A stretch of 64,000 nt of DNA from Emiliania huxleyi CCMP1516 (Eukaryota), in NCBI RefSeq assembly GCF_000372725.1, contig NW_005202428.1, positions 707,221-771,220 of the forward strand, given 5' to 3'. The first letter of the stretch is position 1; every line of letters starts with the position of its first letter. The position numbers and the translations under genes were made by a program. Under the pieces are notes generated by a model. That model saw nothing but the letters and a program-made list of their open reading frames with translations, was not told where the DNA came from and did not search any database. Below are positions 1-64,000 of the stretch, one piece after another.

Positions 1-85
1 CTCATTCACTCGTCCAGGCGCGACCAGGTAGGGTCAACAAGAAGGGGCCAACAGAAAAATCCTAATAATTTCTTATCATGCCCGG

Positions 86-205
86 GTATCTCCGGGAGAT
101 CTCGGGGGATCTCGGGGGATCTCCGGGCGATCTCGGGCGATCTCGGGGGATCTCGGGGGAATCTCGAGGGATCTCGAGGGATCTCGGGGGATCTCGGGGA
201 GATCG
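86..205. repeat. ATCTCGGGGG-type intronic minisatellite
   Basis: About 11 degenerate 10-bp units (atctcggggg/atctcgaggg) inside PES1 intron 5. Related runs occur at ~6070-6110, ~7340-7380 and ~17335-17410. Confidence 0.85.
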
Positions 206-208
206 CAC

Positions 209-1313
209 CAGATGGTCGAGCTTGTAGACAGGCCGCCTGGCGTCGAGCCTCCTCGCCTCCTTCTTCTCGTGCCTAATCTCGCGCGATCTCGCGTGATTCG
301 GGGGCGCTCTCGGCCGCCTCGCCGCCCGCCGCCCTTGTCGCGCGCGGAAGGATGAAGGAGAGGTGGGTCTGTGCCGAAGAGTTGCAAGACACGCCCTCGC
401 CCCCCGCGTCTACCTCTCTCTCTCTCGCGCGCCTTCCGACGGCGCGGCGGATCTTCTTGAGGAAGGCCTGAGGAGAGGCAGGCTCCGAGGAGGGGTCGTG
501 GGCGGGGCTGCGCCTCTGGGAGGGGTGAGGGAGGAGGGAGGGAGGGAGGGAGAGGGAGAGGGAGAGGGAGAGGGAGGGAGGGAGGGAGGGAGAGAAAAGA
601 GGGAGGGAGAGGGAGAGGGGTGTGTCAGGCCTTTTGCTCGCGGAACTTGTGCAGCAGCGGCTCGTGTGCGAGGAAGGCGATGTCCTTGGCGAAGTAGTAC
701 GTCGTGTTGCCGCCCTGGGGAGGACGAGCGCGAGGGGAGGCGCGGCGGTGAGGGACGGGCGGCGGCGAGGGAGCGCGGCGGCGAGGGTGGCGGCGAAGGA
801 GGCAGCGGGGAGGAGGGAGAGGCAGCAGGCGGCAGCAGGCGGCGACGCGGTGGGAGGCGGCAGCGAGGGCCCGTCGGCGCCTTGAACTTCTTCTTTGGCT
901 CGCGCGGGTAGATGCCCTTGAGGATGCAGAGCCGCCGGAAGTCCTTGAGCGTCACCTGCGCGCGAACGGCGTGAGCGCAGTCAGGCCGCCGCCGCTGAGC
1001 TGCCATTGCGCCTCCCGCCGACCGTCGCCGCAGCCCTCCGCTCCCATCCCGCCGTTGGCGAAACACGAAAAATGCCGCTGCCCGCACCGCTAGACGGCCG
1101 TGGCAGCGCGTCATCCCCACCCGCTCCCAGAGGCGGCCGGGCTGCCCGCGCCTGCAGCTTCTTGACGGCCGCGGTGCGGGTCATGTACCGCGCCTCGGAG
1201 CCAACCTTGCGGCGCGTCTTGCCGATGCTGTTCTTGTTCTCGAACTTCTTCTTCTGCTTGACGTTGGAGCGCTTCTCAGCGCGCGCCTTGGCGGCCTCGC
1301 CGGCCTTTGCCAT
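209..1313 (-). CDS. PES1: Pescadillo homolog (PES1/Nop7), N-terminal part; 3' end not found in window
   Basis: Exons 1313-1152, 955-881, 714-631, 467-~433 and ~272-209 splice to YMTRTAAVKKLQ|VTLKDFRRLCILKGIYPREPKKKFK|GGNTTYYFAKDIAFLAHEPLLHKFREQK|AFLKKIRRAVGR|HEKKEARRLDARRPVYKLDHL, the Pescadillo N-terminal domain. The first four introns are GC-AG. Confidence 0.93.
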
Positions 1314-1701
1314 GCCGTCGCGTCGTCTACGCGGCCTGTCGAGTAGAGGCCCCGCCCACCCAGGGTACCCCTCTCGAGGGACCCATTGTGCTCTCTCGAG
1401 GGCTCGCCGGGGCTCTGCTCCAAGAGACCTCGAGAGTGCGTGCGTGTGCCTCTACTCGCCAGTACGCGGCCACCCACAGCCTGGCCAAAAAGAATTTTAC
1501 AAGGCAGGAAAAGAAAGGAAAAGAAAAGAAAAGAAACGAAAAGAAAAATCGAAAGCTTCTAAAACAACAACAAAAGTGCTAAACTGAATAGCGACGTAAA
1601 CTTCTCGACAACGTCTAGGTTCCTATCCTAGAATGTGACGCCCTCGGCGCTGCATGCACTTCCAAGTGTAAGATTGCCGAGAGTTGGTTCTCCCGCCTCG
1701 C

Positions 1702-4619
1702 TCAGGCAACGCGGAGCTGCATCCATAGCATCACCGGCTCGCGGCAGATAGGGCACCGCTCCATCCTAGCGGAGCAGGGGCCGCATGCGCACTGGTGGCC
1801 GCAGGGAGCCGCGACGTGCGATTTCGGGTTGGTGAAGCACACAGAGCACGTGGTCTCACCGCCGAGGGTCGACTCGGGGACGGCCGGTCTGCCGGTGTCG
1901 AAGTTGGCGTCCGCCAGAGAGACGCTCGCGAGAGGTGCGACCGTGTCCTCATCACCGCCGGCAGCCTCCCCTGCATCGTAGGGGTGGCTCGCTCCCACGA
2001 GCGCGGACAGGACCGCCACCGCCTGCTCCTGAAGTGTGCCCTGCGGCTCGATCTCGAGCGTGTCGTTTGCTCGTTTTATCAACTCGGCCACACTCTCCTC
2101 CGCCTCCGTGCCAAGCTGCTCCGCGATCCTCGTCGCCACCGTCGGGTCCACCGCCGCCGCCGCCGCCGCCGCCGCGGCGGCGGCCCGCTCTCGCTCGATC
2201 ACGTTGGCCTCCTCCCTCGCGCGCTCCGCAGCTTCCTCTGCCTCAGCCGCTGCCTCTGCCGCTGCCGCTGCCTCTGCTTCTGCCCGCTCCTGTTCAAGCG
2301 CCTCCCTCTCAGCCACCTCCCTTGCACGTTGCGCCTCTGCCTCTGCCGTTGCCGCTGCCGCCGCCCGTATGGAATCCAGCACGCGGTTTTGGGAGATCCG
2401 TATGGCCTCTCTCTCCGCCGTTTCTCTCGCGCGCTCCGCGGCCCGCTCCGGCTCGAGCGTCTCCCTCTCAGCCGCCCGTGCCTCTCTCTCCGCCATTTCT
2501 CTCGCGGCGCGAACCTCGCGCACAAGGCGGCGTTCCGCTGCCTCGAGATCCGCTTTCAATCCTTGGCACTCATGCCTCCGCTCCACCTCAGCCGCCCTCT
2601 CGGCATCGTCCCGCTGTCGATTTGGCCCCGCCGCTCCCCGTGCCACCAGCCTCTCTGGCCGCCTCTGCCGCCCTGGCCGCTGCCGCTGTCCCCGCTCCGG
2701 CTCCCTCGCATTGCCTTGCATCAGATGATCTGTGGCACTGGCTGCATTTGGCCCCTCGCTCGCCGCCGCGCGCCAAAGGCAGAGGACAGCTTGAAGGCCG
2801 GCGGCGGAGATGGCGAGGGTAGGGTGGGCGGCGGAGGCAAAGTCGGAAATGGCGGGGTAGGCGGCCTGCTTGGCGGCGAGGATGGTTACAAAAGTGGCGG
2901 AGATGAGGGCCCAACTAACGATGTCTAAGGCTGTGAGAGCCCACGTGGAGAGGGCGGTCGCCCAACACCACAAGGAGCGAAGCCCCTGCGACACATATCC
3001 AAGGATCTGCCGGTATGGCTGGACGGCGTCTCGCATCACCTCCAGCGCGGTTGGCTGGCGCGGCCGTCGTCGTGCTGCACGCCTCCGGTGCGGCTGGAGA
3101 TGCAACTTTGCGCTCTTGAGCACTCCCCATAGGAGGGGAGTGCACAGCACAAGCAGCACGCTCAGCAGGGCTGACCAAAAGAGGCTGAAAATAGGGAGAA
3201 TCAATACGCCGGCAGAACCGTCGTATTCAAGGAGAGCTTCGATGCATTCGGGTTGCCCTTCAGCTCGGCGTACTTCAGCGCCGTATCGCCGTCCTCATCG
3301 CGCAACCGGGCATCCGCGCCCGCCCGCATCAGCTTGCGCACGATGGCAGGGTAGTTGCGGCCGGCGGCGTGCATCAGCGCGGTGGCGTTGTCGCTACTCT
3401 GTAGGTCGACCTCCGCGCCGTTCCGCAGCAGGACGTCGACTAGCTGCTCGTGGCCGGTGAAGGCGGCGCTCATCAACGCTGTCCAGCCCTCGCTGCTTCC
3501 CAGGTTCGCCTCCGCGCCGTTTCGCAGCAATATTTTGGCCAGCCGCTTATGACCGCTGTTCGCGGCGACCATCAGAAGCGTGAGGTCCCTCGTAACAGCA
3601 GTCTCGTACCTTGCGTTGACTCGCCCGCCGATTTCGACCCACGCCAGCACCGCTACCTCGTCGCCTCGCTCAGCCGCGTCCACGACCTCTCTTGGCACCT
3701 CGCCATCCACGTATGTCTCATCCTTGAGGATGCGCGCGCACTCGGTGTGGCCCGCCTCTTCTGCGAGCTCCAGCGCCGTGGCGCCGAGACCGTCTGTCGT
3801 CTTCGTTTCTGCGCCCGATTGCAGCAGCCGCAGCACAATAGCTGGTTGGCAATCGTTGCTAGCGGCGAACATCAGCGCGGTCCAGCCGTCGAAGTCCTGC
3901 AGGTTGACCTCAGCGCCGTGCCGAATCAGCAGCTCGACCACCCGCTCGCGGCCTTCCTGGGCGGCAGCCATCAGCGCGGTGCCGCCGCCTCTGCCCAGCA
4001 GGTTGACATCAGCGCCGCGCCGCAGTAGCAGGTCGATCACCCGCTCGTGGCCTTGCTGGGCGGCGGCCATCAGCGCGGTGATACCAATGGCATCCGGCCG
4101 GTTGACCTCCGCGCCGTGCTGCAACAGCAGGTCGGCCACACGCGCGTGACCTCTGCCGGCGGCCCACATTAACGCGGTCCAGCCGTCGTCGTCCCGCAGG
4201 TTGACCTCAGCGCTATGTTGAAGCAGCAACTCGACCACCCGCTCGTGGCCTGCGGTGGCGGTGTACACAGCGGCGGCGCGAATGAGCGCAGTGCTTCCGA
4301 AGTCACTTTTCCGGAAGTCACTGTTCCGCAAATTGACCTCTGCACCGCGTCGCAGCAGAGCGTCGACCACAACCTCGCGGCCGTTGGAAGCGGCAAGCAT
4401 CAGAACTGTGTCGCCACTCCTGTGGCATGCATTGACCTGCCCGCCACCGTCGAGCCATGCCAGCACTCCTGCTGCGTCGCCTCGCGCAATCTGCCAGAGC
4501 CTATCGGGCACCGCCCCGCCATTCGACGCGCCACTATCTGTGCTCTCAAGCGCTGATTCGAGCCCAAGTGCCGATGTGAGGAGCAGCAAGAGACTCAGCT
4601 TCCCGGCACTGAACCACAT
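1702..4619 (-). CDS. Signal peptide + ankyrin repeats + hydrophobic/TM segments + coiled coil + C-terminal C3HC4 RING; one gene split by a 1-nt frameshift at ~3250
   Basis: ORF 4619-3201 has ~10 ankyrin repeats (GWTALMWAAGRGHARVADLLLQHGAEVN). ORF 3204-1702 ends in CSVCFTNPKSHVAAPCGHQCACGPCSARMERCPICR. Adding one base at AAC CC GAA gives KGNPECIEALLEYDG, in frame with the second ORF. Confidence 0.82.
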
Positions 4620-4863
4620 CGCGTAAGCGCGCGCAGCGCCACTTTCTTTTCACCGCATTGCCTCAGCTTCGCCACTAACTCGCGCCAAAACGCCCTACCT
4701 ACCTACCTATCCCCAGGCCGCGCAGTGACGTGAAAAAAGATGAAAATAGCCGGTACCTACCTATTGCAGTGCCCTTTTGGGTGAAACAAGACCAATCTAC
4801 CTACCTATCTGGGAGGGGCCAGCCACTCGCAGACCCCTATCCGGCTAGGAGCCGGAACCCTGA

Positions 4864-5528
4864 ATGTCAACGGCCGAGGTCCTCTCGCTCTCGGACTCCG
4901 CCGAGGAGACCGTGGACCTGTCAGCCAGCCTGAGCCAGCTGGAGCTGTCGGGCGAGGTGGTGGAGCGCCCACAGGGCGTCGGAGGAGACGACCTCTCGGG
5001 CCACCTCTCCGACACGGCCGACCTGTCGACCAGCGGCCTTCACCTCGGCAGCCACTTTGAGCCGGCGCTGCCACCCGATGCGCCAGCTCGGGCCGCGCCA
5101 GCGCCACCAGCGCCGCTGAACCCTTTCCTGGCCGAAAGCGTCGGCCGTGGCGGGACAGCCGGCGGGAGCGCACTTATCGAGGAGGCGGTGGAGAGGCCGA
5201 AGGAGGCGGAGGAGGAGGAGGAGGAGGTGTACGTGGATGATTTCGACGACTCGGACGGCTCGCTATCCGCTCCGCGCGGCCCGCTGGCGGCGCGGGCAAA
5301 CGAGGCGCGCCGCGTCGAGGCGGCGCAGCGCGAGGAGGCGAAAGAGAAGATGGCGGTCGAGCGGCGTGCCAAGAGGGAGGCGTCGAGGCGAGCGGCGACA
5401 TGAAGCGGCTGCCGGCGGCCAGGAGGCGCCCTGGGACCGCCTCGCAACCTCTCTCTAGGCGAGCGGCGAACGACGCGCCTGCGCAGACGGCGGCGGCGCC
5501 TGCACTATTGCCGGCGGCGACACCGGCA

Positions 5529-5559
<31 letters not shown>

Positions 5560-8171
5560 TGGCGACGCCTACGGCTGTGCCCGCGTCTGTGCCCGGCTGG
5601 CTCGCGGGCCCGCCGGTTCTGGCGGCAGAGCCTGGCGGTGCGGCGGGAGCCGGCGGCGGCGGTCTCGGCGGGCCGAGGGATTGGGAAGAGGTTGTTCAAG
5701 GGCGCGGCGGTCGGGCGCGAGATCACGGCGGGGCGGCTGCACTTGGCCGAGACCGTGGCCAGCATGCGGCGGCGAGGGAGGGGGAGGGGGAGGGGGAGGG
5801 CGCGCTGTCTGCCCTGCTCGCCGAGGCGGCCAAGCAGCAAGCTGCGCTGCGCGAGGAGCTGGCGGAGGAGAGGGCGCGCGCGGGGCGGCGCGAGGAGGAG
5901 GCGCGGGCGAGGCACGAGCAGGCGCTGGCGGCGGCTGGCGAGCAGCACGCGGCCGCTCTCGACGCGCAGCGCAAGGCGCTCGAGACGCAGCACGCGGCCG
6001 CGCTGCAGCTGGCGCAGGCGGAGGCGCTCTCTCGCGCGCGTCAGGCGGAGGGGCCGCTGTCGTCGATCCAGATCTCGGGGTGATCTCGGTCAATCTCGGT
6101 CAATCTCGCGGCAGGCGGAGGAGTCGCTCGCTTCGATCCAGGGTCGGCACGAGGCGGAGGCGGCGGCGGCGGCGGCCCTCGCCGACAAGGTCGCTGCGGA
6201 GCGCGAGGCAGCGGCGGAGCGTCGGGTCTCGTTCGAGCAGGAGAAGAGACACTCCCGAGACGCTGCCGAGACATTGCGAAGACACTTCAGAGAAGACTCT
6301 TCAGAGACACTTCCGCGACGCCACGGGCTGCTCCCCTAGTCGGACCCCTCCCCGAGCCGTCCTGCAGGAGCGCGCAAGGCAGGAGATGGCGCAGGCGCGC
6401 GCGCTGCTCGAGTCGGCGCTGGCGGCGCGCGGCCCGACGGGGAGGGGAGCGGCCCACGGCATTCTGCTCCTGGAGTCCACAGCCCTTCTGTGCACAGGCG
6501 CGCGACCGCACGCACGGCGAGGCGCTCGAGGCGGCCCGCAAGCAGGCGGAGCAGGAGGTGGCACACCACGAGGCTCTGCTCGAGCAACGGCTGGCCGCCG
6601 CGGCGCGCGAGACTGCGGAGGCGACCGCAGCCGACCGGCGAGTGCACGAGGCGGAGCTGGCGCCGATTGGCTCCGCGCTCATTCCTCGTCGTTGGATTGA
6701 TAGGCGAGTGCACGAGGTGGAGCTGGCGCAGCTGCGGCAGGTGACGGAGGCGACGCTCTCAGCCAAGGACCGGCAGCACGCGGAGCAGGTCAAGCGGCTG
6801 GAGGCGCTGCACCGCGAGCAGTGCGCCGCGTACGGCGTGCTGCAGCAGCAGGGCGGCGCACTCTCCAAGCTGGCGACCGACGTGGGAAGAACGGCGGAGG
6901 GGCTCGTCGTGCTGCGCGAGAAGATGGAGCAGGACCTGTGGAAGACGGTGCTCAAGGGCGAGGCGGCGATGCTCGAGAAGGAGGGGGCGCTCAACGAGGT
7001 GCAGGCGCAGCGCGAGAAGCTGTGGGCGGAGCGCGAGGCGCTGGTCGCTGCGATGCGGAGCGAGCTCGACGCCGAGCAGCAGCGGATGGCGGCGGCGTGG
7101 CGGAGCGGCCGGACAGAGTGGGAGGCCATGCAGGCTGAGCACAACGAGCTGCGCTCCCAGCTAGCGCAGCGCGCCGTCGAGATCGACGCGCTGCAGCAGC
7201 GCGTCGTGGCGGAGATGGCGGGCGCCGTCGCCACGCTGCAGGCGGAGCGCAAGCTCTTCGCGCAGGAGCGCGGGCTGTGCCGCGACGAGCGGTCGGCGCT
7301 CTCTCGCGCGCTGGTGTGGCACCGCGGCGAGGGGTCGCCAATCTCGGCGAATCTCGGGGAACTCTCGGCGAGTCTCGCGCTTAGGTGGAGCACCGCGGCG
7401 AGGTGTCGCGCCACCGCGAGGCCATCTTCAGCTCGCTGGAGGAGCTCGCATCGGAGAAGGCGCGGTCGGCGCAGCAAGGCTTTCTGAGTTAGTGGTGGAT
7501 CCATCACGGTTGTGATCAATTTCATTAGGAGCGCACGGTGCAGCAGGCCACCCTGCAGGGAGCCCAACTCGAGCAGCGGCGCCAGGCGGCTAAGCTGCCC
7601 CCTGCCTTTACCTCATCATCATCATTATCACTATCGTTCTTGTTGTTTTCATCGCCAGGCGGCCGAGCTGCAGATCAGGAGCTCGCAGCTGGAGCGCGCC
7701 GCCGCCGCCAAGGAGATTGCGGCGGTGACTGGCCTGATGGCGACGCTGCAGCAGGACAAAGAGGCCATCGAGCGCGAGTCGGAGCGGCTATTGCGCGAGC
7801 GGGAGGCTATGGCGCGCCACGAAGGCGACACGGGCCAGGCTGCCGCGGGCGCACACGGGACGAGCGCTGCGGGGCCGGCGGGGGCGGGGCCGGCAGAGGC
7901 GTCCGCAGCCGCGGCGCACCTCTCGCCGGCCTCTCTCCCACCGCCGCCACAGCCGCCGCCGCAGCCACCCGCGTTCCCCGCGTCCGTGTCGCCCGAGTCG
8001 CACCGTGCCGCCCCTGCGCTGGCGGCGTCCGTGCATGCCGCCAGCGCACGGAGGGCGCACATCGAGCACACCCTCGCCGGCCTGAGCGCCCGGCTGGGTG
8101 GCGGCGGCGGCCCGCGCGGTGCGGGCGGCGCCGCCGGGGCGGGCGGGCTGGGGCTTGCGGGCTTTGTGTAG
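4864..8171 (+). CDS. Multi-exon coiled-coil protein, function unknown
   Basis: ATG at 4864. Successive E/A/Q/R-rich helical segments in ORFs 4864, 5400, 6558 and 7512 are separated by GC/GT-AG introns (e.g. 6638-6703). Stop at 8171. The exon structure is only partly resolved. Confidence 0.6.
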
Positions 8172-8588
8172 GAGACGAGGTCGGGGTCATGGCAGCGCCT
8201 GAACGTGCCCATTGCGGCCTCCTAAGGGCGCGGCGCTGCATTGGGGCTGCGGCCGAGGCGGTGTTCCCCTGGTCCGCGCCCCGACGGCCGAGCACAAGAC
8301 GCAATGGATCTACACATCAAGCACTTTGCTCTTTGGATCTCGGAGGTCTCTGATCTACACAAGACCCGAAATCGATCTGTATAAGTTATAACAAGACCCA
8401 AAAAAGTCTCTGCTATCTCTTTCACGCCAGTCCCGTGCCCAGTGTTGTGCGAGGGAGCTTTGTTGTAAATTTATTTCTCTGCTGGCGGTCGAGGCTCGAG
8501 CCTGGTGTCGGCGATACGGATTACGGTGTTTCCGTACAATTCTTTTTTCGGGACCGGTCCTGGCCACGCAAGTTTCTCCGTCCGTCCC

Positions 8589-8654
8589 GTCTCTTCGACT
8601 CGATGGCCGACGCAGACGCAGGTCTCTTCGACTCGATGGCCGACGCAGACGCAG
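8589..8654 (+). repeat. 33-bp tandem duplication containing the start codon
   Basis: gtctcttcgactcgatggccgacgcagacgcag occurs twice. It is followed by three copies of cccgcttcaggcttcgaggcggactcg (PASGFEADS). Confidence 0.9.
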
Positions 8655-9916
8655 AGGCGTTCGTCATAGTCGGCGTCGCTGCAAAACCCGCTTCAGGCTT
8701 CGAGGCGGACTCGGTCGTCGGCGTCATCTCTCCCGCTTCAGGCTTCGAGGCGGACTCGGTCGTCGGCGTCGTCTCTGCAGAACCCGCTTCAGGCTTCGAG
8801 GCGGACTCGCTAGCAGCCCGCATCGAGCAGGTCCGGCTCGCCCTCGGCCTCGCCCCAGAACCGCTGCCCGCCGTCGTGGACAAGGCCGCCGCGGTGCTCA
8901 GCCTGTTCGACGAGTTGAAGGGCGAGCGATTCGTCGCCAAGGCCGCTGCTTGCTATGCCGCGCTCTTCAAGGCCGCGGCTGTCGTCCAAAAGGACACCAC
9001 GCTGGCGGCGAGCACCTCCTCGTGGGACCTGTCCGGCGCGGTTCCGTTCGTGCTGTCCGCGCGCGTGCGCACCACGCAGGCGTCCGGCACAATCCTGGCC
9101 AAGGCCTTCCCTGACGGGCGGTGGCGCAACGGCGGCGGGGCTGGCCAGGCCAAGCTGCTCTTCCTGCGCGGCGGCCGCGTGTGCTTCGACATCGGCTGGG
9201 TCGGCTCCATCACGGGCAGCACGCAGGTCAACGATGGCGATTGGCACGACGTGGCGCTCCGCTTCAACGCCGCGCTGGGCGTCTACCAAGTCCTGCTCGA
9301 CGGCGCTGTTGACGGCGCGGGGCTCAACGCGGTGTCCGACCACCCTGACTTGTGCGTGTACTCCCGCATCCCAGTCGGCCACCGAGTCTCCGACGGCGTC
9401 GCCAACGGCGACATGGCGAGTCGCTTCGAGGGCGACATCGAGGATCTCACGTACGAGAGCGCGCGCCACGCCGCCGCCTTCTCCATGGTGCAGGGCCACG
9501 CCTCCGTCTGGGTCAGTCAAAACTACTCTGCGCGCAAGTGGAAGATCGTCAGTGACGAGACGGTCAAGATTGAAGAGGGTGCAGGCTCCGCCTTCCGAGT
9601 CGTGCCTGGGCTAACGGGCGAAAAGGGCACCGTCTCTTTCGAGGACGCCGCGCGGCCCGGCCGCTACCTGCGCCATGCGGGCTACGCCATGCGCTGCCAC
9701 AGCAGCAGCCATGGCGGCCCCTTCGCCCTCGATGCCACCTTCCGCCCCAGGCCAGCGCTGACGGGGGAGCCGGGCTTCGTCTCCTACGAGTCGGTCAACT
9801 TTCCGAGCCGCTACATCTCCCACCGCGGCTTCCATCTGCGCATCGAGCACGCCGAGGACAGCACGCTCCACCGCAACGACGCTTCGTTCCGCATCGAGAC
9901 CTCTGCTCGCTATTGA
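8603..9916 (+). CDS. Intronless LamG/concanavalin-like domain + AbfB (CBM42) carbohydrate-binding domain protein
   Basis: LamG-like VNDGDWHDVAL...VLLDGAVD...FEGDIEDL. CBM42 motifs FRVVPGLTG...VSFEDAARPGRYLRH, DATFRPRPALTG...VSYESVNFPSRYISH and NDASF. First ATG at 8603 (duplicate at 8636). Confidence 0.8.
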   Translation: MADADAGLFDSMADADAEAFVIVGVAAKPASGFEADSVVGVISPASGFEADSVVGVVSAEPASGFEADSLAARIEQVRLALGLAPEPLPAVVDKAAAVLSLFDELKGERFVAKAAACYAALFKAAAVVQKDTTLAASTSSWDLSGAVPFVLSARVRTTQASGTILAKAFPDGRWRNGGGAGQAKLLFLRGGRVCFDIGWVGSITGSTQVNDGDWHDVALRFNAALGVYQVLLDGAVDGAGLNAVSDHPDLCVYSRIPVGHRVSDGVANGDMASRFEGDIEDLTYESARHAAAFSMVQGHASVWVSQNYSARKWKIVSDETVKIEEGAGSAFRVVPGLTGEKGTVSFEDAARPGRYLRHAGYAMRCHSSSHGGPFALDATFRPRPALTGEPGFVSYESVNFPSRYISHRGFHLRIEHAEDSTLHRNDASFRIETSARY

Positions 9917-10733
9917 GAACAAATATGCAAGACGCGGCGCACGATGCATGATGCATCCGACCAAGCACCCTCTGTCCAGCGCTGGCAGCGCTCCCCCCCC
10001 CACAGTATGAATCGCGTTTCCCTTCTTATGTTCCTTTGCAATCGCCGTCTCATACTGGCAGTCCTCTGGTGCCGAGCGTGCAGGGGTCGCGCCTCCGACC
10101 TCCGTGTGTGACCTCCCGGCCTAACTAAACGGTCTCCCTGCGAAAACCCAAAATGTACGGCCGCACTCTACCGTTCACCTGTCCCCCTGATCGTCCTTCC
10201 AAAATCCTGCTCGTGCAGGTGGGGACCCTGTCCTCGTCCCCGCACCTCTTTTCTTTCTTTCTTTCTTACTATGTATTTAAGACACATGACCATGACTGGA
10301 CGCCGGAGAGGGAGAGAGATTTGTTTGTTGTTGACGCCGGAGGTAAGAATGCAGACTAACGAAGGAGCAGCGGCCGGAGCTCGCCGCGCTCACCATGCCC
10401 GAGCGCATGTCCCTCGCCGTGCTCAAGGTGCCGCCGCCGCCCTATATTCTTCTCTCGCTCCTCTCCCCGTGCCTTGGTCTGTTGTTTAAAATTAGGTGCC
10501 CGGTAGGCTTGGCTGCAAAGGGGATTTTCGCGTTTTGTTTTTTATTCAGGGTTTTGCAACTGATTCCGTTTGCAACAAACGGAATCAAGAAAAGAAAGGA
10601 TCCCAAAAGCCCGCGGCGTCTCGTGCTCGACCGTATACTACCTCCCTGTAACTACCTCCCTGTAACTACCTCCCTGTATCGAAAACACGCGAGGTCGCGG
10701 CTCTTGCGTGTAAACTTGAGTGCCACATGCCAG

Positions 10734-11303
10734 TCACCGCGCGGAATGTACGTAGTAGCTCGGAGCATCCACTGTGCCGGCTGTGATGCGGCCGCAGTCT
10801 TGTTGCTTCCGCGATGTGGTGAAATTGAGCCTCATCACATCGCCGTTTGAATGCAAGAAGTAGAGCAGCACATGAGCATCCGCCGCCACAGATGCGGTTC
10901 GGTCGGTGCTGTCGCGGATTGCATCGCGTGCAGCTCGTGCCAAGCGCGGGTACTTTTGCAGCCGTGAGCCCTTGGTTGTGGCATGAACCCAATGAAGGTT
11001 TGTCTCATCGATGAGCAGAGCTTCAGCCGCGCTCCTCACAGCCTGCAAACCAGCACCTTCGCCAGTAGCCTCGTAATGCACTGCATACGCCCACACTTCA
11101 TACTGTTTTTCGGGTGTACTGTTGGCAAACAAGACACAGAGCTCACACAGAATCACAGCGGGAGGGAACTGTGCTTTAGCCTCGGCAAGCTCTTCGAGAC
11201 TCTTATCGACGTCATCGACACGTCGCTGCGGCGATGCTGGCTCCATCAAAGCTTGCACATGTTCCACCAGGCCTTCTAATTCCTTTTCAGTCTTGCCACT
11301 CAA
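10734..11303 (-). CDS. Hypothetical protein or gene fragment
   Basis: 189-codon ORF with globular-looking composition in a lower-GC stretch. It has no ATG start and no recognised motif. Confidence 0.25.
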   Translation of the reverse strand: MSGKTEKELEGLVEHVQALMEPASPQRRVDDVDKSLEELAEAKAQFPPAVILCELCVLFANSTPEKQYEVWAYAVHYEATGEGAGLQAVRSAAEALLIDETNLHWVHATTKGSRLQKYPRLARAARDAIRDSTDRTASVAADAHVLLYFLHSNGDVMRLNFTTSRKQQDCGRITAGTVDAPSYYVHSAR

Positions 11304-11453
11304 CGCATCCCGCAGTATCGAAAAAGCACGTGAAATTCTTTATGCGAGGCATTTTCACCGCCAGGATGTGAGGCGCCCGAGGCGCCCAAGGCTTCGGCGG
11401 CGGCAGCTCAATCTCTCTGATTTCACGCCGCCCTGCCGCACAGGCGCCTCCTC

Positions 11454-12286
11454 ATGCTCGCCGGCCTGGCAGTGTGCTGCCTCTCCGCACAGCCCACGTT
11501 CCGCGTCCGCTTTGACGTCGAGACGGCCGCGGTAGCCAGATGACAACACGTCGAGCCGCCAGAGACTAGATGCGGCACAGCGATATCCATCAGCCCTTGC
11601 CAGCTCCCGTCCGACAGACGCGCCCGCTCCCTACAGACGGACGGGCCGGGCTCCTTCGAGGTGGAGGTGCATCCAGAGTGGTCGCCGCTGGGCGCCGAGC
11701 GCTTCGCCGCTCTGGTCCAGACTGGCTTCTACGATGACACTCGATTCTTCCGCGTGATTCCGTCATTCATGGTGCAGTTCGGTCTCTCTGGCGACCCCGC
11801 TCTAAACGCAAAGTGGCGTGCCAATCAGGTGCCGCCGCACGCAGCTGGCTCGGCTCGCCCTCCTCACAGTGAGCAGCGTCTCTCACGCCCACTCGGAAGC
11901 GCATTAGATCAAGGACGATCCGGTCGTCGAGAGCAACAAGCCCGGCTACATGACCTTTGCCAAGACGGGAGCGCCAAATTCGCGCACGACGCAGCTCTTC
12001 ATCAACTATGTCGACAACGCGCGCCTCGACGGGATGGGCTTCGCCCCTTTCGCAAAGGTCTGGGCCTTGCGCTTTACATGCCGCGGAGCGCCTGTCATTA
12101 CCTTACCTCGCCTTACCAAAGGTCCTTGGCGACGGGATGGCCGTCGTCAAGAAGATCTACAACTGCGGCGAGAAGCCCAACCAGGGGCAGATCCAGAACG
12201 AGGGCAACGCCTACTTGGACAAGAACTTTCCGGAGCTGTCCAAGATCGTCAAAGCGACCATCGTTACAGCCAAGGAGGAGATCTAG
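11454..12286 (+). CDS. Cyclophilin-type peptidyl-prolyl isomerase, secretory/ER
   Basis: Exons 11454-11525 (or 11531), 11637-11828, 11908-12057 and 12122-12286. Signal-like [12 protein letters not shown], then [37 protein letters not shown] and GFAPFAKV. Ends KEEI. Confidence 0.92.
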
Positions 12287-12791
12287 AGGAGGTCCGACAG
12301 ACGGAGGGTGCGTCCAAGGACGCTCCGCACTACCTTACCAGCCTCGCTGGCCGCCGGGGTTGTGGGGCGCGAGGGCGCGAGCGAGGGCGAGGTGGGAAGG
12401 ACGCGCGAGCTGAGATGAACTCTCTTTCGTGTGATCCTTCACCATTATTACGTTTACGTGACATCGTGTCGCGGCGAGCCACCTCGAGCCCGTCGACAAC
12501 TTTTCGCACGCACAACGTACACGTAAAGAGCCATACTTGTGGCTCTCGCACAATCAAAACGGTAACGCAGTTACAAAACACCACGCGAGACACAGCCACA
12601 CACTTCTCTCTCTCTCGACCTCTCGAAGCACGAAGGCTCTCGCTTCCTTGGTCCGTCGCATTTTCGCTTCCGCTCTGCGGCTCCTCGATCCTTTTTTCTG
12701 ATTTCTCCCCCGCGGGCAGCCCTCCCCGGACCCCGCTCCCGTCCCGAGCAACTCGGCGCTTGTTCGCCTCTATCCGCGACTCTTCTCTCTC

Positions 12792-14492
12792 TCACGTGGC
12801 GGCGGAGCTAGCGGGCCATCGCGTGAGGTCGGCGGCGACCGCGAAGCTCCAAAACGACTCCAGCGTCTCGGTGAGTGCCGGCGGGTGGTCGGCGAGTTCG
12901 TGTTGCGGCTCCGGGCCGCCTCTCGAGGGCAGCATACTGCAAACAGGGAGGTAGAACGCCGGGGCGGGGGAGTACTCCCTAGTCGTTTCGTACCTGCTCA
13001 CAAGCCAGAGGTGAATAGACGCCGTTCACACCAGGACAAACTCCCCTGTCTTCTCCTACCTCGCGTGACAGTCTTCACGCGAGTAGAGCACGTCGTAGTG
13101 GTGTTCCTGTGCACACACCAGCGCATGTGAAGAGGCGCTTCTCTGCCACAGCGGCGGGACACGTCCGGGTGGTCCTGCTTCCGGCCCGGTTTCTGCACCG
13201 GCTCGGGCACCGAAGTGATGAGCCGTAGTGCCGTCGAGAAGGAGTTTGCCATCTGGCAGCCTATTCACAGCAGGGAGCATCGGAAGACCTTGTTTGGGCC
13301 TTGTCTCCAAAGGCGTCCGCCATCGGGCCGCCCTGCAGCACGCGATGGCTCGAGGCGGAGGAGCCTACTATCGGAGATCCCTCCGGTATAATCTCGTGTA
13401 GGACTCGCACAGGCATCCTCGAGGCCGCGGGCCATTCTGTCGGCGAGGGAGAGCGGGAGAGCGGCGGACGCGCGAGCCGTCCACCGTGTGCAAGAGCAGC
13501 ATCGGTCCGGCAAAGGGCCGCGTAAAGCGAGGCTCGTACAACAACCGCTGGACGCCCTGGGCCTGCCCTGCCAACGCCCATTCGCTCCCCTTGGCGGCAC
13601 TTTTGAAAGCCGCCGCAGCGTCCGTCAGCCGGTGCACCCCAACCCGCACGCAGCTGCTCGGTCCCATCCGGGACTCGCGCAGGCACACTCGGAAGTCGGC
13701 GGCGTGCAACGCGCGCAGCGACTCGCGCAGCGGCCGCTGGTCGTCCGCCGTCTTGCCTAGCTTCAGCTCGTCGGACCAGAGCTTGAGCAGCGCCGTGAGC
13801 GGCCGCCCCTTGCGCACGAGCAGCGCAAAGTTGTGAGGCAGAAAGTCGGTGACCCGCCCCGGCCGAATCACCCCGTAGTAGTCATTATATCTCCGTATGG
13901 GCGCCGGCAGCTGTGACTCCTCCGCGAGCGGCGACGACTCGAAATTGACAGCAAAGTCGATCGCGGCGTTGCGATGCGCGGCGGCGAGGGCGCCGTGCAG
14001 CATGCTCGAGCAGATCTGCACCGTTGCGTCGAGCTCAAGTGTGAGCTCGAAGGGCGAGGCGGCGAGCGCCGCCACACGAGCCAAGTAGCTCTGGCGCCAT
14101 CGCTGAGCGTACACCGTCGTGTTGGCGGCCACAATGAAGTCGAACGTGCTGCGCACCTCCCTTGACGCGGCGAGATCGGTGGCGAGTGCGGTTGGCAGGT
14201 CTGGGCACGCCGTGCGGACGCTCAGCACGCTGCTCTGCACCTGAGGCACCGAGCGGCGGCCGAGCTCACGCCGAGCTCAAGCCGAGATCACGCCCTGAAT
14301 GCGTGCTCTGCACACCTCAGCGAGGTAGCGATCAACACGCTTGCCTGGGTGCTGCGGCGAGGCGAAGGACATCACCACGTAGAGCACCCCCACCGGTGCC
14401 GCGGCCGATCGCAGGTAGCGAGGGCTAACAGACGCCCGCACAAAGCCGTCGTAGTCGGCGCCTGAGGGGAGGCAAGACGAACTTTCAGACAT
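12792..14492 (-). CDS. Putative glycosyltransferase-like protein (multi-exon)
   Basis: Removing intron 14315-14241 gives VGVLYVVM...RYLAE|VQSSVLSVRTACPDLPTALATD, then ELTLELDAT and DDQRPLRESL, resembling nucleotide-sugar transferases. The 3' exons (~13330-13062 and ~12994-12792) are tentative; the ORF may instead stop at 13368. Confidence 0.5.
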
Positions 14493-15537
14493 TAAAGGCA
14501 GCCTTGACGTGGCCGTTTGTTCTTGTCATGCCGGCGTGTGCTACAAACAGCCCGTATTCGCTCGCCCCTCCCTTCTTGCTTTGCTGTGGCTCATCGTTCT
14601 GCATAGCTGTCGCCGTGCAGATCGACTGACTGCACGCTGCCTGCATCTAGGACGCAGCACCCGCCACGAATTCAATATGAAGAGGCGCAGCGCTGCTGTT
14701 GTCTGCACCTGCGGGGGCCGCAATTCGTGCGATGGGTCGCGGCTGCGGCGGCTCGCGTGCCAAATGCCGACTGCGCCAGTGCTCGCTTTGGGTGATGCAC
14801 TCTGTTGCTGTCTATGGCGGGGTTGCGGGCGGCACCGTGCTTCAGCGGTCTGCCTCGCGGGTCGCTGGCCGCATATCCCCTGCGGACCGCCGCGACTGCC
14901 TTTACCTTCATCGCATGCAGGAGCCAGAAACGGCTCGGTAGAGACTCTGTAGTCGGTCTTGTCTCGAGGTGCACCCGGTTAAGCCAGACTGGCGCGGAAT
15001 GATGCGGCCGCGTGCGGCCGGCGGGCGCGATTGTGACGGGGCGAGGCTCGGGGTTGCGGCCGCGTGCAGCGCCGCTGGCGACGCTGTAGTCAGCGTCGCG
15101 GGGGCGCGTTTACTTGTGAATGTCGAATCTCTTTACGGCGCGAAAGTCGATCGGATTCACCTAAAAGGGATACAATTAGATAAAAGGAGTGGGAATCCCA
15201 CGGACGCACGTAGTTGTTACGTCACCCCAAAGACATTTTAGGTAGGTGAAGCTGACGCGCAACCCCCTCTCCCGGTCAGAGGGGGTGGGAGGGGTGGCAC
15301 CTACCTGTGTGTATGTTGTAGTTTTAGGTATGTTGTAGTTGGCAAAGGAAGGTATGTAGCGTGAGTGAGGTCGCCGGCTGCACTGTTTGCTCCGCAATGC
15401 TGGCTGGCAGTTGTAATAAGTTGCCAAATGTGTGAATTTTCGTGGGAAGGGGGAACGGAAATTCTTTTCATTGAGTGTGCCAGTCCGCGCCAGTCCGCGC
15501 CCTTGTCGTGCCAGTGTGCTGTGAGAGAGGCCTTTAA

Positions 15538-16431
15538 CCCTAGTAGGTGGATAGTGTCGCTGTTTTCGAAAGGCGCTGACGGCCCGGCGCGTACCGCGCG
15601 ACGCCCGGGCTACCCACCAGTGAAAGGCCTATACCAACCCTTCAAAATGACCTACTAACTTTGGTACACTCTCACTTTGATATTTCCCGCGGTGCACACT
15701 CAAAGTCCGGAAATCTCACAGACGCGCGCGTTTTGGCCGGCTACCCCATCGGGTCGCACGGAGACACGGGAAGGCTGCCGCAAGCCGCCTCCGGGTGCAG
15801 GGGCCCGACGCGGTAGGCGGGGGCAACAGCCCGGTAGCTGGCCGCGCCTCTCCGCCCCGCCCGTCGCCGCTGCACCCCTTGCCGCGGCCCTCGTCGCTGC
15901 TGCAGCGACGACAGCCGCGGCACGAGGTCAGAACGCGGCCTCGGAGAGCTCGAGCGAAGGCGCCGACGGTGGCGGCCGTGGTAGTGGTTGATGGTAGAAG
16001 GCTCCTGAGCCGTCGGGCACCACGCTCGACGTCGCCGAGGAGCCGCACCCGGCGCGAGCGCCTGCGCGTCGGCGGGTGCCACCGAAGGCGGGTGGGCAGC
16101 ACCGGGCGGGGCGGCGGAGCTTCTCGAGGCGCGCACGTGCCCCGCGGGTCGTGCGCCGAGGCAGACGGCCGAAGAACCGGTGGAGTATCGCGCCCTCCTT
16201 CGCCGTGCCGCGTGTGCGCTGCGCCCGCTCGAGAGGCCGTCGAGAGCAGCGCGGCGCAGCCGATCCGGGCGATGAGCGTGCGCGGAACCGACCGGACCCG
16301 TCAATGTCCACTATGCGGGCATGGCCAGGCCGGCGCGGTTTGGTCTGGCGACCTACAGGGCGCGCACCGCGGTTGTGTCAACGCGAGATTCCGCGAGACC
16401 GCCTGTCTGACAGGTTATCCACCCACTAGGG
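15538..16431. mobile_element. Non-autonomous piggyBac-type element (MITE), 894 bp
   Basis: Left end TTAA(15534-15537)+CCCTAGTAGGTGGATA; right end TATCCACCCACTAGGG(16416-16431)+TTAA(16432-16435). This gives 16-bp TIRs with 1 mismatch, a TTAA TSD and CCCTAG termini. No transposase ORF. Confidence 0.88.
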
Positions 16432-16552
16432 TTAAGAATTCTTTTCCCCAAGGGCAAAGGCCATGCTCACTACTCGTAGCTCGCGCCAGGACGCGGGCGT
16501 GGCTCCTTCCAGGCCCAAGCCCAAAGCCCAAAGCCAGGCCCAAAGCGTGGTG

Positions 16553-18106
16553 ATGATGCTCGTTGCTACAACAGTCGCCCTACTGCTGCTGCTCGGCTTC
16601 AGCACGAGCCAAGGCGCTGCCGCGGCGGTGGACGGACCTCGACCTCGCTCCTTCTTCTGGTTCAACGATGTGACGCCAGCGCTGCCGCCGTTCCCACCAC
16701 ACCAGCCGCCGCTGCCGCCGTCGCCACCTCCACCGCACCCGCCGCTCCCGCCGCTAGCGCCGCCGCCGCCTTCGCCACCGCCGGATGAGTTCGACTGCCA
16801 CGATCTCGGCGGCTTCGACGCAACCATGTTCCGTGGGATGATGAGTCAGTACATGGAGCGTTTCTACGGATCTCTGCCGACCGCACCGCGCGAAGGCCGC
16901 GAGTACCGGCGGCTCGGAACGATGGAGATCGTGCGGTACAACCTGAGCTACACCAACATCGAGCTCGGCGAGGCAAAGCTGCTCGGCTGCAGAAACAAGG
17001 GCGCCAACAAATGGTGCGTCGCCACCCTCTCGCCTCCAGGAGATGCAACCCTCCTCCGTGCCCCGCGGCAACGCCCCGACCGCGGACGCGCCGTCCCGGC
17101 CGACTGTCCCGCGTGGCTGGCCTGTGGCAGCTGACCCGGGCTGGCCTGTGGCAGCTGACCCGGGCTGACTAGCTGGGGCTGACCTGTGGCAGGTGGGACC
17201 CGGTCGAGAATGAGCTCGACGAGATCGGCGACTCGGTCAGCGAGATGCTCGGCCCGCTCGCGCCGTACATCGGGCCAAGTAAGGGCTCGCGGCTGATCGA
17301 GTTCGACACAGTCACGCTGGAGATGGAGGTCGAGCCGAGAGCAGCCGAGAGCAGCCGAGAGCAGCCGAGCGAGTTCACCCGAGATCACCCCAGATCACCC
17401 GAGATCGCAGGTCAAGTCGTTCGGCCTGAGCATGCAGTCCCACGTGACGGAGTTCGGCTTCGGCGTCGGCGGAGGGACGGCGACAGCGACGGGCTCCGGC
17501 AAGGTCTGGCTCGACAACCTGTCGATCCGGCTCGCAGACGTGCTGGCGGGGGTGGGTGCGGGCGGGCCGCCGGGCGGGGGAGGCCCGCTCGGCTGCGGCG
17601 CCGATTTCGAGGTCGACCTCAAGTTTGATGGTACGAGAGCCATATGCGGAGTATACAGAGCAGCCCATTGCCTTCCCGCGACGCGAGTACCACCCGGTGT
17701 GTTCGTGACGCAGGCACCTTTGAGGGGCTTGGCTTCGAGCGGCTGTTCGGCTCGGGCGGGCCGCTGGCGCTCGCAGCGACGGGGAAGCTCCGAGAGAGCC
17801 GAGCGAGGTGCACTGACGGCGGAGCGACGCTGCCCGCCGTAGGCGCCCGATGTGACGGGCATGCTCTGCGACGGCCGAGAGAGCGGCGGCAGTCTCCTCG
17901 ACTCGGGCTGGCAGTGGCGCGGCCCAGGCCCCGCGCCGGTCGGCATCCGGCAGCAGACGATGACGTACCTGCAGGAGCGGTGCGACCCGTCAGACCCACT
18001 GACAAAGCTCTTCGAGCGCTGCATGTTCGTCACCGAGTGGCTGCCCGCGGGCGCGCGCGGCGCCGCCGCAGAGATGCGCGCAGCGCTCCACAAGGCGCGC
18101 GGCTGA
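16553..18106 (+). CDS. Secreted protein with proline-rich linker, function unknown (multi-exon)
   Basis: Signal peptide MMLVATTVALLLLLGFSTSQG, a PPSPPP tract, then exons in ORFs 17245, 17432 and 17852 separated by introns with tandem repeats. Confidence 0.55.
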
Positions 18107-18699
18107 GGACCCAGGGAAGGTCGTGCGTACAACAGCAACGGCACCGCTCCTGGCCCATCGCATGCCGAGTGCGTGCGAGGGCCGCTGATGCGCGTGTCCC
18201 GTCTCTCCATTCTCAAGGTCATGTGTGGTGTCGAGGGTGTGCAGTGGCCACATTAGCCCGCCCTCCACGCTCCCCCGTCCTCTACGACTACGTACTACGT
18301 TCATGATCATCTCATCAAACACATTGTCATATTGAAAATGAATCGGTGAAATGAATAGAGTATAGAGAGCGCGCATCAACCATCATCAGACATCACTACC
18401 TCACGAACGTCTCCCCGGACTCCGTGGTCTATAGGATCGAAAGGAAGAACATTTCGCGTTCGTTCGAGACGCAAACGGCAAACACCCGGGGGACTCAAAC
18501 AAATGAACGAAGCGGACAAAAGGCCTCATCACCGCCAGCAAGAAAAGCGAACCCTGCGATATCGGCGAAGACGAAGGCCCCCATCAAAAGCGAGCTCCTG
18601 GCATTGAAACGAATTGAAACGAATCCCAGTCCAAGTTGCGCGAACGCCTCGTTTCCCCAAGAAAGCAAGCGCGCCGGCCTCGGGTGTGTGTGTGTGTAT

Positions 18700-20082
18700 A
18701 TGTTGCTCTCCACGCTGCTCGCCACCGTCTTCGGCAGCCCGGGCCCCATCCCGTCGATCGGAGAGGATGCTCACGTCGCCCGCAAGCTCCAGGGCGTTGG
18801 CACTAGGATTGTCGGCGGGGTGCCCACGGGAGTGCAGGAGTTTGAGTGGCTCGTGAACCTGCGAGACACTCGGTTCGGCCAGGAGGGCTTCTGCGGTGGG
18901 ACACTGATGTCTGCGAACTGGGTGCTGACGGCCGCGCACTGCGTGAGCGACTACAACAAAGCGAATAAGCGCAAGAAGCTGAGAGTGTGAGTGGACCGCC
19001 CCACCCTCCTCCCGCGCCCGCTCTCTTCCCGCGCCCGCCTACCTCCCGCGCCCGCCCTCTTCCCGCGCCCGCCTACCTCCTGCGCCCGCCCTCCTCCCGC
19101 GCCCGCCCCTCTCTCACGTCCTGCTCCTGCTCGCCCCTGTTCCTGCACCAGCCACCGCTCACGTGCCCGTCTCCTCTGCAGCGCCATCGGACGGCACAAG
19201 ACCAACGGCAACTCGCACCCGAACAACAAGCACCCGATCCAGCAACTTTCGGTGGAGGCGGTCCACATGCATCAGAGCTACAACGACGACACCCTCAAAA
19301 ACGATATCGCGCTCCTGAAGCTGTCGAGCCCGGCAATGGACTATTGGGAGGCGGTCGACTCGCTCGGCATGCCCGCCGCAGACATTGGCGGCGAGACCCT
19401 GACCGTCGCTGGCTGGGGCACCCTCAGTTCAGGAGGCAACACGCCGTCGGTGGCGCAAAAGGTGGAGGTCGAGGGGTCAAGTTGCTCCGCCTACGGAAAC
19501 TGGATCAAGGACGGGATGATCTGCGCGGCCGAGAACGGCAAGGACAGCTGCCAGGGTGACAGTGGCGGGCCCCTCGTCTACAAAAATGGCGCGGACGACT
19601 TTACGCTGGTGGGCGTCGTGTCGTGGGGCGAGGGATGCGCGGGGAGTAAGCCCGGTGTTTACACCGACGTCGACTACTTCCGCTCGTGGATCTGCGAGAC
19701 AATGGAGGAGAACACCGGGAGCGGAGACGACCCCCTCCACCAATCGTGCGGCGACAGCACCCCGTCGCCGTCGCCGTCGCCGTCGCCTCCCCCCACCCAA
19801 ATCCAGCTTCCACCCGTGGCGGAGTTCGAGGGGGTGTTTCTGTCGTCGACCGATCAGAAGTGGTACGCGGTCGCTGCGGGCTCAAAGAGCTCCGGCTTTA
19901 CGACAGCCAGCAGCGCGCTGCTGTGGCTTCCGAGCCTCTGCGCCGACAGCCACGATCGGTGCCCCATGAAGTTGAACACTGCCGCTAAGAGGGCAAAGAA
20001 TTGCCCGAAGGCCAACGGCTGGAACAGCCAGAAGTGTGCAGCCACCTGCGGCCCCGAGCTCGGCGGCTGCAGCCCAGGATGA
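18700..20082 (+). CDS. Secreted trypsin-like serine protease (S1A) with C-terminal ShKT-like cysteine domain
   Basis: R-IVGG activation site, LTAAHC, DIALLKL and [11 protein letters not shown]. One GT-AG intron at 18987-19181. The C-terminus has six Cys (CADSHDRC...C...CAATC...C). Confidence 0.93.
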
Positions 20083-20293
20083 TGATGGAGACCTGCGCCG
20101 GGCTTGCGCGCGATACGGCTACGCGCGCAGCTGCGAACAAGAAATAAAATCATATTTATGGGAGTGGCTCAAGAGAGTTGTCTCGGTCGTGTCTAGTCAG
20201 GTTTGTACGAATATCCATTGCATGCATGCGATGCTTGAGGACGGTATAGAGGGCCGATTCTCCTTTTGTGAGTTGTGTGTGGTAAGGGACCTC

Positions 20294-20524
20294 TCGAGCA
20301 GCGCGCCATGCGGGCCTGCCGCCGGCGACGAGATTGGAGAGCCGACAGGCATCAAAGAGGTAGGTACTGAGGAGGGCCATCGCGCCCGAGGCGGTCCGCG
20401 CCGGCCCTGCAGGCCGTCTCAGAGAGCCTGGCGAGGCTGTACAGAATGCCAAGAGCATACTGAGCAGGCTGCCGTCGAGCGACGAGCCATGCTGGCTCGT
20501 CGCAGGCGATGAGGTCGAGGAGCC
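20294..20524 (-). repeat. 231-bp dispersed repeat, inverted copy of 60421-60651
   Basis: The reverse complement matches ggctcctcgacctcatcgcctgcgacgagccagcatgg...gcgctgctcga with only a few substitutions. Confidence 0.9.
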
Positions 20525-21254
20525 GATCGGAGCGTCGCAGAGGCTGCCGACCACTGCCGTTCGCCCTCGGGCCCAGGGGTGGAAGGCAAGCTTCCTGGCG
20601 TTTCTGGCGAGCGTCCAGACGTCGCAGAGCATCCGGCAGGCGCGCAGCGACCCAAATTTTTGCTCACCGCACGGCCGTGCGAGCCGTCGGTCGGTGGTGA
20701 TGGTCGGCGTCGGCGCGCGCCGCCCGACGCGGCGGCGGTGGGCGTCATGTGGCGGGCGTGGGAAAGAGCATTGTCCGAATTGCGGCGGACGTCCCTCTTA
20801 TCAAGTGCTCAAGTGCTCAAGAGGCTGCGCAGGCCTTCCCCGGTATTTTAATATGAAAACCACACACCGGGTCGGACACACCGTCCGGTGTCACCGTCAC
20901 CCGCGCGCGTCGCCGTCGGGACACTCGGGTCCGTCGCCAGGCTGCTGCGAGCGCTTGTGTCAGCGTGGGCCACCTCTCGGCTCACGCCGCTGACAGAAGC
21001 ACCCAACTGCATGCGTGGCGGCGCCGGCGGCGCAGTCAGAGTACAGAGATGTATGTATGTATGTAGGAAGGCGAAGAACAGTCAGGCGCGTAACGTCTCG
21101 TATAGTTAGAGGCTGCGCAGGCCGTCCCGTTTGCTGTTTGAAACGCCTGTTGCGCTGGCCGCTGCGCGCGCGCGCTGGCCGCTGCCGGGGCTCTGTCTCA
21201 CTCTCACGTGCCGCAATATGTGTCACGCACGGCGGCTTCTGCCACCTCTCGATT

Positions 21255-21354
21255 NNNNNNNNNNNNNNNNNNNNNNNNNNNNNNNNNNNNNNNNNNNNNN
21301 NNNNNNNNNNNNNNNNNNNNNNNNNNNNNNNNNNNNNNNNNNNNNNNNNNNNNN
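21255..21354. other. Assembly gap (100 N)
   Basis: Run of N. Confidence 1.
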
Positions 21355-21947
21355 CGGCGGCGGCGGCGGCGGCAGCGCGCGCACGGCGCGTGCGACGGGG
21401 GGGCGGAGCAGCGACCGCTGGCGCGGCCGCTGCTCCGTCTGTGCCAGGGACGCGCGCTCTGCGCCGCTGCAGAGCGCGCGCGTCAGGGCAAGGGGCATGC
21501 GTGGCGGCGCGGGACGCGCGGCGGCGGCGGCGAGCAGCCTCCGTGAGCGGTGAGGCGGCCGGGCGAGGGCGCGGCGGGTGACGGGTCAAGGGAGCAGCCC
21601 ACACCCGGCGTCGCTTTTTGAGCGACGCCTGTGGTACGCCTGCGCAGGGGCCGCAGGGCGGTCAGTTGTGGGGCGAGGCGGTGCCGGCCGCGGGCCGGGT
21701 GCAAGGCGCCGGCCTCGGCGCCGCCTCGGCGCGCCGCACGGGCGCGGCGAGCCTCTGAGCGGGAGCCGAAGGTTTGCCGTGGTGGGAGGGAGGGAGGGAG
21801 GTGGGGGTGAGTTGACTTTGCCGCAGAGGCCGTCCCTACTGTGAACAGCAAAACGGGACAGTATTTCTTTTGTCTGAGGCCCCTGGAAAATACGCGGTGC
21901 TCGCCCCCTCTCCTCGCTCCGCGAGCGCACGCCCAACAACAACATAC

Positions 21948-23467
21948 ATGTGGCTGCCGCTGCTTCATAGCCTCCCGCAGGCGCACGTGCTGCGCGGCCC
22001 GGCGGCCGCGCCGCCGCTCCGCAGCTGGATCCTGATGGGCGGCGTATCTCCCGACCGGATGCCGTCCCACGGCATGCTCTACGACGGGTGGGGCAAGGAG
22101 CAGCTCGGCCACCTAAGCGACTCGTGCTCGCTGGTCGAGGCGGGGTACGAGCGGGAGATGAACCGCTTCGAGCTGGCGCTTGCGATCGCGCGCCGCGCCA
22201 AGGACAATGCGTATACCTCGGCGCAGGTGCCGCCCTCCCCTCCCCTCCCCGCGCGGCGGCGCCGTCGAGACCGGCCGTCGGCCGCAGCCGTCTTACCGCG
22301 GCGCTCGCCTCGTTCACAGGAGGCGCCCAGCGGCGTGATGAGCCACGGCGGCGTCGCGTACCGGCCGCGCAAGTCGCACGTGGTGGTAGCGATGCGCGAG
22401 CTCATCACAGAGGTTGAGGCGACCGGAGACCTCGCCGTGCCGCCGCCGCCGCCGCCGGAGGCCGCCGCAGGAGACGCGCGCTCCGCGGGCGGCGCACCGT
22501 TGGAGCGCGGCGCGCCGCCGCCGCAGCCCCGCCCTTCGCTCGGGTCGCTCGACGGCGACGGCGGCGCTGCGAAGCTGGAGGACCTGAATGCGATGCTGCT
22601 CGCAGACAGCCCGCCGGTCGGCAGCGTCGGCGCGGCAGGCGAGGCCGGTGCCGCGGCCGGAGCTGCGGCGGACGTGGACGGTCTGGAGGCGCTGCTGGCG
22701 GGCATCGCGGACTTGGACGGTCTCGACGAGGACTTTGGCGACCTCGCTGTCCCCGCCGACGCCGCCGCGGTGCGCAGCTCAACCCACTGCANNNNNNNNN
22801 NNNNNNNNNNNNNNNNNNNNNNNNNNNNNNNNNNNNNNNNNNNNNNNNNNNNNNNNNNNNNNNNNNNNNNNNNNNNNNNNNNNNNNNNNNNNNNNNNNNN
22901 NNNNNNNNNNNNNNNNNNNNNNNNNNNNNNNNNNNNNNNNNNNNNNNNNNNNNNNNNNNNNNNNNNNNNNNNNNNNNNNNNNNNNNNNNNNNNNNNNNNN
23001 NNNNNNNNNNNNNNNNNNNNNNNNNNNNNNNNNNNNNNNNNNNNNNNNNNNNNNNNNNNNNNNNNNNNNNNNNNNNNNNNNNNNNNNNNNNNNNNNNNNN
23101 NNNNNNNNNNNNNNNNNNNNNNNNNNNNNNNNNNNNNNNNNNNNNNNNNNNNNNNNNNNNNNNNNNNNNNNNNNNNNNNNNNNNNNNNNNNNNNNNNNNN
23201 NNNNNNNNNNNNNNNNNNNNNNNNNNNNNNNNNNNNNNNNNGGGGGGGGGGATCACGCAGCCAACGACTGGACACGGGCGCTGGAGAGGCGGCTAGCGAG
23301 GCGGTGAGGCGGCCACACAATTGGAGCGACGCGCAGACACACAGGCACACAGGCACACAGGCACGACTCTCAGCCCGCGGGGTGACGCCTGTGGTTGCGA
23401 GCAGGTGGAGCCGATCGACGACAAGCTGCTGCTCGAGCTGCTCGGCGGCGACGCGGCGCAGCTATGA
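21948..23467 (+). CDS. RNA polymerase omega (RpoZ/Ycf61)-like protein with N-terminal presequence; spans the assembly gap
   Basis: ATG at 21948 and GT-AG intron 22227-22319. NRFELALAIARRAK...KSHVVVAMREL resembles bacterial omega NRFDLVLVAARRAR...KTTVIALREI. Acidic tail follows; probable last exon 23405-23467 (VEPIDDKLLLELLGGDAAQL*). Confidence 0.6.
22792..23241. other. Assembly gap (450 N)
   Basis: Run of N. Confidence 1.
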
Positions 23468-23897
23468 GGAGGCGCGCGGGCGTGGGTCCCCGGAGGCGGA
23501 GAGGGCCGCTTCCTGGGTCGCAGCTCGGAGAGGCACCGCGCTGGAACTATGTGCGTGAAAGGCGCTATTTTTTTATATCGCCGTACCTCAGCCTTTGACG
23601 TTCGCGGGCGAACTGGCGAACTGGTTCATGAACTGGTTCGCGTTCGCGGGTGAACTCGCGGTTCGTTCGGTTTCGGAGTTCAGCACTCTGGGCGCCTCCA
23701 TTGCGTGCCAAGGCGCTCTCAAAACACAAAAGCAAGGGCGCGGTGCGCGATATCTTGCGTAGCCTCGCTGCTGGTGCCCCGATTCTCGATCGCATTCACA
23801 TTCATTGCGAGCATCTTCGGACTCTTCGCGGCAGTGCAGCGCATCCTGGAGCTTTGGGAGCGGAGCCGTCGCCCGCCCCGTCGGTGAACGAGCCAGC

Positions 23898-24800
23898 ATG
23901 CCTCCGAGCAGCAGGCTCTCCCCGCGGCTGCGCCTGCTCCTCGCGCTCGCGCTCTGTGCCCCCGCTGCCGCCCTCCTCCCCGCGGCGGCGGCCGCCGCCG
24001 CCGGGGCCAAGCTGGCCGCCTTGCTGCACGGGGCAGGGCACGTCGCCAGCGCTTCCGCTCCCGCTCTCGTGCAGTCGCTGACGACCCCGAGCAGCGCGGT
24101 TGCTGCCACTCAAGCGTCGCTCGCGGGCGTTGCGGTCACCGGTGCTGCCACCAGCCTGAATGCCGTCTCGCCAGAGGTTATCACCGACGAGCTCAAGGGC
24201 TCGCCGAAGCCGCACCTGCGCGCTGTCGGCTCCATCCTCGCCGTCGAGTGGAAGCGGCTGGCGCGCGCCTTCGAGAAGGACCCGCTCAGCCTGCCCGAGC
24301 GGACACAGGAGCGCGCGCCCATCATCACTTGGGCCATCGACCTCTGGGCGAGGTCCGAGTTGCCGAGCTGGCACCCGTGGCACAGCTCGCGGTGGCACAG
24401 CGCGCGGGCGCCGGAGCTGCCCGACGGCGCACCGCGCGCGCCCACCATCTGGGCGTCGCTCCGCGCGCTCGAGCGCGAGCTCGCCTCGCAGGTCTGGCTC
24501 GGGCTGTCGACGGCGCCCCTCCGCGTACTGCGGCTGCTCCGTTCTGCGCTGCTCGTCACCGTGGTGGCGCTCGTGGCCCAAGTGCGGCTGCCCGGCTTCG
24601 GCTACTTCCGCCGCCGGCTCACCACCGCCTGGCCGCGCTTGGTCGATCACCTCGCCGAGACTCTGGACCGCAACTTCGAGAGTGACCCGGACAAGGCGAT
24701 GCGGACCGAGTCCTTCGAGCGGCCAGCAACGGCGCACGGGGTCCACTACGTGGAGGTCGGGGCTCGGGGGCAGCGCATACGGCGGCTCCGACTCGCGTGA
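23898..24800 (+). CDS. Hypothetical protein with signal peptide and a hydrophobic segment
   Basis: MPPSSRLSPRLRLLLALALCAPAAA N-terminus and LLRSALLVTVVALVA. An AT-rich 3' region follows the stop. Confidence 0.55.
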   Translation: MPPSSRLSPRLRLLLALALCAPAAALLPAAAAAAAGAKLAALLHGAGHVASASAPALVQSLTTPSSAVAATQASLAGVAVTGAATSLNAVSPEVITDELKGSPKPHLRAVGSILAVEWKRLARAFEKDPLSLPERTQERAPIITWAIDLWARSELPSWHPWHSSRWHSARAPELPDGAPRAPTIWASLRALERELASQVWLGLSTAPLRVLRLLRSALLVTVVALVAQVRLPGFGYFRRRLTTAWPRLVDHLAETLDRNFESDPDKAMRTESFERPATAHGVHYVEVGARGQRIRRLRLA

Positions 24801-25369
24801 GCCCGCCCGGTGGACAGGCGGGCGGGGCCTCTTGAGAGGTGGAGCGGGACTGCGGGAGGGGCGCGATGACTCTCGATTGTTTTCAGCAGGAGGGTCTGAT
24901 TTTTTCGTTGAGAGTGTATTTATTTATTAAGATGATTTGAGTGTATTGATCGTCGCTTGTTGAGCCCTTCCCTTTTTATCGGGCACGGGACAACTTGTCA
25001 CCATAACACACACAGGACAGGTCATCTGCTCATCTCACATTAGCACATACGGCTTTTTATGACATCTCGAGATGACAGATGAGTCGATCGGGACGGCCGC
25101 GTCTCTCACGATGGAATCTCTCACACAGGCTGTGAGCACTCGCTTGCTTTTTTTCGCTCCAGTCCTGCGGATCTTCATAGTACTTAGTAGACCGGAGGGC
25201 TACGAAGTCTTCACACTCCAAGGGGCTGGGCTGTGTCCTGTGAGGCACTGTGCGACGACCTGTGTGCGCGTCCAGGCCGAGACGCGAGAGGGCGAGACGG
25301 AGTGCTCAGTGCTGTGCTGGAGGGGGGAACAGGAGTCAGAACCGGCCGATCGCGACGCCGAGCAGGGAA

Positions 25370-26194
25370 CTAGTGTGAAGCGCGAACGCTCCGTCCTTCG
25401 CGTTGCTCCAGTCTCGCGCCGATGCGGCGGTGCGGCCCGCCTCCTCGCGCAGGGCTCATCCCTCGACTTCGACGGCTGCTCGTCGTGAGATTGCGGCCGT
25501 CGCCATCCAACGAGGCTGGTACCATTCTGGGTACGACCTCGGCGCAGTAACACAAGGACTCGCCACCCCCCTGCGAGGGCGGGCCGAGGCGGGCGGGCCG
25601 AGGCGGAGTCGCCCTCTGCTCTTTCTTCGGCGGAACTCGGTAGCAGAGGCGCGGCGGGATTCGACGTGCGCGATCCATTGCTGGTGAAGTGCCAAACGCC
25701 ACTGAGGAAGCACGGGCGCATCCGGGACGTGTGGTATGCATGTTGGAGGCCGGCTGCGACGCACGGGTAGGGTGGCACGGGCTCTTCGGGCCTCGCACGT
25801 TGAAATCTCTCAGCTCCCGTTCCAGCGCGGCTATCTGCTCGTCCCGCGCCCTCTGGACGGATTCGCTGCTCTGCAGGATTGTTGCCACCTGTAGCTGCGC
25901 CGTCTGCAGCAGATCAGTCACCTTTGACTCAGACGCCGCTGCCTCGCACTGCAAAATCTGGATAGCCGCCTCGATCGCGTGGCATTCGACCGCAGTTTGG
26001 CCCATTCCAGTACAGCGTGCAAGCTCGGCCTCGAGATTCTGAAGCTCTGTCGCAAGGAGGTGATGCACAATGGTGCGGTCCATGTGGAGCTGTGCTGCAC
26101 AGGTGGCGAGCATGGGGGGCATGTGGAGCTGTGCTGCACAGGTGGCGAGCATGGGGGGCCCCCGCCCCGGGACTTTCGGACGTGCGAGTTCCAA
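25370..26194 (-). CDS. Hypothetical coiled-coil ORF with a 39-bp internal duplication
   Basis: PPMLATCAAQLHM occurs twice (~26081-26159), followed by a helical segment LQNLEAELAR...IAALERELRD. No recognised family. Confidence 0.25.
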   Translation of the reverse strand: MELARPKVPGRGPPMLATCAAQLHMPPMLATCAAQLHMDRTIVHHLLATELQNLEAELARCTGMGQTAVECHAIEAAIQILQCEAAASESKVTDLLQTAQLQVATILQSSESVQRARDEQIAALERELRDFNVRGPKSPCHPTRASQPASNMHTTRPGCARASSVAFGTSPAMDRARRIPPRLCYRVPPKKEQRATPPRPARLGPPSQGGGESLCYCAEVVPRMVPASLDGDGRNLTTSSRRSRGMSPARGGGPHRRIGARLEQREGRSVRASH

Positions 26195-27261
26195 CTTTCG
26201 ATGCGCACTGTTTCATCGACGTACTGTTCGGGCCATTAGGCGGCCGTCGGAACGAGCGAGCCGTCGTGACTACGTCGCTCCTTCCGCCGGAGAGTTCCTT
26301 GCGCGTTTCGACGCGTACCAGGTAAAAGAAAAGTTATTGCTCGAAGTCTAGCTCAAAAGAAAAGTAAAGAATCCAACGGCGCGGCGGCTGAGAAAGTGGC
26401 TGAAAGGTTGGTTAGAGCTCTAGTGCCATCCTTGACCGAATCAGATTTGCCTGGTGCGTCCCTCTCTCAGTGTATTTTAGCTTACAACTGGGAGAAAAGG
26501 GAGAGGGGGTTGTGTTCTTAGGGACTAGGCCCCTAGAAGGGCCCTACGCGCGGCGTGAGAGCTCGGAAGCGAGCTTTGCACGGCGATCGAGGATGGCGCG
26601 GTTCACCCCCCTCACCGAAGCGATGGAGATGCATGCGTTCAGCGTGGTGTGACACACAAATGAGAGGCGGGAGTGGGGAGGCTACGCGGTGCGGTCAACG
26701 CCCGAGCGTTGAGCCTTGCGCGCAAGGCGGTTGATCTTTGCAACTGCAGGCGGCGAGAAGCCGCCGCCGAATGTCTCGTGGAGAAGCAGGTTGAACTTGC
26801 GTTTCGTTTGGTGAAGATCCCATCATGGTAGTGGCCACGCTGTGACTTGACGTAGCCCTGCGCCGGTGGTGTGTATGTAGCTCTTACGTACATTCCCGGA
26901 GGAGGACTGCTGACGGGGTTTGCGATGAGGAGCGACCTTATGGGGGTTTCTCGGAGGTTAGTGCACCACCAACCGCCGAAGCGCAAGCCGGCTTGGAGCA
27001 AGAGAACTGCGACCTGGGTCGGTCTCTCCATACTCTATTTATATTACTGTTACTACACGGCGCTGCACCCCACATATGGTGTATGTAGCTCTTACGTACA
27101 TTTTTGAGTCGGAAAGGTATTTTCTTTTAGGTCCTGTGGGCACCCTAACGAGTACAGCTTAAAGAGTGCCCGGGGCTCCGTGTGAGGGCCCGTGAACATC
27201 TTTAGCTTGTGTGAGCCAGGAAAAATCTGGAAAAGGGTCGGCTTTGTCACCCGCGACTCAC

Positions 27262-27897
27262 TCACCTCCCCTTCTTGCTCGACCCGCTCCTCTCCTTCTT
27301 CCCTCCTGCGGTGGGCGTTGCCTCGTTTGTTGACTCGCCGCTCTGCGTGCCAAACTTTGAGGTCATGTACTCAGCGAATGGCGATAGCGGCACCTTCCAC
27401 GGCCGGGCCAGCTTCCCAACTGGCTCCTCGCCCATCAGGTGGACTTTGCAGAGGTTGTGCGTCAGCATGTTGATGGGCAGGTGGAAGGATTGCACAAATG
27501 GCGCGATCGAGGCCTTCCAACTGAAGCCAATCATCAAGGTCATTGGTATGCCCACCGCCGCCTGCTGGAGCAGCTTAAACCACTCGCGGCGGTCGTGCTC
27601 GGCGGCCGTCACCGTGTCGCCGGACGGGAGCGTCACCATTTCAGCGTCGCTCAGCCGTGCGATCCGGAAGTAGAGGCCGGCGTGGCAACCAATCATCAGC
27701 GAGGCCGACGTGGCGAAGAGAAGCTTGAGCAGCACAAGGTTTAGGGTGCCGTCCGAGCAATCGGGGTCGAGTATCAGCCAGACGACAATCAGTGCTGGGA
27801 CGATGAGTGGTATCAACACCGACGGGTTTTCTGGCATCGCTTTTGCTGCAGCATTTGTAATGTGCTCGACCGCGTTGTTGACGACCGGGCTCAACAT
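27262..27897 (-). CDS. PHO88: Pho88/SND3 family ER membrane protein
   Basis: VTAAEHDRREW...PFVQSFHLPINMLTHNLCKVHLMGEEPVGKLARPWK parallels Pho88 TVKEYDLKEI...PLFMQSISPVKSALEHNEVKIHLFGKPATGDLKRPFK. Confidence 0.78.
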   Translation of the reverse strand: MLSPVVNNAVEHITNAAAKAMPENPSVLIPLIVPALIVVWLILDPDCSDGTLNLVLLKLLFATSASLMIGCHAGLYFRIARLSDAEMVTLPSGDTVTAAEHDRREWFKLLQQAAVGIPMTLMIGFSWKASIAPFVQSFHLPINMLTHNLCKVHLMGEEPVGKLARPWKVPLSPFAEYMTSKFGTQSGESTNEATPTAGGKKERSGSSKKGR

Positions 27898-28393
27898 GAC
27901 CTGAGCACGACTCTCTCGCGTCGAGCCCCCCGCCGCCGTGCGATTTTACTTACGATGCATTATTTTGGAGGCAAAATTCCTTTCTTCCGTTTCTCACGCA
28001 AAAACAGGGCGAAGAGAGAAAAAGTCTTTTCCCAGGAAGGCAAATGGAAATGCGACGACGGCCTCTAGTGTGAGCTCTAGCTAGTGAGCTCATACGCACG
28101 CAGGCAGATCGCTACTATATACAATTAGTTAGGAGCCGACCGACCCTCGCATCCGGTGCTTGGTCCGTTTCTCTGCGTCTGAGTTGACGAGGGACTACGA
28201 CGAGAGACTAGGGAGAGAGGCAGACGGCCCCGAGACGCGAGAGGTCAAACTGGGAGACTGCTAGCACCACAATCCTTGTTCCTTAAAACGCTATAGGTAT
28301 CTCTGTGTACTGTGAGCTTCGCTTGTTTCTTATCAACCTATCTGTGAAGTAAGAGAGTCGGGCGCAATTAAATGCTCTGCGCGGCGACTTGCG

Positions 28394-29704
28394 CTAGGAA
28401 TCGAGGCGAGTGAACGACTCAAGGTCACTCAAGCTGCCGATGCGGTTCATACCGCTGGCGGGCCCGGTTCGCGCTCGCTGCCGGCTCGACATAACGTTCA
28501 GGACGTAGCGAGTGTAGCCCTTCACCGTGGCCCAGTCCAGCCGCCGCATCGCCGCTTGCCCAGTCTGCGCAATCCTTCGCGCGAGCGCTTCGTCCGAGCG
28601 GAGGCGCGCCATCACCGCAGGCAGGTCGGACGCGGTTTCCGCGTAGGCAAAGTGGGTGCCCGGGGTGAGGATCGCCTCGTAGAACTCGTGCGGGATCGCC
28701 TTTGCAGCGCCGATGCCCACGTAGATGACTGTGGAGCCGCAGAGCAGGAGGTACTTGAGCCGGTTGGAGTAGCCTGAGGACCGCAAGGCCCAAACACTTG
28801 GAGAGTGCAAGCTGGCGGGCGTGGTGGGTGGGTGAGTATCGGCGGCGCCGTTGGCGAGGCCGAGAAAGTGCACCAGATACTTGTGCCTGCAGTGCTCCTC
28901 GAGCGGGACGGTGCCGCCGCGCTGGCCCCACTTGCGCATACTGAAGTTGAGGCCGAGGTGAGGGTCGGAGGCGAGCGATTTGCCCTGTTGCCTGCTTCCC
29001 TCCCAGAGGGTCCCGGCGAACAGCGCTGTGTCCATGCGCCCCGTCCACGGATTGGCTGTCGCCGCGGCGAGCATGCGCACCCTCATAACTTCCCAGTGTT
29101 CGGTCCACCGCGAGGCGAACCCCACCGGGTCGAAGGAGTAGTCTGGGAGCGGGATGTTCTGGCACCGCGGCGGCGTGCCCTCGTAGGCGTGGCTAAAGAC
29201 GGGGAGGCAGCCCCCGTCGGGCCGCGCCAACTCGAGCGGGATGCGTGCGTGATCTCCCGTGGCAAAGACAAAGTCCACCTCCGGCAGCGGAGCGATCTCG
29301 TGAAGCTCGAGCAGCTGGCGCAGCAGGTGCAAGCTGCGTAAGTCACCGACCCGCCTCCCGCAGGGCACGACCATGAGGGCGAACATAGTGCCGTTTGCTA
29401 CCTGGATTCGGTATGCAGGGAACTGCGAATATAATCCGCCACGTTGGCGCGCCTCCTGCTGGATGCGCCTCGCGACTAGCTCGGTGGACTCCTCATCTAA
29501 AGTCTTGTCGTCGATGAAACGCGCCGCTGCCGCCGCCAAATCGGCAGGCAGACTCACGAAGCTCGGGCGCGCAATGTGCGTGTGCGTGTGCGTGTGCGTG
29601 TGCGTGTGCGAGCCGCCCTGAACGCCACGAGCGCGCCGCGAGCGCCGTAGCGCCGGCGAGCGCCGTCGGCAGCGCGCGACCGCCACCCAAAAGCGGAGGT
29701 ACAT
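28394..29704 (-). CDS. Glycosyltransferase family 90 (CAP10/POGLUT-like); start uncertain
   Basis: LPEVDFVFATGD, IPLPDYSF, PWTGRMDTALFAG, VPLEEHCRHKYLV, YSNRLKYLLLCGSTV, EFYEAILTPGTHF and ARRIAQTGQ. GC-AG intron at 28848-28774. Confidence 0.85.
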   Translation of the reverse strand: MYLRFWVAVARCRRRSPALRRSRRARGVQGGSHTHTHTHTHTHIARPSFVSLPADLAAAAARFIDDKTLDEESTELVARRIQQEARQRGGLYSQFPAYRIQVANGTMFALMVVPCGRRVGDLRSLHLLRQLLELHEIAPLPEVDFVFATGDHARIPLELARPDGGCLPVFSHAYEGTPPRCQNIPLPDYSFDPVGFASRWTEHWEVMRVRMLAAATANPWTGRMDTALFAGTLWEGSRQQGKSLASDPHLGLNFSMRKWGQRGGTVPLEEHCRHKYLVHFLGLANGAADTHPPTTPASLHSPSVWALRSSGYSNRLKYLLLCGSTVIYVGIGAAKAIPHEFYEAILTPGTHFAYAETASDLPAVMARLRSDEALARRIAQTGQAAMRRLDWATVKGYTRYVLNVMSSRQRARTGPASGMNRIGSLSDLESFTRLDS

Positions 29705-30147
29705 CAGGAGCCGCAGCCGGCCTGCTCTTTCAGCCCCGCAGCCGCGGTGGCGCGACCGGACCGTGGTCGCTCCAGGCGCCTTTTGGCCCCGGTTCGAATC
29801 GCGGTTGGCGCGCGCCCTCGCGGAGCGACGCGTGGCGCGCGACGCGCGCGCGTGCGCGTGCGCGCCCAGCCGAGCCCTAGGCCGTATGCCGTCTGCCGTC
29901 GGCCGTCGGCCGTCGGCCGTCGGCCGTCGGCCGTCGGCCGCCGCCGCCGCCGTAGCGGCGGCGAGCGCTCGCCTTTTGCGCGACGCGCAGTGTGGACGCG
30001 CGCCACCCAGCGCCGGACGTGCCGGAGCCGGTCCGGCGCGCGCGCGGGCGGCCAGCGCCTGTAAACAGACAGCTGCCGCCCACACGTTCAAAGGTGCTCG
30101 TTTTAGGGATGGACGGACGAGGTTGTAAAAAGTGGTTAAATTTTCGT

Positions 30148-30326
30148 GGCTCCGGTGGTGTGCCGGTGATAGTACTAGCACGCGCCAGTTCGCACCTGTG
30201 TCGAGCCTGTCTGCTGTGAGAGAGAGTTCTTTTGTTTAAATTCTTTTTCGTGGTATGTCTAGATACCGTTTGTATCGCGCGCCTTGCGGGGCAGTGCGCG
30301 CGCCAGTCCCGTGCCTAGTGAGAGAG
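30148..30326 (+). repeat. Two copies of the dispersed gcgccagt...gtgagagag+T-rich module
   Basis: 30148-30240 matches the reverse complement of ~57966-58058 and ~58162-58221. 30292-30326 matches ~8426-8460 and the reverse complement of ~58089-58133. Confidence 0.8.
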
Positions 30327-30345
30327 ATTCGTGGTGTGGGGCGAG

Positions 30346-31527
30346 ATGTCGTCGCGTCGCGCGCAGACGACGCCGTTCAACTGCGGTATCTGCCTCTCCG
30401 TTCCCGATGAGCAGGTGCACCAGTGTCGCAACGGCCACCTGTTCTGCGCGGGCTGTCTGGTCACACATCGTCAAAACTCCAACAAGTGCCCGCAGTGCCG
30501 TGTCGTGCTGCCAGACGAGCCTATCCGCTGCCTCCTCGCCGAGCAGTCCATCGCTGCCCAGTCGAGTGCATGCCCGCACTGCAATGCACCAATGACTCGT
30601 GGCGAAATTGCGGGGCACGTCGAGCGCTGCCCGCAGCGTCCCGACACCTGCAGCGCGGCGGCTTGCACGTGGCGCGGAACCGCAGCGGAGCGCGAGGCGC
30701 ACGAGCAGGCGTGCGCCCACGTGGTGTGCAGCCGAATGCTCAAGGAGCGGGATGAGCACTGGCAGGCCGAGATCACCACGCTGCAGGAGTCGATCGCCAA
30801 CATACACAAGGAACACGAGAAGCGACGCCTCGAGGAGCACTGCCTCTCCGCCTACCGCGATTGTGCACGGCACCCGCCGGGGCCGGACTTCCGCGTCAAA
30901 ATCGTCAAGCCGGATGCTGACATGCGGGATGCCGGATTTAACTCCGGGCCCATGGCAGATGGCAGCATGCGCCGGCTGCTTTGTCAGATCCCTGGGCCTC
31001 CGGGCACCGACTGGGCCGGCGGCTGCTTTCCGCTCCTCGTCGACTTGGGAGGCTACCCGACCAAGCCACCCGATTGCCACTTCCCCGCACGCGAAGGGCC
31101 CAGCCTGCTGCAGAGGCCACTGACCAAGAGTGCAAAGGTGCTGGCCCTCCCCACAGCCCAGCGGGATTGCCACGGCAATGGGTTCATGCACAACAACGTG
31201 TACCCCTCTGGCAAAGTCTGCCTGTCCACGCTGACACCCGTCCACGAGAGCGGATGGCACCCGTCCTTCACCGTTGCCGAGATCCTCCTCAGCGTGCAGC
31301 GCCTGCTCAACGACCCGAACAACGACAGCCCGGCGCAGTGGCTGCCCTACCAGCTCTACAAGCTCGCACGCAAGGAGCACGACAGGCGCGTCTGCGCGCA
31401 GGCAGCGCGATACACCGCGGCGGCATTCCAGGATCTGGTCCAGCGTCACTGCCTCCGAGCGCCTTTCGGCGTCGAAGGTTGGACGGCGGATGGGCAGCAC
31501 CGCATCGTGCGCGGCCTGGGTGGCTAG
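30346..31527 (+). CDS. Intronless RING + TRAF-type zinc finger + coiled coil + Ubc9-like E2 fusion protein
   Basis: RING: CGIC...CRNGHLFCAGC...CPQCR. Zinc fingers: CPHC...HVERCPQRPDTC...C...HEQAC. E2: CQIPGPPGTDWAGG, YPTKPP, HNNVYPSGKVCLSTL, WHPSFTVAEILLSVQRLLNDPN..PAQ and RVCAQAARY. Confidence 0.87.
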   Translation: MSSRRAQTTPFNCGICLSVPDEQVHQCRNGHLFCAGCLVTHRQNSNKCPQCRVVLPDEPIRCLLAEQSIAAQSSACPHCNAPMTRGEIAGHVERCPQRPDTCSAAACTWRGTAAEREAHEQACAHVVCSRMLKERDEHWQAEITTLQESIANIHKEHEKRRLEEHCLSAYRDCARHPPGPDFRVKIVKPDADMRDAGFNSGPMADGSMRRLLCQIPGPPGTDWAGGCFPLLVDLGGYPTKPPDCHFPAREGPSLLQRPLTKSAKVLALPTAQRDCHGNGFMHNNVYPSGKVCLSTLTPVHESGWHPSFTVAEILLSVQRLLNDPNNDSPAQWLPYQLYKLARKEHDRRVCAQAARYTAAAFQDLVQRHCLRAPFGVEGWTADGQHRIVRGLGG

Positions 31528-32339
31528 ACATGCACATGATACATAAATGAATAAAACGGACCTCCCAAGCGCGCTCATTCTTTTTATCGGACAACCTTCT
31601 CGGGTCCGTTGGCCTCTTTCGTAGGGAAGAATTTTGATACCCGTCAAGACGCCTGCTGGGGGCAGCTTCGCGATGAAGCCGTCTGCTCCCCCCAGCAAGG
31701 CACACACAAGACAGATAGGAGGAGAAAGGGGATGGTGGTGGGTTCGACGAGGCGAGAGAGCGCGCACAGACTGACGTCAGCTACGCTCCTGAAGGACACC
31801 TCTGAAAGGCACCTTCGTCTGAGGACGGCGTCTGAAGACGACGGCCTCTGGTCAGATTCGGTCTCGTCGCTAGACTCCGATTTCTCTTTGTCAGGCCATG
31901 TGCCGCTCGCTCGTCCGCCCAAGTGACTTGGACGCGCGGTCGAGGGCACCCCACCGTTCCTGGGGCGCGCTGGCGCTCACCGCTGGCGCTCACCAGCGGT
32001 CACCCCCCACCCATCCACCCTTTTGTCTTTGAGGCTGTCGCTCCGAGAAAACTTGTCTCGCAGCTGCGAGAAATTACCTTCTCGGGTCCGTTGGCCTCTT
32101 TCGTAGGGAAGAATTTTGATACCCGTCAAGACGCCTGCTGGGGGCAGCTTCGCGATGAAGCCGTCTGCTCCCCACTTGTCAACAGCAGGCGCTGGCGCCA
32201 TCAACGTATCAACGTTCCTCCCACATGATGTTGACAGGGTGGGCGGGTGGTCCATCCATTTGCTCCAAGGTAATCGCAAGCAGACCGCATGGCTTGGCTG
32301 CGACGGCGACTGACAGAACTGCGAGAACTGCGACGGCGA

Positions 32340-35300
32340 CTGCCAGGACTGCGATCCGCCTCGGGCATACAGGTAGTGCAGCGGGCACGCGGTCGAACAC
32401 GCCTTCAGAGCGCGCGCCGAAGCGAGCACCAACACCGCTCGTCGAGCCGCCGTCGATGGCGGTGGCGGCAGCCCCGCCGGCGCCCTCGAGAGTGGCCCAG
32501 CCGCACACACACGCGAGCGCTCGCCGCCCCCCCCCTCAAAGAGGCGGGGTGGTGACGGGCGCCCGCGGCTGGTGCACGAGCGGCGATGGTGTTGCCCGCC
32601 CGCCGAGCCGCGCGTGGGCAGCGCAGGGGCAGCGCGAGCAGCCACGACATGGTGCGGTAGCAGCGCCGCGCCCGGCGCACCAGCGGCGGCGGCAGCTTTG
32701 AGCCCGGCCGCAAATCGCCTCGGGCATACAGGCAGTGCAGCGGGCATGCGGCCGGGCACCGCCTCCAGAGCGTGCGCCGAGACGAGCACCCAATACCGCT
32801 CGCCGAGCCGCCGCCGCGGCAGCGGACGGCGCCGCGGCCCGGCCGGCAGCATGTCGCCAAGGGGGGGAGGCGAGCGCGCCCCACCGACGGTAAGGGGTAC
32901 TGCCAGGCCCACTCGCCGGGCGCCGGGACGAGGAAAGGCGAGCTGGCCCGATGGCCAGCTGACCCGAAGGCGAGCTGGCCCGATGGCCAGCTGGCCCGAA
33001 GGCGAGCTGGCCCGATGGACGCAATGTCCCGATGGACGCAATGTCCCGATGGACGCAATGTCCCGATGGCCAACTGACCCGAAGGCGAGCTGTCCCGATG
33101 GACGCAATGTCCCGATGGCCAACTGACCCGAAGGCGAGCTGTCCCGATGGACGCAATGTCCCGATGGCCAACTGACCCGAAGGCGAGCTGTCCCGATGGA
33201 CGCAATGTCCCGATGGCCAACTGACCCGAAGGCGAGCTGTCCCGATGGACGCAATGTCCCGATGGCCAACTGACCCGAAGGCGAGCTGTCCCGATGGACG
33301 CAATGTCCCGATGGCCAACTGACCCGAAGGCGAGCTGTCCCGATGGACGCAATGTCCCGATGGCCAACTGACCCGAAGGCGAGCTGTCCCGATGGACGCA
33401 ATGTCCCGATGGCCAACTGACCCGAAGGCGAGCTGTCCCGATGGACGCAATGTCCCGATGGCCAGCTGACCCGAAGGCGAGCTGTCCCGATGGACGCAAT
33501 GTCCCGATGGACGCAATGTCCCGATGGACGCAATGTCCCGATGGCCAGCTGACCCGAAGGCGAGCTGTCCCAATGGACGCAATGTCCCGATGGCCAGCTG
33601 ACCCGAAGGCGAGCTGTCCCGATGGACGCAATGTCCCGATGGCCAACTGACCCGAAGGCGAGCTGTCCCGATGGACGCAATGTCCCGATGGCCAACTGAC
33701 CCGAAGGCGAGCTGTCCCGATGGACGCAATGTCCCGATGGCCAACTGACCCGAAGGCGAGCTGTCCCGATGGACGCAATGTCCCGATGGCCAACTGACCC
33801 GAAGGCGAGCTGTCCCGATGGACGCAATGTCCCGATGGCCAACTGACCCGAAGGCGAGCTGTCCCGATGGACGCAATGTCCCGATGGCCAACTGACCCGA
33901 AGGCGAGCTGTCCCGATGGACGCAATGTCCCGATGGCCAGCTGACCCGAAGGCGAGCTGTCCCGATGGACGCAATGTCCCGATGGACGCAATGTCCCGAT
34001 GGACGCAATGTCCCGATGGCCAGCTGACCCGAAGGCGAGCTGTCCCAATGGACGCAATGTCCCGATGGCCAGCTGACCCGAAGGCGAGCTGTCCCGATGG
34101 ACGCAATGTCCCGATGGCCAGCTGACCCGAAGGCGAGCCGTCCCGATGGACGCAATGTCCCGATGGCCAGCTGACCCGAAGGCGAGCTGTCCCGATGGAC
34201 GCAATGTCCCGATGGCCAGCTGACCCGAAGGCGAGCTGTCCCGATGGACGCAATGTCCCGATGGCCAACTGACCCGAAGGCGAGCTGTCCCGATGGACGC
34301 AATGTCCCGATGGCCAGCTGACCCGAAGGCGAGCTGTCCCGATGGACGCAATGTCCCGATGGCCAGCTGACCCGAAGGCGAGCTGTCCCGATGGACGCAA
34401 TGTCCCGATGGCCAGCTGACCCGAAGGCGAGCTGGCCCGATGGACGCAATGTCCCGATGGACGCAATGTCCCGATGGACGCAATGTCCCACCGCTGCGCC
34501 CGGTGAGTGAGTGAGCGACGGCGACAGCTCTGAGCTCAGCCGCACATCGCCTCGGGCACGCAGGCAGTGCAGCGGGCGTGCAGCCGAGCACGCCTCCAGA
34601 GCGTGCGCCGAAGTGAGCATCAACGCCGCTCGCCGACCCGCCGTCGAGCGTAGTGGACTGGGCCCCGGCCCGGCCGGCAGCACGCGTCGCCAAGGGGGCG
34701 GGGCGAGGGTGCCCCACCGACGGCAGGAGATGCTGTCAGGTCCAGTCGCCGGGCGCCGGGACGAGGGGAGAGTGCTGCCACCGAGGCGGATAGCACTGCA
34801 GACCGCCACATCGCTGCAGAGCACGTCGGCGGCGGGCTAGCCCCGGCGGCACGTTGCGCGGAGTGAGACGGCAGCGGCGGCGGCGTGCGAAGGCGCCGCA
34901 AAGCGGGAGCGCCGGGCCAGCGGGGGGCTTGCGCCCAGGGCAAGTTCCTTGCCGAGCATTGGGCGCGACGCTCTCGTCGGCGCGGCCGGGGAGGCGACCG
35001 CGGCGCAGTGCCCGCTCAAGTAGAGCGGCGGCGGTGGCGGCGGCCCCGCCGGCGCCCTCGAGAGTGGCGCAGCCGCACGCACACGCGAGCGCTCGCCGCC
35101 CCCCCCCAGAGAGGCGGGGTGGTGACGGGCGCCCGCGGCTGGCGCACGGGCGGCGATGGTGTCGCCCGCCCGCTGAGCCGCGCGTGGGCAGCGCAGAGGC
35201 AGCGCGAGCAGCCACGACATGGCGCGGTAGCAGCGCCGCGCCCAGGGCACCAGCGGCGGCGGCAGCTCGGAGCCCGGCCGCAGATCGCCTCGGGCATACA

Positions 35301-38300
35301 GGCACAGGCAGTGCGGCGGGCATGCGGCCGGACACGCCTCCAGAGCGCGCGCCGAAGCGAGCATCGGCACCGCTCGCCGAGCCGCCGTCGAGGCAGCGGA
35401 CTGCGCCGCGGCCCGGCCGGCAGCGCGTCGCCAAGCGAGAGGCGAGCGTGCCACGCCGACGGCAAGAGGTAGCGCCGGGTCCACTCGCCGGGAGCGGGAC
35501 GAGGAGAGCGCGCTGCTGCCACCGCGGCGGATCGCACCGCAAAACGCAGCGTCGCCGCAAGCGCGTCGGCGGCAGTGAGCACGAGCGTTTCGTCGCGCAG
35601 AACGAGACGGCAGCGGTGGCGGCATGCGAGGGCGGCGGCGGCGCCGCAAGCGGACGCGACGGGCCAGGAGGCTCTCGCTCCTCGGGCAGGAGCCTCGCCG
35701 AGCACTGAGCATGACGCCCTCGTCGGCGAGGCTGGAGAGGCGAGACCACGGCGCGGCGCACGCTTAGAGCAGAGCGGCTGCGGGGCAGCGGCCTCGCCGT
35801 CGTCCGGCCGCACGCACCCGCACACACGCGCGCGCCGCCCGCCGCCCTTTCCATAGAGACGGGGTGGAAATGAGCGGCCGCGGCTGGCCCGCGAGTGGCG
35901 ATGGTGCCGCCCGCCGGCCGAGCCACGTGTTGGCAGCGCGCAGAGGCCGCGCGAGCGGCCACGCCGTGGTGCTGGCGGCGCTGCGCCCGGTGAGTGAGTG
36001 AGCGACGCCGACAGCTCTGAGCTCAGCCGCACATCGCCTCGGGCACGCAGGCAGTGCAGCGGGCGTGCAGCCGAGCACGCCTCCAGAGCGTGCGCCGAAG
36101 TGAGCACCAACGCCGCTCGCCGACCCGCCGTCGAGCGTAGCGGACTGGGCCGCGGCCCGGCCGGCAGCACGCGTCGCCAAGGGGGAGGGGCGAGCGTGCT
36201 CCACCGACGGCAGGAGATGCTGTCAGGTCCAGTCGCCGGGCGCCGGGACGAGGGGAGCGCGCTGCCACCGAGGCGGATCGCACTGCAGACCGCCACATCG
36301 CTGCAGAGCATGTCGGCGGCGGGCGAACCCCGGCGGCACGTTGCGCGGAGTGAGACGGCAGCGGCGGCGGCGTGCGAAGGCGCCGCGGAGCGGAGGGCGC
36401 CGGGCCAGCGGGAGGCTCGCTCCCCGGGCAAGCGACTTGCCGGGCACTGAGGGCGACGCTCTCGTCGGCGCGGCCGGAGAGGCAACCGCGGCGCAGTGCC
36501 CGCTCAAGTAGAGCGATGGCGGTGGCGGCAGCCCCGCCGGCGCCCTCGAGAGTGGCGCAGCCGCACGCACACGCGAGCGCTCGCCGCCCCCCCCTCAAAG
36601 AGGCGGGGTGGTGACGGGCGCCCGCGGCTGGTGCACGAGTGGCGATAGTGTCGCCCGCCCGCTGAGCCACGCGTGGGCAGCGCAGAGGCAGCGCGAGCAG
36701 CCACGACAGGCGCGGTAGCAGCGCCGCGCCGGGGTACTAGCGGCGGCGGCAGCTCTGAGCCCGGCCGCAGATCGCCTCGGGCATACAGGCACCGGCAGAG
36801 CGTGCGCCGAAGTGAGCACCAACGCCGCTCGCCGACCCGCCGTCGAGCGTAGCGGGCTGGGCCGCGGCCCGGCCGGCAGCACGCGTCGCCAAGAGGGTGG
36901 TGCGAGGGTGCCCCACAGACGGCAGGAGATGCTGTCAGGTCCAGTCGCCGGGCGCCGGGACGAGGGGAGAGTGCTGCCACCGAGGCGGATAGCACTGCAG
37001 ACCGCCACATCGCTGCAGAGCATGTCGGCGGCGGGCTAGCCCCGGCGGCACGTTGCGCGGAGTGAGACGGCAGCGGCGGCGGCGTGCGAAGGCGCCGCAA
37101 AGCGGGAGCGCCGGGCCAGCGGGGGGCTTGCGCCCAGGGCAAGTTCCTCGCCGAGCATTGGGCGCGACGCTCTCGTCGGCGCGGCCGGGGAGGCGACCGT
37201 GGCGCAGTGCTCGCTCAAGTAGAGCGGCGGCGGTGGCGGCGGCCCCGCCGGCGCCCTCGAGAGTGGCGCAGCCGCACGCACATGCGAGCGCTCGCCGCCC
37301 CCCCCCAGAGAGGCGGGGTGGTGACGGGCGCCCGCGGCTGGTGCACGAGCGGGGATGGCGCCGCCCGCCCGCCGAGCCGCGCGTGGGCAGCGCAGAGGCA
37401 GCGCGAGCAGCCACGCCACGGCGCGGTAGCAGCGCCGCGCCCGGTGCACCAGCGACGGCGGCAGCTCTGAGCCCGGCCGCAAACCGTCTCGGGCATACAG
37501 GCAGTGCAGCGGGCATGCGACCGGGCACCGCCTCCAGAGCGTGCGCCGAGACGAGCACCCAATACCGCTCGCCGAGCCGCCGCCGCGGCAGCGGACGGCG
37601 CCGCGGCCCGGCCGGCAGCACGTCGCCAAGGGGGGGAGGCGAGCGCGCCCCACCGACGGTAAGGGGCACTGCCCGGCCCACTCGCCGGGCGCCGGGACGA
37701 GGAGAGGCGCACTGCCGTCAGCGCGGCGGATCGCACTGCAGACCGCAACGTCGCCGTACATATTGGCGGCGGGCGAAGACGAGCGTCGCGTCGCGCGGAG
37801 CGAGACGGTAGCGGCGGCGGCGTGTGAGAGCGGCAGAGGCGCTGCAAGGCGTGAGCGACGGGCTGGGAGGCTCTCGCTCCTCAGCAAGCGCCCTGCCGAG
37901 CGCTGAGCGCGACGCCCTCGTCAGCGAGGCTGGAGAGGCGACCACAGCGCAGCGCGCGTGCAAAGCGGAGCGGCGGCTGGGGCGGCCGCCTCGCAGTCGC
38001 CCTCGAAAGTGGTCTGGCGCCCGCACACGTGAGCGCACGCCGCCCCCCTCCTCCCGGAGAGACGGGACGGCGACGGGTGCCCGCGGCCGGCGCACGAGCG
38101 GCGACAGTGTCGCCTGCCTGCCGAACCACAATAGGCAGCGCAGGGGCACCACGAGCAGCCACGCGGTGGTACCGGCGGCGCGCCCGGCGCCGCAGCGGCG
38201 GCGACAGCTCGGAGCTCAGCCGCACATCGCCTCGGGCCCACAGGCAGTGCAGCGGGCACGCGGCCGAGCACGCCTCCAGAGCGTGCGCCAAAGTGACCCT

Positions 38301-40520
38301 TCACGCCGCTCGTCGGGCCGCCGAGCGGCAGCGGACTGCGCCGTGGCCCGGCCGGCCGCACGCGTGCCAGAGGAAGAGGCAGGCGCGCCCCGCCGACGGC
38401 AGGAGATGCTGTCAGGCCCACTCGCCGGGCGCCGGGACGAGGAAAACGCGCTACCGCCGCAGCGGCGGGTCGCGCTGTAGACCGCTACATCGCCGCAGAG
38501 CGTGCCGGCGGCGGGCGAGCCCCCGACAACAATACGCGCGGAGCAGGACGGCGGCGGCGGCGGCGTGTGAGGGCGGCGGCGCCGCCGCAGAGCGGGAGCG
38601 CCGGGCCAGTGGGAGGCTTGCCCCCCGGGCAAGCGCCTTGCCGGCATCGAGCGCGACGCTCCTGTCAACGCGGCCGGAGAGGCAACCGCGGCGCAGTGCT
38701 AAGTAGAGCGGCGGCGGTGGCGGCAGCCCCGACGGCGCCCTCGAGAGTGGCGCAGCCGCACGCACACGCGAGCGCTCGCCGCCCCCCCCCAGAGAGGCGG
38801 GGTGGTGACGGGCGCCCGCGGCTGGTGCACGAGCGGCGATAGTGTCGCCCGCCCGCCGAGCCGCGCGTAGGCAGCGCAGAGGCAGCGCGAGCAGCCACGA
38901 CATGGCGCGGTAGCAGCGCCGCGCCCAGGGCACCAGCGGCGGCGGCAGCTCGGAGCCCGGCCGCAAATCGTCTTGGGCATACAGGCACAGGCAGTGCGGC
39001 GGGCGGGCGGCCGGACACGCCTCCAGAGCACGCGCCGAAGCGAGCACCAACACCGCTCGTCGGGCCGCTGACGAGGCAGCGGACTGCGCCGCGGCCCGGC
39101 CGGCAGCGCGTCGCCAAGCGAGAGGCGAGCGTGCCACGCCGACGGCAAGAGGTAGCGCCGGGTCCACTCGCCGGGAGCGGGACGAGGAGAGCGCGCTGCT
39201 GCCACCGCGGCGGGTCGCGCCGCAGAACGCAGCGTCGCCGCAAGCGCGTCGGCGGCAGTGAACACGAGCGTTTCGTCGCGCAGAACGAGACGGCAGCGGT
39301 GGCGGCATGCGAGGGCGGCGGCGGCGCCGCAAGCGGACGCGACGGGCCAGGAGGCTCTCGCTCCTCGGGCAGGCGCCTCGCTGAGCGCTGAGCACGACGC
39401 CCTCGTCGGCGAGGCTGGAGAGGCGGGACCACGGCGCGGCGCACGCTTAAAGCAGAGCGGCTGCGGGGCGGCGGCCTCGCCGTCGTCCGGCCGCACGCAC
39501 CCGCGCACACGCGCGCGCCCGCCACCCTTTCCACAGAGACGGGGTGGCAATGAGCGGCCGCGGCTGGCCCGCGAGTGGCGACGGTGCCGCCCGCCGGCCG
39601 AGCCGCGCGTGGGCAGCGCGCAGAGGCCGCGCGAGCGGCCATGCCGTGGTGCTGGCGGCGCTGCGCCCGGTGAGTGAGTGAGCGACGGCGACAGCTCTGA
39701 GCTCAGCCGCACATCGCCTCGGGCACACCGACAGGGCGGGCATGCGACCAGGGCGTGCGCCGGAGCGAGCGCCAACGCCGCTCGCCGAGCTGCCGTCGAG
39801 GCAGTGGAAGGCGCCGCGGACTGGGTCGCGGCGCGATCGGCAGCACGCGCCGGCAGGGGCGAGCCGAGCGTGCCCCGCCGACGGCGGAGGTGTTGCCGGG
39901 TCCACTCGCCGGGCGCCGGGACAAGGGGAGCGCGCTGCCGCCACAGCGGCGGGTCGCACTGCAGACCGCCACGTTTCCGTAGAGTAGTCGGCGGCGGGCG
40001 ATTCCCGACAGCACGTCGCGTGAGGCGAGACAGCAGCGGCGGCGGCGTGCGAGGGCAGCGGCGCCGCCGCAAAGCGGGCGCGACGGGTCAGGAGGCTCTC
40101 GCCCTTCGGGCAAGCGCCTTGCCGCGAGCGCCGAACCCGACGCCCTCGTCGGTGCGGCTGGAGAAGTGATTCTGGCGCAGCGCGCACTCGAGGCGGCGGC
40201 GGTGGCGGCAGCCTCGCCGTCGCCCTCGAGAGTGGTCCAGCCGCACACACACGTGAGCGCTCGCCGCCCCCCCCCCCCCCCCAGAGAGAGGCGGTCGGGC
40301 GATGAGCGCCCGCGGCTGGCGCACAAGCAGCGATAGTGCTGCCCGCCCGCTGAGCCGTGAGTGGGCAGCGCCGAGGCAGCGCGAGCAGCCACGCCGCGGC
40401 GCTGACGGCGCCGCGCCCGGCGCACCAGCGAGTCGCACACCGCCTCGGGCCCACGGGCAATCTGTGCAGCGGGTGTGCGGCCGAGGATGCCTCCGGAGCG
40501 TGCATCGAAGTGTGCGCCAA
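32340..40520. repeat. Degenerate ~740-bp tandem repeat (about 10 units) forming the element interior
   Basis: A gcagcgcagaggcagcgcgagcagccac-like marker recurs at ~32618, 35189, 35933, 36677, 37387, 38135, 38871, 39613 and 40366 (spacing 710-753 bp after the array). Confidence 0.85.
32935..34489. repeat. 49-bp tandem array (32+17 bp subunits) with a 475-bp higher-order repeat
   Basis: Unit atggccaactgacccgaaggcgagctgtcccg+atggacgcaatgtcccg, about 30 copies. The triple 17-mer and a ccaatgg variant recur 475 bp apart (~33570 and ~34045). Confidence 0.95.
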
Positions 40521-41107
40521 CGCCGACAAACATGGCGATCTGGCGATGCGCAGCGGCCGCGCGGCGCTCCACATGGCAGTCGCGGCCCAGCCAGAAGAGT
40601 CGGGAAGCCGCAGCGGGCTTCGGGCTGATGCGGGCCACGAGCGGGCGCCGCTGCGAGCACGGCAGCCACGGCAGAGCCATGCGAGGATCCCGTCTCCAGC
40701 GAAACTCCCCTTCCTCAAAATCAATCCCAAACTTCGACGAGGCGAGAGAGCGCGCACAGACTGACGTCAGCTACGCTCCTGAAGGACACCTCTGAAAGGC
40801 ACCTTCGTCTGAGGACGGCGTCTGAAGACGACGGCCTCTGGTCAGATTCGGTCTCGTCGCTAGACTCCGATTTCTCTTTGTCAGGCCATGTGCCGCTCGC
40901 TCGTCCGCCCAAGTGACTTGGACGCGCGGTCGAGGGCACCCCACCGTTCCTGGGGCGCGCTGGCGCTCACCGCTGGCGCTCACCAGCGGTCACCCCCCAC
41001 CCATCCACCCTTTTGTCTTTGAGGCTGTCGCTCCGAGAAAACTTGTCTCGCAGCTGCGAGAAATTACCATCCCGGTTGTGTGTGGTCCAAGTTGATCCTC
41101 AACCGCG

Positions 41108-42767
41108 ATGGCGGACGTTGCGGGCGATCAAGCGCCTCGCCGCTTCAAGGTGGCGGGCGAAGGCCTCGAACTGACCATCACGCTCGATGCCAAGTGGCAG
41201 GCCCGCCCGTTCCAGCAGGCTGTCGCGCTGCCGTTCGTCAAAAAGTTCAACAGCCAGCAGAGGGAGGGCGGGCGGCAGCTGAGCGTCGAGGCGCTGTGCG
41301 GTGTGCAAATCGACGGAGCCGCTCTGTCGCGCGTGGCGGACGCGCGGCTCGCCGCCGCCGGCCTTGTGGTGCCGCCGGCCGCGTCGCGCGTGGAGCTAAC
41401 CTTTGGAGAGCCGCCGCCGACGGAGTTGCGGCTGCGCGTCGCGTGCGGCGACGTGTCGGTCAAGCTCACGCTGGACAAGCGGTGGTTGGGCAAGACCGTG
41501 GCCGAGGCAGTCGTCAAGCCCTTTCTCTCTGTGTACAACCGCCGCCAGCCGACCGCCACGCCACCGCGTACACCAGAGCAGGCACTCGCCGCGCTCGCAC
41601 GTGCCCGCCGCCGCCCACACGACACCGCCCACACCCACCCACGCACGCCCACACCCCGTCCACACTCGCCCACACCCGCCCACACCCGCCCACACCCGCC
41701 CACACCCGCCCACACGCACACCCGCCACACGCCTCAGGCCGTCGAGATCCACGCCGACGGCGCAAAGCTGCCGAGCGCCAAGGAGGCGCTGCGGATGGGC
41801 CCGCTCGAGGCGCTCGGCTGGCACTGCACGCGCGTCGACCTCTTCTTCTCGTACGAGGCGGTGCGCGCGGCAGCCAAGCCGCGGCCGATGCTCGGCCAGA
41901 GCGTCGGCCACATATCGCCGGCAGACTGCCGCGACGCGACGGAGCTGTGGCCGTGAACGGCGGGCTCTCCACCGCTCTAAGCTGTGAGCAGGCGGACTAC
42001 CGCGAGGCGACCGAACTGCTGTGGACACACCGCAAGCTCAACAAGGCGGACGGCGCCGCCATCGCTCGCAGCTTCACTGCCGCCTCGCCGCTGCGCAAGC
42101 TCAAGTACCTCTACCTCTACGGCAACAGCCTCGGCGACGAGGGCCTCGCCGCGCTCGCGCCGGCGCTCAGGCAAACGGGCAGCCGCCCCTCCACACCCAC
42201 TCTCACCCACCCACCCACCCTCCCTCTCCGCTTCCCGCCTCGTGGGCCGCCGCTGTGTACCTGAAAACTGCTGCTGCCTGCACCGGCCTCCCTTCCACGC
42301 GCGGCCGAGACGGCCTACCCTCTCCCCTCCCCTCCCTCTGCGAGAGCGCGCCTCGGGCACGGCAGCGGCACGCGGCTCAGTCGCAACGCACGCGCAGGCG
42401 GGAGCACGCGCCCGCACTGCGGGAGTTGCACCTCTCCACCAACGGCATCGGATCGGAGGGTGTGCGCGCGCTCGCCGAGCTGTGCCACCCGTCGCCAAAG
42501 CTGGCGGCGCTCTCGCTGCACGACAACCGGATCTCGGACGAGGGCGTCTTCGCGCTCGCCGACGCAATCAGCGGCGGCTCCTTTGTCGTCGAGAAGGTCA
42601 CGCTGCACACCAACCCCGCCGTGAGCGCCGAGGGGGTGCGGCGCATGACCGAGGCTTGCGCCGGCGCCGACTTTGCGGAGCCGACGCCCGACCGCGGGCC
42701 GACCCCCTACATCCCGCTCGACCACACGCCGCAGCGCTGGCTGGAGCGGGGCGACGTGGACAAGTGA
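41108..42767 (+). CDS. Protein with two related N-terminal modules and C-terminal RNI-like leucine-rich repeats
   Basis: Exons 41108-41581, 41738-41920, 41992-42170 and 42398-42767 (three GC-AG introns). LKYLYLYGNSLGDEGLAALA, LRELHLSTNGIGSEGVRALA and LSLHDNRISDEGVFALA. Confidence 0.8.
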
Positions 42768-43373
42768 AATAGTGATTTGGGTTTTGAGAGCCGCCGTGTC
42801 TTCAGTCCGCGGCCTCTCGCGACGGGTTAATGTGCACGCTCTCTGCACTCTGGGAGCGCATGTTGTGCGAATCAAAAAGAAAATCAAAATGAAAAAGTGA
42901 GAGGTTCGACACTGAGAGGAGCGCCGAGAGCGAGAGCCCCCCAGGCCCAGCCCCCGAGACGAATGACGATATCGGCTCGTAATACGCTCTGCCCCGTGCG
43001 TCGAGCGTCCCCTGTCTTCTGTGGTCCTGAGTATTTCTCAGGTCGTCCTTCCGATCCCGCGCATATCGTTCAGGTACTGCACGGCGGCGGGGGCGTCTCT
43101 GACTCTCTGACTCGCGCGTCGTCCCCGCACGCCAGGAGCCGCAGCCGGACCCCGCGCGCGGAAGCAGTGGCTGAGCCAGTAGTAAGGTAAGGTAATGTAA
43201 GGTAAGGAAAGGTATGGGGCAAGGGGGGGGATGCCTCCCTTGTTTCTCCACGTCTAGAAGACCACAGGAGCCCCACGGTATTAAAAGTGCGGCACAGGGT
43301 CTTCGAGCTGCCGGCTGGGCTGATTGCAATTCGGCCATTTGGGTACCGGCACACGAGGTGCCGGTAGTAAGCT

Positions 43374-44339
43374 TCAACAAGGCCCAGGCCAAAAGGCCGC
43401 CCCGACGCGCCTCACGCTCAGCTGTAGCCCGCCAAAGTCGCTGCCGTCGAGCGCCTGCACGAACGCGTCTGCGCGCGACCAGTTGGCGAGCTTGACCATC
43501 GCGCGCCCGCTGTCGCCAAGAAAATCCACGCCTTCCACGCCGCCCGTGCCGTCTAAGATGCCGGCCGAGCTCTCAAAGTGTCCTTTAAGCTCTTCCTCTG
43601 TTGTGGCGGGCGGCACGTTTCGCACGAAGAGCAAGCCGTCACCGCCATGCGCAACGAAGAAACGGTGCGGCGGCGGCGGTGGGGGTACTATGGTGATGCC
43701 CTGGCCCAGACCACTGTCATACTCCCGTGACACGCCCTCAAAGTGAAAATTGGATTTGCTGCTGATGCAATGGTTTGAGACATATGCGAGGACGGCATCC
43801 TCCCCCGCGCGGCCGCCATACCTGTATTCGAAGCAGGCACCTTTGTCCGCAGCGGAGAGCAGCACCTTCAGGTCCGTGAGATGAGCCTCGTAGTTCCCGG
43901 TGAACGCACATTTCGCGAGGACTTTCTCGAGAATTTTTCGCGAGGACTGGCGCGAGAATCTTTCTGTGCCCCTGAAGAGTAGCACGAGACCCTGCGCCTC
44001 CCGAACTTGTTCATCAAACTTTGAACGGTCGATGCGCTCGCATGTGAGAGAGGTCATGTTGAAGTCGCTTTGCCTGTACTTCAAATTGAGATGGACAGTC
44101 GGGCCCTCCTCATGCTCTTCAGCCACAGCGCCATGCCCATCTGGCGTCTCCTCCTCCGCACTGGGCGCGGCGACGGCGGCGTACTCCTTCCACCGCTCCT
44201 CGGCCGCCTCGAGCTTCTTGAGCTGGCGCTTGTCCTTGCCGCTCAGCTTGCCGCCCTCCTTCGCCTTGAGCCGGAGCGTTGCGAGCTCGGCCTGAAGCGC
44301 GGCGAGCTTTGAGGCGTCATCGTCCTCGTCCTCGCTCAT
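43374..44339 (-). CDS. RRM-domain protein
   Basis: Intronless ORF; the C-terminal LFVRNVPPATTEEELKGHF...GRAMVKL...ALDGSDFGGLQLSV fits an RRM. Confidence 0.65.
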   Translation of the reverse strand: MSEDEDDDASKLAALQAELATLRLKAKEGGKLSGKDKRQLKKLEAAEERWKEYAAVAAPSAEEETPDGHGAVAEEHEEGPTVHLNLKYRQSDFNMTSLTCERIDRSKFDEQVREAQGLVLLFRGTERFSRQSSRKILEKVLAKCAFTGNYEAHLTDLKVLLSAADKGACFEYRYGGRAGEDAVLAYVSNHCISSKSNFHFEGVSREYDSGLGQGITIVPPPPPPHRFFVAHGGDGLLFVRNVPPATTEEELKGHFESSAGILDGTGGVEGVDFLGDSGRAMVKLANWSRADAFVQALDGSDFGGLQLSVRRVGAAFWPGPC

Positions 44340-44671
44340 GGGAGCGATCTTCGAGCGAGGCCTCTCGCGTTCCGGGGCGCGAAGCTATGCCAGGGCTGGA
44401 TTGAACGCGGCGGACGTACGGCAGGGGCCGGGGGGGGGGGGGGGCGCTCGCGGCCGATGGTTGTTACGAGATTCGAGTGCTGATGCGATGGTTCTGCGCG
44501 AGGGCTCAACGACCCTTTCAGAGTTGTGAGCCAATACACTGAAAAAGAAAGCGCGCCCGCCGCGGGGCGGTGGCGAGGCTCGGATTTCGTGGGTCTAATA
44601 CTTGCCTCGGTGCAGTCAACCCAGGCCAGCTCAACCCGACGTCTTCCCCGACGTCTTCCCCTCCTCCCTCG

Positions 44672-47600
44672 ATGCCTGACATCGCCAGGCTTCTGGCATT
44701 CCTGTCCGCATCTCTCCTCCTCCTGATCGCTGGCTCCCTGCCGATCACGCACGCGCAGCAGCCCACTTACAACCGACGCGCCATCGACTCGGCGAGCGCA
44801 CAACCGCCGAGTCCAAGGCGCACTGCGTCGCTCTTTCGTGCGGCAGCGCTCCTGGACAGCGGCGAGCAGACCGTCACGGCGAACATTTGGAATAATTTGG
44901 GCGTCGCGCTCATGCGCGCCGCGTACAAGAAAAAAGCTGACCCGACGCACGCCATTTGGTCGCTCGCGGCCTTTGAGCTGTCCCGCCGTCTCGACCCTCT
45001 CGACCGGCAGCCGGTCGCCGACGAGAATCTGGCAGATCTCGCGAGCAAGGTGCCGCCACCGTTGCAGGGCTGAAAAACGTCCGTTGCCGTCTCTGTGTTG
45101 TGAGTCCGCTTGCACTTATTGTTTAGGTGCCGGCGGTGGCGGCTCTCCTCGCCAACCGCCCGCGCGGCTACTGGCAGCCGTCCCCGCTGCTGCCGACGAG
45201 TTCCGTGGGAGAGCTGGCCCTCTCGCACGCCAAGGCCGGCCGCGAGGACGAGGCGCTGCTCTTCCTCTGGCAGTCGCTGCAAGACGCGGACCAGCACGCC
45301 CCGGCCGCGTGGCTCAACTTGTGTATCGTGATGAGCAAGGCGCGCAAGTGGCTGCAGCGTGACCCGCGGAGCTTTCACAACGCGACCGCGGTGGCGCACG
45401 CCGCATGCGAGCACGCGCACGAGCTCTACAAGAAGGACGGCACGCCGCTTATGCGCGACGGACGTCCGCCGGCGGTGGCCGAGAACAAGGACGTCTTCGA
45501 CAGCCTGCGCGAGCAGCACGCGTCCGACCCGGAGAGGCGTGACCACCTCGCGCACGCGAAGCGGGTGGTGCAGGGGCACTGGGTTGCCCTCAAGACCGAC
45601 CGCTGGCAGCTGCGTAAGATGCTCTCCGAAGGAATCATGCCCGCGCCCGCGTCCAGCGACAGGAGCAGCAGGAGCAGCAGGAGCAGCAGCGGCAGCAGCA
45701 GCGGCAGCGGCCCCACCCGCCGCCTTGCGTACGTGCTCGGGCTCCACTCTGAGGCGGTGCTGCTGATGCGCGTCTTCGGACGGCGCAGCCCACGGCTGAA
45801 GCGGGAGGCCCTCGCGTACGTGCGCGCCGCCTCGGAGGCCTCGGGTCTCTCTCGCGCCCTCACGGCCGCGGCGGAGGGCGGCGGAAGCAAGGATGCGTTC
45901 GGGCGCACGTACAGCTTTTGGCCTGCCGCGGACGCAGAGGCGCTGCTCGAGATCGTCAAGAGGGACGCGACCGACCCGCGACTTCCTAACCCGCTGCTCA
46001 CCGCCACGCACGGCCTCATCGCGCTGGCGGCCGCGCACGACGCGACGGCCGTGCGCGCGCCCGACGCGCCCGCGCTGCGATCCGAGGCGCGCGCAGCCTT
46101 CACCCTCACGCGAGCCCTGAGTCCGGTGGACGAGGTGGCGGCGGTGGGCATGAGGGAGCTCGAGCAGCTCATGGCCACGGCAGCGGCGGCTGCTGCGAGC
46201 GGCAGCGGCAGCAGCACGGCGGGGGCGGAGGAGGAGGACGAGGCCAGTCTTGCAGGAGCAGCGTACGACTTTGACGAGGCGCACGTGGCGGGCACTGACG
46301 AACTGCACGCGCGCCTCCGGCGCTTCCTGGCGATGCAGCGGCGCGCTGCCGCGTGGGTCGCTGGTGAGCTGGCCGGAGACGGCGAGGAGCCAGATGCGCC
46401 GCCGCGTGTGCTGCTCGCGGCGCTGCCCAACGTGGGGTTGGGCAACCAGGCGATCGTGGCGGCCTCCTTCATGGCTCACGCGCTCCTCACCGACCGGGCG
46501 CTCTTCTTCCTCAGCCCCGACCTGCAGTGCTCCGACTCCGAGGACGGCGACGACCGCGAGGGCATCCGCTCGCACAACGCGCTGCTGTGCGACGCCTTCG
46601 ACCTCGTGGGCGAGCAACGGGGCCGCCCTCTCTGGAGGCTCGTGGACGTGCTCGAGCGCTCAAAGGCGCCCGGTCGGATGGCCAACCTTCACGCGCTCGT
46701 CGAGCCCGCCACGGTCGGTGGTGGCGGCGGCAGCGCGGCGTCCAATTATCGCGCGCTGCGGCTGCGGCCGCTTCCCGGCCAGCCGCAACCTGCTCCCGGC
46801 CGCTACTCGACGGTCGAGCACCTCACTTGCTCTGCCGACTCGCCGCCGCCCTCTTCGGACGCGCCTGCTCCAGGCCCCCGCGTTCTGGCCCTCAAAACGC
46901 CGCTCTGGTACGTTCCACTCCTCGAGCTGAACGGGCACGGCTTTCGAGAGGACATTGCACGCCTCTTTTCGCCCAGCGGCGCGTACGTGGACGGCCTCTC
47001 GCTCGAGCTCACCGGCGCCGATGCCAAGGGGGAGGAGGTGATGCGCGACATCTTTGGGCCGCTGCTGCGCTTCCTGCTGCCGCCCAAGCGTGCCATCCTC
47101 CGCGAGGCCCGAGCCTTCCTCCGCCAGCACTCCCTCATCGCCGGCGCGGCCGGCGACGCCGCGGCGAGTGGCGCGCGGGAGCTCATGGCGGTACACGTGC
47201 GCGTGCAGGACTCGACGCGCGACATCGCGGAGGCGGGCAGGGCCTCGTATGCGCGCCTCGAAGCCTCGATCAAGCGCTGCGTTGCGAGTCGCGTCGCGAA
47301 CCTCACCGGCATTAGCAGCAGCGGCGCCACCAGCGCCACCAGCACCGCCGCAGCAGCGGCGGCGGCGCCCGCACCAAAACGCGTCGGCGTGCTGGTGGCA
47401 TCGGACAAGGCATCGCTGCGCACACGCCTCGTGGCCGGCTTCCGCGCGAGTGCCGGCGTGGCCGCGGCCGGCCACTACGCGCCGCCCGCCGGATCCTTCC
47501 TGGGCGACGCCGCCTCTCGCAACACGGCTAACGGCTGGAGGACGGCCGCCGTCGAGCTGCTCGCGCTGGCGCACGCGACGCACTTGCTGCAGGCGGGCAA

Positions 47601-47949
47601 CCACGCCTTCTCGTCGTTTGGCATGACGGCGGCGCACTTGCTGCCGCACGAGACGAAGCAGACGGCGCTCTCGCACCCGTGCGACGAGGAGTGGGGCGCC
47701 GCCGCGGGCGAGGCAGAGTGCATTGCGCAGGAGCATCCGCAGCCCTGGCTCAATTTGCGATGGCCCGTCCTCGACAGCGCGGCCGAGCGCAAGCGCGTCG
47801 GCTGCACGCTCAGGGATGCCAATGGCGTCGCGATGCCGCTCGTCCACAGGCTGCAGGCAAGGGGTGCCATGGAGCTCAACTGCCCCGAGCTGCATGCGAT
47901 GGCGAGGAGGCAGAAGCTCTTCCGCAACCAGCAAAAGGAGGAGTTGTAG
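44672..47949 (+). CDS. Signal peptide + TPR-like repeats + fucosyltransferase-like (GT37/GT23-type) domain, C-terminal KEEL
   Basis: Exons 44672-45049 and 45127-47949. TPR-like WNNLGVAL and AAWLNLCIV. FucT-like GLGNQAIVAASFMAHALLTDRALF, MAVHVRV, VLVASD and AAVELLALAHATHL...FSSFG. Confidence 0.75.
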
Positions 47950-48076
47950 CTGTACGAGATTGGTGCTCGTCTTCGAGAGTAGTTGTAGTTGTTGTAGGCG
48001 GTGGTATACAGAGTCTACACAGAGTCACAGGTCAGCTGCAACGAGTAAGAGAGTACATAGTGGTATAGAGCATGAT

Positions 48077-48084
48077 AGAGAGAG

Positions 48085-48176
<92 letters not shown>
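48077..48176. repeat. (AG)n microsatellite
   Basis: About 50 AG units with two interruptions. An (AC)n run follows at 48271-48307. Confidence 0.97.
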
Positions 48177-48178
<2 letters not shown>

Positions 48179-48268
48179 AGCGAGGGTCGCGGAATACAGG
48201 GTCGCGGAAGCAGTACGGTCGTGTTATCAGTAAAACCATGGGCATTGCACACTCCGCGTCGCTACACC

Positions 48269-48308
<40 letters not shown>

Positions 48309-48463
48309 CAGTCATTACACTTGGGCAAGTGACACTTCACATCACAAAACAGTAAACAGATAACAAGGCCGCCGCGCGTATTTTCACGCACGCATGCGAA
48401 CCGCAACCCAGGGCGAAGACCGGCTCTCTGACACCGCAAGCCCGTGCCGCTCAGAGCTTTCCA

Positions 48464-50074
48464 TCAGCACCCCTTCGGCGGCTCAAGCTGCGCCTGCTTG
48501 ATCTGCTCGTCCACGCCCTTCTCGTACCGCTGCGAGAAGACGGTGAAGTAGTACCCGGCGGCGTTGTAGATCGAGGCGGTCAGGATGGTGAGGAGGAAGG
48601 CGGTGTGCTGCGGTGCAGAGGCGCGGCGGGAGCGGAGTCGCGCAAGGAGCCGGCCGCGGGCTGCGATGGCGGGCGAGGCGCGTGCGCGGGGTGGGAGGGC
48701 TGGAGCGACGGGGTGGCTCACGGCGACGAACGAGTGCCAGTAGATTGTGGCGAGTCCCATTGTCACGACCCCAAAGATGAGGTGCATCAGCATGTAGACG
48801 GCGCGCTGGGCGAGGTCACCCGTCACGCCGAACCTGTGGGCGGGCGGGGCTTTTACCGCAAAGGGGGGAGGAGAGAGGGGGGGAGTGTGGGGGCCGAGTG
48901 CGGCTTCTTCTGACGTCAGTGTGTGTGAGGAGAGAGGGGGGCGGAGGGGAGCTGGAGCGAGGCAGCGGAGCTACTGTGGAGGGCCGCAGGACTCCCGCAA
49001 GAAGGGGGGGGGGGGGGGGGGCTAGACTTCGCCGCGGGCGGCTGGCGCTCGCGCGGGTGGGCGGCGCACCTCCTGAAGAGAGCGGTGAGCACCTTTGCGC
49101 TCGGCCCCGTGGTCGTTACGCGGTCGAAGAGCGTCTGGTAGGCGTTCCGCTTGAGAAAGTCGCCGAGGACGATGAAGACGAGGAGGTAGTAGCCGAGGAT
49201 CCAGGGGAGGTAAAAGTACCTCGTCCCGTCAGCCAGCAGCAGGAGCGGGTTCCGGCCGCACTCGGGATCGCACACCTGAGGAGGCGGGCTGGGTGGCATC
49301 AGGCGGGCAGAGGAGCTGGCACGCGGGGCTTGGGGGTGTCTCGGAGGCGTCTCGGAGGTGTCCTGGAGGTGCCTAGGAAGAGTGTCGCGGGAGGCGTGCC
49401 GTGAAGCCCGGCGTCGCATTCCAGCGCAGCGTCCAGGTGACGACGAGCGGCGAGAGGTGGAGGAAGACCGAGGTCATGTGGGCGTGCGAGTGGAAGATGA
49501 GCGACTGGCTGAAGGCGAGCACGCTCCACGCCACCGGGCCGTTTGACACCATGAAGAAGACCTGGAAGAGGAGCGCGCTCTCCCGGTACCTCCACAAGTA
49601 CAACAGCCCGATCAAATTCGCCCAGTAACAGAAATCGGCGAGGAGCCAGTGCTTCCCCTGCTGCAAAAAGGTGTACCAGCGCACCGCGACGAGCACCAGC
49701 GCCTTTGGCGTGTGCCAGAGGTAGTAGTGCCGAGGAGCGGCGCCGGCGATGTATGCTGTGATGGCGACGTTGAGCACGCCGAGGACGTAGAACGCCTTGT
49801 CGGCGCTCTTCACCGCCAGTCTGGCCTTGTGTAGTGCCTTGTCCTTCTGCTTCTCGGCCGCGCTCGCGCGCTGGTTCGTCGCAAGGCCGTGGCTTTCCTC
49901 TCGCTCGAAGAGCGAGCCAAGCTGAGCGAGCGCCGCGACATACTTTGATTGAGCCAGCACAGCCCACGCAATCGCAGCGATTGGGAACAGGCCAATGAGC
50001 GCCAGCGCGGCGTCCTCGCGGGTGAACTCGATCGGCTCCGGAGGCGGCGCGCCTTGGCGTGGTGTGAGCCTCAT
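48464..50074 (-). CDS. GPC1: Glycerophosphocholine acyltransferase (GPC1/DUF2838 family)
   Basis: Exons 50074-49400, 49275-49070, 48833-48722 and 48607-48464. DKAFYVLGVLN, LLADFCYWAN, GPVAWSVLAFSQSLIFHSHAHMTSVFLHLSP and IYNAAGYYFTVF. Confidence 0.82.
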
Positions 50075-50330
50075 GATTACGGCGTGCCGAGGTAGGACAC
50101 GAGGCTTGTGCTAGGACGCAGGCTGCGAAAGGCTGACAGGCTGACGGGGCCGACGCCGAGGCGCGCGAGGAAATCGACGCCGAGGCGCGGATCTTTTTCT
50201 TTTTTGCGCGAGAGGCTTTGAGATTTGAGGAGGGGGAGGCAGCGCGGGCGGCGAGTGCACGTCGTAAGCCCCACCCGGCTGTCGGGCGGGCGTGGGGCAG
50301 CGTCAAAATTCTTCTTCCTAAAATACCGCG

Positions 50331-51608
50331 ATGTCCAATATGTCGCGCCGCCGCTCGCGCCGCCTCGCCTCCTCCTCCACCGCCACTCCCTCGCCAACCA
50401 CGCCGCCGCCCACCCGACTCCTGGACCTCCCCACGGAGCTCCTCGTGCGCGCCCTCTCTCGCTGCGACCCCGCCGACATCGCTCGCGTCGCGGCCGTCTC
50501 GCTGCTTTTCCACGCCTCGCTTGCGGCGGAGGGCATCCGCTTGTGGGCGCAGGAGCGCGGCTTGGAGCTGCCGGCGCTGCCCGAGGGCGAGAGCTGCACC
50601 GTGCGATGGCTGTGCTTTATGGCGCTGCTGTGCGAGTCCAACCCGCCGGCGAGGGCGGCAGCAGGCGTGTCTCACAGCGTCTTCATCGACGGCGAGGGGC
50701 GGCTCTCGTCGTGCGGCAATGCGCCGCACATCTATCCAGGCCTGCTCGGTCACGGCGAGGGGGTGACGCGGCTCAACACGCCGACCCGCCTCCCTTCCAC
50801 GCTGGGCGGTGAGCGCGTCGTGAGCGTGTCAGCTGGAGCCGCGCACAGCCTCGCCCTCACCGCCAGCGGCAGTGTCTGGAGCTGGGGCAGTGGAGGCTTA
50901 GGCCCGCTGGGCCACGGCGACGATCAGGCCCAGTGGCTGCCCACGAAGGTCGAGACCTTTGCAGGGCGGCGCGTCGTCGCTGTGTCGGCTGGAGGCGGCC
51001 ACAGCCTCGCCGTCACCGCCAACGGCGCCATCTGGAGCTGGGGCGGTGGAGTCTTTGGCAAGCTGGGCCACGGCGACGAGCAGCACCAGCTGCTGCCGAA
51101 GGAGGTTGAGGCCTTCGCTGGCCAGCACGTTGTCGCTGTGTCGGCTGGATGGTACCACAGCCTCGCCATCACCGCAGACGGCAGCGTCTGGAATTGGGGC
51201 GATGGAGACTACGGCAAGCTGGGCCACGGCGACCAGCAGAGGCAGCTGCTGCCGAAGAAGGTTGAGGCATTCGCTGACCAGCGCGTCGTCGCTGTTTCGG
51301 CTGGACGCGAGCACAGCCTCGCCTTCACCGCCGACGGCGCCGTCTGGAGCTGGGGCGCAGGAGGTGATGGCCGGTTGGGCCACGGCGATCAGCAGAACCA
51401 GCTGCTGCCCAAGAAGGTCGAGGCCTTGGCGGGGCGGCGCGTCGTCGCTGTGTCGGCTGGATCCAATCACAGCATCTCCATCACCGCCGACGGCGCCGTC
51501 TTTACTTGGGGCCAGGGCGGCGACGGCTGCCTAGGCCACGGAGAGGACCTGTCGGTCAAGCTGCTGCCAAAGAAGGTCGAAGGGTGGGCCTGGGCGCCGG
51601 GGCAGTGA
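50331..51608 (+). CDS. F-box-like + RCC1-repeat protein (6 repeats)
   Basis: F-box-like LLDLPTELLVRALSRCDPADIARVAAVS. Repeats of VSAG..HSLA.TADG.VWSWG.G..G.LGHGD. Intronless. Start is 50331 or 50340. Confidence 0.9.
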   Translation: MSNMSRRRSRRLASSSTATPSPTTPPPTRLLDLPTELLVRALSRCDPADIARVAAVSLLFHASLAAEGIRLWAQERGLELPALPEGESCTVRWLCFMALLCESNPPARAAAGVSHSVFIDGEGRLSSCGNAPHIYPGLLGHGEGVTRLNTPTRLPSTLGGERVVSVSAGAAHSLALTASGSVWSWGSGGLGPLGHGDDQAQWLPTKVETFAGRRVVAVSAGGGHSLAVTANGAIWSWGGGVFGKLGHGDEQHQLLPKEVEAFAGQHVVAVSAGWYHSLAITADGSVWNWGDGDYGKLGHGDQQRQLLPKKVEAFADQRVVAVSAGREHSLAFTADGAVWSWGAGGDGRLGHGDQQNQLLPKKVEALAGRRVVAVSAGSNHSISITADGAVFTWGQGGDGCLGHGEDLSVKLLPKKVEGWAWAPGQ

Positions 51609-51946
51609 GAAGGGCGGGTGTGTCCGTGTAAAGGTGCCGCTGCTGGTCTCCCAGGCCGGCCATCTCACTGGGAGTCCTTGGTTTGGTTTTGGTTTCCACG
51701 TTTCGATTAATGTACAGGGCTAGAGCCCGACACCACCCCACTCCCCGCCTGCGCTCCGCTGTCGTGGCTCGTGGTCGTGCGACGGTGCGAGCTGCGACGT
51801 GGCACGTGCGTGTCACGAGAGCCAGGAGAGTGCGCTGCGCCGCACAAGCCACAAGGCGGCGCTCACGTCGCGGCATCTCCGCAGTGCGCGCACCCCCCAG
51901 GGTCAGGGCTTTTTTGAAAAAAGGTTGTCCGAACACGAAAGTCGCG

Positions 51947-54430
51947 CTATCCCTTGATGACTGCGATCGGCCGCAGCTTGACGCACTTGCTGGAGATTCC
52001 CGCCGCGTGGCAGGTGTCGACGACCTCCGTCACGTCCTTGTACGACTCGGGCGACTCCTCCATGACCAGCTTGGGCGATGCGACGCGGATGGAGATGCCC
52101 TTCTGCTGCAGCGCCTCGAGCACCTCGGTGTAGTCGAGCTGCCGCCGCGAGCCGGCGCGCGACTTTGCGCGCCCGGCGCCGTGGCAGGTGCTGCCCCACG
52201 TGTCGGCCATCCCCTTCTCCGTGCCGGTGAGCACATACGAGCACGTGCCCATGGTGCCGCCGATCAGCACGGGCTGCCCGGTGAACTGGTAGTCGAGCGG
52301 GATGAGCGGGTGGTGCGGAGGAAAGGCGCGGGTGGAGCCCTTGCGGTGGACGAGCAGCCTGCCCGCAGCGGAGGGGAGGGCGGGTGGTCACGGGCGGGGG
52401 CACGCTGCGAGCTGCCGCGGCGGCGGGGCGAGCAGAGCCTCTTCGGCTTGCCGTCCACGAGGTGCTGCTCTACCTGTTCACAGCTGGAGGTGTGAAGAGA
52501 CGCTGTTCACAGCTTGCCGTCCACGAGGTGCTGCTCTACCTGGCGGGCCGGGGCGGTGCGATACCCACGCGCGGTCCACGCGATCAGAAACGGTCCGCGA
52601 GGAGGGGGGCGGCTGGGGCAGGGAGGGACGGCGCCTTTGCGATGTTGTGCGACACGTCGTACACGACCCCCATCTCGAGGTCGTCTGGCGTAGCGCCAAA
52701 GGTGCGCGCGAAGGCCTGGCGCACCGAGAAGGTGGCTCACCACCTCCGAGAGGCCGTAGCGGGAGAGGCGGGTGGGCAGGTCGAGAGGCGTGTCCGAGAC
52801 CACCCACCGCAGCGGCCGGGTCGGCGGCGAGGGCGACGGTGGCGGCGTCGGAGGCGTGGCCTCGGCGACGGGAGGGGCTGTGCGGCGGGGCGGCATGCCG
52901 CTGGGCGCGGCGATGCCGCTGGCTAGAGCGCGGCGGGGCTCGCCTGGCGGCAGAGGAAAGTCATCGAGGAGCGGTTGACCCACGCATAGTTCGCCGCGGC
53001 CGCCATGGCCTGCAGGTACTGCTTACCCTCGGCGGACCCGATCCGCGCGCACGCGAGCTGCCGGTCGTTGACTCGGATGTCGTCGCGCCCCATCGCCCGC
53101 TCCATCTGCAGCAGCGCGTCCGTCGCCACCTGGCGGCCACGGCCACGCGTCGCGGACGCGCGAGGGGCTGTGTCGTGAGAAGTGTCCCTCTGGGCTCAGC
53201 ACCCGGCTGGTCCGGAGTGTGGTCTTGCGTGTGGACTCGCGTGTGGCATCACCGTGATTGCGCGTGACACGCGTGTGGTCGTGGTGCGTGGTCCTGTGGG
53301 CCTGCGAAGGCACTGCGTGTGATCGCCCTTCTCCACACTGGCGTGAGCGTTGCAGTGGTCGCGTCCCACCTGGTGCCCCAGGGTTAGGGTTAGGGTTAGG
53401 GTTAGGGTTAGGGTTAGGGGTACGGTTAGCGTCCAACCTGGTGCCCCAGTCCGCGCGAGCCAGAGTGGAGGAGGACGCACACCTGGGCGCTTGGGCGGCG
53501 CGTGAGCGGGGGAGACGCCGGCGGGGAGAGACAGGCGCGCCCGCCGCTCTCCTGGCCCTCAAAGTCGAGGCCCATCTGCGCCGCAGCACGCTTGTCGAAG
53601 ATCCGGTCGACGACCTGGATCTCGGCGTAGTGGTTCCCAGCGCCGAGCGTGCCGAGCTGCGGCAAGCCTGCGAGGGGCGGAGAGCGCGCGTCCGGCACGG
53701 GCCTCCGAGGGCTCTTGCTCGGGCCCCGTGTGGCTCGGTCCAGCAGGGGGCGCACGCCTCGCTTCTTCGCCCTCGCCGAGACGGAGGCGGGGGAGGCGGT
53801 CAGCATCCTGCCGCTCTCCTCGCAGTGCTCCTTGTCCTCCGCCCACGCGTACCCCTCGCGCACCGACCAGTCCATCCCCAGCTCCAGCGCCCGCTGCAGG
53901 CTGTCCGAAGAGGACGGGATGACGCCCTGCGAGCCGACTCCGACAGGGATGTGGTCGAAGAGCGACTGCGCGAGCGCCTCGCGCCGGTCTGCCACCGCGG
54001 CCTCGGTGAGGTTGGTGCGCAGGAGCCGCACGCCGCAGTTGATGTCGAAGCCGACGCCGCCGGGTGAGACGACCGCGTCCGGGTCGTCCATGTCAAAGGC
54101 CGCGACGTTGCCGATGGCGAAGCCATAGCCAGAGTGGGCGTCCGGTAGGCCGATGGAGTGGCCGACGATGCCAGGGAGCGCGGCGACGTTGGCTATCTGC
54201 TTGAGCGCTGGGAGGAAGCCGGACGTGGACGAGGAGCCCGCGAACTGCCGCAGCTCCGACCATAGCAGCGGCTGCAGCGCCTCGTTGACGTAGACGTGCC
54301 CCGGCACCCGCATCTGAGGGACGAAGCCGAGATCAATGCGCCAGCGGTACGGCGTCTCCTGCTTGAGGAACGCGAGCTCGTCTTCGTAGCCACGAGCCGG
54401 GAGGCTGGATTGGCTGCTGCTTGCCGCCAT
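51947..54430 (-). CDS. RTCB: RNA-splicing ligase RtcB
   Basis: Exons 54430-53758, 53667-53552, 53482-53438, 53129-52944, 52715-52635, 52473-52439 and 52358-51947. [67 protein letters not shown] and LRPIAVIKG. Confidence 0.97.
53384..53419 (+). repeat. Interstitial telomeric repeat (TTAGGG)x6 in RtcB intron 3
   Basis: Six perfect TTAGGG units. Confidence 0.95.
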
Positions 54431-56558
54431 GGTGCCTTATCGACGACACACGCGCGCCGGTGGTTCGACCCTAAGTGGTTCGACCATACTGTCCAAGCCT
54501 AAAGTCTGGGCAGGTTGTCGGGGACACGATCCCGGCGTGAACACAACTAACTGACGGATCCGCTCCTGACAGTCGCACGCGCCGCGCTGTGGCGCGTGCG
54601 ACTGTCTTTGTTTGAAGTTAAAAGTCGAATCAGAGCGCCGTCGGCGTTGTCCCCCGATTTTCTCCCCCGGACCGCCCGTCCGGCACCGCTCCGGGACGCA
54701 CGCCGGCGAAGCACCATCAAGCTGCTGTACGGCCCCGGCATCGCCTCCCCTGGCTTAGCTCTCAGTCAAGATATTGTGCACATGGGTGGCCTCTACAATA
54801 TACTCACTGACACTGAACCTCCCAGAGCTCGTCCCGGTCCGCCACGGCCATCCTCGGCCTCCGGGGGGGCCCCGGCCGCGGCGCGGTGCGGCGGCGTCAC
54901 AAATCCGACCACAGAGCACGGGGACGCGGTCGGGCGATCTAAGGCCCAGTGAGGCGTATGCATTGCCTATCCAGGGCTATCACCTGGACCTATCAACAGG
55001 CGCCTGCGGCGCCGTGGTCAGGAGCTGCTGTTCACGCCGGTCCACACTTTCATAGTGGACAGTAACTCTGCCAGGGTTCGGGCTCTCAAGTGGTGTGGTT
55101 ATTCCCGCCCAATCTCATAGCTATGAAGTGTTCCGCTGAACACCCGACTCCCGTAGCCCAATCTCTAGCTATGAAGTGTTCCGCTGACACCCCCCCCCCC
55201 CCGCCCCGCCCCGTCCTCTCCCCCAGGGCGACGTGATCGAACAGGTGGTTGCGAGGTTGAAAGGCGTGGCGGAAAAATCGGGGCAGCCGATGTTTAAGCC
55301 GTGGCGACCGCTCCAGATGCGACATGTCGAAGACGACCAATCCGATCCGATTCAATCGAGGGGCCGGATCGGGCTGCGGCGCCCTCAGGTCTGTCTTAGG
55401 AATGAACGCATAGGGCGAGCCGAAATGGCACTTCGTATTTGACGAGGACATGGCCTCACTACGTATTTGCTCTATGACGATTCTCATTTTCTTTTTTCTT
55501 CCGCACGCCCAAACGCACAATATCTGGCAAAAGCCGGCGTGCAGTAATTAATGTAAGCAGGTGATCGGTAGCCCGGACCACTCTCATTGGGGGGGTGACA
55601 AACCTACACGTTCACCTTCACTACCGTACACCATTCACTACCGTTTACCGTTCACCGTTCCCGCCATCCATGCACGTGAAACCGTCCTCGGTTCCCGCCA
55701 TGTTGATGAATGCACATCCAAGGTGTGCAAATCACCGATGGCTCGTTGCACGAGTATATGGGCCACAAGCGTCGAAAATGTCCCAAAAGCGTGTCGCCGC
55801 GCCGCCTTCTCCGCCGCCCGAGCGGCCGCCTCCGCCTCCTCCGGCTCCGCCGCTAACAGCGCCTCCCTCCGCCTCACCTCGTCCTCGATGGGCCCCCTGC
55901 GCATCCAGGAGAGGTCGCGCGAGCGACCTATCCAGGGGTGATTCGCAGACGGCGCATGCCCCTTCCGCAGCATCGAGTAATCGCCGAAGCCAGCCCCAAA
56001 GTAGTTGTCCAGGCAGGCGTCGCAGAAAAACTCACCTAGCTGAGAGATCTGAAGCCCATAGACAGGCAAGGGCATCAGAACCCTCGCCGCGCCGCATCTC
56101 CTCCTCCGCCGCCTCCATCTCCTACTGCACAAAGATCGCACGGGCGGGGACCTGTTCCTTTTCACCCTTCTCACAGTAGAGGTGTCCGTTTTTATTTATT
56201 TATTAAATGTCGAAATTTTCTACCATGGGGTCTAATTTCTAACCTAGCCGATCTAACGTTGTTCAACCCGGACCGCTATCCTGACCTGCGCCTGGTCTAC
56301 GCCTGACCTGGCTATCCTACTCCCCCTGCCCTGTCACACACACGAGACGAGCGGCTCATGCCGCTCTTGCACACGCACTGCGCTACTGGCAGTAGTACTC
56401 CGGTACTGGCGCATGTCCTACTCAGTAGGACAAGGGCTCCTGTCCGCCCAGGTGCGTACGAGCGTCGCTTCCCACGCGCTGCTCGTCCGGGCAGCGCGCC
56501 CGCAGGCGCGCCCTCAGCCTCGTTTGAGTAGAGGACAACGTCCTATAGGGCAAAGGAC

Positions 56559-57197
56559 TCACTGCTCGATGACAGCAAAAATACCGCATAACCCGTCGTC
56601 GAAGCGAAACTTGAGGCCGTACTTGCTCACGATCGGATCGATCTTGGCCTTGGCCGCCGTCTTCTTCGCCTCCATCGGGCATATGCACAACGCACAGGTG
56701 ATGGGATTGCACATGCACACGACAAGTTGGATCGGGCCGCCAGGACAGCAGAAGTACACGAACTCGCAACCCGGGCTGTCGTAGAAGAACTGCCCGCGCT
56801 GTGTCTCGTCGAGGGCCGCGACGATCTCGGCCCAGTCGCTGGGTGAGATGACGGGGATCGGCGACTGGCCGCTCGCCTTTAGCTCGCTCATTTCTATCTT
56901 CTTGTCCACCTGGAGGCTCAGCCGCCACGGTAGCCCGCTACCTGCACCGAGCTCGGTTGTCGCCATCGGTTGGGCCATCACCATCGGCGTCGGCGCCGCA
57001 ACCGGCTGCGCTGCGACGACCGCACCATCACCACCGATGGCCTCCGCCATCACCACCACTGGCACGTTGACCATCATCTGGCTTCCGGCGGTTGCGTCGG
57101 GCGGGCACATGACCTGCATTGGGCCGGAGGGCGTGTTGACCTGGAAGGCCATGCCCGGGCCCACGCCCGCCGGGACGGTCGCTTGCATCTGCTGCAT
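56559..57197 (-). CDS. Small Cys-rich membrane-associated protein (possibly Erf4/GOLGA7-like)
   Basis: N-terminal VPAGVGPGMAFQVNTPSG module, ISPSDWAEIVAALDE and a Cys-rich hydrophobic stretch FCCPGGPIQLVVCMCNPITCALCICP. The family call is weak. Confidence 0.6.
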   Translation of the reverse strand: MQQMQATVPAGVGPGMAFQVNTPSGPMQVMCPPDATAGSQMMVNVPVVVMAEAIGGDGAVVAAQPVAAPTPMVMAQPMATTELGAGSGLPWRLSLQVDKKIEMSELKASGQSPIPVISPSDWAEIVAALDETQRGQFFYDSPGCEFVYFCCPGGPIQLVVCMCNPITCALCICPMEAKKTAAKAKIDPIVSKYGLKFRFDDGLCGIFAVIEQ

Positions 57198-57965
57198 TCT
57201 CGGTGCAAATCACGAGGCCGCGCGGCCCTCACCAAGCCTCTCACCCAAAACGAGTCCATCGGAGGGGTTCCCCACAGCGGGGGGTCCCCACAGCGGAGCG
57301 CCGGCTCCCGTGCGTGAGTGCAGCCGCCTCCGAGGCCGGCGCTGGCTGCCTCGCCTCGCCAGTGCTGTCCATCCACGCCTGCGAGAGGCAAGAGCGAGGC
57401 GTGGCCGTGAAAGGATCTCTCGTTCAGGGGGAGGCGCACGATGCGCCGGAACGCCCAGCCGCGCCGCATCTTCTCGGAGATGCGGAGCCAGATGAAGCCC
57501 GAGTCGCCTTCATCGATACCGTGGTCGGCGGAGCGGAGACCGGTCGAGGTGTCTTGCCGCCCCATGAAGACGAAGGAGAGGACGAAGGCGTAGCGCCTCC
57601 GGAGGAAGTCTCAGCTGCGCCTCGCGAACCCTTCCTCGCCGTCAAAATATCTGAAGATCCCAATATAGGATTCTCCCCAAACCTTGCTCAGCTGATCCAG
57701 CCTGGGGAGAAGGCCAGCCCTGGGCAAAGAAACCAGTACCTCATCAGGCTTCCCTGAGCGTCACAGCTCGGTGATCGCGCCAGCCGGACACCACGGTAAC
57801 GTCCGTTCCGGGCATTTGAACGCGACCTTCGGGGGCAAAGACATGGGCTCTATGGCTCAGACTGGACTCCTCTTGGTCCCTTCTGATGCCCTAGGCCACA
57901 CCTGGGCCTTACCCGGGGTCCTAGGGGGCGGGCAGGGTTTGCCCCCCGAAACTGGCCCGGAGGAC

Positions 57966-58235
57966 CTTAAACAAAACAAATCCCCCTCACAGCAAACAGG
58001 CTCGACACAGGTGCGAACTGGCGCGTGCTAGCACTATCACAGGCACACCACCGGAGCCGCCTAATTTAAACAAGAATTTTACAAGAAAACTCCCTCGCAC
58101 AACACTGGGCACGGGACTGGCGCGCACTGGCACTATAACACACAGGTACACCTACGGCAAACAAATCGAACTCTCTCACACAGCAGACAGGCTCGACACA
58201 GGTGCGAACTGGCGCGTGCTAAGAATTTTACAGCA
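57966..58235 (-). repeat. Three tandem copies of the gcgccagt...gtgagagag+T-rich module
   Basis: On the minus strand tagcacgcgccagttcgcacctgtgtcgagcctgt occurs twice and gtgcgcgccagtcccgtgcccagtgttgtgcgagggag once. Confidence 0.8.
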
Positions 58236-58321
58236 AAAGAAAACGGATCCTCTCCAAGTGCTCTGACTTTATGGGGTTGTCCAAAACGTAAGAATATCGG
58301 GCGCACAGACTCAGACAACCC

Positions 58322-59746
58322 CTACCCCGCCACCTCACTGCCGCCCAGCGCCCACGCCTCGATCTTCTTGGGCAGCAGCTGGTTCGGCAGGTCCTCTCCG
58401 TGGCCTAGGCCGCCGTGTTCGCCCTTGCCCCACGTGAAAACAGCTCCGTCGGCGGTAATGGCGAGGCTGTGGCGGGCCCCAGCGGACACAGCGAGGACGC
58501 GCCGACCAGCAAAGGCCTCGACCTTCTTCGGCTGCCGCTGCTGCTGCTCGTCGCCGTGGCCTAGCCTGCCGTAGATACCATTGCCCCAGCTCCAGACAGC
58601 GCCGTCGGCGGTGATAGCCAGGCTGTGCACGAGTCCAGCCGACACAGCGACGATGCGCTGGCCAGCGAGGGCCTCGATCTTCTTCGGCAGCAGCTGGTTC
58701 TGCTCGTCACCGTGGCCCAGCCGGCCTACCCCCCCCCGGCCCCAGCTCCAGACGGCGCCGCCGGCGGTGAGGGCAAGGTTGTGCGCGAATCCCGCCGAGA
58801 CAGCGACGACGCGCTTCCCCGCCAAGGATTCGATCTTCTTCGGCAGCAGCTGGTGCTGCTCGTTGCCGTGGCCCAGACTGCCAGAGGCTCCATAGCCCCA
58901 GCTCCAGACGGCGCCGTCGGCAGTGAGGGCGAGGTTGTGGTCCTCTCCCGCCGACACGGTGACGACGCGCTGCCCAGCAAAGGCCTCGAGCTTCTTCGGC
59001 AGCAGCTGGTTTTGCTCGTCGCCGTGGCCCAACCGGCCACCGCCTCCCCAGCCCCAGCTCCAGACGCCGCCGTCGGCGGCGAGGGCAAGGCTGTGGAACC
59101 TTCCAGCCGACACAGCAATCATGCGCTGGCCAGCAAAGGCCTCGACCTTCTTGGGCAGCAGCTGGTTCTGCAGGTCGCCGTGGCCCAGCCTGCCGGCGCC
59201 TCCCTGGCCCCAGCTCCAGACGGCTCCGTCGGCGGCGAGGGCGAGGCTGTGCGCGAATCCCGCCGCCACGCTCACAGCACGCTCGCCGCCCAGCGGGGAA
59301 GAAGGGAGGCGTGTCGGCGTGTTGAGCTGCATCACGCCCTCGCCGTGCCCGAGCAGTCCCGGCATCCAGCTCTCAGCCTTTCCGCACGACGACAGCCGCC
59401 CCTCGCCGTCGATGAAGACGCTGTGCTGTGCGCCCGCCGTTAGCCTAGCCGGCGGGTTGGACTCGCGCAGCAGCGCAGCAAAGCACAGCCACCGCACGGC
59501 GCAGCCCTCGTCCTCTGGCTGCGCCGGCGGCTCGTAGCCGGCCTCTTGCAGGCGCAAGCGGATGCCCTCCAGCGCAAGCGAGGCGTGGAAGAGGAGCGAG
59601 ACGGCCGCGACGCGAGCGATGTCGGCAGGGTCGCAGCGGGAAATGACGCGCGCGAGAAGCTCGAGGGGCAGGTCGGTGAGGGGGCAGTGCGCGGCGGCGG
59701 CGGCGGCGGCGGCGAGGCGGCGCGAGCGGCGCCGCGGGGTGGACAT
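58322..59746 (-). CDS. F-box-like + RCC1-repeat protein (7 repeats), paralog of 50331-51608
   Basis: LTDLPLELLARVISRCDPADIARVAAVSLLFHASLA followed by seven RCC1 repeats. Intronless. Confidence 0.9.
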   Translation of the reverse strand: MSTPRRRSRRLAAAAAAAAHCPLTDLPLELLARVISRCDPADIARVAAVSLLFHASLALEGIRLRLQEAGYEPPAQPEDEGCAVRWLCFAALLRESNPPARLTAGAQHSVFIDGEGRLSSCGKAESWMPGLLGHGEGVMQLNTPTRLPSSPLGGERAVSVAAGFAHSLALAADGAVWSWGQGGAGRLGHGDLQNQLLPKKVEAFAGQRMIAVSAGRFHSLALAADGGVWSWGWGGGGRLGHGDEQNQLLPKKLEAFAGQRVVTVSAGEDHNLALTADGAVWSWGYGASGSLGHGNEQHQLLPKKIESLAGKRVVAVSAGFAHNLALTAGGAVWSWGRGGVGRLGHGDEQNQLLPKKIEALAGQRIVAVSAGLVHSLAITADGAVWSWGNGIYGRLGHGDEQQQRQPKKVEAFAGRRVLAVSAGARHSLAITADGAVFTWGKGEHGGLGHGEDLPNQLLPKKIEAWALGGSEVAG

Positions 59747-60047
59747 CGCGAGAAAAGAATTTTTTTGCGTTTTCTTTCTTTCTTTAACTTAAAATCCCTG
59801 CGTGGTGGAGGCGTGCCGTCCTCCCCTTCCCAGTGGCTGTTTTCTTTTTTGTTTCTTTCTTTACACAAACAACCCCGACGCAGGAAGCACAAGCACAGAC
59901 AGTCGAGAAAGGAATAGACAGCAACGACAGTCAGGCGGGATTTCTCTTTTCGCACGCTGGCCGCCTCGGCGGTACTCTTTTGTGACTGCATCCACACCTC
60001 TACTCACACGCCCAGCGACGTGAGCCCTCGTACCGGCTAGCATCCGG

Positions 60048-60960
60048 ATGCGTCAGCTGCTCCTGCTAGCGCTGGCGGCATCTGCCAGCGGGCTCGCCAG
60101 CCTCTTCCAGCCTGCTCGGCCGCCGCTGCGAGCGCGCAGCTGCGCCGCCCAGGAGCCTGGCGGCCAGGAGCCTGGCGAGCCAGAGGCGAAGGGTCCACTC
60201 GCCGATGCGAAGGAGTCGTGGCGCCGCACTCGCGCGCTGGTCGCCGCCTTCTCTGTGCCTCGGATCGAGGAGGACGACCTGCCCGAGGCGGTCGCACTGC
60301 ACAAGCGCTCGAGCAGGCAAAGGCGGGCGGGTCGGCGGACGTCGGCGAGCTGAGCCGGCTGACGGCGCAGTACTACCGCGCGTCGTACGAGCGCGTCGTG
60401 TCGCGGCCCGCCGTCAAGGAGGCTCCTCGACCTCATCGCCTGCGACGAGCCAGCATGGCTCGTCGCTCGACGGCAGCCTGTTCAGTATGCTCTCGGCATT
60501 CTGTACAGCCTCGCCAGGCTCTCTGTGACGGCCTGCAGGGCCGGCGCGGACCGCCTCGAGCGCAATGGCCCTCCTCAGTACCTACCTCTTTGATGCCTGT
60601 CGGCTCTCCAATCTCGTCGCCGGCGGGAGGCCCGCATGGCGCGCTGCTCGATGGCAGCCTGCTCAGTACGCCTTGGACAGTGACTTCTGCCTTGCAGCTC
60701 TTACTGCAGCCGCCTCCGGGGCCGGCGCCGGCCGCCACGCCTCGCCAGTGCTGTCTACGCCTGCGACACGCGTGTCGGCTCGCCGGCCGCCCGCGTCGCC
60801 CGCGGCGGGCCCGCATGGCGCGCCGCTCGTCGGGAGCGTGCCCAGCAGGCTGTGCAGGGCAGTCTGCCTCACTCAGGGCGCCGCCGCCGCTGCGCGGGGC
60901 CGCCATCGGCGCTGCTGCCGTGAACGCTGCCGCCGTGTACGTCACCATCGCCTCTCTTCG
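60048..60960 (+). pseudogene. Signal/presequence-bearing hypothetical gene with a 1-nt frameshift at ~60305; 3' end uncertain
   Basis: MRQLLLLALAASASG N-terminus. CAC AAG CG CTC GAG needs one base to read HKALEQAKAGGSADVGELSRLTAQYYRASYERVVSRPAVKE. Probable GC-AG intron at 60422-60697. Confidence 0.45.
60421..60651 (+). repeat. 231-bp dispersed repeat (second copy) starting at a putative splice donor
   Basis: Inverted match to 20294-20524. Confidence 0.9.
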
Positions 60961-61597
60961 TCGCCGAACTCGCCGACGCCGCTCGCCGCTCGCCGCCGCC
61001 CTGCCCTGCCCTGCCCTGCCCTCACACAAACACCCCCCCCCCACACACACACACAAAACACCTTGCCCCTGCCCTGCGCCTCACGCCTCGCATCCCACCC
61101 GCGCACGACCCACGCCCTGCGCCCCCGCGCCCCCTCACCTCGCACCTCACGCCTCCCTCCCCACCCTCTCAGGCATTTCTCATCCCTGCTGCTCGCCGAC
61201 GACTCCTCCCCCCGCATGATCGACGACTACCCGTCCTTCAGCGACTCCTCCCTCTTCGGCCCAACGCCTACTTCCGGGGGACCGTCGCCCTCGGGCGTAC
61301 TGGCTTGATCCCAGCGGCACACGTGTACGAGGGGGGGCTCCGAAAGGTCGGCATGCCTGGCATGTCGGGCGACTAGGCAGGTCATCGACCCCCCCCCCCC
61401 CCCCGCTTGTCCACCCGGCGTGAGGGGCAGGAGTGCAGCCATTCCAACGGCTGGGAAAGTTTCTGAACGGCCGCGCATGCGCCTGCATGCCGGCTTACTA
61501 AGGAGGTCCCTCGCTCCCACTCCTCTCCCGGAAGACGCGCGCCAGCCCGGGTGACTCGCTTTTGCGAGGTAGATCCCGTTCCAGCCCTGAGCCCTGG

Positions 61598-61808
61598 CTG
61601 TCAGGCTGTCAGGTGCTGTCAGGTGATCTGTCGGGCTGTCGGGCAGCTGTCAGGCACTGTCAGGTGCCTCTGTCAGACCAGCTGTCGGGTGCTGTCAGTG
61701 CTGTCGGGTGCTGTCGGGTGCGTGTCTGACATCAGAGGGGATCTGTAGCTGTCGGGTGCTGTCGGAGCTGTCGGGTGTTGCTGTCAGACGCTGTCGGAGC
61801 TGTCAGAC
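61598..61808. repeat. CTGTCAG/CTGTCGG minisatellite
   Basis: About 17 copies of (g)ctgtc(a/g)g at irregular ~8-12 bp spacing. Confidence 0.85.
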
Positions 61809-62322
61809 GTGTGTGTGTTATGGGTGTGTGCGGCCCAAACGCGGCTCCTCGAGCGCGGCTCGCGACGCGGGTCGCACGATCGGCCGCCTGCGGGCCGCCC
61901 TGAGCGCTCCTGAGGCCACCTGCGGGCGCAGGGCGGTGCGCGCACGTCAGGAGGGCTCCCCCGCAGCCTCGGATCCGGTCGGGCGTCGACGGGACGCGCC
62001 ATATGGGTCCTCGAGCATGGGTCGGGACGCACCCGCGAGGTGGCAGTCAAGAGTCATGCGGGCTTCGCGGCGATCTGGAGGCCGAGGCTGCGCAGCCGCA
62101 CTAAAGTCGAGCATAAGATGTGAGCCATGCAGTGTGTGGAACGAAGCTCGCAACTTATAATATATGAAAGACGGTGGCGGTGGTGGACAGCGTAACACAG
62201 TTCTGTCGGCGCGCGGCCCTCGCGGACGAGGGGGCAAGGTACGCTGCTGTGCGGAAGTATGCACGCGCATACCGCGGGCAAGTCGAGCCGATCGACTCGA
62301 GCTCGACTCGACTCGACTCGGC

Positions 62323-62650
62323 TTATGCAGCGCAAGGAGCAACGGTCGACATGAGCACGGCGCATGGGCGGAGGTTCGTCGCGCGTCCGTGACGCGCCAA
62401 ATTGCTCTGGAGTCGTCGTCGTTGGTGTCCCGCTCGACAGTGAAGCTGTCGGGCTCCACGCGACACTGGAAGACGACAAGGAACTCGTCGTCATGCTCCG
62501 ACGACTCAAGCTTCTGCTGCTTGGCATACTGGACTGCGTAAGCAGGGTCGGGCGTGCAGTAGACGCCCTGGCCGTAGCGCGAGCCGTTGTGCGCCGTCTC
62601 CTTGCCGCCCCTGATCTTGAAGCCCTCGCGCACGATGCCGCGCACGATGC
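62323..62650 (-). pseudogene. ADP-ribosyltransferase (PARP-catalytic-like) fragment, 5'-truncated and frameshifted
   Basis: GIVREGF...SRYGQGVYCTPDPAYAVQYA...VVFQCRVEPDSF...WRVTD. The expected terminal strand NLRPCAVLM lies in another frame after ~62383. No HG motif is present upstream in frame. Confidence 0.6.
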
Positions 62651-63263
62651 ACGGCCGGCCCCCACGCCAGTCGCGCTCTCCCTCACCGGACTCGCCGCCC
62701 GCCAAGCGGGCTTCCTCCGCCGACTCGTCCGGCTATGAAACCGATACGCCGGACGAGGTGCAGCAAGAGGCTGTACGCAAGGTCTGCGGCGCGCTCGGCA
62801 TGAGGGAGCAGTTCGAGGCGGCGATGGCGGCGGGCGAGCTGCTCGAGAGGCTCGAGAGCTTGCCGCGAGGGGCGGTCGAGGCCTCCGTTCGGCTGATGCG
62901 CGGTTACAACCGCACGGGCGAGTGGCCAGAGCCCATTCTCACCAGCCCTGCCCCGCAGCGCGGCCGCTCGCCAAGCCCCGTCGATGAGTGGTCAGATGGA
63001 TAGATTTAGTGCCCGAGAGCGAGGGGTCCGGGGGGGAGCACAAACATAGGACGCCCAGCCTTGCCCTCGTGCTGCCGAGTGCATATCCTATGCGAGAGAG
63101 ATCCCCTGTGCCCTGTGCCCAGCCCTCTCCGCGCGGCGATGCGCCCTCCCCCCTCGCTTTTGCAAAATCCTGCAAAGGTGGGGACGTGTCTGTCCTCGAC
63201 CCAGCCCTAGCTTGGGATGTCCGTTGTATTTATTTATTTATTTGATAAATTCTACTCATAGCG

Positions 63264-63363
63264 GTGGTTGAGGCCGATTGCCTCTCAACTGTCAACCACG
63301 TGGTTGACAGAGGCCTCAACCCTCAACCAAGTGGTTGACAGACCCCTTCAACCCCTCAACCAC
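63264..63363. mobile_element. 100-bp TIR/palindromic element (MITE-like)
   Basis: GTGGTTGAGG(63264-63273)...CCTCAACCAC(63354-63363) is a perfect 10-bp IR flanked by GCG on both sides. Internal 22-bp palindrome at 63289-63310. Confidence 0.5.
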
Positions 63364-63544
63364 GCGGAATGGCTGTTCACACCCCCCGCGCCGCACGCAA
63401 TAACCTCACACAGCTCGATCGAGATCTAGAGAGCCACAATCGAGAGGACCATCGGGTCGCCCCGCCCCCGGACGTTATGGGGCGGCGGGCGGGGAGGTTC
63501 GCTCGTACGGTACGGAGGATGGACTCTGGATTGACTCCGCTGGC

Positions 63545-64000
63545 TTAGTCGGAGTCGTCCTCCTCGCCCTCCTCGTCTTCCTCGTCCTTGTCGTCGTCGT
63601 CGTCGTCTTCCTCTTCGTCCTCCTCGTCCTCGTCCTCCTCCTCGCTCTCGTCTTCACCGCCGCTGCCGCTGCCGCCGCCGTCCGAGTCGTCGCCAGATCC
63701 GAAGGAGTGGTCCCAGACCGCCTTGAAGAAAACGATGACGAGGGCAGGGATGAAGGCCTGGGCAAGGAAGAAAAGGCCGAGCGCGCCCATGACCACATGC
63801 CCCAGCACACCGCCCAGTGTCAAAGAGGCCCAACCGCCGAATATATTGACAGAGAGATAGAGGAAGCTCTTTGGCAGCCAGATAGCAGCGCGGCAGAGAG
63901 CAAGCGCAAAGGAGTCAGAGTTCACCTTTTGCTCGGCCTTTTTCTTTTTGTCATACGCCTTGGCAAGAGACGACAAGTACAATTCGTGGTACTCCTTTAT
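63545..64000 (-). CDS. 3' end of a membrane protein with an acidic D/E tail (partial)
   Basis: The frame is open from the window end. Hydrophobic segments precede EDESEEEDEDEE...DDSD*. Confidence 0.55.
   Translation of the reverse strand: MKEYHELYLSSLAKAYDKKKKAEQKVNSDSFALALCRAAIWLPKSFLYLSVNIFGGWASLTLGGVLGHVVMGALGLFFLAQAFIPALVIVFFKAVWDHSFGSGDDSDGGGSGSGGEDESEEEDEDEEDEEEDDDDDDKDEEDEEGEEDDSD

Follow-up and report, generated by a model that had tools for sequence, protein, structure and literature searches.

A gene-less element with split direct repeats in Emiliania huxleyi, probably moved by a NADAR-bearing coding relative

In a stretch of 64,000 nucleotides from the Emiliania huxleyi CCMP1516 assembly (the whole of which is referred to here as the window), two short sequences recur around and within a 9.5-kb segment that contains no genes. 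The question raised by this locus is what sort of mobile element such a segment represents, and by what machinery it could have been moved. The answer favoured here, at a probability of roughly 0.83, is a TOC1-like non-autonomous split-direct-repeat retrotransposon that was mobilised by a coding relative whose ends match its own. The features on which this answer draws are as follows (L004, L005 and L007 are metagenome loci introduced below).

30346..31527, plus strand: left host gene, encoding RING and ubiquitin-conjugating domains, with its stop about 70 nt before the element
31594..31596, plus strand: target ACC, present once in the empty allele
31597..31691, minus strand: B2, 3' terminal repeat
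31692..31742, minus strand: 51-nt spacer, also found in L005 and L007 with a few differences
31743..32078, minus strand: A2, internal copy of A
32043..32085: internal B1/A2 junction, with four CGAGA boxes in alternating orientation
32079..32173, minus strand: B1, internal B copy (95 nt; with ACC, 98 nt)
32174..32253, minus strand: 80-nt tail common to the element and coding partner L004
32254..32434, minus strand: subfamily-specific tail, differing from partner L004
32435..32935: partial ~740-nt unit sequence beyond the minisatellite
32937..34489: minisatellite built of 17-nt and 32-nt blocks, interrupting a ~740-nt unit
34548..40440: eight GC-rich units of ~740 nt (712-749 nt), 77-96% identical, non-coding
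40441..40732, minus strand: head, combining unique sequence with a short, degenerate stretch of ~740-nt unit
40733..41068, minus strand: A1, 5' terminal repeat, 336 nt, whose 5' end carries the core (plus strand ACC), with the same terminal base at eight other loci
41108..41956, plus strand: right host gene, its ATG 40 nt from the element

Maximal exact extension returned a repeat A of 336 nt (31743-32078 = 40733-41068) and a repeat B of 98 nt (31594-31691 = 32076-32173), each pair 100% identical, which overlap by 3 nt (ACC, 32076-32078) and which follow one another on the minus strand in the order A1-interior-B1A2-spacer-B2. The original prediction had described these identities, the split-direct-repeat order with its 51-nt spacer, and an internal B1/A2 junction equivalent to the two ends joined together, all of which the exact coordinates reproduce. 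When the minisatellite and N gaps are set aside, A ranks first among exact repeats of at least 60 nt in the window, and all 14 of those listed fall inside the element.

The boundaries of the insertion were established from contigs of sequencing runs. Those of run X1 stop precisely at A (31743-32078) and at 31597-31691, with different flanks at 31597 and 32078, and because they break there, 31597 was adopted as the working start of B. Two contigs of run X9 display an empty site, in which 15 nt of left-flank match are fused straight to the right flank with a single ACC, and because of that site the ACC at 31594-31596 is assigned to target DNA. The segment 31597-41068 (9,472 nt) is a real insertion, which another public run lacks at this site; an empty site elsewhere had been anticipated, and of the extent first proposed (31594..41068) the right end stands, but the left end moves inward to 31597. 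The insertion was precise, with no true target-site duplication, and 146 nt of the element lie beyond A2. Run X6, possibly the source of the assembly, backs both filled junctions by only 24-30 letters, and at the right junction X1 and X7 do not tell a filled site from an empty one. Run X1 is regarded as RNA-derived because it is spliced; it contains A, B, the spacer and the tail, and its depths were dropped as copy numbers for the same reason. The right host gene, for which no Pfam family scored above cutoff, has a spliced GC-AG intron at 41582-41737.

The interior had been described as nearly all tandem repeat, and while its tandem nature is confirmed, the measured share is about 84% of the 9,472 nt. 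The minisatellite (1.55 kb) has a period of 49 with 31.6 copies, by the copy number of the assembly, and a higher period of 475. The sense strand of the ~740-nt units has few stop triplets (26, where 53 +/- 6 would be expected, the eight units not being independent), and most indels between units break frame, with 104 of 568 pairwise indels being multiples of 3. Among 34 long interior frames, 31 gave no Pfam match; PliI/UnbV matches in the other three all cross the minisatellite, no stretch of which passes alone, and were read as repeat artefacts. No reverse transcriptase, RNase H or recombinase was found in the interior, and tblastn of the coding relative's ORF1 and ORF2, and of a further protein, P0066 (all described below), left no trace in the window, which together uphold the earlier statement that no such reading frame was recognised. 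Within the head, just some 30 nt adjoining A1 resemble the leader of the partner, and no ORF1 remnant was found there. That the element is young, as was also proposed originally, is supported by ends that are identical around an apparently old, diverged interior.

A search for related termini among metagenomes, by means of a sequence pattern that itself included ACC at A ends, yielded loci L001-L011, with A present in 10 of the 11; eight of the 11 matches to A enter unrelated flanks, all terminating at the identical base, and three enter B. Insertions elsewhere with the same terminus, as had been expected, were in this manner found. The metagenome locus L011 and a genome contig, L012, were dropped as chance matches of 20-21 nt, and viral contigs gave no match by the DNA pattern, ORF1, an ORF1 alignment or P0066. 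Two of the loci, L004 and L008, represent a coding partner, in which A, B and the 80-nt tail are about 97% identical to those of the element (402 nt for L004). Both copies of A in the window carry one version of that repeat, unlike the A of the partners. Element and partner share A, B, the 51-nt spacer and the 80-nt tail, and nothing further. A blastn of the interior against L001-L011 found no match, and no second full copy of that interior was seen. The order in L004 and L008, tail-B-A-ORF1, is non-canonical, for which a misjoin, a circle or a tandem are possible explanations.

The partner's first reading frame, ORF1, encodes 906 amino acids beginning about 70 nt after A, and its direction sets the minus strand of the window as sense, in agreement with the orientation initially assigned. 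Its proteins form four clusters (94, 58, 4 and 4 members, on contigs of up to 14.8 kb) and end in QGFR.PT.Q in 28 of 28 full-length cases. A conserved signal of the -1 frameshift type links ORF1 to a second frame: G GGT TTT, read in frame, is followed after 5 nt by a 14-bp stem, which is weak relative to shuffles (z -1.6). Searches with ORF1 gave no family match and no usable match in the ESM Atlas (whole protein and C-terminus), and its AlphaFold model was poor (pLDDT 31); position, size and the frameshift-type signal mark it as putatively Gag-like. ORF2 opens with a NADAR domain (E 3e-11 on the cut contig, 5e-28 in a relative), which is predicted to remove ADP-ribose from nucleic acids. The L004 contig ends inside NADAR, and reverse transcriptase, RNase H and recombinase were unseen in the part of ORF2 that it covers. 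No ORF2 relatives of 588-2000 amino acids were found, which a partner Pol of more than 2000 amino acids would explain. The prediction of an autonomous partner with Gag, reverse transcriptase-RNase H and recombinase is therefore borne out for the shared A, B and tail and for a Gag-like frame, but not for the catalytic domains; mobilisation in trans, which it had also proposed, gains support from the shared termini.

A protein that unites these activities in one frame may be P0066 (3,220 amino acids), in which NADAR is accompanied by reverse transcriptase/RNase H-like motifs and a candidate tyrosine recombinase. Its similarity to the partner is confined to NADAR (41-43%), and in a quick NADAR tree the two were not grouped (two changes), a result compatible with a single origin. 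The recombinase region displays R, K, HxxR and Y motifs, and scores 21.5 bits against Phage_integrase (E 2e-4), under the Pfam cutoff of 27.1. The putative reverse transcriptase and RNase H are assigned by motif; no reverse transcriptase match was obtained in Pfam, PHROGs, NCBIfam or PADLOC, nor did a [DN]PP[YFW] motif or domain match point to a methyltransferase, which PAT elements have and Ngaro elements lack. The AlphaFold model of residues 1041-1760 was poor (pLDDT 41), and Foldseek and VIA returned helical-bundle noise only. Among 150 representative hits, all motif-screened and 30 of them Pfam-scanned, P0066 alone combined reverse transcriptase-like and HxxR motifs.

These observations, read against the DIRS/Ngaro model, suggest a route by which the element may have moved. 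A transcript running from A1 to B2 would be packaged by the partner's Gag and copied by its reverse transcriptase, with the internal B1A2 copy used to rebuild both ends, which is proposed as the reason why identical A and B pairs enclose a diverged interior. The prediction for ORF2 is that -1 frameshifting yields it as part of a Gag-Pol fusion, in which NADAR is followed by reverse transcriptase, RNase H and recombinase. Circularisation of the cDNA would bring B against A and re-create a CGAGAA-ATTACC-TTCTCG site, in which the last CGAGA pair flanks the 6-nt ATTACC much as arms flank a putative tyrosine-recombinase core; the partner's recombinase would then recombine it with a chromosomal site of loose similarity. 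Right flanks (n=9) resemble the B arm at 29 of 63 positions, where 16.5 would be expected by chance (p 0.0004), a match that would be inflated if the TT that begins four of the nine were element-derived, as is possible. In DIRS1-like elements the target trinucleotide is identical to that of the circle junction (PMC7192593, PMC3266345); that rule is kept at the window locus, where the left flank carries ACC, and broken at the other two of three left flanks, ATT and TGC.

Such left flanks, without a strict core match, are more easily accommodated by a variant of the final step, itself rather improbable, in which single-stranded cDNA would fold its four CGAGA boxes into a hairpin site, one strand pair would be exchanged, replication would resolve the resulting junction, and the A end would always keep the element's core. 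Folded single strands serve as recombinase sites in the integron attC and in CTX phage. The plus strand of the junction does form two stems of 6-7 bp that enclose an unpaired core, the outer stem requiring B joined to A, and DIRS-1 cDNA is mainly a linear single strand (PMC7192593). Against this, among 62 equal windows across the repeats the fold comes only 6th, the minus strand, folded as DNA, gives two separate hairpins, L006 bears an uncompensated change in box 1, and the retention of ACC at A ends was part of the search pattern.

A less probable history, and one that we consider distinctly unlikely, is that a coding copy inserted first and that its genes were later replaced by satellite DNA, such that the present structure never moved in trans. 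The fact that a second complete copy with the same interior is unseen would fit that history, but no trace of ORF1, ORF2 or P0066 was found in the window by tblastn, and the divergence between units is far older than the identical ends. In addition, the subfamily-specific tail shows no differences up to 32400 in contigs from four of four runs, at depths above the flanks (83.5 versus 7-12 in X6, 676 versus 57-71 in X9), contig depth being a hint only and not a copy number.

Still more doubtful is a DNA-based tyrosine-recombinase circle element with no RNA step, whose split repeats would arise by tandem or nested integration at its own junction. Although reverse transcriptase is unseen in the partner, L004, L007 and L008 show non-canonical repeat orders, and the junction is itself the best recombinase target, the A1..B1A2..B2 order is a retroelement hallmark, a gag-like frame followed by a slippery site and a stem is an arrangement of retroelements, and P0066 unites NADAR, reverse transcriptase-like motifs and recombinase. 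That the repeats are an assembly artefact is very improbable, despite N gaps in the window and the want of a read or contig spanning the entire element, given that the empty site is closed precisely where the ends were predicted and that independent assemblies also contain A, B, the spacer and the A/B junction; array lengths are the only part that could be wrong by assembly.

The proposed retrotransposon can be compared with known families. An LTR retrotransposon (LARD/TRIM) was rejected, as A lacks TG/CA ends, 146 nt extend past A2 and the empty site shows no 4-6-bp duplication; precise, fixed ends argue against a Penelope-like identity, which would entail a pseudo-LTR with a hammerhead ribozyme, and Rfam gave no match at E 1 or better. 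What was found instead is the DIRS order with A1=A2 and B1=B2, no reverse transcriptase, RNase H or recombinase of its own, and termini in common with a coding element. TOC1 has split direct repeats, a spacer between A2 and B2, and an internal tandem array. By description, the two elements are alike in these respects and in being non-coding and trans-mobilised, whereas that of the window is larger (9.5 kb), has two nested arrays, and has a partner whose ORF2 starts with NADAR. In Chlamydomonas reinhardtii, TOC1 is an active non-autonomous DIRS retrotransposon (10.1101/2022.06.16.496473). The A1..B1A2..B2 order has been described for Ngaro, PAT and VIPER (PMC8547959, PMC6681497). Ngaro1-4 of Cafeteria burkhardae (~6 kb) have the form A1-[ORFs]-B1A2B2, with a Gag-like ORF1, reverse transcriptase/RNase H in ORF2, recombinase in ORF3, deletion derivatives and solo AB repeats (PMC8547959); repeat order, the partner's ORF1 and a solo AB repeat comparable to L005 are similar here, whereas the contigs with ORF1 extend to 11-14.8 kb, NADAR opens ORF2, and P0066 has its recombinase within the same frame. 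VIPER/SIRE and TATE of kinetoplastids, a different host group, share the repeat order and are likened by layout only; SIRE, like L005, is A2-spacer-B2, TATE has a single ORF in two copies, and NADAR goes unmentioned in the accessible portion of that source (PMC6681497). NADAR has been reported at the N-terminus of a Gypsy Pol in Ectocarpus and of a Tx1 LINE ORF1 in oyster (PMC12477816), which are LTR and LINE elements rather than split-direct-repeat ones, and no split-direct-repeat case appeared among the matches listed, in part-accessible literature, for NADAR with retrotransposons or tyrosine recombinase.

The element belongs to a known kind (TOC1, SIRE, solo AB repeats), of which it is a clean new gene-less example, and the NADAR-bearing helper is the new part; going by the accessible portion of PMC12477816, split-direct-repeat elements would be the third class of retrotransposon with NADAR, after Gypsy and Tx1. 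Element and partner together bracket the cis signals for a replication model that has been poorly tested, and an empty site and nine target sequences are now available for it. A broader reading, tentative and on balance doubtful, is that giant (11-14 kb) tyrosine-recombinase retrotransposons encode one frameshifted Gag-Pol of NADAR, reverse transcriptase, RNase H and recombinase, in which NADAR would strip host-added ADP-ribose from element RNA or single-stranded cDNA, and that the gene-less element rides on about 600 nt of cis signals, its junction perhaps acting as a folded single strand. With retroelements capturing NADAR repeatedly, the idea of a host defence by ADP-ribosylation becomes testable; if that reading is true, NADAR would counter such a defence, which would be directed at transposons and has not been described.

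The repeats and their minus-strand order as first noted, A1-interior-B1-A2-spacer-B2, were reproduced at the same lengths by exact extension, which placed a spacer of 51 nt between A2 and B2 and an ACC shared by A and B at the internal junction:

40733-41068, minus strand, repeat A, copy A1, 336 nt
32076-32173, minus strand, repeat B, copy B1, 98 nt
31743-32078, minus strand, repeat A, copy A2, 336 nt
31594-31691, minus strand, repeat B, copy B2, 98 nt

The favored explanation (probability roughly 0.83) is that this element was transcribed, copied by reverse transcriptase (RT), circularized and integrated using the enzymes of a coding relative (the 'partner', found at metagenome loci L004 and L008). 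The transcript would run from A1 to B2; the partner's RT would copy it, with both ends rebuilt from B1A2, and after circularization the partner's recombinase would insert the copy into sites with a loose resemblance to the B arm. The two window copies of A have in common a version that differs from that of the partners, and identical ends enclosing an old interior, together with this shared A, fit regeneration of the ends at each jump. At the junction, 32043-32085 contains four CGAGA boxes of alternating orientation, the last two of which flank ATTACC and, judged from sequence, may resemble a recombinase core site. A minor and rather unlikely variant, altering only the integration step, invokes a folded single-stranded substrate: the junction folds well relative to its own shuffles (RNA z -3.6; DNA z -2.6 and -3.0), but comes just sixth among the 62 windows that cover the repeats.

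Its ends aside, the element consists largely of a minisatellite (1.55 kb, in blocks of 17 and 32 nt) and eight units of approximately 740 nt that are mutually 77-96% alike and differ by pairwise indels of which 104 of 568 are multiples of three. These make up about 84% of the element, so that an interior predicted to be nearly all tandem repeat is indeed repeat-rich, to that measured extent. Its non-coding character was upheld: Pfam matched nothing in 31 of 34 long interior frames, the matches in the other three were repeat-driven with no stretch passing, an Rfam search returned nothing, and no remnant of the partner's ORF1 or ORF2 is kept in the window element. That genes were replaced after insertion is an improbable account, and an element moved by a recombinase as DNA only is a very improbable one. 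A 24-nt tandem repeat at 17115-17184 has the word GCAGCTGACCCG in common with the minisatellite, and the two gave no blast match at E 0.01.

Evidence beyond the window was drawn from public sequencing runs and metagenome contigs. The contigs of run X1 are interrupted precisely at A and again at 31597-31691, with foreign flanks at both ends. This run is RNA-derived, because it skips the following intron:

41582-41737, a 10-nt repeat fills this GC-AG intron, which is spliced out in X1

The family's A and B repeats therefore occur in RNA, without assignment to the window copy and with DNA carry-over possible. Over 41045-41600, two contigs of run X9 have a loose end that corresponds to the final 15 nt of the left flank and leads directly into the right flank, with ACC present once. 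This empty site sets the limits of a genuine insertion at 31597-41068 (9,472 nt), confirming the right end of the originally predicted 31594..41068 and shifting the left; X9 diverges from the window farther left, and likewise across the left gene. Both filled junctions are present in run X6, which may be the source of the assembly, reaching only 30 and 24 letters into the element where the tool's bar is 31. Misassembly is scarcely credible. The element's neighbors are a RING-UBC gene, whose 3' end lies on one side, and the next ATG, 40 nt away on the other. The empty site (31589-31596 joined to 41069-41079) includes a small inverted repeat, ACAACC-5 nt-GGTTGT, which may be chance.

With the minisatellite and N gaps left out, no exact repeat of the window is longer than A. 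Other features observed in the window were:

3364-4251, coding-type repeats of 99 nt, resembling ankyrin repeats by eye
20294-20524 and 60421-60651, inverted duplicates of 231 nt (97%), possibly another mobile repeat, with a 69% tandem neighbor at 60600-60829
21255-21354 and 22792-23241, assembly gaps (N runs)
50327-51609 and 58334-59750, inverted paralogous gene pair (~78% alike), whose 156-nt repeats resemble RCC1 by eye
53380-53429, AGGGTT x8, an interstitial telomere-like run

A search pattern of 20 nt, taken from the end of A, matched 11 metagenome loci, one of which (L011) was discarded as a chance match. The remaining 10 gave 11 matches, three running into B and eight into unrelated flanks, the latter being further copies with the same terminus. 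Nine right flanks (these eight and the window's) agree with the B arm, TTCTCGG, in 29 of their 63 positions, where 16.5 would be expected (p 0.0004), mostly through T at position 2 (7/9) and G at position 6 (6/9); four of the nine start with TT, which could be element-derived. The three left flanks seen end in ACC (the window's), ATT and TGC, so that the classical rule of an identical trinucleotide in the target, as given in PMC7192593 and PMC3266345, is kept at the window locus and not at every site. One locus contains a solo form:

L005, 662-1159, solo B-spacer-A between host flanks, beside a host gene, with its own variant of the inner part of A

It resembles SIRE (PMC6681497) and the solo AB repeats described for Ngaros of Cafeteria (PMC8547959). 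The orders at L007 (A-end, B, spacer, A, flank) and, on the sense strand, at L004 and L008 (tail-B-A-ORF1) may reflect circles, insertions in tandem or permuted form, or misjoining of short reads through A or B.

Over 402 nt, the partner at L004 is 96.8% identical to 31853-32253, with a similar result for L008. L004 1-150 is a tail with its own tandem repeat, of a different unit (~27 nt), directly upstream of the shared 80-nt tail. ORF1 (906 aa) starts about 70 nt past A and has relatives in four clusters (94, 58, 4 and 4 members; 73-97% identity; contigs up to 14.8 kb); searches for a family or usable fold found neither, and 'Gag-like' describes its position. Slippery sites follow the pattern X XXY YYZ. 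Close to the end of ORF1, an in-frame G GGT TTT, 5 nt and a 14-bp stem with one mismatch (z only -1.6) lead into ORF2 in the -1 frame, suggesting a programmed frameshift; QGFR.PT.Q is the C-terminal end of all 28 full-length ORF1 proteins. ORF2 begins with NADAR (E 3e-11), a domain predicted to strip ADP-ribose from nucleic acid, in which the contig ends; the domain is complete in a relative, P0049 (E 5e-28). For the anticipated autonomous Gag/RT-RH/YR partner, a candidate was recovered through A, B, tail and Gag-like ORF1 as far as the NADAR of ORF2.

No ORF2 relatives of 588-2000 aa were found, and shorter matches look truncated or frameshifted. The full representative search with P0049 gave 150 matches, one being P0066, a single 3,220-aa ORF from a contig of 12.5 kb:

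350-520, NADAR
1267, 1326, 1415, 1460, motifs we take to be RT
1586, 1633, 1663, 1713, motifs presumed to be RNase H
2876-3053, R, K, HxxR and Y, presumably of a recombinase
2954-3053, Phage_integrase (E 2e-4, under the gathering score)

The motif [DN]PP[YFW] is absent from P0066, its N-terminus looks OTU-like by eye, and about 1,000 residues carry no domain assignment. None of the profile libraries searched recognized the putative RT, whose structure model is too poor to judge its fold. Similarity to the partner covers the NADAR only (41-43%), and the two lie apart in a quick phylogeny covering 70 NADAR domains; a single origin is possible. P0066 appears to show that a polyprotein joining NADAR, RT/RNase H-like motifs and a recombinase exists, and we infer that the partner may carry one of its type.

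The window element works like TOC1 and has the structure of the split-direct-repeat DIRS groups, common to Ngaro and PAT. TOC1 is described as an active non-autonomous DIRS retrotransposon (10.1101/2022.06.16.496473); split repeats have multiple origins, and a methyltransferase decides Ngaro versus PAT (PMC4157794, PMC9210276). Haptophyte YR retrotransposons are reported (PMC3266345, 10.1101/2022.10.25.513657); marine runs, a GC content of about 65% and the GC-AG intron are loosely reminiscent of that group. NADARs remove guanine-linked ADP-ribose (PMC11125620), and occur in Tx1 ORF1 of oyster and N-terminally in a Gypsy Pol of Ectocarpus (PMC12477816); the literature searched, with Repbase, all supplements and most subscription papers outside its scope, yielded no report of NADAR in a YR retrotransposon. 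The element itself is of an ordinary kind, well proven here, and its likely helper carries a domain combination that appears to be new.
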